Shown in pieces: positions 1 through 33,411 of a DNA stretch of 33,411 nucleotides. The DNA comes from a virus (Duplodnaviria > Caudoviricetes): positions 1-33,411 of the IMG/VR virus record IMGVR_UViG_3300037851_000560; one strand, written 5' to 3'. A program made the position numbers and the translations under genes. Positions within the stretch are counted from its first letter, which is position 1. Each line of letters opens with the position of its first letter. The notes beneath the pieces were generated by a model. It searched no databases. It had not been told where the DNA came from and worked only from the letters and a program-made list of their open reading frames with translations.

Positions 1-630
1 GAGCCATGTCGTCTTGGGGGAAGGGGAAGGGGTAGGGGTAGGGGAAGGGGTAGGGGAAGGTATAGGGGAAGGAGAAGGAGAAGGAGAAGGAGAAGGGGAT
101 GGAGGGGGGGTTAGACCCCCGTCTAGGGGGGGTTTTGTCCGCGGCCTCCCGCCGAGCACACCGAACGGACCACCGAGGAAGCCGAACTGCTTGCCGAGGT
201 GCCCGCTCTTGCGACCGACATCGGCGATGTGATCGCGGCGCTCGTGGATCGTCGCTAACTCTCTCAGCACGCGGTCGTTGTGCAGCACGATCTCGTCGAG
301 CGGAATCGGCCTGCCAGACGGCTCAGCGACGAACGGCGGGGCCAGCGGCGTGCCGTCTCTGGTCTCGGCGATGAGGCTCCCGAGCGAGCAGCACGCCTCG
401 ACGCAGCGCAGCACCTCGGCCTCGCTGAAGGCTAACAGGTCGACGAGCGCATCAGCGACGATAACCCCCCCCTGCATGTAGAGCACATCGAGGGCCTCGC
501 GGTAGAAGACGCGCAGCGCGAGGTCGTTGGAGCGGATCGCGCGAGCGCGCGTGCGGCTCCCGAGGAAGTCTGCCGGTGCCCACGGGATTATGTGGACTGG
601 AGCGGACGACTGCCGTGGTATCTTGCTCAT
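1..630 (-). CDS. Phage replication initiator-like protein (DUF1376/YdaU-like), runs off the window edge
   Basis: Not in the ORF track; translated by hand from ATG at 630 (GGAGG RBS upstream): MSKIPRQSSAPVHIIPWAPADFLGS...VLHNDRVLRELATIHERR...LGGRPRTK...PSPSPSPSP. The PWxPxDFL, HNxRxxRE, GGRP and PS-linker pattern is typical of this family. Located downstream of recT. Confidence 0.65.
   Translation of the reverse strand, partial: MSKIPRQSSAPVHIIPWAPADFLGSRTRARAIRSNDLALRVFYREALDVLYMQGGVIVADALVDLLAFSEAEVLRCVEACCSLGSLIAETRDGTPLAPPFVAEPSGRPIPLDEIVLHNDRVLRELATIHERRDHIADVGRKSGHLGKQFGFLGGPFGVLGGRPRTKPPLDGGLTPPPSPSPSPSPSPSPIPSPTPSPTPTPSPSPKTTWL
14..104 (-). repeat. Hexamer low-complexity repeat encoding a (Pro-Ser/Thr)n linker
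   Basis: GAAGGA/GAAGGG/GTAGGG units on + read CCT-TCT/TCC/ACC on -, in frame with the initiator gene. Confidence 0.85.
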
Positions 631-654
631 GCCGCCGGCACCTCCATGCCGGAT

Positions 655-722
655 TGGCGCGCCCGCAAGCAGCCGGCCCCCGAGCAGCCCATCTGCCGGG
701 GGCCGGCGTCTTGTGCGCGCCA
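655..722 (-). promoter_or_regulatory. Long intergenic stem-loop between recT and the initiator gene
   Basis: TGGCGCGC (655-662) pairs with GCGCGCCA (715-722); GCCGGCCCCCG (672-682) pairs with CGGGGGCCGGC (697-707). No U-tail. Confidence 0.55.
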
Positions 723-730
723 GCGGGATG

Positions 731-1636
731 CTACTTCGTGTCGTCCTTCGACTCGACGACCGCACCGGCCGTGAACGACGCGAGCGACAGCCCGGCCGCG
801 GCCGGCGAGCCGCCGTCGATCGCCTGCTGTACCTCGGTGGGCAGCATGAGTTCCTGCCCGACGCCAGCCTCCGCGAGTTCGTCGAGCGCGATCGCCTGCT
901 GCAACGACGGGCGCTCGACCGCGCGCGGGGCGAGCTTGGCGGCCTTGCGGATGACCGTCTTGAGTGCCATCGCGTCGAAGTTCGACGCCCACACGCTGTC
1001 GGCTCCCTCGCGGCCGTACTTCTCGCGGTGCTGCTGCACCTCGCTCACCCACATGAAGGCGCGGCGGCGACCGCCGTTCTTCATCTCGATGATCGCGTAG
1101 TAGGCGACGGCCGGCCCCGGGTCGAGCGCCTCCTTCTCGGCGGCCGTGAGCTTCGCGCCCTCGACGACCTTCGCCAGCAACTCGACGGGCGGGACGTAGG
1201 GGACGTGCTTGATCGCCTCGGTGTCGCCGCGCGTGAACTCGATCGTGTCCTTCGCGTGGACGACGACCTCGGAGAGCGAGGCGATCTGCTCGCTCTCCCA
1301 CATGAGCTTGACGAGCCCCTTGTAGCCGACGACCAGCGTGGCCTCGACCGTGCCCTTGCGGCGGTTGTTGAACGGCAGGATGAACGCCTCGCCGAGGTGC
1401 CCGCCGATCTCCAGCCCGATCTGAGCCGCCGTGAAGACGGCCCCGAGGAAGGACTGCGGGTTGCACTCCAGCAGCTTCGGGTTGCGGCGGATCTCCGTCA
1501 GCACGACGCGCGAGAAGCGGTCCGCGTCCATCGAGCGCGGCAGCGCCGCGCGCAGCTGCGGCTTCAGCTTCTCCAGCGTCGCGATCATCTTCTCGTCCGG
1601 CTTCACCAGCGCCTTCTCCGTCTTCGTCTCGCTCAT
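731..1636 (-). CDS. recT: RecT-family ssDNA annealing recombinase
   Basis: Motifs LRAALPRSMDADRFSRVVLTEIRRNPKLLECNPQSFLGAV, GLE..GHLGEAFILPF, VGYKGL and W..NFDAMALKTVIR; AAGGAG RBS. Confidence 0.95.
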   Translation of the reverse strand: MSETKTEKALVKPDEKMIATLEKLKPQLRAALPRSMDADRFSRVVLTEIRRNPKLLECNPQSFLGAVFTAAQIGLEIGGHLGEAFILPFNNRRKGTVEATLVVGYKGLVKLMWESEQIASLSEVVVHAKDTIEFTRGDTEAIKHVPYVPPVELLAKVVEGAKLTAAEKEALDPGPAVAYYAIIEMKNGGRRRAFMWVSEVQQHREKYGREGADSVWASNFDAMALKTVIRKAAKLAPRAVERPSLQQAIALDELAEAGVGQELMLPTEVQQAIDGGSPAAAGLSLASFTAGAVVESKDDTK

Positions 1637-1675
1637 GTCTCTCCTTCGCGCCTCATCGGCGCATCCTCTCCCGTG

Positions 1676-2164
1676 TTATGCGTTCGCCGGCAGCGCGACC
1701 GCAGAGCGAAGCGTCTTGAGCCTTCGCCCAAACGCGCGAAGCTCGTCGGCGTAGCCGAACGCCTGCGCGAGCCGCTCGACGCGCGCGACGTGTCCCTCCA
1801 GCTGCCCGATCTCGTACAGCAGGAGGTCGCGCTGCTCGCGCTCCGACAGTTTGTGCGTCAGCCTGAACCCGGGAACCTGCGGCGGTAGGCTCGTGTCGCG
1901 CACGGCGAGCGGGACGAGCACCGTAGTCTCCCCGCGCTTGAACTCGACGCTCACCTCGTCGATGAGTTGCCGCGCCTGCTGGACACGAAAGGAGTGTCCG
2001 GCCACCGCGTCGTCCCACTCGAAGTATTCGTGCGCCGGATGCTCCGGGTTCGCAGCGCGAAGGACGATCTGCTCGGCCTTCGCGCGCCCGTCCACGTCTG
2101 CGACCTCCATGTAGGTGGCGACCTTCACCTCGTGGGTGATCCGCCGCCGCTGCTTCTTTTCCAT
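1676..2164 (-). CDS. Conserved phage protein (HxYFEWDDxxA motif); candidate accessory of the RAMP-array module
   Basis: Start reassigned to ATG 2164 (MEKKQRRR) after GAAAGGAG. Contains AANPEHPAHEYFEWDDAVAGHSFRVQQARQLI. Its RBS abuts the last array unit. Confidence 0.8.
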   Translation of the reverse strand: MEKKQRRRITHEVKVATYMEVADVDGRAKAEQIVLRAANPEHPAHEYFEWDDAVAGHSFRVQQARQLIDEVSVEFKRGETTVLVPLAVRDTSLPPQVPGFRLTHKLSEREQRDLLLYEIGQLEGHVARVERLAQAFGYADELRAFGRRLKTLRSAVALPANA

Positions 2165-2180
2165 CGACGACTCCTTTCTC

Positions 2181-2811
2181 TTGACCGCCGTGCCTTGACC
2201 CGCCCGGCCGCGCCTCTCCAGACCTTGACCGCCCCGCCGCGCCATGACTGGCCCCGATCAGGCTGCGCCCCGCCTCTCCAAACCTTGACCGCCCCGCCGC
2301 GCCTCGCGCCTGACCCGCCAGACCTTGACACATCAAGCCTCGACCGCCCCGCCGCGCCTCGACACGCCTGACCCGGACCAGACTCGCCCGGACCGCCTTG
2401 CCCGGCCTAAGCCCGCCTGACCCGGACCAAGACTCGCCCGGACCGCCTCACCCGGACTCGTCGCGCCTTCCCGATCCAAACCGCGACTCGCCTCGACCGG
2501 CATGCCTCACCCGGACTCGACACGCCGTGCCCGGCCCCGCCTGACCCTGCCCTGCCCTGACCGCCTCGCCATGACACGTCTCGCCCAGCGATCGATCCCC
2601 AGCGCAGCGACGACCGCCAGGCCCTGCCCGACCACCGACAAAGCACGCCATGGCACTCCTAGCCTAGACCGCCGCGCCGGGCCGGAACGCGACTCGCCTT
2701 ACCGCGACCCGCCAAGCCTCGACCGCCGCGACCCGCCATGACCGCCAAGCCCTGCCAGACCGAGACGCAGCGAGCCATGGCGCTCCTAGCCGTCCTCGAC
2801 CGCCTTGACCC
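2181..2811 (-). ncRNA. Non-coding array of NN-GGY pentamers delimited by GGCGGTC; putative guide-RNA array (VIPR vrRNA-like)
   Basis: + strand GACCGCC at 2183, 2227, 2287, 2342, 2391, 2441, 2495 (variant), 2559, 2612, 2667, 2721, 2740 and 2798. Spacings are 44,60,55,49,50,54,64,53,55,54,19,58, i.e. 5n+4 within 1 nt. The sequence between motifs has 5-nt periodicity. Confidence 0.75.
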
Positions 2812-3585
2812 TTACGCCGCCTTGTCGTTGAAGCCGCGACGCTGCTTCTCGTCGGCGAAGTAGCGCAACAGCTCGGCCGTCGGCGCGAGCCCGTCCCACG
2901 GCTCGGGCTCGCGCATCGCGACCTCCTGCGCCTTGCGGCCGAACTTCTGGAGCGCGACGAACTCTGGATCCTTCGGCGAGACGATCTTGAACTGGCCGAA
3001 CGACCCCTTACCCTTCTGCGGGCGGAAGTCGCCGACGCCGCGCAAGCGGCCGGCACCGACGAGGAGGTTCGCGAGCGTCGTCTCCTTCAGCATGTTGGTC
3101 GCGTAGCGGATCGTGAAGCGCGACGCCCACTGAAGGCACACCGCGCGCGTGCGCACGTCCGGCGTCCGCGCCATGTCCTGCAAGCGCACGCCGGCGCAGC
3201 AGATCAGCGGCACGCCCCACACCGGGACGATGTAGCCCTCGACCCACGTCAGGCGCGCGATCTGCGCCTTCCGCGCGTCGCCCGGCATGTCGAGCGCCAC
3301 GTCGGACAGCGCGCTCTTGAATGCCGGCGCGGGCAGCGCGAGCAGTGTCTGGCTCTTGGGGTCGTCGAACTGGTAGATCGACGAGCGAAACTCCTCGAAG
3401 GGGTCGTGCTTCAGCGTCGACTCCTTCTCGGCCTTGTTCTTCTTCGGCTTCGGCGCGAGCAGGTCGCGCAGCGCCTTGGCCGACATCGAGTTGAACAGCA
3501 GCGGCGACGTGCCGACCACGCACACGTCAGCCGATCCCTCCTCCAGCTTCACGACCTTGATCTCGGTCGACTTCTCGTTCTTCAT
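2812..3585 (-). CDS. Stand-alone Cas7/RAMP-like protein (Vipr-like)
   Basis: RAMP signatures: first strand VCVVGTSPLLFN, LALPAPAFKSAL (compare IPGSSLKGALR), and C-terminal Gly-loop GAGRLRGVGDFRPQKGKGSFGQFKIV. Its stop codon is immediately followed by the array. Confidence 0.75.
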   Translation of the reverse strand: MKNEKSTEIKVVKLEEGSADVCVVGTSPLLFNSMSAKALRDLLAPKPKKNKAEKESTLKHDPFEEFRSSIYQFDDPKSQTLLALPAPAFKSALSDVALDMPGDARKAQIARLTWVEGYIVPVWGVPLICCAGVRLQDMARTPDVRTRAVCLQWASRFTIRYATNMLKETTLANLLVGAGRLRGVGDFRPQKGKGSFGQFKIVSPKDPEFVALQKFGRKAQEVAMREPEPWDGLAPTAELLRYFADEKQRRGFNDKAA

Positions 3586-3613
3586 CGTTCCTCTCCCTCT
3601 CCCTTTGCGGCGT

Positions 3614-4504
3614 CTATCGCTTGCGCCCGAGCGCGAACTTGCACTCGGTCCAGTACTCGCAGAACTTCTCGCTGCACCACCACGCGTCCGGGTTCGCGGG
3701 CACGAACGCGCCGGCCTCGACCATGCGGATGCTCGCGTCGATCCTCGCGGCGACTGCGTTGAGATCCTCGAGCGAGCGCGTCCCCGTCTGCGTCACCGTC
3801 ACGACGCCCTGCCGCGAGTTGACGAGCGTCGTCAGGCGCACGCGGTCGGGCGGCTTCCCCGTCTGCGCCGCGCGCAGCAGGGAGTACATCGTCAACTGCT
3901 GATTGGAGCCGATCGCGTCCTCGCGGGGGCGCTTGTCGCTCGTCTTGAGGTCGTGGACGACCTCGATGGTGACGCCCCTCACGCGGCGCTCGGGCTCCTC
4001 GGCGAACGGGTCGAGGGCCGGCGCGGGCTCCTCGCCGACAAGGTCGATGATTCCGAGGATCTCGACGTCGAGCCCGGCGGGCTTGATCGTCAGCGAGCGC
4101 TCGACCGCCAGCGGGTCGACGCCGCGCGCGACCTTGCCGACGTAGTAGCCCGCCATCCTCACCGCGGTGTCCTTCTCCTCGCCGGCCACCTTCTCGACGC
4201 CGATCTCCTTCTCGGCGTCGCTCCACGCGACGCCGTACTCCTTGACCGAGTGGTCGAACTCGGTCGCAGCCACGTCCTTCGCCTCCTCGTCCGACAGCAC
4301 GGCGTCGATGTAGACCTCGCGCGGGTCGCCGCGCTCCTTGCCGGCCAGCTGCCGCACGTGCGACTTGCCGGCGACCTTGTGGACGGCGATGCCGCGCTTG
4401 GCGCGGATGCTGCTCGGCCGGAAGTCCCGCTCGATGTACTTGCGGCGGAAGCGCTCGCCGCACTGCTGCGCGGTGTACAGCATCGAGTTCGACCAGCGCC
4501 TCAT
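3614..4504 (-). CDS. PD-(D/E)XK exonuclease, Cas4/AddB/RecB-like, probable 4Fe-4S cluster
   Basis: Start at ATG 4504 after GGAGG. Motifs SNSML..C, GIAVH, ILGIIDL, VHDLKTS, QLTMY and C-terminal WCSEKFCEYWTEC (1+3 Cys arrangement). Confidence 0.85.
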   Translation of the reverse strand: MRRWSNSMLYTAQQCGERFRRKYIERDFRPSSIRAKRGIAVHKVAGKSHVRQLAGKERGDPREVYIDAVLSDEEAKDVAATEFDHSVKEYGVAWSDAEKEIGVEKVAGEEKDTAVRMAGYYVGKVARGVDPLAVERSLTIKPAGLDVEILGIIDLVGEEPAPALDPFAEEPERRVRGVTIEVVHDLKTSDKRPREDAIGSNQQLTMYSLLRAAQTGKPPDRVRLTTLVNSRQGVVTVTQTGTRSLEDLNAVAARIDASIRMVEAGAFVPANPDAWWCSEKFCEYWTECKFALGRKR

Positions 4505-4698
4505 GGTGCCTCCCATAGCGCCTCGGTGCTGCGGCGCTCGATCTCGTGGTAGTCGTCGTCGGTGATTGCGGTGGCGCAGGGCGCGCCGACGTTGAGCATC
4601 GTCGTCAGCGCGATGCGCCGCGCCTCCTCGATGGTGTCGGCGAACGCGACCGTCACCGGCGGATAGCGGCCCTCTTCGAGCCGCACGCGCAGTCTCAT
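4501..4698 (-). CDS. Hypothetical protein (65 aa)
   Basis: MRLRVRLEEG...; ATGA overlaps with both neighbours. Confidence 0.6.
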   Translation of the reverse strand: MRLRVRLEEGRYPPVTVAFADTIEEARRIALTTMLNVGAPCATAITDDDYHEIERRSTEALWEAP

Positions 4699-4913
4699 GG
4701 GCAGTCCTCCCCGTCGATAATCCGGCAGCTCTCCCAATCAATGTCGGCCGGATCGCAGCCGGCATCGCGGACGATCCTCTCAGCGAACCCACGCACGTCT
4801 TCTCCGTAGGGGTGCGCGAACATGAAGCACTCCGCGCCGTCGTCCATCTGGATGACGTGCCCGCAGCAGCCAGTCTCGCAGCCATACGCGGTGTGATAGA
4901 CGACGACTCTCAT
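4695..4913 (-). CDS. Hypothetical Cys-rich protein (72 aa)
   Basis: MRVVVYHTAYGCETGCCGH...; ATGA coupling. Confidence 0.65.
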   Translation of the reverse strand: MRVVVYHTAYGCETGCCGHVIQMDDGAECFMFAHPYGEDVRGFAERIVRDAGCDPADIDWESCRIIDGEDCP

Positions 4914-5176
4914 GCCCTTGCTCCGGGCGCGCACTCGGGGCCGTAGGTCACCTTCCCGTTGCGCCCGAGAAGCACGCGCTGCACCGTGAAGTCGCCGCTC
5001 ATCGGAAGCGCGGCGAGGTCGCCGCAGTAGAGCGAGCAGACGAGCCCTGACTCCTTGAGCCGGATGAGCCAGCAGGGGCGGTCGGTGCCGTCGAACAGCC
5101 GGCGCAGGAACCACCTCTCGATCGCGTCCAGCGGCGGCGGCTTGTGCGGGTTGACGGGGCGGCAGTCGGGCGGCAT
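4910..5176 (-). CDS. Hypothetical protein (88 aa)
   Basis: MPPDCRPVNP...; TGATG coupling to the HTH gene. Confidence 0.55.
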   Translation of the reverse strand: MPPDCRPVNPHKPPPLDAIERWFLRRLFDGTDRPCWLIRLKESGLVCSLYCGDLAALPMSGDFTVQRVLLGRNGKVTYGPECAPGARA

Positions 5177-5424
5177 CAGCGCAGCTTCACAGTGCGCTTC
5201 AGCAGCCCGTCGCGCTCTTTGCTCGGAACGCGCTGCGAGAGCAGAACGGCGAGCCCGTCCACGCGGTGCGCCGGCATGGCCCGCAAGCCCGTCTCCCACA
5301 GGCAGATCGTCGTTGGGTTGACCCCAAGGCGCGCCGCCATCTGTTCCTGCGTGAGCCTGAAGAAACTTCGGACGCGGCGAAGCAGCGCCCCGCGTTCCGT
5401 CTGTGGCTTCTTGAGCTTCGGCAT
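5176..5424 (-). CDS. XRE/Cro-like helix-turn-helix regulator
   Basis: LRRVRSFFRLTQEQMAARLGVNPTTICLWETG matches the HTH_3 pattern; GGAGGAG RBS. Confidence 0.85.
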   Translation of the reverse strand: MPKLKKPQTERGALLRRVRSFFRLTQEQMAARLGVNPTTICLWETGLRAMPAHRVDGLAVLLSQRVPSKERDGLLKRTVKLR

Positions 5425-5443
5425 CTCTCTCTCCTCCCAAACG

Positions 5444-5492
5444 AAAAAAGGGGAGTGAGGCGAGCCGCAGTTGGCTCGCCTCCGCTCCCCTT
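5444..5492 (-). terminator. Rho-independent terminator
   Basis: On -: AAGGGGAGCGGAGGCGAGCC-loop-GGCTCGCCTCACTCCCC followed by TTTTTT, just after the stop at 5501. Confidence 0.8.
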
Positions 5493-5500
5493 GTCAGGTT

Positions 5501-6496
5501 CTACTTCAGCACGACCCGGCGCTGCTGTTCGGTCACCAGCGGCTCGATGATCTCGCGCAGCGAGTCCATCTCGGCGCGCACGCGCTCTGCGGCGCGCTTC
5601 TCCGTGCGCAGCACCTCGGCGTCCACGCCGTTGAGCACGGCGAGCGCCTTGTCGGTGAGCGCCGCGAGTTCCTCGTCGCCTGTGATGTCCTGCAGGCGGT
5701 AGGTCCGCAGGAAGTCGGTCATCTTGTCGAGCGACGCCTGCCGCAGCGTCCTGCGCCGGCCGTCCTCGCCCGGCTTGAGCACGTCGGCCAGCGTGGCCAC
5801 GAACTGCTGGAGCGTCTCGCGGTAGGTCAGGCGGATCGCGTCGAAGTACGCGGCCCACGCCGAGCGCGCCTTCGCGCGCTCGGCCTCGAAGAGCGCGGGG
5901 TTCAGCTTGCGCAGCCGCGTCGGCACGTCGAACTGGAGCCAGCAGTAGCGCGGCATGACCGCCTCGCGGATGCTCGCGAGCGTCGGATAGTCCCGCGGGT
6001 CGAACAGGCCGAGCGGCGTCAGGCGGGCGCGCTCCTCTTCGATGATCGCGTCCCAGCGCGCCTCCAGCGAGTCGAGCAGCGCCGCAATCGCCTCTGACGC
6101 CCGCTTGATCTCGCTCTCGACCCACTCGATGCGGGCAGCGCTGAAGAGGTGCATCCCCCCCTTGAGGAAGGCCTTCGGCTGCGCCGTTCGCCGGATGAGT
6201 GCTCGCGTGGCGATGATCTGCTGGACGATCTGCTGGACCTCGGCGACCTTCAGCAGGTCTTTCGAGATGCGGATCTCGTCGGCCCCGTCGGCCGCGGCCT
6301 CGACCATCTCCTCGGCTGTCTCTGGCGCGCGCTTCTCGCGTTCGCGCTCCTCCTCGATGAGCGCCCCGGCCACCTTCTCGACCTTCTCGCCGCGCACTCG
6401 CGCGTTGCGCTTGATCGAGCCGATGGTGAGGTTGAGCACGAACGAGTTCTCGGTGATCTGCTGCGCCTTCTCGTCGTCCGTCAGCGTCGTGGTCAT
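5501..6496 (-). CDS. DUF3150-like helical protein
   Basis: Start at ATG 6496 (MTTTLTDDEK). Motifs FVLNLTIG, ISKDLL and LGLFDPRDYPT; next to the AAA/DUF1257/DUF2997-like genes. Confidence 0.6.
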   Translation of the reverse strand: MTTTLTDDEKAQQITENSFVLNLTIGSIKRNARVRGEKVEKVAGALIEEEREREKRAPETAEEMVEAAADGADEIRISKDLLKVAEVQQIVQQIIATRALIRRTAQPKAFLKGGMHLFSAARIEWVESEIKRASEAIAALLDSLEARWDAIIEEERARLTPLGLFDPRDYPTLASIREAVMPRYCWLQFDVPTRLRKLNPALFEAERAKARSAWAAYFDAIRLTYRETLQQFVATLADVLKPGEDGRRRTLRQASLDKMTDFLRTYRLQDITGDEELAALTDKALAVLNGVDAEVLRTEKRAAERVRAEMDSLREIIEPLVTEQQRRVVLK

Positions 6497-6512
6497 GTCA
6501 GGTCCCCCTCTC

Positions 6513-6719
6513 TCAGTGCGAGTGCCCTTCGTGGGCGTGGTCGTGGACGTGCGCGTGAGCGTGGTCGGCGCGGCGGTGCACTTCGGTGTCGCCGGCCATG
6601 AGCCCTTCGACGCCCTTGACGAGCGCGTCGGCCGAGGCGTGGTTCGCGCCGCTGATGCGGTCGCTTGTGATGCGGACGGTGCCGTCATTCAGCACCCGGA
6701 ACGTGATCCTGTCTTCCAT
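6513..6719 (-). CDS. DUF2997-like small protein with His-rich tail
   Basis: ITFRVLNDGTVRITSDRISG pattern; C-terminus HAHAHVHDHAHEGHSH. Confidence 0.6.
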   Translation of the reverse strand: MEDRITFRVLNDGTVRITSDRISGANHASADALVKGVEGLMAGDTEVHRRADHAHAHVHDHAHEGHSH

Positions 6720-6901
6720 TCGGTCCCTCTCTTCTGGTCGGCGTCAGATTCGGCTGCGATGGCGTCTTCGGCGTCTGCGCAGTCTCCACAGACCCACAAT
6801 GGGCGAAAGCGGGAGTGCAAGAAGAATCGCCTCTTGCGCCTCCCGCACAGGACGCAGCGCGTCGGATCGCGCGGATCCGACCCGTTGAGCCGCGGCATCA
6901 T
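6689..6901 (-). CDS. Small zinc-finger protein
   Basis: CVLC...CGDC; ATGA-coupled start. Confidence 0.5.
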   Translation of the reverse strand: MMPRLNGSDPRDPTRCVLCGRRKRRFFLHSRFRPLWVCGDCADAEDAIAAESDADQKRGTEWKTGSRSGC

Positions 6902-7047
6902 CGACGCTGCTCGCGGCGCAGGCGCTCGACGATGCGGCGCTCCTCTTCGCGCTCGATGCGCGCCATGAAGTGGCCGACGAGCACGCCGACCACGGTTGCT
7001 ACGACGACCCATGCGGCGCAGTAGCCCAGCACGCTCCAGAGGCTCAT
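6898..7047 (-). CDS. Small membrane protein (49 aa)
   Basis: MSLWSVLGYCAAWVVVATVVGVLVGHFM hydrophobic stretch followed by a charged tail; ATGA coupling. Confidence 0.6.
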   Translation of the reverse strand: MSLWSVLGYCAAWVVVATVVGVLVGHFMARIEREEERRIVERLRREQRR

Positions 7048-7367
7048 GCGAACCTCCTGCGCGTGGCCTCGATGTCGCCGTCGGCCTTGAAGCGAAGCTG
7101 CCAGCCCTGCCGCTTCGCCGTCTCGATGATCGACTGCTTGGCGTAAGCCTTCGCCAGCGCGCTCGTCTCCGCGCTCGTGTCGATGTTGCCGTAGAGGGTC
7201 AGCTTGCCGGCCGCCCACTCGCCGCGCAGGCTGTCGCGGCTCACGCCGATCGTCCCGGCGCGCGTCACCACGGCGTGGTAGCCGAGCGAGCGCAGCGCCT
7301 CGGCCATCGTCTCGACGTTCGCGGCCGGGGCCTTGAGCGTCGTGATCCTCACCTGATCGCACGGCAT
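7044..7367 (-). CDS. DUF1257/Ycf35-like protein
   Basis: Motifs MAEALRSLGY and LAKAYAKQSIIETAKRQGW; downstream of the Ycf46-like ATPase; GGAGG RBS. Confidence 0.6.
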   Translation of the reverse strand: MPCDQVRITTLKAPAANVETMAEALRSLGYHAVVTRAGTIGVSRDSLRGEWAAGKLTLYGNIDTSAETSALAKAYAKQSIIETAKRQGWQLRFKADGDIEATRRRFA

Positions 7368-7378
7368 CTCACACCTCC

Positions 7379-7816
7379 CTACCTGAGTCGCACCTTGCGC
7401 TCTTGATCCATCGGGAACACGTCATCGGCCGTCGTCACGTCCCGCCAGTCGTTGCGCGGATCGGATGCCGCACGAGCGGCCGGCCTTCGCGGCAACTGCG
7501 GCTTCGGCGGCGGCGTTGGCGGCACGGTCGCCAGCCCAGCGCCGAAGTCCTTGCCGTCTTCGATCACGAGGTAGCCGTGGGCGCGCTTCTCATCGAGCTT
7601 CCTCTCCAGCGCCCACACGGCGTAGCCGACCGTGTTGCACTCCTCGATCTTCTCCTGCCCGAAGGTGCCGCGCCGGCCCCAGCGCAGGGCGAGCCGGGCG
7701 GTACCGTCGGGGTTCTCGTAGACCTCGGCGAGATAGAACTTGTCGGAGCGTCCGGCCATGAACTCCAACCGCACGCGCCGGACGAGTCTGCCGCCGAAGG
7801 TGCGCGGGCCGCTCAC
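7379..7816 (-). CDS. WGR-domain protein
   Basis: GTGA-coupled start. SDKFYLAEV...LRWGRRGTFGQ...KLDEKRAHGY is a clear WGR domain. Confidence 0.85.
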   Translation of the reverse strand: MSGPRTFGGRLVRRVRLEFMAGRSDKFYLAEVYENPDGTARLALRWGRRGTFGQEKIEECNTVGYAVWALERKLDEKRAHGYLVIEDGKDFGAGLATVPPTPPPKPQLPRRPAARAASDPRNDWRDVTTADDVFPMDQERKVRLR

Positions 7817-9303
7817 GACTCGCGGCGCACGCGACGCTCGCCGCCCTCCGGCGCGCTGCGCGTCGTGTAGGTGCCCGGGCGGTTCGCCGAGAGGAAGCGG
7901 CCCTCGGCGAGCGTGCGCAGCGCCTCGATGCTGCTCGGGTCGCTCTGGCTGACGGGCACGACGTAGGACGCGGCCTCGGCGAGCGTCACGTCGAGGCGCG
8001 AGGCGATGCGGCAGCAGTTGCGGATCTCGGCACCCGTCCAGCCCTCGTCGAAGTTGACGCCGGCCGGCGAGACGCTCAGGCCGTGCGCTGCGATCTGAAG
8101 CTTCCAGATCGCCGCTCGCTCCTGCGCGTCGGGGAGGTCGAAGTACCAGATGCCGTTCGTGAAGCGGCGGCGCAGCTCGGGCGGGAGCGAGTCGAGGCGG
8201 TTGCAGGTGGCGACGACGAGCGCGCGGCCCGCGGCCACGCCGTTCGCGACCTTGAACGCCTGCCGGATCGCGCTCTCGGAGTCGCCGACGTAGCGACCCT
8301 TCATCGCGCCGAAGTCGAACTGGAGCAGCGGCAGCTGCGCGCTGACGGCCAGCGCGCGAGCGAACATCGTCTTGCCGCATCCCGGGGGCGAGACGCAGAT
8401 CAGGCCGTCGTGCCCGTTGTCCTCCATCTCGCGCAGGAGCACGCCGAGGTAGTCGGCCGAGACACCCGAGGAGTCGCCCCCGGAGCCCGAGCCGGCCATG
8501 TACTTCTCGATCTCGTCGACGAGGTAGAGGGCGCGGGGCGGCTGCTTGCCGCTGACGACGCGCCGGCCGTAGGTGCAGATCGCGGCGTTGCCGCCGATGT
8601 CGTCGAGCGAAGGACCCGTGCGCTGAAGGCTGAGCCCCTTCGTCTGGCTGATCTGCGTCCGCTTGCGCTCCCACAGCGAGTCGAGATCGAGCCCCTCCTT
8701 CCGCATCGACATCGCGGTCACCTGCTCGCAGCCGAAGATGCTCAGCCCGCGCGTCGCGTCGACCGCGCGGTCGAGCACGTCGCCGGGCACCTTGAGGCCG
8801 TTCGCCGAGCAGAGCTTCTCGATCTTCTCGCGCAGCGCCGCGTCGGTCGGGATGGGGTCGTCGACGACCACCACGTCCTGCTGAAGCTCGGCGGGCAGGT
8901 CGAAGGCGGGGCCGAGCAGGACGAGCGTGCGGCCCGTCAGCTTGTTCGTGTCGCGCAGCGCCAGCACCGCGGTCGAGAAGAACGCGTCCTGCACGAAGCG
9001 GTGTGCGTTGAGCGCGAAGAACTGCGAGTCGTCGGGCAGCCGGCCCGCGATCTCAAGGGCCGTCTGCGGGTTCGCCGTCTCCATCGAGCGCGTCGCGTCG
9101 TCGGCCCACTTCGACCGGCAGAACGTCTTCGCCGCCTCGTTGAGCGGGATGATCCCGCGCACGGCGTCCCACGCGAGCTTCGGCGCGCCGTTCGTCGTCT
9201 TGCAGATCGCGGCGACCGCGGCCTGCTGGTCCGTCGTCGTCACCGCGAGGAGGGGCGTACCCGCGTCTCGCGCGTCCATCACGACATCTGTCAGCGTCCT
9301 CAT
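7813..9303 (-). CDS. Ycf46-like AAA+ ATPase
   Basis: Degenerate N-terminal domain (LPAELQQDVVVVDDPIP), Walker A SPPGCGKT, YVGDSE, ATCN..LPPELRRRF and WTGAEI. Confidence 0.85.
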   Translation of the reverse strand: MRTLTDVVMDARDAGTPLLAVTTTDQQAAVAAICKTTNGAPKLAWDAVRGIIPLNEAAKTFCRSKWADDATRSMETANPQTALEIAGRLPDDSQFFALNAHRFVQDAFFSTAVLALRDTNKLTGRTLVLLGPAFDLPAELQQDVVVVDDPIPTDAALREKIEKLCSANGLKVPGDVLDRAVDATRGLSIFGCEQVTAMSMRKEGLDLDSLWERKRTQISQTKGLSLQRTGPSLDDIGGNAAICTYGRRVVSGKQPPRALYLVDEIEKYMAGSGSGGDSSGVSADYLGVLLREMEDNGHDGLICVSPPGCGKTMFARALAVSAQLPLLQFDFGAMKGRYVGDSESAIRQAFKVANGVAAGRALVVATCNRLDSLPPELRRRFTNGIWYFDLPDAQERAAIWKLQIAAHGLSVSPAGVNFDEGWTGAEIRNCCRIASRLDVTLAEAASYVVPVSQSDPSSIEALRTLAEGRFLSANRPGTYTTRSAPEGGERRVRRES

Positions 9304-9304
9304 G

Positions 9305-9814
9305 TCAGGCCTCCTTGTCGTCGTCCTTGATCGTCTCTGCCGCCTTCGCGATGACCCGCTCCGTCGCCTCGCGCACCTTCGCGTCGGCCTTGTCCATCTC
9401 CTGCTTCCTGAGCGCCGCAGCGCTGCCCATCAAGTCGGCGAGCGCCTGCAGCGCCTTCTGCATGTCCTCCGCGTCCCCGCTCGCCAGCGCCGCCTCGACG
9501 CGCTTCGCGGCCACGCGCAGGTCGGGGGGCATCATGTCGAGGATCTCCTCGGGCGTCCCGGAGTTCGTCGTCCGCTCCCCGGAGTTCATCGCGATCACCT
9601 GCATCTTGGCGTCGAGGATGTCGATGAGCTTGTGCAGGATGGGGATCGGCAGCTTGGCGACGCGGGCGTTCATGATCAGGTGCAGCGCGAGCCCACCCAA
9701 GCCCTCGGCGGGCATGATCCGGCCCTGCTTCACGATGCGCCAGAACGGCCCTTGCAGCTCCTGCGCTATCTGGATCATCTGCTCGTAGTTCGGTTCGAAC
9801 TCGTCCTTCGCCAT
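9305..9814 (-). CDS. Hypothetical helical protein
   Basis: Start MAKDEF after GGAGGCCTGAC; phage-like codon usage. Confidence 0.7.
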   Translation of the reverse strand: MAKDEFEPNYEQMIQIAQELQGPFWRIVKQGRIMPAEGLGGLALHLIMNARVAKLPIPILHKLIDILDAKMQVIAMNSGERTTNSGTPEEILDMMPPDLRVAAKRVEAALASGDAEDMQKALQALADLMGSAAALRKQEMDKADAKVREATERVIAKAAETIKDDDKEA

Positions 9815-9815
9815 G

Positions 9816-10136
9816 TCAGGCCTCCCTGCCATCGAGCCAGAGCTTGTACTCGTCGAGGATCCACGCCTTCAGCCTGCGCGTGCGCGCGCCGTACTCCGCG
9901 CCCTCGGCGTCGGCGCGGAGGAAGTCGAAGTAGCGGCGGTCGGTGCCGGCCCCGAAGGCGCGCGCCGGCAGCGTGACGTAGAGGTCGCCGTCGGGCGCGC
10001 GCCAGATCGAGAAGCCGGCGAGCTTGAAGCCGTGGATCGGCGAGCCGGGCGCAGCGAAGTGCATCTCGGCTTCGGCCAGCATCCGCTCGGGCTTCGTGCT
10101 GTCGTTCGGGATGAAGGTCATTGCCACCGTCTTCAT
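9816..10136 (-). CDS. SpoVG-like nucleic-acid-binding protein
   Basis: FKLAGFSIWRAPDGDLYVTLPAR...YFDFL...LKAWILDEY resembles the SpoVG pattern. Confidence 0.6.
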   Translation of the reverse strand: MKTVAMTFIPNDSTKPERMLAEAEMHFAAPGSPIHGFKLAGFSIWRAPDGDLYVTLPARAFGAGTDRRYFDFLRADAEGAEYGARTRRLKAWILDEYKLWLDGREA

Positions 10137-10336
10137 CGGATCACCCCGCTGAAGACGCCCGGGAAGAAGATCGCGGTCGTCTCGCCGTCGAGCGATGTCA
10201 CGCGCACCTTGCCGGACGAGCCGCCGCCGGCCGGCTGCGCGACGCCGCTGAAGACCCACTCGTTGCCCTTGAAGTCGAGCATCCGCGTGCCGACCTCGAC
10301 CACGATCCCGTCGACGTAGAAGCTCTGCTCGCTCAT
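10133..10336 (-). CDS. Hypothetical protein (67 aa)
   Basis: MSEQSFYVDG...; GGAGGAG RBS; ATGA coupling. Confidence 0.65.
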   Translation of the reverse strand: MSEQSFYVDGIVVEVGTRMLDFKGNEWVFSGVAQPAGGGSSGKVRVTSLDGETTAIFFPGVFSGVIR

Positions 10337-10569
10337 CGGTTCTCCTCCAGCGCTTCGTTGAGCGCTCCCGCCATCTCCTGTACCAGCATCGCCTTCGTCT
10401 GCACCTCGCCGCGGACGTTCTTGATCGCGGTGTCCCAACGGCCCTCGCTCAGTTCGTGCCGCGCGAGGTCGGCGACCAACTCAAGCTCGTGTAGCGCGTC
10501 GTTGAGGTTGAGCAGGTGCTGCGAGAGCGGCGTGCGCCGCGGGGTCGGAACGTAGCGTCCGTCGTCCAT
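10333..10569 (-). CDS. Hypothetical protein
   Basis: ORF tiles the operon without gaps. Confidence 0.6.
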   Translation of the reverse strand: MDDGRYVPTPRRTPLSQHLLNLNDALHELELVADLARHELSEGRWDTAIKNVRGEVQTKAMLVQEMAGALNEALEENR

Positions 10570-10878
10570 CTACTCTTCCCCTTCTTCGTCCCACGGCCGC
10601 GCCGCGCAGCGCGGGCAGACGTAATAGGTCTGGATGCAGGGGTCGGGGCCGCGTTCTGGATCGCCCGGGTCGAGGTCGACGTCCCTCTCGACCAACTGCG
10701 CCCACTGCCGACACCGATCGCAGCGGCTCTCGCCCGCGAGGTGGTGAGCAATCGCCGCGCGGACGGCCTGCATTGCCTCTTCCTCCTGCTCCGGGCAGAG
10801 GTACACGCCCATCACCTCCAGCACGGCGTCGACGATCTCGGCCGTCTGGACCTCTCGCTTCTCGTCTTCTGTCAGCAT
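10570..10878 (-). CDS. Hypothetical zinc-finger protein
   Basis: CDRC...CPRC; RBS present. Confidence 0.6.
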   Translation of the reverse strand: MLTEDEKREVQTAEIVDAVLEVMGVYLCPEQEEEAMQAVRAAIAHHLAGESRCDRCRQWAQLVERDVDLDPGDPERGPDPCIQTYYVCPRCAARPWDEEGEE

Positions 10879-10891
10879 GTCAGGGCTCCTC

Positions 10892-11089
10892 TCAGCGCAC
10901 GTCGAAGTGCTTCATCGCGGTCGCCAGCAGGTGGTCGTAGTCGCCGGCCGTCATCTCGTCGAGCACAGCCTTGCGGCGCGCCTCGTCCCAGCCGGCCTTC
11001 TTCGCGGCCCGCGACGCGAGTCCGAGGATTGAGAAGGCGTTGCAGCCGGTCCCAACGAGCTTAAGGGTCGGCTTCGTCGTCGTCGTCAT
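10892..11089 (-). CDS. Conserved small phage protein
   Basis: LKLVGTGCNAFSILG...EMTAGDYDHLL, a motif recognised from uncharacterised phage proteins. Confidence 0.75.
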   Translation of the reverse strand: MTTTTKPTLKLVGTGCNAFSILGLASRAAKKAGWDEARRKAVLDEMTAGDYDHLLATAMKHFDVR

Positions 11090-11166
11090 GTCGGGTCCTC
11101 CTGTAGGAGCGCGTTGGCTCCGGGCGCAGCGACGACCGTGCGCTGGTCGCCGCTGGCCCGCAACCG

Positions 11167-11316
11167 CTACGCGCGGGGCGCGGCGGGCTTCGGCGGGATC
11201 GGGCGCAGCCAGAAGGCCGTGCCGCTCGCCGCGTGCTTGATCTTGACCGTCGGGTGGGGCTCGTGCGGACCGAGGATGAGCTTCCCGCAGATCGGGCAGT
11301 GGTTCTTCTTCGCCAT
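11167..11316 (-). CDS. Small hypothetical protein (49 aa, CxxC)
   Basis: Not in the ORF track; MAKKNHCPICGKLILGPHEPHPTVKIKH... after GGAGGTCTGAC. Confidence 0.55.
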   Translation of the reverse strand: MAKKNHCPICGKLILGPHEPHPTVKIKHAASGTAFWLRPIPPKPAAPRA

Positions 11317-11317
11317 G

Positions 11318-11554
11318 TCAGACCTCCTTGCGCTCGCAGGCCCCGCACGCGCAGTCGCGGGGGTTCGCCGTCTTGTCCTTGATCGCCGGGCAGCGCTGCA
11401 CCGTGCCCGACCCCTTGCACGCCTTGTAGGCGAGCGCCGGCTTGCGCGCCCACAGGTTGATCGAGCCGTGCTGCTGGAGCGTGCCGTCGTCGAGGATGTC
11501 GATCCGGCGGCGGCAGCGGCGGCAGCGGGTCTGCGTCTTCGGCGTCGTGCTCAT
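11318..11554 (-). CDS. Cys-rich hypothetical protein
   Basis: MSTTPKTQTRCRRC...H...C...CACGAC; TGATG coupling. Confidence 0.6.
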   Translation of the reverse strand: MSTTPKTQTRCRRCRRRIDILDDGTLQQHGSINLWARKPALAYKACKGSGTVQRCPAIKDKTANPRDCACGACERKEV

Positions 11555-11862
11555 CACAGCCTCCGCAGCAGGTGGTTGTACGCGCCGGAGCAGGCCGCGT
11601 AGCCGTCCATGCTGTCGAAGAAGCCCTCGATGCTCGTCACGCCCGGCCCCTTGCGGGCTTCGATGAGCGCGAGGTCGACGAGCTTGATCTTGAGGTTGCT
11701 CAGCAGGCGCAAGGCGTCGAGCGCGCTCTCCGTCTCCCACTCGACCCGAGCGTGGCTTGCGCGGGCGTGGCAGTCGGGGCAGCGGCCGCGGTCGTCGTCG
11801 AGGTTGAACAGCGGGGTGGCACGGGGCTTCCCGCAGTCGACGCAGTTGGTGTCGTTCGTCAT
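11554..11862 (-). CDS. Hypothetical zinc-finger protein
   Basis: MTNDTNCVDC...CPDC after GGAGGCCTGAC. Confidence 0.65.
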   Translation of the reverse strand: MTNDTNCVDCGKPRATPLFNLDDDRGRCPDCHARASHARVEWETESALDALRLLSNLKIKLVDLALIEARKGPGVTSIEGFFDSMDGYAACSGAYNHLLRRL

Positions 11863-11863
11863 G

Positions 11864-12139
11864 TCAGGCCTCCTCCTCGTTCTTCGGCTCGTTCGGCTCG
11901 TCATAGAAGCCCTCGGCGGCGAGCCGCTTCGTCTCGGCGCGCGTCTCGGCCAGCACCAGCGATCCGTCTTCGACCGCCTCTTCGATGCAGTCCATTTCGA
12001 CTTCGATCGCGGCGACGATCAGGTTGCGCGCGATCGGCTTCGCGAGGTCGTACTCTTCGAGGGCGATCGGCTCGCCATCCATGTCTTCGACGATCCGCAG
12101 CGTGCCGTCGGGCAGGACGATCGCGAGCTTCAGTTTCAT
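11864..12139 (-). CDS. Acidic hypothetical protein
   Basis: 91 aa, strongly D/E-rich; RBS motif present. Confidence 0.7.
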   Translation of the reverse strand: MKLKLAIVLPDGTLRIVEDMDGEPIALEEYDLAKPIARNLIVAAIEVEMDCIEEAVEDGSLVLAETRAETKRLAAEGFYDEPNEPKNEEEA

Positions 12140-12140
12140 G

Positions 12141-12335
12141 TCAGGCCTCCTTCGCGGGGCGCAGCGTCACGCCGAGTCGGAACGCGAGCGCAAGCGCTGC
12201 GACCATCGCCGCGTGCGGGCTGCGGCAGTAGTCGGTGCAGGCGGCCTGCGTCGGCGTCTTGAACTCGACGTACCAGCCGCCGAGCGCGCGGGCTTCTGGA
12301 TCACGGTCGCGGAGCAACTTGGCTTCAGTGGTCAT
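12141..12335 (-). CDS. Hypothetical protein
   Basis: AAGGAGAG RBS; ends in KEA-stop within the recurrent start motif. Confidence 0.6.
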   Translation of the reverse strand: MTTEAKLLRDRDPEARALGGWYVEFKTPTQAACTDYCRSPHAAMVAALALAFRLGVTLRPAKEA

Positions 12336-12427
12336 GGTCTTCTCTCCTTGTCAGGTGCCCCGGGCTTGCCACCGGGGCTTGCGGGTTACACCGGAAGCGC
12401 TCGCGCGCTCCCGGCGGCTCACCTTTT

Positions 12428-12778
12428 CTACTGCGCGGCGGCGGTGCTCGCCAGCGGCTTCGGGATCGAGGTGAAGGCGGGCTCCTTCGGGAGCCGCCCG
12501 GACTTCTTGATCCAGCCGGCCTCGACCGCCTCGTCCACCAGCGCGTCGATGCGCGCGATGGCGGCCTCCAGCGAGTCGTGCGTCGCGGTCATGCCGCGCT
12601 TCCTCTCGTCGCCGTTGCGCGCGATCACCTGCGAGCGGAAGGTGCCGCTCTTCAACTGCGCCGCGATCAGCGTCAGCGTGTTCGTCGCGTTCGCGCCCGC
12701 GAGCTTCACGACCTTGCGCGGCAGCCGCTTCGTCGTCGTCGTCGCCTTCGCCTTTGCCGTCTTCTTCGTCGATGCCAT
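12428..12778 (-). CDS. Basic hypothetical protein, first gene of the leftward arm
   Basis: AGGAGA RBS; K/T/A-rich N-terminus. Confidence 0.7.
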   Translation of the reverse strand: MASTKKTAKAKATTTTKRLPRKVVKLAGANATNTLTLIAAQLKSGTFRSQVIARNGDERKRGMTATHDSLEAAIARIDALVDEAVEAGWIKKSGRLPKEPAFTSIPKPLASTAAAQ

Positions 12779-13192
12779 GTGAGTTTCTCCTGTCCCTCAA
12801 GCTCCGCGTGCGGAGGCCCATCCCCCGCCCGCGGGAATTGAGGGGCGAGGCGCGCGATCGTCCGCGGCCTCGCCCTCCCGTCTCTCTCCTTGTTCTCCCA
12901 TCGCGCCCCCGCAGGGGGGGACCGGCCTTTCCGCTCATGTCGCGCCTCCCCCTCTCTTGGGGAGGTCGCCGGTGCGGAACTTCGGCCTCGCATCGGGTCC
13001 GGCTATTCATCGCCCCGCGGGCTCCTGCGCGCTCCGGCCTGACCTTTTCCGAGCCCCTATCCCCCGTCACCCGGCTTCCGCTGCGCTGGATCCGGCGGGC
13101 CGTCTGCTTTGGGCTGCGGCGGTGAGTCGCCTTCGCTCGCTCGCTTCCGCTTGGCTGTCAATGACCCCCCGCCGGGGCCGGCGGGCAGGTGA

Positions 13193-13250
13193 AGTCTGGC
13201 AAGCCGCCCTGCGGAATGCAAGAAAAATCGGTTGCATTCGGCAAGAAAAA
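13193..13250 (-). promoter_or_regulatory. Putative sigma70-type leftward promoter with overlapping operator
   Basis: On -: TTGCAT (13221-13216), 17 nt spacer, CAGACT (13198-13193) with an extended TGn. Inverted repeat GAATGCAA/TTGCATTC at 13214-13239 and direct repeat GCAAGAAAAA x2. Confidence 0.5.
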
Positions 13251-13390
13251 GGGGGGCTGCCTACGGCCCCCCGTGAGCCCTCGCCGGGGGGGGGCTGGGC
13301 TGGCAGGATGGGGAGGGCCGCCAGAGCCCGCCAGCGGGGCGCTGTGCCCCTCGTGGCCCCCCCCTTGTGCCCCGTGTCAGAATCCGGGGC

Positions 13391-13876
13391 ATGGCCGACG
13401 ACGCCCCCGACCTCCCCGAGGAGGAGGAGGCAACAGCGCGGGATCAGCGCGAAGAGGAGGCCGGGGTCCGGGTCGGGGTCCGGGGGCGGCCCTTCGCCCC
13501 GGGCAACCCGTACCGCCTGCGGCCCGGCCAGAGCGGCAACCCCGCGGGCAGGCCGAAGGGGTGGCGCGCGCTCTTCCGCGAGCACGCCGAGGAGATTGAG
13601 TCGCAGGATCCGCAGAAGCGCCAGCGCGTGCGCCTGCTCATCGAGCGGCTGTGGGTCCGCGCGGTGAAGGACGGGAACATCCAAGCGGCGCGCGAGTACC
13701 TCGACCGCGCGGACGGGCGAGTGCCTCTCGCGTTGAGGATGGGACCTGACGAAGACGAGGGGCCGCGCGAGATCCGCATTCGCGTGGTCGGTCGAGACGA
13801 CATCGATCTCGAAGCGCTGCGCCTTCGTGCGCTGAGCAGCGGCAACGGCAACGGGAATGGCGACGGCACCGCCTGA
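13391..13876 (+). CDS. terS: Terminase small subunit (DUF5681-like)
   Basis: PGQSGNPAGRPKG and GNIQAAREYLDRADG motifs; directly upstream of terL. Confidence 0.75.
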   Translation: MADDAPDLPEEEEATARDQREEEAGVRVGVRGRPFAPGNPYRLRPGQSGNPAGRPKGWRALFREHAEEIESQDPQKRQRVRLLIERLWVRAVKDGNIQAAREYLDRADGRVPLALRMGPDEDEGPREIRIRVVGRDDIDLEALRLRALSSGNGNGNGDGTA

Positions 13877-15155
13877 GATCGTCCGGCCGCAGGTGCTCGA
13901 CCCGAACGACGACGGCTCGACTCTCAGCTGGACGATGCACGCGTGGCAGGCGGCCGCCTTCGTCGCGTCGGAGCGCTTCATCGTCTGGACCGCGGGCCGG
14001 CGCTGCGGCAAGTCGGAGTTCGCCGTCATGTGGACGCTGCGCCGCGTGCTCGACGCGCGGGCGCGCAGGCTCACCGGCGTCATCTGGATCGTGTACCCGA
14101 CCTACGACATCGCTCGCACCGCGTGGCGCAAGTTCAAGCGCCTCACCCCGGCCGCGTGGGTGCGCCAGTACATCGGCACCGAGACGAGCCCGCGCGCGAT
14201 CATCATGCGAGGCGGAATCACCATCGAGTTCAAGTCGGGCGTCAACCCGGGCGCGCTCGTCGGCGAGGGCCTGCTCGCGTGCTGGGTCGACGAGTGCGGC
14301 ACGATCAAGGAGCGCGTGTGGTCGGAGTCGCTGCGACCGACGCTCGCCGACCACGTCGCCCCCGCGCTGCTCACCGGCACGCCGAAGGGGCACAACTGGT
14401 ATTGGAAGCTCTACCAGCAAGGCTGGCTCCCCGACTTCCCCGACACGCTCTCGATCGGGCTCAACAGCGGGCAGGGCATCCCGAGCTACGAGAACCCCTA
14501 CCTGCGCCGCGACGAGATCGACGCGATGGGGCGCGAGATGAGCCAGCGCCTCTTCCAGCAGGAGATCCTCGCGAAGTTCCTCTCCGACGAGGGCGCGGTG
14601 CTCAAGCTGGAGCGCGTCCGCGCGAAGGGGCTCCGCTACTCGACGAACGTGACCGCAGCGCTCGGCATCGATCTCGCGCGCCGCGCCGACTACACGGTCA
14701 TGGTGGGCATGGACGCAGACCTCGGTGTCACGCACTTCGAGCGCTTCCGCGACATCGACTGGCCGATCCAGAAGCGGAAGATCGAGGCGACGTGGCTCAA
14801 GCTCGGCAAGCCCGCCATCGTCATCGACGCGACGGGCGTCGGTGATCCGATGGTGCAGGAGCTTCAGTACTCGGGCGTCTACGTCGCCGAGGCGTTCCTT
14901 TTCACGGGCACGTCGAAGCGCCAACTGGTAGAGTCCCTCGCGATGGCGTGCGACGACGCCGCGCTGACGCTGCCCGACGAGCCGGAGCTACTCAACGAGA
15001 TGGAGGCTTTCGAGATGACGGCCCTCCCGTCTGGCAACGTGCGCTATGCCGCACCGGAGGGCCAGCACGACGACTGCGTGATGGCGCTGGCGCTCGCGCA
15101 GCGCGGGGCTATGCGCTTCGGCGACCTCGGCATCAGCATCGGGAGGCTGCAATGA
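13857..15155 (+). CDS. terL: Terminase large subunit
   Basis: Walker A AGRRCGKS, Walker B WVDE, TGTPKG, nuclease motifs GIDLA, IDATGVG and HDDCVMALALA. Confidence 0.95.
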   Translation: MATAPPEIVRPQVLDPNDDGSTLSWTMHAWQAAAFVASERFIVWTAGRRCGKSEFAVMWTLRRVLDARARRLTGVIWIVYPTYDIARTAWRKFKRLTPAAWVRQYIGTETSPRAIIMRGGITIEFKSGVNPGALVGEGLLACWVDECGTIKERVWSESLRPTLADHVAPALLTGTPKGHNWYWKLYQQGWLPDFPDTLSIGLNSGQGIPSYENPYLRRDEIDAMGREMSQRLFQQEILAKFLSDEGAVLKLERVRAKGLRYSTNVTAALGIDLARRADYTVMVGMDADLGVTHFERFRDIDWPIQKRKIEATWLKLGKPAIVIDATGVGDPMVQELQYSGVYVAEAFLFTGTSKRQLVESLAMACDDAALTLPDEPELLNEMEAFEMTALPSGNVRYAAPEGQHDDCVMALALAQRGAMRFGDLGISIGRLQ

Positions 15156-15472
15156 TCCTCGACGTGGTGGACTACCTGAATCTCCCGCCGGGCCTTCGAC
15201 TGCGAGCGCGTCCTGAGCGCAGTCGCGCTCGTCGTCCGGCCGTTGCCGTCAGCGCAAAGAGGGCGAGCGAGCAGACCCTCGGAGCGTGGTCTACGCGGCG
15301 GACCGCGCCCGCGCCCCCGCCCGAGCCCGCGCCCGCGCAATGGCGGCCCGTCAACGTCGATGGCGACGCTGCGCCAAGGGTACCTCGCAGGATCGTCTTG
15401 GCCGATTGTCCGCGCGCGATCGCATGCCCCGGGTGCGACTCTTGTTCGGTGGCCGTCAACGAGTGGAGGTGA
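15152..15472 (+). CDS. Hypothetical protein, C-terminal Cys cluster
   Basis: ATGA coupling to terL; C...CPGCDSC. Confidence 0.5.
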   Translation: MILDVVDYLNLPPGLRLRARPERSRARRPAVAVSAKRASEQTLGAWSTRRTAPAPPPEPAPAQWRPVNVDGDAAPRVPRRIVLADCPRAIACPGCDSCSVAVNEWR

Positions 15473-15700
15473 ATGCCGATGCCCGCGAAGAAGAAGCCCG
15501 CACCGAAGACGACGGAGCACGTCGATGCCGCCGCGCCCGCGCGCGAGACGATGGTCGCGAAGCAGGTGATCGACCGGCGCGTCACGAAGAAGGCCGCCAT
15601 CGACTCGGCCTACGAGCATCTCAAGGCGCACGGGCTCGACAACCCGTGGAGCGCCTACAACGCCGGCGGCACCTGCGGCGTCTGCGGGGAGCGCATCTGA
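15473..15700 (+). CDS. Hypothetical protein
   Basis: GGAGG RBS; C-terminal CGVC. Confidence 0.65.
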   Translation: MPMPAKKKPAPKTTEHVDAAAPARETMVAKQVIDRRVTKKAAIDSAYEHLKAHGLDNPWSAYNAGGTCGVCGERI

Positions 15701-15945
15701 TGGCCCGCCTCGCGCGCGTCGCGATCTCGACCGATCTGCTGACGAAGATGCTCACGCGAGGCGGCGTCTTCACCAGCACGACCGCTCGCGGGCTGCCGGC
15801 CGGTGCGCGGTACGTCCGCTGCTACGACCCGCCTCACGTCGACGGGCTCATCTGGTTCGTCTTCGAGCACGAGTCCTTCGGCGAGGTTCCCGAGGGGCAC
15901 GTCATCCCCGAGGCGCGCATCCTCCTCGAAACCGAGGGCCTGTGA
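15700..15945 (+). CDS. Hypothetical protein
   Basis: MARLARVAIS...FEHESFGEVPEG; TGATG coupling. Confidence 0.65.
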   Translation: MARLARVAISTDLLTKMLTRGGVFTSTTARGLPAGARYVRCYDPPHVDGLIWFVFEHESFGEVPEGHVIPEARILLETEGL

Positions 15946-16307
15946 CACCGCGCGCGTCGACCCGTCGCGACCGCGCCAGCGATGGCGCGCTCCACAAGGC
16001 GCTGCTCGCGCTGCTCGTCGTCGTGCCCTCACTCGTCACCGCCGCCGCCACCTACCTCTCGACCGCCGCGGAGGCGAAGAAGGCCGAGGCAAAGCTCCTC
16101 GCCAACTACGGCGCATATGTCGAGGATCAACTGCGGCGCGACGAAGCGCTCGTCAACCGCCTCGCGCCCTGCATCCCGCCGCCGCCCGTCCCCGTCATGG
16201 AGACGCAGTTGTTCGCCCCCGAGATCGCGCTCTCCGTCGAACCGCCGCAAGCCGATGCCGTGCTCAACGAACTCGCCCGCCAAGAGGGCTGGAGGCCCAC
16301 ACCATGA
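15942..16307 (+). CDS. Membrane-anchored hypothetical protein
   Basis: One transmembrane stretch (ALLALLVVVPSLVTAAATYL) followed by a helical segment. Confidence 0.6.
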   Translation: MTPRASTRRDRASDGALHKALLALLVVVPSLVTAAATYLSTAAEAKKAEAKLLANYGAYVEDQLRRDEALVNRLAPCIPPPPVPVMETQLFAPEIALSVEPPQADAVLNELARQEGWRPTP

Positions 16308-16474
16308 ACGCGCCGCAGATCATCGCCGCCGTGCTGCTGACTATCGGGGCTCTCTTCGCAGTACACGCGCTCGTCTGCGAGTGGAAGCTGGACCGCGCCG
16401 AGCGCGAGTACCTTGAGCACCTCGATTACCTGTGCTCGCGCATCTTCGACGAGCGCAAGAGAGCGCAGCCGTGA
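16304..16474 (+). CDS. Small membrane protein
   Basis: MNAPQIIAAVLLTIGALFAV...; GGAGG RBS. Confidence 0.55.
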   Translation: MNAPQIIAAVLLTIGALFAVHALVCEWKLDRAEREYLEHLDYLCSRIFDERKRAQP

Positions 16475-16794
16475 CGACCGACAGCGCGGCCGTCGCACGC
16501 CTCGCGATCCGCAAGCGCGGTGCCCCGGGCAAGCAGCGCTCCCGCCGTTTCCTCGTGAGGCTCAACCTCGGCGACGGCGTCGATCGCACCTGCTGGGTGA
16601 TCGTCTCGCGCGCGGGCATCGGGGTGCGCCCGTACCGCTCGCGCAAGGGGCAGTGGTTCCTTCCGCTGCGTCAGGCAGCGGAGGCGGTCGCACGCGCAGC
16701 GCAGCGCGAGGCGGCGCACGTCAGGATGTACGGAGGGGCCGCCGAGTTGATGGTGACCGCCGAGTTGGCGACAGGACCGATGGAGGCAACATGA
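16471..16794 (+). CDS. Basic hypothetical protein
   Basis: GTGA-coupled start; tiles the operon. Confidence 0.55.
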   Translation: MTTDSAAVARLAIRKRGAPGKQRSRRFLVRLNLGDGVDRTCWVIVSRAGIGVRPYRSRKGQWFLPLRQAAEAVARAAQREAAHVRMYGGAAELMVTAELATGPMEAT

Positions 16795-17417
16795 AGTTCC
16801 CGACGCGGAAGGTCGAGACGATGAAGGTGCCCGCCGTGCCCGCAGCGGCGACGAAGGATCTGCCCGCCCCTGCGCAGCGGCGCAGCCCGCATGAGTTCGC
16901 CACGCGAAACTGCATCCGCTGCGGCACCGAGCTTCCCGGAGACGACGGGAGCGTGTCCTGCCCCCGCTGTCGCCGTCCATCGGAGATCGCGCTGTGCGAG
17001 CACCGCAAGCCCGAGCCGGCGTGGCGGATCACGCGGTGGGCCGCCTCGCGCACCAACGCGCCTCGCGCGAGCGACGTGGTGGCGGTCACGATCGGCGACC
17101 ACACCGTCTACCTCGGCCGCTTCCGCGATGCGCTCGCGCTGCGGACGGAGGACGGCGCGCGGCTGCCGCTGCTCAAGGTGCGCTCCGTCGAGCCGGGTTC
17201 CGAGATCATCGAGCGGCTGACGAACCTCGGCACCTGCTGGCGCTGTCGCACCGCGTTCTTCCTCCCCGACTGCGAGGTGCAGGCGAGCGGCGAGCCCCGC
17301 ATCCTGCGCGCGAAGCTCGACGCGCCGACGCGCGAGTACCAGCGCCCGATGGCCGACCCCGTCGCCATGTCGGCGGCCTACCTCGCGCTCGGTACGCGCG
17401 TGGACGACGACCTGTGA
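16791..17417 (+). CDS. Zinc-ribbon-containing hypothetical protein
   Basis: MKFPTRK after GGAGG; CIRC...CPRC and CWRC. Confidence 0.6.
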   Translation: MKFPTRKVETMKVPAVPAAATKDLPAPAQRRSPHEFATRNCIRCGTELPGDDGSVSCPRCRRPSEIALCEHRKPEPAWRITRWAASRTNAPRASDVVAVTIGDHTVYLGRFRDALALRTEDGARLPLLKVRSVEPGSEIIERLTNLGTCWRCRTAFFLPDCEVQASGEPRILRAKLDAPTREYQRPMADPVAMSAAYLALGTRVDDDL

Positions 17418-17650
17418 CCGAGCACCGCGTTGGTGCGATCGCCGTCCAGATGACCCGTCACGAGACGGGGCTCTGGCGCGCAACGTGTCCCTACCACAAG
17501 CCCTCCGCGCTCTCGCTCACGATGGCGACCGGGGGCGACGAGTTCGGCTGCACGATCTGCCTCACCACCGGCACCGTCTTGCGCGTCTCGCACGACGGCC
17601 GCGAGCGCGCCCTCGTCATCATCATCGCGGACAAGGATCGCCAGCCATGA
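17414..17650 (+). CDS. Stand-alone CHC2-like zinc-finger protein 1
   Basis: WRATCPYH...FGCTICLTTG. Confidence 0.55.
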   Translation: MTEHRVGAIAVQMTRHETGLWRATCPYHKPSALSLTMATGGDEFGCTICLTTGTVLRVSHDGRERALVIIIADKDRQP

Positions 17651-17898
17651 AGACCGTCTACCCCACCACGCCCCGCCCCCCGCGCCCGCGCGCATCGAAC
17701 GCGACCCGCGCGCAGGCGGGCGACCCGTGGCTCGGCTCGTGCCCGTACCACCTGCCGCCCGTCCCTCCCACGCTGAGCGTCGCCGACGGCGGCTCGACCT
17801 TCACCTGCTCGGCTTGCGCCGCGAGCGGCACCGTCGCGCGCATCCGCCTCAACGGCCCGCTGCGCGCGAGAATCTGGCTCCACAGGAGTGCGCCATGA
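17647..17898 (+). CDS. Stand-alone CHC2-like zinc-finger protein 2
   Basis: WLGSCPYH...FTCSACAASG. Confidence 0.55.
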   Translation: MKTVYPTTPRPPRPRASNATRAQAGDPWLGSCPYHLPPVPPTLSVADGGSTFTCSACAASGTVARIRLNGPLRARIWLHRSAP

Positions 17899-18380
17899 AC
17901 GTCTCGCCCTTCGCCCTGCGGATGATCCGCAGCTTCGAGACCTTCGAGCCGGTCGCGTACCACGACATGGTCGGCGTGCTGACGATCGGCTATGGCCACG
18001 CCATCAAGCCGGGCGAGGTCTTCCCGCATACCATCACGAGGGAGTTCGCCGAGGGGCTCCTCATGCGCGACTGCGAGGAGAAAATGGCCGGCATCGTGCG
18101 GGTGCTGGCGGTGCGGCTGCGCGAGTTCGAGATGGACGCCGTGCTGTCGTTCGCCTTCAACCTCGGCATCAGCGCGCTCGAAGGGTCGACGTTGCTGCGG
18201 AAGCTCAACGCGGGCGACACGTTCGGCGCGGCCCGCGAGTTCCGGCGCTGGCACTACGCCGGCAAGCCGCCGAAGCCCGTCCGCGGCCTCCTGCGCAGGC
18301 GCATCTTCGAGGAGCTTCGGTTCCTCGGCGGGCACGAGGAGAGCGTCATGGACTGCATCGAGAGGATGCGATGGCTGTAG
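17895..18380 (+). CDS. Endolysin, GH24 lysozyme
   Basis: E-x8-D-x5-T triad (FETFEPVAYHDMVGVLTIGYGH), plus SFAFNLG, STLLRKLNAG and GLLRRR. Confidence 0.92.
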   Translation: MNVSPFALRMIRSFETFEPVAYHDMVGVLTIGYGHAIKPGEVFPHTITREFAEGLLMRDCEEKMAGIVRVLAVRLREFEMDAVLSFAFNLGISALEGSTLLRKLNAGDTFGAAREFRRWHYAGKPPKPVRGLLRRRIFEELRFLGGHEESVMDCIERMRWL

Positions 18381-18523
18381 TGGAGTCGGGGCCTGTGGAG
18401 GTGAAGGTCGTGAGCAAGACCGCCAGCGTCGTCACCCTCGTCGTCGTCGGGGGCGGGCTCGTCGCGCTCGCCGCCGTCGATGCCCTGCGCGCGTGGTGGA
18501 AGGGCAAGCGGGTGCGCCGATGA
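18371..18523 (+). CDS. Small single-TM protein (holin or antiholin candidate)
   Basis: Hydrophobic stretch plus basic tail, next to the endolysin. Confidence 0.5.
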   Translation: MAVVESGPVEVKVVSKTASVVTLVVVGGGLVALAAVDALRAWWKGKRVRR

Positions 18524-19206
18524 ACGGGCTCGACTACGGCCTGCTCACGCGGCTCGCCGCGCGCTACGCGACCGACAAGGGCGGCGAGGGCGGGCACGAG
18601 TTCACCCACTTCTACGAGACGCGGCTGCGGACGCGGCGCTTCAGCACGCTGCGGGTCCTCGAGGTCGGCATCCTCGATGGCGGCTCGCTCGCGATGTGGG
18701 CCGACTACTTCCCGCGCGCGCAGGTGTGCGGGATCGACCTCGTCGACTACAGCCAGCCGCCGCAGCCGCCGTGCTGGTCCCACGTCAAGGACCGCATCCG
18801 CACGAACGTCGCCGATCAGGGCAGCCGCGACGCGCTGCTGATGGCGCTCGCCGACTTCGGACCCGGCGCGTTCGACCTCGTCGTCGACGACGGCGGGCAC
18901 CGGATGAACGAGCAGCAGGTGACGCTCGGCGTCCTCTGGCAGGTGCTCGCCCCCGGCGGGATCTACATCCTCGAAGACCTGCACACGTCGCGCTCGGCGC
19001 AGCCGAAGAAGTGGGGCGTGCTCAGTGACGTGGACAACACCACGCTCTCGCTCGTCGAGCACCTCGCCGGCGCGGGCTACATCCCACCCGCGCACTACCT
19101 CAGAGCCGAGGAGCTTGAGCGCCTGCAACGGCAGGTCGAGAGCGTGACGATCTTCGAGCGCGGCCCGCTGTCCATGACGTGCATGATCGAGAAGGAGGTC
19201 GAATGA
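18520..19206 (+). CDS. Class I SAM-dependent (sugar O-)methyltransferase
   Basis: TDK..H.F...Y, VLEVGILDGGSL..W..YFP, FDLVVDDGGH and GGIYILEDL. Confidence 0.85.
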   Translation: MNGLDYGLLTRLAARYATDKGGEGGHEFTHFYETRLRTRRFSTLRVLEVGILDGGSLAMWADYFPRAQVCGIDLVDYSQPPQPPCWSHVKDRIRTNVADQGSRDALLMALADFGPGAFDLVVDDGGHRMNEQQVTLGVLWQVLAPGGIYILEDLHTSRSAQPKKWGVLSDVDNTTLSLVEHLAGAGYIPPAHYLRAEELERLQRQVESVTIFERGPLSMTCMIEKEVE

Positions 19207-19949
19207 GACTGACCGCTGTCGTTGCCGCCGTTCTGCTCACCGCTGCGTGCGCGTCGTCGAAGCCGAAGCCGAAGCCGCCGACGCCGCCCCCGCCAGCGCC
19301 GACGACCCCGACCCCCGTGTGCGGACCCGGGCAGAACTACGGGTGCTATCACGACCCCGGCGGCGGCTGGGTCTACGCCTGCCCCGTCTACAACTCGCGC
19401 GGCGACGTGGTCGGCGTCGAGAACAAGCCGAACGCCGTCGACTGCCCGCCGAAGCCCGGGCCTCGCATCTGCCCGATGTGGCCGCTGCCCGCCGGCGCGA
19501 TGAAGTACCTCGGGATGAAGACCTACGGGCAGGGGCACGACACGTCGCTGCGCGTGCGCGGCTCGAAGGAGTGGTGCGCCGAAGCGGGCCACGCGAACGC
19601 CTCGCAGGACTGCCACCTCGAAGGCTGGGAGCCGCGCCTTGAGTGCGAGTTGAAGATCATGGGTGGCTGCCCGATCTGGCAGTACTCGCAGGACGGCGGG
19701 CAGACGTGGAAGCCCTGCCTGCAGGAGGGGCCGCAGGACGGGATGTCGTGCGATCACTTCGGCGACGTGAAGCTCCGCGACGACCCGCAGACGCCGGTCT
19801 TCGAGGGGCTCGCGGCGTGCGGCGCGCAGCGCGACGAGCGTGGCCACCCGATGGCCGGGCTATTCGCGATCGTTCACGGACGCGGTAAGGTCCGCGCGTG
19901 CTTGCCGGACGGGACCGGCTGCTCCGGCCCCGCCGACGTTGACCACTGA
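19203..19949 (+). CDS. Cys-rich lipoprotein
   Basis: Lipobox LTAA-C16, Pro-rich linker and 14 further Cys. Confidence 0.75.
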   Translation: MRLTAVVAAVLLTAACASSKPKPKPPTPPPPAPTTPTPVCGPGQNYGCYHDPGGGWVYACPVYNSRGDVVGVENKPNAVDCPPKPGPRICPMWPLPAGAMKYLGMKTYGQGHDTSLRVRGSKEWCAEAGHANASQDCHLEGWEPRLECELKIMGGCPIWQYSQDGGQTWKPCLQEGPQDGMSCDHFGDVKLRDDPQTPVFEGLAACGAQRDERGHPMAGLFAIVHGRGKVRACLPDGTGCSGPADVDH

Positions 19950-19960
19950 GGAGGAAGCTG

Positions 19961-20314
19961 ATGATCCGACGCTTGCTGTTCGCCTTCGCCGTCTTCGCCT
20001 TCGCCGTGCCCCTGCTCGCGCAGACGACCCCGCCCGAGGCGGCTGGCTTCGACTGGATGGCCGTCGCTGCCAGCGCCATCACCGCCGCGATCCCGGTCCT
20101 CACGATGCTGCTCGTCGGCGTCGTGCGGAAGTTCCTGCCGAAGCTCCCGTCGTGGTCGGTCCCGCTCGTCTCGCTGCTCATCGGCATCGCGCTGAACGTG
20201 ATCCAGCAGGCGTCGGTGTCGCCGAAGAACGCGCTCGTCGGCGCGATGCTCGGGCTCGCAGCGACGGGGCTCTACGAGGTGCAGAAGCACCTCACGCCGC
20301 AGAAGCCCGACTGA
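19961..20314 (+). CDS. Holin-like multi-TM protein
   Basis: Signal-like N-terminus plus three hydrophobic segments; ends in the GLAATGLYE holin-like motif. Confidence 0.65.
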   Translation: MIRRLLFAFAVFAFAVPLLAQTTPPEAAGFDWMAVAASAITAAIPVLTMLLVGVVRKFLPKLPSWSVPLVSLLIGIALNVIQQASVSPKNALVGAMLGLAATGLYEVQKHLTPQKPD

Positions 20315-20317
20315 CCC

Positions 20318-20629
20318 ATGGCCGACGACAAGCCGCTCAACCTCTCGACTTACGAGAGCGGCCCCTTCCGCCGCTTCTCGAATCCGTACACGCAGGCCGC
20401 GCTCGACTCCGCCCTCATCGAGATGAGCCCGGACGACCCCGTCGTCGTGGTGGCGCACCACGTCTACAACGACGACGGCACGCAGGTGGAGAACGTCACC
20501 AAGCTGAGCGCCGTGGCCCGCCTCCCCAACGGTGGTCTCTCCGTCATGGTCGGGGCGTACAAGGACTGGTCGAAGGGCGACAAGGGAGTCGAGGGCAAGA
20601 TCGTCTGGCGGCCCCGCGACCTCTGGTAG
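20318..20629 (+). CDS. Hypothetical protein
   Basis: 103 aa ORF with a beta-rich C-terminal half. Confidence 0.65.
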   Translation: MADDKPLNLSTYESGPFRRFSNPYTQAALDSALIEMSPDDPVVVVAHHVYNDDGTQVENVTKLSAVARLPNGGLSVMVGAYKDWSKGDKGVEGKIVWRPRDLW

Positions 20630-20633
20630 CACC

Positions 20634-20675
20634 GGGCGGTGGCGTGCCCTTGACGCCGCCGCCCGTCTTCGTCAT
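20634..20675 (+). terminator. Possible terminator hairpin before the portal gene
   Basis: GGGCGGTGGCGT-loop-ACGCCGCCGCCC followed by a weak T-rich tail. Confidence 0.4.
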
Positions 20676-20772
20676 TCTCCCTCGCTGACGACCGCCGGCA
20701 GCGCGAGGCGAGAGCGGCGGGCCACCGCCAAGGATGCTCAGCAGCGCGCGCCGCGCGAGCGCGGGAGGTCCC

Positions 20773-23244
20773 GTGGCCAACTCTTGGCTCACCCGAGCCA
20801 TCGACCGTTTCCGCAAGCCAGCACCCGCTCCCAAGCCTCCATCGAACGAGATCGAAGTCGTCTCGACATTCGTCGCGGGGCGACCCGTGCCGCAGGAGGA
20901 TTGGGATCCGCGCAAGCTCGTCGACGAGGGCTACAGGCGCAACGTCGTCGTCTACTGCTGCGTCAACGAGATCGCCTCTTCGGCCGCAGCGCCGCGCGTG
21001 TACCTGCGCGACCGCAAATCGCAGGAGGAGGTCGAAGAGCACCCGCTGCTCGACCTGCTCGCGCGCCCCGCGCCGGGGCTGTCGTGGTACGAGTTGGTCG
21101 AGACGCTGCTCATCCACCAGCAGACGATCGGCGAGGGCTACCTCCATAAGGGGCGCACGGGGAGCGGCGAGATCGTCGAGTTGAAGCCGGCACGTCCCGA
21201 TCGCATCCAGCCCGTGCCCGACAAGCAGGGCAACGTCCTGTACTACGAGTACCGCATCGAGGGCCAGTCGCCGCAGCGCATCGAGACGGAAGACCTCGCG
21301 CTGTTCAAGCTTCCCGACCCGATCAACGACTTCCACGGCCTGTCGCCCCTCGCGGTCGCGGGGATCTACGGCGACATCGACGCCTCTGCCGCGATATACC
21401 TCCGCGACTTCTTCGCGAACGGCGCGATGCCGATGGGGCTGCTCAAGTTCAAGGTGCCCGCCGTGCGGCGCGAGGATCGGCTGCGCGTGCAGCAGGAGTG
21501 GGCCGAGCAGTACGGCGGCGGCGAGATCACACCGCAGCGCGGGAGCCGCTGGCACAACGTCGGCGTCCTCGGCGGCGACGTGGAGTATCAGGCGATCGCG
21601 AGCGAACCCGCGCAGCTGCGCCTCGACGCCGTGTGGGGCATGACCGAGAGCCGCCTGTGCGCGACGTTCGGCGTGCCGCCGCAGTTGGTGCAGGCGCGCA
21701 TCGGCTTGCAGTACTCGACCTACGCGAACATGCGCGAGGCGCGGCGCTCCTTCTGGACGGAGACGCTCGCGCCGATCTACCGACGCCTCGGCGACGGCAT
21801 GACGCGCACGATCGTTGCCGAGGTCGACGAGAACCTCGAACTGGTCTTCGACCTCGAATCGATCCCCGAGCTTCAGGAGGATCTCAACCAGCGTGCCGAG
21901 CGCGCGACGAAGCTGTTCCTCGGCGGCGTCGCGTCGTTCAACGAGGCGCGTCTGCTGTCGGATCTCGAGGAATCGAAGAGCGACTTCTACGCCTTCCCGG
22001 GCACCGTGACGATGGTGCCGAAGGAGGACGTCGAGAGCGGCAAGTACTTCAAGGAGGCGGCCGACGCCAAGGCCGCAGCGCAGGCCGCGCTGGCGAAGGG
22101 CGCGAAGGACGCCGACGACGGCGGCGAGGGGAAGCCGCCGTTCGGCGGCAAGCCAGACGACGACGACGACGATCAGCAGGCCCTCGGGGAGGGGGCGCGC
22201 GGCCTCCCTTTCGAGGTGCTCGGGCTCGGCTCGCTGCCACCGGAGTCCGAAGCGGAGATCATGCGGGCGGCGACGACGTTGGAGACTGGTTTTTCCGCAG
22301 CGGTGCATGACGCGATAGCGGGGAGCGACGTCGAGGCGCTCGCTGCGGCGATCGAGCGCGGGGACTGGCGCGCGGCCGAGAAGGCGATCGACGTGACCAC
22401 CTACGTCCAGCGTTACGGTGCCGCGCTCGACGAGCACCTTCGTCGCGAGGCGGCCAACGCCATGCAGTTGCACCTGCGTCATCACGAGATCGTGCCGCGC
22501 GAGAAGCACCGCGACGGCTGGGTCACCATCAAGGGCCGGCCCGTTTACATCGGCGACAAGGGGCGCGGCGGTGGCGGGGGCGGCGACGCGCCACGCGCTG
22601 GCGGTGCGTCGCCGGCAGACCTTGAGCCAGCCAGCGGCGCGCCGATGGAACTGAAGCCCTTCTCCTCCTTCGATCCGAAGCTGGGAGGGGCCGATCGCAT
22701 GGCCGCCACCATCGCGTTCACGAAGGCCGTCTACGACGACCCCGCCGTGAAGATCCCGAAGCTCGCGTGGGACGGCGTGAAGGGGCTACAGGTCCGTCTC
22801 GAAGAGGCGTACAAGCCCGGCGTGACGGGCTACTACCAGCCCGACAAGGAGCGCGTCAACATCATCGCGCAGAAGAAGGGGCACCTTTCGCGCAACACGC
22901 CGATTCACGAGCTTGGGCACCACGTCCACATGGCGAAGCTGACGGACGCGGCGCACAACGAGTGGGCAGAGCTCTCGAATGGCGGGAAGGCCTGCAAGAT
23001 CTCCAACTACGGGCGCACGAACACCGGCGAGCACTTCGCCGAGGCCTTCCGCAACTACGCCGACACCGCCGAGCCGAAAGGCAAGCCCGGATTCCTCGCG
23101 CCGCGCGAGTGGCTGAAGAAGCAGGAGCCCGCGACGTACTCGTTCTTCGAGCGGCTCTATTCGGACCCGTCCATGTGGCACGCCAAGGGCAAGCGTGCGC
23201 CTCTGGCCGACGCGAACAAGCGCTACCACGGGAGCAAGGTGTGA
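20773..23244 (+). CDS. HK97-type portal protein with C-terminal zincin metallopeptidase extension
   Basis: GTG start after GGAGG. Portal motifs VYCCVNEIA, HPLLDLLARP, GLSPL, FFANGAMPMG, FGVPPQLV and NEAR. Tail carries HELGHHVH...SNYGRTNTGEHFAEAF. Confidence 0.88.
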   Translation: MANSWLTRAIDRFRKPAPAPKPPSNEIEVVSTFVAGRPVPQEDWDPRKLVDEGYRRNVVVYCCVNEIASSAAAPRVYLRDRKSQEEVEEHPLLDLLARPAPGLSWYELVETLLIHQQTIGEGYLHKGRTGSGEIVELKPARPDRIQPVPDKQGNVLYYEYRIEGQSPQRIETEDLALFKLPDPINDFHGLSPLAVAGIYGDIDASAAIYLRDFFANGAMPMGLLKFKVPAVRREDRLRVQQEWAEQYGGGEITPQRGSRWHNVGVLGGDVEYQAIASEPAQLRLDAVWGMTESRLCATFGVPPQLVQARIGLQYSTYANMREARRSFWTETLAPIYRRLGDGMTRTIVAEVDENLELVFDLESIPELQEDLNQRAERATKLFLGGVASFNEARLLSDLEESKSDFYAFPGTVTMVPKEDVESGKYFKEAADAKAAAQAALAKGAKDADDGGEGKPPFGGKPDDDDDDQQALGEGARGLPFEVLGLGSLPPESEAEIMRAATTLETGFSAAVHDAIAGSDVEALAAAIERGDWRAAEKAIDVTTYVQRYGAALDEHLRREAANAMQLHLRHHEIVPREKHRDGWVTIKGRPVYIGDKGRGGGGGGDAPRAGGASPADLEPASGAPMELKPFSSFDPKLGGADRMAATIAFTKAVYDDPAVKIPKLAWDGVKGLQVRLEEAYKPGVTGYYQPDKERVNIIAQKKGHLSRNTPIHELGHHVHMAKLTDAAHNEWAELSNGGKACKISNYGRTNTGEHFAEAFRNYADTAEPKGKPGFLAPREWLKKQEPATYSFFERLYSDPSMWHAKGKRAPLADANKRYHGSKV

Positions 23245-23459
23245 CCCTCGAAGAGTTCGTCACCGAAGTCCGCAGCGGGAACGTCTCCGTCGAGACGGGC
23301 GGCATGATCGACGGAGACATGGCGACGTGGATCGAGACGCTCGGGACCAACGACGCGGAGGCTGTCGCCGTCGAGGCCTTCGCTCGCGGCGTCATCCCAG
23401 CCGACATGGCGCTCGATGACGCGGTCGCGCGGATCGAGGCGCTGCTGGCGGCAGCATGA
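23241..23459 (+). CDS. Small acidic protein (possible immunity protein)
   Basis: 72 aa, coupled at both ends (GTGA, ATGA). Confidence 0.6.
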   Translation: MTLEEFVTEVRSGNVSVETGGMIDGDMATWIETLGTNDAEAVAVEAFARGVIPADMALDDAVARIEALLAAA

Positions 23460-26400
23460 CGATCGAGGAGCAGGCCCTCCGGCCGAAGTGGCTCGACGCC
23501 ATCGCCTCGCGCGTGAAGCTGGAGATGCGCCGGCTCGACAAGCAGGTGCGCTCCGTCGTGCGCGAGCAGATCCTCAAGGTGATCAGCGGGAAGGCAGAGA
23601 GCATTACCCCGACCGCGATCCTCAACCACATCGGGCTCACCGAGAGCCAGATGGCGACCGTCGAGCGCGCGCGCACGCGCCTGCTCGCCGAAGGCAAGCT
23701 CAAGGGCAAGGCGCTGGAGAAGGATCTCGACAAGCTCCGAGCCAAGCTCCTGCGCGAGCGCGCGAGCCTCATCGCAGAGCATGAGACGCGCATGGCGCAC
23801 GCGCTCGGCCAGCGTGCGGCGTGGGAAAAACTCTTCGCCGACAAGAAGCTGGCGGGCGGGAAGAGGCACTGGCACAAGCTCTGGATCGCCTCCGAGGATG
23901 AGCGAACGTGTGGCGTGTGCATGGATCTCGATGGGCAGGAGGTTCCCGTCGACAGCCTCTTCGACGACTCGTACTACTCGCCCCCGGAGCCGCACCCGCG
24001 GTGCCGCTGCTCCGTTGCGCTGGTGGAGACGACGCCGGGCTGGCGCTCGGAGAAGAGCGCGCTCGTCGACGACGACGTGGAGGAGTTCGCGGGCAAGAAC
24101 ATCGCTGGCGGACACTGGATCACGAAGGACGGCCGAAAGATCCTCATCGGCGGGGACGCCGCCGCGGGCCGCTCCGCTGGCGGCGGCGGCGGCTCGCTGT
24201 CCGACATCACAGAGGGGCCGCCAGAGGCTCCGATCGACCCCGAGAAGGAAGGCTGGAAGATCGTCAAGAAGGGGAAGATCGGCGGGCACTCCGAAGCCAA
24301 CATCTGGGAGGACAAGAACGGCGACCTCTGGTACGTCAAGCGCTCCGACGACTGGACCCAGCAGGCGAACGAGGTCATCGCCGGGAAGCTGTACGCGCTC
24401 GCCGGCATCCCCCACACCGAGACGCGGGCCGCAGTCGTCGGCGGCTCGCCTTGGCTCGCGTCGAAGATGATCTCGCACGCGGGCGACCCGCACCCGAACG
24501 CTGTCGGGCTGCGCGAGGGCTTCGCGACCGACGCGTGGCTGGGCAATTGGGACGTCGCCGGCCTGCACGGCGAGAACACCGTGCTCGGGCCGAAGATGAT
24601 GGCGACGCGCGTCGAGTCTGGCGGCGCTCTGCTCTATCGCGGGATGCAGGGCCTGAAGACCGACACGCAGTTCACCGGGAAGGTGAATGAGATCGACGTC
24701 TTCCGCGGCGGCATCTCGGGCGGTGGCAAGACGAACGACACGGCGACCTACCTCTTCCGCGGCGTCACAGAGGCCGACATCGCGAAGGGCATCCGCGACC
24801 ACGTGCTCGCGATCACGCCGGCCGAGATCTCGAAGGTGGTCACCAAGTACGGCAGCAACATGCCTCCGAACCTGCAGAGCAAAATCATCAACACGCTCAC
24901 GGCCCGGCAGGAGGATCTCAAGGCCAGACTCCCCGACCTCGATGCCGCTGCGAAGGCCGCCGCCAAGTCGGGCGCACCGCCGCCGCCGACCGGGAAGCTG
25001 TTCAACGTGACGCATCAGGTCGTCGCTGGCAACGGGAAAATCCCGCAGGCTCCGCAGCCGGTCGTGGCGACCGCAGCGCAGACGAAGGCGATGAGCGGCG
25101 GCAACTGGGGGATCTCCAACTGGAGCGACCCCAATCATCCGCGCCCCGACGAATTCGGAGCGCCGACCAACCCGAGCAGCATCGCCTACGCCGAAGCCAT
25201 GAAGCGCGCGCAGTCGCGCATCACAAGCTGGAAGCATTGCGCGCAGTCGGAGGGCGCGAAGAAGCTCCGCGTTGCCGCGATCGAGGAGCTTGGCGCGCAG
25301 GGCATGGTCGGAGTCGGGAACACGCCCAAGCCGGCGATCGACTTCACGGACAGGCAGGCCGTGCGCGTGCTCTACATGAAGACGCAGGCCGACCTCGCGG
25401 CCGCAGGCTTCACCAACGACGACCGGCTCGTCCTTGCTCGCGGCCTGAGCTTCCACGGTCCGTCGGGGTCGATGCTCACTGGCCCGGAGGCAAAAGCGAA
25501 GTACACGACGCCGATGGCGCTGGAGGGCTTCTCGACGAACGAGGGCACGGCCGTCGCGTTCAACAACTCGCTGGTGATCAAGAAGGCCGTCCCGCCGTCG
25601 AGCATCCTGTTCTCGTGGCACACCAGCGTCGGCTCGACTGGCGGCTATGCCGGCGAGAAGGAGTACTTCGTCCTGCATGGCCCGAAGTTCGAGCCGCTCG
25701 GCTCGACCTACGAGGGCAAGATCGCAGGCGGCCCGGCGGCGAAGGCCGCCCCGAAGAAGCCGAGCACGTGGTCTGGCCAAGGGCCGCTCGACCTCTCGAA
25801 GCTCGCGGCTGACGCGGGCTTCACCTACAAGGGGCACCAGACCGTCCCGAAGGTCGAGAACACGTCCGTGCTTGGCGGCACGATCAAGGTGCCGAAGCCG
25901 CAGAAGACGTACTCGGGCTCCGGTGGGGCCGACGCGTTCATCGCGAAGTACGGCGGCGAGAAGTACTCGAAGGATCAGTTGAAGGTCGCCTTCGACGTGC
26001 TCGCGAAGGGCGGGACCGTCGCCGAGGCCGCGGCGGCCGGTGCGATCAACAAGAACTCGATGCACGGGATGATTCACCTCGTGAAGCTGAAGTACGGCGG
26101 GGTGAACATCGGCGGCACGACGGTGACCACGAAGGCCGGCTCTGGCGGCGGCGAGACGACGTACACGCCGACGGCCGCGCAGATCTCCTCGGCCGCTGCG
26201 GGGACGCATGCCAGCGCTCCGTTCTCTGGCGTGGCCGCGTCGCCGCCGCCGCCGAAACCGTCGTACCCCGAGGCGCAGCCGCTGAAGCCAGCCGACGCCG
26301 ACTGGTTCTTCGGCAAGGCCGAGGCCGGCATGAGTGTCGGCGGGACCGTCTTCGACAAGGACGTGTACCTGACGAAGGCTGGGACCTACTTCAAGGTTCC

Positions 26401-26716
26401 GGCCGGCCAGCCCGCGCCGACGGGGGCCAAGGTGTCGATGCACCCGCAGAGCGTCGCGAAGTCCATCGCTCTGCAGCAGGCCGGCCAGCCCGAGCCGCCG
26501 AAGACGACGCCGCCGCCAGCGCCGAGCGGCAAGCTGGGAATCGAGGCCTACATGAAGAAGTACGGCAGCACCAAGTACTCGCCCGCGCAGATTCAGGCGC
26601 TGCTGTCGCTGAAGGCCTCGGGCATGAGCGACGCGGCCGTCGCCAAGCAGCTCGGCATCCCGGTGAACACGGTGCACGGCATCTCGTGGAAGGCGAAGAA
26701 CAAGGGGTACATCTGA
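23456..26716 (+). CDS. MuF (head morphogenesis) protein with kinase-like, ART-like and HTH domains
   Basis: MuF motifs RASLIAEHE, KLWIASEDERTCGVC and PPEPHPRCRC. Then YVK..NE..DAWLGNWD, LARGL..FST..EKEY and two HTH-like repeats. Confidence 0.85.
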   Translation: MTIEEQALRPKWLDAIASRVKLEMRRLDKQVRSVVREQILKVISGKAESITPTAILNHIGLTESQMATVERARTRLLAEGKLKGKALEKDLDKLRAKLLRERASLIAEHETRMAHALGQRAAWEKLFADKKLAGGKRHWHKLWIASEDERTCGVCMDLDGQEVPVDSLFDDSYYSPPEPHPRCRCSVALVETTPGWRSEKSALVDDDVEEFAGKNIAGGHWITKDGRKILIGGDAAAGRSAGGGGGSLSDITEGPPEAPIDPEKEGWKIVKKGKIGGHSEANIWEDKNGDLWYVKRSDDWTQQANEVIAGKLYALAGIPHTETRAAVVGGSPWLASKMISHAGDPHPNAVGLREGFATDAWLGNWDVAGLHGENTVLGPKMMATRVESGGALLYRGMQGLKTDTQFTGKVNEIDVFRGGISGGGKTNDTATYLFRGVTEADIAKGIRDHVLAITPAEISKVVTKYGSNMPPNLQSKIINTLTARQEDLKARLPDLDAAAKAAAKSGAPPPPTGKLFNVTHQVVAGNGKIPQAPQPVVATAAQTKAMSGGNWGISNWSDPNHPRPDEFGAPTNPSSIAYAEAMKRAQSRITSWKHCAQSEGAKKLRVAAIEELGAQGMVGVGNTPKPAIDFTDRQAVRVLYMKTQADLAAAGFTNDDRLVLARGLSFHGPSGSMLTGPEAKAKYTTPMALEGFSTNEGTAVAFNNSLVIKKAVPPSSILFSWHTSVGSTGGYAGEKEYFVLHGPKFEPLGSTYEGKIAGGPAAKAAPKKPSTWSGQGPLDLSKLAADAGFTYKGHQTVPKVENTSVLGGTIKVPKPQKTYSGSGGADAFIAKYGGEKYSKDQLKVAFDVLAKGGTVAEAAAAGAINKNSMHGMIHLVKLKYGGVNIGGTTVTTKAGSGGGETTYTPTAAQISSAAAGTHASAPFSGVAASPPPPKPSYPEAQPLKPADADWFFGKAEAGMSVGGTVFDKDVYLTKAGTYFKVPAGQPAPTGAKVSMHPQSVAKSIALQQAGQPEPPKTTPPPAPSGKLGIEAYMKKYGSTKYSPAQIQALLSLKASGMSDAAVAKQLGIPVNTVHGISWKAKNKGYI

Positions 26717-27219
26717 TGCGCGAGCGCTGGAACGTCGACGAGACTCACGGCGAGAAGCGCGTGGTCATCGAATTGCTGCCAGACACGGACGAGGACGTCG
26801 AGCGCCTTGAGGGGATGTTCGCCAGAGGAGAGCTTGCCATGCCGCGCGACATGAAGGACTACCTGCACGTAAAGGAGAAGCCCGGGAAGTGGCTGTGGCT
26901 TGGGACCGAGATGCTGGTCCGCATCGGTTACGAAGACCTGATCTCCACGCTCAATGCAATCAGGCCGGAGGCGGCCGAGGTGGCCCCCGCCATCTTCCTG
27001 CTGCCTCGCTTCTACAGCGAGGTGATCGGGAAGGACGGCGTCGAGGAGATCGCGAATCAGGCGCGCGTGCTGCTTGGCGACGCGCAGTTGTTCAGCCTCC
27101 TCTCTGAGCCGGCCGGCGCGCTGCTGACGACGCTGGCGACGCTCGACATGCCCGGCATCGCCAGCGCCGAAGACCTGTCGGCCCCGGGGCAGGGCGACGC
27201 AGCAGGGGCGGCCGAATGA
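26716..27219 (+). CDS. Acidic hypothetical protein (possible immunity protein)
   Basis: TGATG coupling to muF; starts MRERWNVD. Confidence 0.6.
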   Translation: MRERWNVDETHGEKRVVIELLPDTDEDVERLEGMFARGELAMPRDMKDYLHVKEKPGKWLWLGTEMLVRIGYEDLISTLNAIRPEAAEVAPAIFLLPRFYSEVIGKDGVEEIANQARVLLGDAQLFSLLSEPAGALLTTLATLDMPGIASAEDLSAPGQGDAAGAAE

Positions 27220-27977
27220 GGCTCGCCTTCGCCTGCCCCTACCTCAACGCGACGCCGAAGGTGACGATCGCGCAGATGGCGGCCGTCATGCACGCCGGGT
27301 GGACGCACCCGTGGGTCGCCAACATCTGCACCGAGCGCACGCCCCACATCCAAGCCTGCGAGCGCATCCTCAAGCGCGCGCTCCAGAACGCGAACCTCGA
27401 CGCCCTCTTCTGGACCGAGGACGACTGCGTGCTCCCGCAGGACGCCGTCACCCGGCTCGTCTCGCTGCTCGAAGCGCACCCCGAGGTCGATATCGCGACC
27501 GGCATCACCTTCATGCGCTACGCCCCGTATCACCCGATGATCGCGGAGCACGCGGGGATCCTCACGCAGGAGGAACTCGACAAGCACGACCGCTCGATGA
27601 TCGTCAACGCGCGGCGCGGGGAGCCCGTCGTCGGCAAGGAGCACTACCGCTTCATCACCCGCATCGACACCTCGGCGAAGCCGTACCCGGTCGACGCCAC
27701 GTCGATGAACTGCCTCCTGTTCCGCCGCCGCGCGCTGGAGGTCATGGGCTCGATCGAGCACCCCTTCGACACGGGGCACTTCACGACGCCCGACTTCGCC
27801 CTGTTCCACCGGCTGCGCGGCCGGTGCACGACGTTCGTCGACCCCGCGCTGCTGACGCTGCACCTCGGGCCAGCGCGCGAGATCGGCTTCGAGACGTGGG
27901 TCGAGGAGATGGAGGCGTGGCAGAAGCGGGGCGACGCCGTGCGGCTGCCGGACGAGGAGCCCGTAGGCGAACCGTAG
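27216..27977 (+). CDS. GT-A fold (GT2-like) glycosyltransferase
   Basis: LFWTEDDCVLP DxD-like motif, VDATSMNCLLFRR, DFALF and H-LG. Confidence 0.75.
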   Translation: MRLAFACPYLNATPKVTIAQMAAVMHAGWTHPWVANICTERTPHIQACERILKRALQNANLDALFWTEDDCVLPQDAVTRLVSLLEAHPEVDIATGITFMRYAPYHPMIAEHAGILTQEELDKHDRSMIVNARRGEPVVGKEHYRFITRIDTSAKPYPVDATSMNCLLFRRRALEVMGSIEHPFDTGHFTTPDFALFHRLRGRCTTFVDPALLTLHLGPAREIGFETWVEEMEAWQKRGDAVRLPDEEPVGEP

Positions 27978-28040
27978 AAACAGCGCTGCGCCCGCTGCTA
28001 GAGTCTGGCGCGTCCTTGGGAGAGGGAGAGGGGGAAGGGC

Positions 28041-28790
28041 ATGAAGGTCTACTTCGGGACACCGACGCACGGGGCACCCCGCATCGAGTTCGTGGCGGGC
28101 TTCATTCTCATGCGCGACTACGAGATGACGAAGCCGCCGGGCGAGGGGCACCTCGTCGCGTCGAACTTCGAGCAGGGGCCGTACATCGCGAGCAACCGGA
28201 ACAAGCTCGTCATGAAGATGTACGAGCGCGACTGCGAAGCGCTGATGATGGTCGACCACGACGTGCACTGCCCGCCCGAGACGATGTCGAAGATGGTCGA
28301 GGCGATGGAGGAAACGGGGCTCGGGATCATCGCGGGCGACCTGATCCTCGGCAACGACGCGCGCACGACCGGCTTCTTCGATCAGACGGCAGACGATCAG
28401 GACGGGCCGGCTGGCTCGTATGCGCTCGCCGAGCGCCCGCTCGTCGACGGCGTGCCAGCACAGATCGGCCTCGTCAACGCGGTGGCCACATCCTGCATCC
28501 TCATCCACCGCCGCGTCTTCGATGCGATCTCTGCGGTGCGGGACGACCCGCCGTGGTTCGGCCCCGGCACGTGGTTCATGCACTGGCCGGTCAAGCACGC
28601 GACGAAGCCGTACTGGGTCGACACCGGAGAGGACTTCTCGTTCTGCAAGCGGGCGCGAGCCGCGGGGTTCCCCGTCATGGGGCTCTACTACGGCCTCGGC
28701 CTCGGACACCACAAGGTCGGTCGCATGATCGTGGAGAAAATGACGGGCACCCCGCCGACGCAGATCGGCGTTCCACAGGAGGCAGTCTAG
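28041..28790 (+). CDS. GT-A fold (GT2-like) glycosyltransferase
   Basis: IASNRNKLV, LMMVDHD, CILIHRRVF and GEDFSFCKRA. Confidence 0.85.
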   Translation: MKVYFGTPTHGAPRIEFVAGFILMRDYEMTKPPGEGHLVASNFEQGPYIASNRNKLVMKMYERDCEALMMVDHDVHCPPETMSKMVEAMEETGLGIIAGDLILGNDARTTGFFDQTADDQDGPAGSYALAERPLVDGVPAQIGLVNAVATSCILIHRRVFDAISAVRDDPPWFGPGTWFMHWPVKHATKPYWVDTGEDFSFCKRARAAGFPVMGLYYGLGLGHHKVGRMIVEKMTGTPPTQIGVPQEAV

Positions 28791-29198
28791 ATGGCAAACG
28801 GGCTCACGCAGTGGTTCGAGGCGAAGCTCCTCGATCATGCTCTCAAGGGGACGGCGTACTCGCAGCCGACCTCCCTCTACGTCTCCCTGCACTCGGCGGA
28901 TCCGACCGACACCGGCACGACGGGCGAGATCACGGGCGGCTCCTACGCGCGGCAGGGCGCGACCTCGTCCTTCGCCGCCGCGGCCGAGGGCAACCCCGCG
29001 TCGAAGGCGTCGAACGCCGACCTGACGTGGACGAACATGCCCACCTGCACGGTGACGGGCGTCGCGATTTGGGATCACTCCACCGCGACCGCGTCGTCGA
29101 ACTGCCTCTGGCAGGGCACGCTGTCCGCGTCGAAGTCGGTCAACAGCGGCGACACGTTCAAGATCCTGAGCGGCTCGCTCACCTGCACGCTGGAGTAG
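28791..29198 (+). CDS. Virion structural or tail-associated protein
   Basis: LLDHAL...LYVSLHSADP...EITGGSYARQ...GDTF; a recognisable phage structural family. Confidence 0.75.
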   Translation: MANGLTQWFEAKLLDHALKGTAYSQPTSLYVSLHSADPTDTGTTGEITGGSYARQGATSSFAAAAEGNPASKASNADLTWTNMPTCTVTGVAIWDHSTATASSNCLWQGTLSASKSVNSGDTFKILSGSLTCTLE

Positions 29199-29259
29199 TG
29201 CGCCTCGGAGATGGGGGCGGATCGCCCGCCCCCGACACCGAGGAGCGCTGGAGGCACCC

Positions 29260-29943
29260 TTGACGAAGACCCTCTACCTGCTCAACGTGAACGACTACGC
29301 GCCGGAGATCACCGCGATCACCTACCCGCTCATCCGTCGGTGGGCGCGAAAGGTCGGTGCGGACATCGAGGTCATCTCGGAGCGCCGCTTCCCCGACTGG
29401 CCGATCACCTACGAGAAGCTCCAGATCTACGAGCGCGCGAAGCGCAACGGAAGCGAGTGGCACCTCTACCTCGACTCCGACGCGCTCGTGCATCCCGAGA
29501 CGCCGGACTGGACCGCGTTCCTTCCGCGCGACACCGTGGCCCACAACGGGATCGACTTCGCGAACATCCGCTGGCGATACGACGAGTACTTCCTCCGCGA
29601 CGGGCGCAACGTCGGGTCGTGCAACTGGAACACGATCGCGTCGAAGTGGTGCCTCGACCTGTGGCGTCCGCTCGACGACCTGACGCCAGAGGAGGCCATC
29701 GACTCGATCCACCCGACGGTCGACGAACTGAACACCATCATCACGCGCGAGCACCTCGTCGACGACTACGCGCTGAGCCGAAACATCGCGCGCTTCGGGC
29801 TCAAGACGCAGACGCTCACGGCGTTGGAGAAGCGCCTTGGCTTCACGAACGCCGAGTTCTACTGGCACGCCTACACGGTCGGCATCCCCGAGAAGGTCGA
29901 GCAGATCAAGGAGACGCTGGAACGGTGGAAGGTCAAGCCGTAG
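29260..29943 (+). CDS. Glycosyltransferase-like (nucleotide-diphospho-sugar transferase)
   Basis: TTG start after GGAGG; YEKLQIY...LYLDSDALV DxD motif. Confidence 0.7.
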   Translation: MTKTLYLLNVNDYAPEITAITYPLIRRWARKVGADIEVISERRFPDWPITYEKLQIYERAKRNGSEWHLYLDSDALVHPETPDWTAFLPRDTVAHNGIDFANIRWRYDEYFLRDGRNVGSCNWNTIASKWCLDLWRPLDDLTPEEAIDSIHPTVDELNTIITREHLVDDYALSRNIARFGLKTQTLTALEKRLGFTNAEFYWHAYTVGIPEKVEQIKETLERWKVKP

Positions 29944-30491
29944 AGATCCACGACCGGATCTTCGGGTGGCTCTACCCGGAGCAGATGGAGTGGCTCGCCC
30001 GCGAGGCGCAGCGGCGGTACTCGATCCTTGAGGTCGGCGCGTGGGAGGGCAAGAGCGCGGACGTGCTCGCGCGCGCGACGCCCGGCATGCTCTACGTCGT
30101 CGACTCGTGGCTGCCGTCCACCGACCCCGAGGACGAGACCTCGGCGCTCGACCCGCTCGCGGCTTACGGCGCGTACATGCGCGAGGTGGGCTGGCGGTCG
30201 AACGTCGTCACCTACGCGATGACGAGCGAGCAAGCCTACGCGCTCGCCGGGCACCTGACCTTCGACATGATCTGGCTCGACGCCGATCACCGCGAGGAGG
30301 CCGTGCGCGAGGACATCCTGATGTGGCGCTCGCGGCTGCGCCCCGGCGGCCTGCTCTGCGGCCACGACGGCGAGCACGGGGGCGTGGCGGCGGCGGTCGC
30401 CGACCTCGTCCCCAGCGCGCGCTTCCACGCGACGCAACAGCCGCCCCCGCACCAGCACCAGCCGTCGCTCATCTGGTACGCGGAGGTCTAG
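29925..30491 (+). CDS. Class I SAM methyltransferase (Methyltransf_24-like)
   Basis: ILEVGAWEGKS, VVDSW, FDMIWLDADH and LRPGGLLCGHD. Start uncertain (GTG 29925). Confidence 0.85.
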   Translation: MEGQAVEIHDRIFGWLYPEQMEWLAREAQRRYSILEVGAWEGKSADVLARATPGMLYVVDSWLPSTDPEDETSALDPLAAYGAYMREVGWRSNVVTYAMTSEQAYALAGHLTFDMIWLDADHREEAVREDILMWRSRLRPGGLLCGHDGEHGGVAAAVADLVPSARFHATQQPPPHQHQPSLIWYAEV

Positions 30492-31268
30492 GTGGGCCAG
30501 AACATCTACACCGTCGCGGGCGCGAACACGTGGACGTGCCCTGCCGGCGTCACGACCGTCACGGTAGAGTGCTGGGGCGCGGGCGGTGCGGGCGGGTCGA
30601 ACAACAACACGGCGACGAGCGGTGGCGGCGGCGGGGGCGGCGGCGGGGGCTACGCGCGCAGCGACGTCACCGTCGTCCCGTCCACCGTCTACAACCTGAC
30701 GGTCGGGCAGGGCGGCGCGTATGGCGCATCGAACAACAGCAACGGCGCGAACGGGAACAACAGCGAGTTCAACTCGAATCAGGTGCGCGGGAGCGCGGGG
30801 CGCGGCGGGAACCGCAACGGCGCGAACGGAGCGGGCGGGACGACGGCGAACTGCGTCGGCACGACCACCTACGCGGGCGGGCGCGGGAACAACGACGTCG
30901 GCACGAACGGGTACGGCGGCGGCGGCGGCGCGAGCGCTGGCAACGCTGGTGCGGGCGCGAACTCGACATCGAACACCGGCGGGACGGGGAGCGGCAACGG
31001 AGCGAGCGGCGGCAACGGTGGCGTCGCGACGAACAACAACGGCGTGGCCGGCGAGAGCGGTGGTGGTGGCGGCGGCGGCTCGTCGAACGGCAACGCATCG
31101 ACGAAGCGCGGCGGCAACGGCGGCAACGGCAAGATCATCATCACGTGGACCGACCCGCCCCCGCCGGCCTATCCGCGATTCCGAATGCGCGGCGGCGGCA
31201 ATCGCACGGGCGGATACTGCGGAACCTACGGCGGTCGCTCGTATCCTGTACAAACGAGAAGGAGTTGA
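30492..31268 (+). CDS. Glycine-rich virion or tail-fibre-like protein
   Basis: TWTCPAGVTTVTVECWGAGGAGG...GGGGGGY...GGNGKIIITW, typical of phage Gly-rich domains. Confidence 0.8.
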   Translation: MGQNIYTVAGANTWTCPAGVTTVTVECWGAGGAGGSNNNTATSGGGGGGGGGGYARSDVTVVPSTVYNLTVGQGGAYGASNNSNGANGNNSEFNSNQVRGSAGRGGNRNGANGAGGTTANCVGTTTYAGGRGNNDVGTNGYGGGGGASAGNAGAGANSTSNTGGTGSGNGASGGNGGVATNNNGVAGESGGGGGGGSSNGNASTKRGGNGGNGKIIITWTDPPPPAYPRFRMRGGGNRTGGYCGTYGGRSYPVQTRRS

Positions 31269-31269
31269 G

Positions 31270-31722
31270 ATGGCACGAGTGATTGCGACGGCAGACAGCG
31301 GCTCGATCAGCGTCGCCGCGAACACGACGAAGACGCTCCTCGGCCTGACGGCCCCGGCGAATCAGGGGGTCGCGTGGCTGCGCCTGATCGTCAGCTTCGA
31401 AGGCGTCGCAGCGACCGACAAGCCGGCGCTGATCGAGATCGGCAGCGTGACGAGCGGCACCTCGGCCGGCGTGACCGAGCAGCTGCTCAGCGCTCCCGGC
31501 GGCGCGCCGACGGTGCAGGGGGCCGGCCTGACGTACTCGGCCGAGCCGACGTGGACGTCGAAGGCGGCCATCTACTGCCACCTCCAGAGCGGGTACGAGT
31601 GGGTCTTCCAGCGCGGGCAGGACGAGGTCGCGTACTACAACGCGACGTGGGCCGTGCGGGTGACGAACCCGACGGGCAACAGCGCGACGAACGCGCGCGC
31701 GATCCTCTACTGGGAGGAATGA
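31270..31722 (+). CDS. Putative virion structural protein
   Basis: MARVIATADSG after AAGGAG; beta-rich; ends YWEE. Confidence 0.65.
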   Translation: MARVIATADSGSISVAANTTKTLLGLTAPANQGVAWLRLIVSFEGVAATDKPALIEIGSVTSGTSAGVTEQLLSAPGGAPTVQGAGLTYSAEPTWTSKAAIYCHLQSGYEWVFQRGQDEVAYYNATWAVRVTNPTGNSATNARAILYWEE

Positions 31723-31913
31723 GCATGGATCGACGAGAGGTCATCCTCATCTTCGCGGCGGCCGTGACCGCGTGCACCGGCAACGACTCGGCCCGGCTTC
31801 CGCTCAGCCCGACCTCCGCATCCGACGGCGACGACCGACTCGTGCTCGCCGCGTCGAAGAACGACAAGGTGAAGCAGTGCGTGAAGAAGTTCGTCAAGGC
31901 GCTGGAGGCGTAG
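31719..31913 (+). CDS. Small putative Tat-type lipoprotein
   Basis: MSMDRREVILIFAAAVTAC: twin Arg plus lipobox. Confidence 0.5.
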   Translation: MSMDRREVILIFAAAVTACTGNDSARLPLSPTSASDGDDRLVLAASKNDKVKQCVKKFVKALEA

Positions 31914-31914
31914 C

Positions 31915-32295
31915 ATGGCGATCCTGATCGACGCGCAGCCGCTCTCGATCAACCCCGGTACGCACGAAGTCGAGCACGCGATCGACGCGCCCGGCACGCT
32001 CGTCGTCCGGCTCGCGCGCAAGACGACCGCGACCCCGACGTTGTGGGCCGACGGTGTGAGCCTCGCGGTGCGCCTCGACGTGTCGTCCGATGCCGGTCAG
32101 ACGTGGCGTGGGCTCGCCGGCTTCACGGCCATCGGCGGCATCTGGATCGGCCGCAACGAGGAGACTGGCGTGGACGGCGAGATACCGGAGACGCGGCTTC
32201 TCTGCCCCTTCCCCGACGACGCGAACCGCGCGCGCCTGAGCGTGACGGTCACGGGCGGGACGTTCAACTCGCTGCTCACGGTCGAGCGCATCTAG
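31915..32295 (+). CDS. Putative structural protein
   Basis: GGAGG RBS; beta-rich; SSDAGQTW Asp-box-like motif. Confidence 0.6.
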   Translation: MAILIDAQPLSINPGTHEVEHAIDAPGTLVVRLARKTTATPTLWADGVSLAVRLDVSSDAGQTWRGLAGFTAIGGIWIGRNEETGVDGEIPETRLLCPFPDDANRARLSVTVTGGTFNSLLTVERI

Positions 32296-32304
32296 GAGCC
32301 GTCC

Positions 32305-33018
32305 GTGGCGATCTCCGTCGTCCAGAAGGACCCGAACAGCACGTCGTGGCTCGTCGGCACGGGCGTCACGAGCCTCACGTCGGCGGGCCTCGGGTCGGCG
32401 ACGACGACGGGGAATCGCCTCATCGCAGCCGCCACGATGACGGGGACCGACGTGTCGACCCCGTCCTTCTCCGACAACGGCTCGCACTCGTGGACCGAGA
32501 CGTCGTCGGCTGGAGAGAACGGCTTCTCCAGCGCGCGCTTCTGTACCGTCATCTCGCGGACGGCCGCCATCACCGGGCGCACCGATCATGAGGTGACGGT
32601 CAGCTACGGGAGCACGGTCAACTTCGTGCTCGCTGTCTTCGAGGTCAGCGGGATCGACGCGACGACGCCCGTATCGGACTCGGAGATGGGCTACGGCGGC
32701 GGCACGGATCTCTCGACGACCGAACTGACGCTGAGCGGCGGCGAAGACCTGTGCATGTTCGTCGCGAAGTCGGATGCCTCGACGACGTTCACGGCGAACT
32801 GGACCGGCGCGACGACGCAGTACAGCAGCGCCTACAACTACTGCGCGACGAAGCTCTCGTCGGCCTCGACCGAAGACCCCACGGTGTCGAAGTCGGAGAC
32901 GTCGAACTGGTGCGCGTGCTCGGCGTCGTTCAAGCCGTCGGCCGGCGTCGACCTCTTCCCCTACGACCACGACGGAGTGAAGCCGTGGTCGGCGATCTGG
33001 CGGCCCGGTAGGATCTGA
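32305..33018 (+). CDS. Ser/Thr-rich putative tail protein
   Basis: VFEVSGIDATTP motif; lies within the structural cluster. Confidence 0.65.
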   Translation: MAISVVQKDPNSTSWLVGTGVTSLTSAGLGSATTTGNRLIAAATMTGTDVSTPSFSDNGSHSWTETSSAGENGFSSARFCTVISRTAAITGRTDHEVTVSYGSTVNFVLAVFEVSGIDATTPVSDSEMGYGGGTDLSTTELTLSGGEDLCMFVAKSDASTTFTANWTGATTQYSSAYNYCATKLSSASTEDPTVSKSETSNWCACSASFKPSAGVDLFPYDHDGVKPWSAIWRPGRI

Positions 33019-33411
33019 TGGCGTTCCTCCGCACCGGCACGCCGCGCGCCACGGCCGGCCCCGCGACCGTCACCGGCAGCGCGACGCTCGCGGGCGCGAC
33101 GACGCTCACCGCTGCCGGGCAGGCGACGAAGTTCGCGGCAGCCACGCTCGCCGCCGTCACGACCCTCGCGTGCAGCGGCGTCGTCGAGCGCACGGGCGCA
33201 GCGACGCTCGCGGCCACCTCCTCGATCACGGCATCTGGTACCCGCTTCGTCAATGGCGCAGCGACCCTCGCCGGGACGACGACCCTCACCGCCGCAGGCC
33301 AGCGCACCGCGAACGGGGCCGCGACCCTTGCCGCCGTCTCCGGGCTCACGGCCGCCGGGCAGCGCACGACGAACGGCACAGCGACCCTCGCGGCGTCCTC
33401 GGGCCTCACGT
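33018..33411 (+). CDS. Repeat-containing tail-fibre-like protein, runs off the window edge
   Basis: TGATG-coupled; MAFLRTG..., then about six 20-aa repeats (GAATLAxxxxLTAAGQRxxN; 60 bp period). Confidence 0.7.
   Translation, partial: MAFLRTGTPRATAGPATVTGSATLAGATTLTAAGQATKFAAATLAAVTTLACSGVVERTGAATLAATSSITASGTRFVNGAATLAGTTTLTAAGQRTANGAATLAAVSGLTAAGQRTTNGTATLAASSGLT

Follow-up and report, generated by a model that had tools for sequence, protein, structure and literature searches.

A staggered VIPR locus in a phage contig, with one guide predicted to match host glutamine synthetase III

VIPR systems combine a vipr gene, a vap gene and guide arrays made of GGY and NN, which are read by a one-base skip rule (10.64898/2026.04.26.720920). 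The same source also describes staggered arrays with a one-base overlap, and reports that internal degeneracy is frequent. How does a RAMP protein read such a guide? For the type II VIPR of Escherichia phage SUSP1, each protomer covers a single five-base repeat, burying the GGY and exposing the NN, and the R-loop extends from the 3' end. The bases of GGY are held by residues R138, D177 and R179, and D177A and R138A each abolish silencing (10.64898/2026.04.26.720927). And what are the guides aimed at? The targets reported so far comprise satellites and prophages, further VIPRs and also REP decoys (10.64898/2026.04.26.720920; 10.64898/2026.10.15.759431). In one case a satellite recombinase is silenced via an 18-bp footprint on invariant codon positions; host REP decoys are described as well, as is host DNA serving as a decoy in F5 satellites (10.64898/2026.10.15.759431). 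Non-canonical repeat units exist too, according to an excerpt of a further preprint (10.64898/2026.10.21.760802).

The window analysed here, a phage record of 33,411 bases taken over its whole length and estimated to be 34% complete, carries a locus which is almost certainly a member of this family. An earlier note made from the letters alone had likened the layout to VIPR and allowed that it may be a new member rather than a new class. This likeness holds (10.64898/2026.04.26.720920), and the fold of the protein, its kinship to SUSP1 Vipr and the succession of vipr, array and vap bear out the assignment. With staggered VIPRs, as that preprint describes them, the locus shares a lone phage RAMP with one vap, five-base GGY/NN repeats, consecutive units with a one-base slip and long in-register units of 9-13 steps. 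At the joint of the window each guide's end would mark the start of the next, with an overlap of one base, which is what defines a staggered array going by the legend of fig. S18. Type II VIPRs (SUSP1, P. fulva) end each guide with a structured tail, whereas the window units stand back to back and tail-less; the eight units that were folded scored z -0.9 to 0.8 against shuffles, with no structured tail found. The absence of cas genes and CRISPR repeats, also claimed in the earlier note, holds for the window, which at the stated completeness is a partial genome: no Cas family was matched among 17 ORFs (Pfam) and 22 ORFs (NCBIfam), Rfam gave zero matches at gathering score, and the 20 largest direct-repeat families contain no CRISPR-like array.

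Table 1. Coordinates of the VIPR locus, its guide units and the flanking recombination genes
Feature	Position	Strand	Remarks
vipr, 257-aa stand-alone RAMP	2812..3585	-	RRM core with thumb hairpin (residues ~119-162) and G-loop (~183-197)
Staggered vrRNA array	2185..2809	-	About 127 repeat steps; 12 units; 4-nt joint GGCG/GTC
Guide unit 3	2670..2723	-	54 nt; 10 variable pairs; GSIII match; function predicted
Guide unit 6	2498..2561	-	64 nt; run of seven strict GGY five-mers; credible target not found
Guide unit 7	2444..2497	-	54 nt; in-frame matches to phage VapE helicase and DUF4406 gene
Guide unit 9	2345..2393	-	49 nt; 20 scattered viral matches
Guide unit 12	2186..2229	-	44 nt; last unit; sequence shared with unit 11; compared with the window and 80 loci
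vap, 162-aa accessory protein	1676..2164	-	SPLHxxFEWD motif conserved; ribosome-binding site at about 2171-2177
PD-(D/E)XK exonuclease	3614..4504	-	Upstream of vipr, also in the closest relative L246; Pfam
RecT annealase	731..1636	-	Downstream of vap; Pfam and NCBIfam

All three RAMP motifs from which the protein was first recognised are present in the vipr frame, and the proposed check by structure prediction and Foldseek returned a Cas7-group RAMP fold. The AlphaFold2 model (pLDDT 91.8) resembles Csm3, Cmr and type VII Cas7 chains by Foldseek and VIA. The best Foldseek matches are Csm3-type chains (E 1.5e-5), from a library that ends on 8 April 2026 and so predates the Vipr papers; by VIA (Z 9.7, rmsd 4.4, 150 aligned) ranks 1-30 are all CRISPR chains and the first non-CRISPR chain comes at rank 31. 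These Cas7-group RAMPs of class 1 CRISPR (Csm3, Cmr4, type VII Cas7) have the same RRM/thumb/G-loop fold (Z 8-10), but they are 6-17% identical to the window Vipr and take six-base steps, against five in the VIPR model, and no CRISPR array or cas genes were found in the record. No Cas family matches the window Vipr, and among 119 aligned members one matches Cas5, weakly. By sequence, SUSP1 Vipr is the top PDB entry (E 0.032 for the single sequence, 9.7e-6 with a profile) and the only one with E below 1 in the profile search. An hhalign comparison with it gives 95.8% over 51 columns and E 7.5e-9, for residues 146-201 only, that is, from thumb to G-loop.

Are the bases of the repeat read in the same way? 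SUSP1 Vipr (PDB 36pp) is 195 aa long, against 257 aa here, and has a homologous thumb and G-loop with the same GGY-reading residues, as far as the accessible description goes (10.64898/2026.10.15.759431). Window R147, D186, F187 and R188 align with SUSP1 R138, D177, W178 and R179; SUSP1 H17 falls on window N32 through a low-scoring alignment only. A word search gave 293 Vipr relatives among 3116 candidates, and 119 of the 120 listed were aligned, one 380-aa sequence being left out. R147, G185 and R188 are kept in 119/119 of these sequences and D186 in 117/119; on this alignment the GGY-reading residues are retained in the window Vipr. The binding of one subunit per 5 nt, with GGY bound and NN displayed, which the earlier note had put forward, is shown for SUSP1 (10.64898/2026.04.26.720927) and would apply here by kinship. 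SUSP1 W178, the stacking residue of the G-loop, is Phe at the same position in the window (187); it is W in 71, F in 36, Y in 6 and G in 6 of the 119 aligned sequences. Variation at this residue (W, F, Y, even G) was noted at loci L017, L059, L061, L067 and L074, and no link between stacking residue and repeat degeneracy is evident in the table of relatives.

The vipr-vap intergenic stretch is 647 nt long (2165-2811), and its periodic part, read as five-mers, runs from 2809 to 2185 (625 nt). It contains 93 GGY, with 35 GGY pairs spaced 5 nt, whereas 1000 dinucleotide shuffles average 5.8 such pairs (sd 2.5, max 15); the lag-5 identity is 0.456 against 0.331 in shuffles (max 0.397). The 5-nt GGY periodicity is confined to the coding strand and, among the top 15 windows of 300 nt listed outside the array on both strands, none has more than four GGY pairs. 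The repeat is degenerate: 56% of 106 five-mers start with GGY and 26% with GTC. Twelve units of 19-64 nt are parted at the recurring joint by a one-base phase slip, their length being exactly 5n+4 in six, one base longer in four and one base shorter in two; the six that deviate are units 1, 4, 5, 8, 10 and 11. Unit 6 has seven consecutive strict GGY/YNNGG five-mers, which exceeds the minimum of four tandem units taken to define a VIPR, where a guide is expected to have about 9-16. The earlier reading of a 630-bp periodic NN-GGY array directly after vipr was therefore correct in period and place, but the array is 625 nt long, degenerate and built of 12 staggered units, and that reading had overlooked the units, the one-base skip code and a decodable target. 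Sequence is duplicated within the array: units 8 and 9 share copies, and so do units 10-12. At locus L002 several whole guide units are exactly duplicated in the array after vap (compare units 8/9 and 11/12 here); these repeats hint that arrays may grow by duplication followed by change. Loci L016, L038 and L047 have a second five-base array opposite the vipr strand (74, 23 and 20 steps), possibly further guide cassettes.

How general is this layout? IMG/VR contains 504 stretches with a Vipr relative, the best 80 of which were fetched. The two neighbours expected of homologues, a downstream 5-nt array and a conserved co-oriented gene, recur in these best 80 of 504: an array of at least 12 steps is found in 78/80 loci (3/81 in the opposite-strand control), and a tblastn match to vap (E at most 0.01) lies just 3' of vipr in 80/80. 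The array mostly follows vap (69/80), whereas in the window and in 9/80 loci it sits between the two genes; the commonest joint of the relatives is GGCA/GGC, against GGCG/GTC here. Their unit length peaks at 9-12 steps and their strict GGY share is 32-100%. The closest among the relatives listed, L246 (69% identical), has the order exonuclease-vipr-array-vap and the joint of the window but different guides, as expected of a programmable RNA. The joint motif clusters on a quick tree (63 rows; 19 changes against 27.3 when shuffled), but co-evolution of joint and tree is not claimed, as labels are common to kin and L246 is the only sequence with which the window forms a firm group. A host search found no Vipr in five genomes; among 201 genomes of one phylum there was one Vipr relative of 46% and one weak match. 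Distant relatives (26-28% identity, annotated as hypothetical) occur in the Gordonia phages Pipp, ODay, Ecliptus and UmaThurman (H1-H5), cultured actinobacteriophages which offer possible test systems.

Less can be said about Vap. We place its start at 2164, against 2245 for the ORF caller. The protein matches phrog_15946 (E 8.6e-15), a family of unknown function, and its Atlas neighbours are all unnamed viral proteins. A word search gave no homolog beyond Vap itself; with Pfam nothing scored above cut-off for the window protein and no family was common to more than two of 61 members. Matches in the PDB are of the generic helical kind, and neither Pfam nor the PDB points to a recognisable nuclease family. 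No likeness was detectable to the gene behind SUSP1 vipr, taken as vap1 by position. The minus-strand arm of the window carries early genes (AAA ATPase, HTH regulator, PD-(D/E)XK exonuclease, RecT) and the plus-strand arm terminase, portal and MuF protein, so that the VIPR locus, between the exonuclease and RecT genes, lies inside the recombination gene block. Neither a sigma-70 promoter nor a minus-strand terminator was found within 500-6000.

What could the guides recognise? Targets were scanned with the one-base skip (read two, skip one), holding out the first pair; at collection scale unit 3 was scanned by this skip only. Pairs 2-10 of unit 3 spell codon positions one and two of nine consecutive codons in glutamine synthetase III (GSIII), LGANEAPPA within the motif RLGANEAPPA, at 18/18 bases. 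In GTDB genomes there are at least 120 matches, and 120/120 of those listed are the GSIII motif on the sense strand, the skip falling on the wobble base. IMG/VR gave two, one in GSIII and one perfect match outside it (L086). Variation in the motif was followed in 36 GSIII genes chosen by family membership; 34 of these had not been selected for the match, and one locus below cut-off was excluded. Eight residues never vary among the nine, and the other is kept in 35/36; at eight codons the bases in positions one and two are 97-100% constant, the commonest third base reaching 39-86%. The leucine codon begins with TT in 8 genes and CT in 28, the CT type giving 17/18 Watson-Crick matches. We take the LGANEAPPA loop to be the glutamate flap of glutamine synthetases. 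In the plant enzyme the glutamate flap is described as essential, in the part of the source consulted (PMC3975887).

Could such a match arise by chance? For a random nine-pair guide of the clade's kind, the probability of spelling a word common to at least 20% of GSIII is 5e-9, and for a word common to at least 5% it is 6.5e-8 (72 reading frames). Assuming 10,000 such families and ten tries, the family-wise chance is roughly 0.0005-0.007. A perfect GSIII match was seen in 0/365 of the relatives' guides and 0/365 shuffles, and none of the relatives' guides is a second guide on the motif. The held-out first pair of unit 3 matches GSIII at 0/2 bases, its constant 3' joint has no match to GSIII either, and in none of the matches of unit 3 or unit 7 does the held-out pair agree. 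Across 498 units the first pair shows more bias than the inner pairs do (3.57 vs 3.94 bits), and this bias, together with the growth of the SUSP1 R-loop from the 3' end in the accessible description, makes a 5' mismatch tolerable, if short of proven. When 330 of the 365 relatives' guides were compared with their own loci, the one-base skip exceeded neither other skips nor shuffles. Target searches of the kind made for unit 3 see conserved targets only, which biases the picture. GSIII is present in 13/101 and 23/101 genomes of two sampled phyla. On balance the match of unit 3 to GSIII probably exceeds chance. That the guide functionally silences a host GSIII gene is a serious but tentative possibility. 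We found nothing in the literature on a VIPR guide against glutamine synthetase, though published supplementary target lists may contain such; the word 'glutamine' is absent from 10.64898/2026.04.26.720920 and 10.64898/2026.10.15.759431.

Of the four in-register guides scanned, unit 3 alone has a convergent target. Pairs 2-10 of unit 7 have in-frame matches to two phage genes, one for a VapE helicase (DAFSKAERE) and the other a DUF4406 gene; the counts are no higher than chance, and both genes are candidate targets only. The nine-residue VapE match is kept in 1/18 VapE relatives, and since the site varies in this way VapE remains only a candidate; the site comes after the Walker B motif. The single viral match of unit 6, which lies a short way upstream of a portal gene and reaches 19/24 when the held-out pairs are counted, is taken as chance, as is a 12/12 match of an L246 guide, found at one locus of 123 without recurrence. 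No self-target was detected in the window, five in-register units under four skip rules scoring within shuffles; against the 80 loci the same units exceeded five shuffles in 4/20 tests, by 1-2 bases.

Is the GSIII gene then the true target? An ordinary VIPR directed at rival phages or mobile elements, with the GSIII match due to chance and the true target of unit 3 elsewhere or a few bases different, is unlikely but deserves serious weight. Published targets are all mobile elements or host REP decoys; the window guide differs from these in matching a chromosomal metabolic gene. The 18-base patterns of units 3, 6 and 7 each draw 1-2 viral matches in IMG/VR regardless, the held-out pair of unit 3 is mismatched, and unit 7 is in frame with two phage genes. 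Chance matches, however, scatter, as do the 20 viral matches of unit 9 in IMG/VR, which have no gene in common, whereas all the listed GTDB matches of unit 3 converge on one motif, and the calibration stays below 0.01. Somewhat less probable is a real GSIII guide aimed at a GSIII copy on a rival phage or plasmid, or acquired from the host without selection or as a decoy. Nine moraphages encode a glutamine synthetase, its type not stated in the passage available (PMC12619734), full-length GSIII occurs in 8/50,697 phage and 12/72,556 plasmid records, and F5 satellites do use host DNA as a decoy. But the eight phage records are unannotated gut contigs, and at 6/6 IMG/VR loci close to L085 (the scan reaches close relatives only) GSIII lies at most 1.1 kb from a contig end, which suggests host flank; this position, with the rarity of GSIII in phage and plasmid collections, makes a chromosomal target likelier than a mobile one. 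As a decoy, a gene present in a single copy would serve badly; DNA acquired at random would rarely land in frame on a motif that is invariant; and the motif of a mobile copy is common to any host copy too.

Two further explanations concern the system itself. Part of the array may be decayed, given six units with a one-base indel and strict GGY in only 56% of five-mers, and the duplications listed above point the same way; a decaying VIPR, with an intact protein but an array no longer giving working guides, is nevertheless very improbable, as degeneracy is common in the relatives and also in SUSP1's expressed guides, both genes are intact, vipr as well as vap, and the array has five long in-register units. 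That the gene is a CRISPR Cas7/Csm3 orphan beside a simple repeat is scarcely credible: the top fold matches are Csm3 and Cmr chains, though from the library that predates the Vipr papers, while no Cas family matches, the sequence match goes to Vipr, and the gene comes with an array in 78, and with vap in 80, of the best 80 of 504 loci.

We lean towards a VIPR locus whose array is cut to guides which the RAMP coats and which silence matching DNA, one of them predicted to be directed at host GSIII. The locus would be co-transcribed with the early recombination genes, and cleavage of the array RNA, whether by Vipr, by Vap or by a host RNase, would take place at the 4-nt joints. Vipr would then coat the short guide RNAs, one subunit per five bases, burying GGY and leaving NN to pair so that every third target base is skipped; an R-loop triplex would form and transcription be blocked, the steps from the burial of GGY onwards being taken from the SUSP1 papers. 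We infer silencing rather than cutting. GTC-type repeats would be tolerated, and the first five-mer of a unit may serve as scaffold, not as guide. Unit 3 would thereby silence host glnN, its U at the leucine codon pairing with both leucine codon families via G-U wobble; as it is the wobble base that is skipped, synonymous change would be no escape. Repression of glnN might shift glutamate or ammonium pools, or slow the host, in infection or lysogeny, the benefit to the phage being speculation. It is a real possibility, which we put forward with reserve, that a phage turns off host GSIII by a wobble-proof guide, VIPR then rewiring nitrogen metabolism beyond its role as an inter-viral weapon. 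The system itself is explained by the 2026 preprints and the target is the new element: if true, a guide fixed on codons that do not vary in a core nitrogen enzyme would amount to phage RNA-guided control of host metabolism. The tail-less staggered array is also material for working out guide cutting, which the VIPR preprints leave open in the parts at hand.

Other features of the window are worth recording. A 25-nt box (direct-repeat family D7) occurs in five copies, at 9297-9321, 9808-9832, 11310-11334, 11856-11880 and 12133-12157, which are 76-88% identical to the reference copy and span the start codons of early minus-strand genes together with their ribosome-binding sites; such boxes may be markers of modular gene cassettes. 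The portal protein (20734-23244, 836 aa) has a C-terminal metallopeptidase-like domain (PF07737, E 2e-6, barely above cut-off). The MuF-like head protein (23456-26716, 1086 aa) has long unassigned middle regions and a C-terminal HTH; by eye it resembles a polyvalent protein, with kinase-like and ADP-ribosyltransferase-like parts. Finally, the stretch 27216-30491, within the structural gene block, holds two weak glycosyltransferase-2 matches (below cut-off) and more enzyme-like ORFs, which suggests virion or DNA modification.

Follow-up and report, generated by a model that had tools for sequence, protein, structure and literature searches.

The window analysed in this study, a 33.4-kb partial phage genome from a virus record, carries a VIPR locus. 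Its array is probably co-transcribed with early genes and processed into some 11 guides of 45-65 nt, which are predicted to steer Vipr filaments to the DNA of rival phages or mobile elements and repress their genes. VIPR is an RNA-guided system described in preprints of 2026. The staggered vrRNA array was described by Yoon et al. 2026 (10.64898/2026.04.26.720920). The locus comprises three parts on the minus strand, in the following order:

2812..3585, minus strand: vipr gene encoding P0001, a 257-aa stand-alone RAMP (Cas7-like) protein
2183..2811, minus strand: putative staggered vrRNA-type array of 107 pentamers (a dinucleotide, NN, plus a triplet) with 13 boundary words and without tails between units
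2171..2176, minus strand: AAGGAG, a ribosome-binding-site-like word seen in the sequence ahead of the partner gene, 6 nt past the last boundary word
1676..2164, minus strand: putative vap-type partner gene, 162 aa, of an unnamed viral family

The plus strand of the contig holds terminase, portal, head, holin and tail-fibre genes, which give the locus the phage location that is typical of VIPR, and the minus strand holds RecT, an exonuclease, an HTH gene and an AAA ATPase. The first two of these were considered as parts of the system and rejected, with 0 matches in 80 viral loci; an exonuclease does occur in the related locus L081, and RecT in L082. The portal protein (20734-23244, plus strand) is extended to 836 aa and has a weak C-terminal Pfam match to ATLF (PF07737; 28.1 bits against a cut-off of 27.4). 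A 1086-aa protein (23456-26716, plus strand) has an N-terminal Mu F head-morphogenesis domain followed by approximately 870 residues without a Pfam match. A purine-rich hexamer repeat at 15-115 of the plus strand encodes a Pro-Ser/Pro-Thr linker in a minus-strand ORF (1-630) that runs off the contig start and had no family match; such linkers are typical of phage replication initiators.

The whole stretch is present in one sequencing run, which is possibly its source. A 248-nt contig from a second run of a different study (depth 2.8) was identical to 2252-2499 with zero differences, a match that makes an assembly artefact less likely there. Both runs are labelled freshwater metagenome, a label that comes mainly from the possible source run.

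A non-coding array with a five-base period

Minus-strand identity at lag 5 over 2170-2811 was 0.458 versus 0.332 in 1000 dinucleotide-preserving shuffles (z 7.3), and harmonics appeared at lag 10 (z 6.4) and lag 15 (z 4.9) in the same shuffle test. A window-wide scan confined the 5-nt signal to approximately 2100-2900, with scores of up to 0.57 there and at most 0.14 elsewhere. The 5-nt period proposed in an earlier sequence-only reading was therefore borne out by autocorrelation and is unique to the array within the window. Moreover, the pentamer parse ran unbroken from 2793 to 2187, and the two stretches offered as examples in that reading, 2720-2671 and 2226-2187, parsed exactly as given. 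The 13 boundary motifs that it had counted were recovered between 2804 and 2183 as 12 exact copies of GGCGGTC and one GCCGGTC, with 9 same-strand words across the other 32.8 kb. These words split the minus strand from 2797 to 2183 into 12 units of 19-64 nt:

2740..2797, minus strand: unit 1, 58 nt, paralogue of unit 4
2721..2739, minus strand: unit 2, 19 nt, 3 pentamers, likely too short for a guide
2667..2720, minus strand: unit 3, 54 nt, 10 pentamers, in register
2612..2666, minus strand: unit 4, 55 nt, one base extra
2559..2611, minus strand: unit 5, 53 nt, the most degenerate unit
2495..2558, minus strand: unit 6, 64 nt, 12 pentamers, in register
2441..2494, minus strand: unit 7, 54 nt, 10 pentamers, in register, 3' part common to unit 6
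2391..2440, minus strand: unit 8, 50 nt, one base extra, paralogue of unit 9
2342..2390, minus strand: unit 9, 49 nt, 9 pentamers, in register
2287..2341, minus strand: unit 10, 55 nt, 3' half similar to unit 9
2227..2286, minus strand: unit 11, 60 nt, one base extra
2183..2226, minus strand: unit 12, 44 nt, 8 pentamers, in register

The suggested unit length of 5n+4 held exactly in six of the 12 units; two measured 5n+3 and four 5n. The 107 parsed pentamers carried the triplets GGC (54), GTC (18), GGT (11) and GGA (6), among others. The triplet had been described as nearly constant, a description that was too strong, since GGY made up only 61% and the remaining 39% included GTC as the second commonest triplet (18/107). 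The entropies of the five pentamer positions were 1.86, 1.99, 0.15, 1.35 and 1.16 bits, the parser itself favouring the leading G, and all 16 NN dinucleotides were present.

The array is flanked on the minus strand by the 257-aa gene, whose stop lies 1 nt ahead of it, and by the 162-aa gene, which begins 18 nt past its end; it occupies the space between them and is non-coding. It is overlapped by short ORFs of 67-79 aa, as would be expected if the region encoded a low-complexity protein. That reading is refuted by the 2-8 stops in every one of the six frames, and codon bias is absent from the array frames (GC3 0.69-0.76 versus 0.87-0.98 in four flanking genes). The period, moreover, is 5 rather than 3. 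No Rfam element matched in the array, and neither a sigma-70-like promoter nor a minus-strand terminator was found in 1500-5600. Folding of the whole array gave a z of -3.1, a value that rests on 20 shuffles and that internal repeats can bias.

A Vipr homologue beside the array

P0001 had 293 homologues and no match in Pfam, PADLOC or NCBIfam. Its best PDB match was the Vipr of Escherichia phage SUSP1 (36pp), at E 0.032 for the single sequence and 9e-6 for a profile of 116 homologues, of which it was the sole significant PDB sequence match. Alignment of this profile with the SUSP1 gene by hhalign gave a prob of 95.8 and an E of 7e-9 over 51 columns, the sequence match being limited to about 50 C-terminal residues. 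The structure model (pLDDT 91.8) found its best folds among Csm3/Cmr4/Cas7 subunits by two methods (best Z 9.7, rmsd 4.2, 150 aligned), and the best 23 structural matches were all CRISPR RAMP entries. SUSP1 Vipr was in neither set of structural matches; the Foldseek library covers entries up to 8 April 2026.

In the accessible part of the SUSP1 preprint (10.64898/2026.04.26.720927), R138, D177, W178 and R179 are reported as contacts of the guide triplet. These residues align to R147, D186, F187 and R188 of P0001, and the four positions are kept in 116, 114, 105 (W or F) and 116 of the 116 homologues, respectively. Judged by its sequence and its predicted structure, P0001 is a Vipr homologue, a stand-alone RAMP modelled with an RRM core, a thumb and a glycine-rich loop.

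Partner gene and linkage in related loci

The partner belongs to phrog_15946, for which no function is annotated. Its model was mainly helical (pLDDT 88) with PDB matches to helical bundles only; a word-indexed protein search returned the partner itself alone, and Pfam gave no consistent family. A partner homologue was present in 77 of 80 viral vipr loci, and in 104 of 120 loci it lay beside vipr on the same strand within 1.5 kb. Distant homologues of vipr and the partner also co-occur in Gordonia phages (Pipp, UmaThurman; IMG/VR and GenBank matches H1-H35), and 27 Mycobacterium phage records matched the partner without a vipr match at the sensitivity used.

The array showed similar linkage. 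A same-strand GGY pentamer tract lay within 1.5 kb of vipr in 76 of 80 viral loci, an opposite-strand tract was found in 2 of 81, and an array accompanied 33 of 38 cellular-genome loci under a stricter parser. The array usually follows the partner homologue; it stands between both genes in 16 of 120 loci. The nearest fetched relative (L081; Vipr 69% identical) has the same gene order and boundary word as the window with different NN. In L082 (6098-6393), a related array uses GGA rather than GGY as its dominant triplet and spells the step GGC-G-GTA. L002 (5827-6302) contains exact multi-unit duplications, letter for letter, an expansion via block copying.

A four-base step between units

Steps in the best arrays (62 of 82 loci), counted with short and long steps penalised equally, comprised 4483 of five bases, 444 of four and 29 of six. 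The four-base steps were spaced at a median of 9 pentamers, and 72% of 569 gaps fell at 7-13 versus 27% if random. Each has a single variable base where a normal pentamer has two. The spelling tends to be locus-specific: of 52 loci, 30 have mainly GGCAGGC and 6, the window among them, mainly GGCGGTC. Because most relatives spell the step differently, the boundary, which had been taken for a fixed 7-nt site, is better described as a pentamer one base short (GGC-N-triplet).

Instead of being cut, the array might persist as one long RNA or as part of an mRNA, in which the 4-nt steps only reset the register for separate filaments. No tail, ribozyme or Rfam element lies between the units, where SUSP1 does have non-repeat tails; moreover, no dedicated nuclease gene accompanies the locus, and the array closely adjoins a gene on either side, lying 1 nt past one stop and 18 nt short of the next start. 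On the other hand, the figure legend in the accessible part of the discovery preprint (10.64898/2026.04.26.720920) describes individually processed vrRNAs at 1-nt overlapping positions. In addition, the unit size fits the 9-16 repeats of known single guides, and GGC precedes the step in 94% of 219 clean units, as would a recognised end. An uncut array is thus considered unlikely.

Information in the dinucleotides and searches for targets

The NN are reported to pair with DNA, one target base, usually the wobble base, being skipped per repeat (10.64898/2026.04.26.720920). With such a skip at the wobble, NN frequencies should mirror codon positions 1-2. The 4778 NN of the relatives, drawn from 585 unique units that included those of the window, correlated with sense codon positions 1-2 of 407 nearby ORFs at a Spearman coefficient of 0.88, versus 0.19 with bulk dinucleotides and -0.20 to 0.49 with five other registers. 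A mixture fit assigned 62% to sense positions 1-2, 38% to a uniform component and zero to the others. For the 58 NN of the window itself, the codon signal (0.61) was not discriminated from bulk composition (0.59). The codon-like NN spectrum in relatives is indirect support for a one-base-skip code. The core of the sequence-only reading, namely a scaffold with the information in the NN, about 12 guides and a gapped target code, was supported, as it coincides with the published VIPR grammar and the gene upstream of the array is a Vipr homologue. The reading itself did not name the system.

These data also bear on a neutral minisatellite or a DNA-level repeat, such as an origin or a protein-binding site, unrelated to guide RNAs. 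Duplicated blocks are common to several units and recombination genes lie nearby, as such a repeat would have it. Against it stand the strict strand and position linkage to the RAMP gene in relatives, an NN entropy close to the maximum (3.5-3.9 of 4 bits) and an NN spectrum that resembles codons, by which this reading is largely excluded and is left with a very small probability.

Exact one-skip searches of viral_contigs with 20 bases each of units 3 and 7, and with 18 bases from the 3' part of unit 6, gave 0 matches. Seeds of 16 bases from units 1, 9 and 12 gave 19, 34 and 6 matches, about the chance expectation, which fell in 11, 28 and 5 unrelated clusters, and seed extension brought chance-level gains (unit 1 best 19/20; unit 9 two at 18/18). 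These collection scans covered units 1, 3, 6, 7, 9 and 12. Self-targeting by the five in-register units on their own contig, at skips of 0-3, did not rise above 100 shuffles. Furthermore, 399 guides had no one-skip match of at least 90% in 2.5 Mb of fetched loci, where shuffles gave 3-4, and a smaller run agreed. A guide of L088, a Paraburkholderia prophage locus, was absent at up to 3 mismatches from sets of 2 and 301 genomes. These blanks weigh little, because the viral scans were confined to exact matches and no single host is indicated, the closest cellular-genome relatives being 34-48% identical and spread over many phyla.

At the 19 seed matches of unit 1 (2744-2793; L122-L140, 11 clusters), the opposite-strand wobble frame reads L-[SR]-[DE]-A-[DE]-[IM]-A-Y, a peptide that sits in open frames of 94-207 codons. 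In L130 and L135 the peptide runs into a LAGLIDADG-like motif. Unit 1 may be an antisense-oriented guide, the number of its matches being at chance level.

The empty target searches could also reflect decay, in which the protein genes remain intact while most guides have drifted through duplication and slippage and their targets have been lost. Six of the 12 units are out of register, 39% of the triplets are not GGY, and blocks are shared between units 1/4, 6/7, 8/9 and 9/10. However, neither gene is disrupted and codon bias is normal in both, and five units of 8-12 pentamers have kept the register. Similarly mixed triplets occur in L081 and so look like a trait of the clade, and missing targets are to be expected in searches made without the host and its other viruses. 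Decay of the array as a whole is accordingly improbable.

Comparison with known systems

At the level of sequence, the locus corresponds to the VIPR definition: it combines a RAMP protein, non-coding pentamers hypervariable at NN (61% GGY) and a partner gene, and it lies on a phage without a CRISPR array. As published, a minimal locus pairs vipr with an accessory gene of the vap series (vap1-6), and the repeat consensus is YNNGG (GGY/NN) in four or more tandem copies, with related consensus allowed (10.64898/2026.04.26.720920), and the accessible part of another preprint reports non-canonical triplets in 21 clusters (10.64898/2026.10.21.760802). In our literature search, 'staggered' and 'vrRNA' occurred together only in 10.64898/2026.04.26.720920. 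Set against the text of that preprint and the legend of its fig. S18, as far as they are accessible, the array of the window matches the staggered architecture at the level of sequence, its predicted guides abutting with an overlap of 1 nt and lacking tails or ribozymes. The likeness extends to GGY/NN pentamers, to successive guides without tails and with a one-base register shift, and to a phage-borne stand-alone RAMP accompanied by a single accessory gene. By contrast, the scaffold of the window is more mixed, with GTC as the second commonest triplet, the step is spelled GGC-G-GTC, and the array is placed between vipr and the partner, as in the 16 loci mentioned above.

The type II VIPR of SUSP1 (Vipr, Vap1 and vrRNA1-4; 36pp; 10.64898/2026.04.26.720927) shares the pentamer grammar and, according to the accessible part of its description, the C-terminal thumb/G-loop with the guide-binding residues. 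However, its guides are described there as about 100 nt long with a structured 3' tail and non-repeat separators, and such tails are absent from the unbroken parse of the window. Moreover, P0001 is about 60 aa longer, and the partner has no detectable similarity to the neighbour of vipr in SUSP1, which from its position was taken as vap1; a profile of 86 partners gave a prob of 0.1. For want of tails and of a detectably similar partner, the locus does not appear to be SUSP1-like type II.

The class 1 CRISPR RAMPs (Csm3, Cmr4, Cas7) share the protein fold, whereas identity here is 8-15% and the guide is gapped, not contiguous. Likewise, Pfam, PHROGs, PADLOC and NCBIfam gave no Cas family in those window ORFs that were scanned, and the repeat-spacer array and multi-gene cas operon of class 1 CRISPR-Cas are absent, their place being taken by a pentamer tract. 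With the published VIPR systems as precedent, the locus is a further example of VIPR that leaves the concept unchanged.

Proposed mechanism, guide diversification and significance

In the SUSP1 work, each triplet is held by one Vipr subunit and the NN are displayed, the target being read as two bases with one skipped; binding and silencing have been shown for SUSP1 only. By analogy, the array would be transcribed together with the early genes and coated by Vipr, one subunit per pentamer. The four-base step would break the subunit register, so that each filament ends there, and the exposed junction might be cut by a host RNase or by Vipr. Each filament of protein and a 45-65-nt guide would then bind the dsDNA of a competing phage or mobile element, two bases on and one skipped, and block transcription. 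The partner presumably helps repression, and the targets are probably other viruses. The RNA sequencing in the discovery preprint (10.64898/2026.04.26.720920) confirmed other architectures than staggered arrays. The register slips by one base in half of the units, and several units partly duplicate one another, so that some may be dead. Together with these slips and duplications, the unmatched targets, the 39% of non-GGY triplets and the SUSP1 match of only about 50 residues count against the proposed mechanism; blanket GGY substitutions abolished SUSP1 silencing (10.64898/2026.04.26.720920).

Between units 1 and 4 (2740-2797 and 2612-2666), 9 of 18 NN bases have changed, as against 0 of 27 triplet bases; five of their nine identical triplets are non-GGC (including GGA, GCC, GCT and GTC). 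The contrast gave a Fisher p of 5e-5 for a pair picked post hoc as the best of 66. Such a pattern would point to directed rewriting of the NN or to information in the triplet variants. Other duplicated pairs in the window do show triplet changes, and in a clade-wide check for faster change in NN than in triplets (15 pairs), 14 of 38 non-GGC triplet columns were identical. Ordinary selection on the scaffold could explain the pattern. That new VIPR guides are made by duplication of whole units and then rewritten at NN positions only is a doubtful proposal on present evidence; the accessible text of the VIPR preprints (10.64898/2026.04.26.720920) gives no mechanism of guide acquisition or diversification. 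If the proposal is true, the array records how VIPR guides arise, through duplication and NN-focused change.

In conclusion, VIPR is a compact, programmable and PAM-free DNA-binding class of 2026. Having a mixed triplet scaffold and five guides in register, the 1.9-kb locus lends itself to tests of processing at the 4-nt step, of the tolerance of the scaffold and of the diversification of guides.
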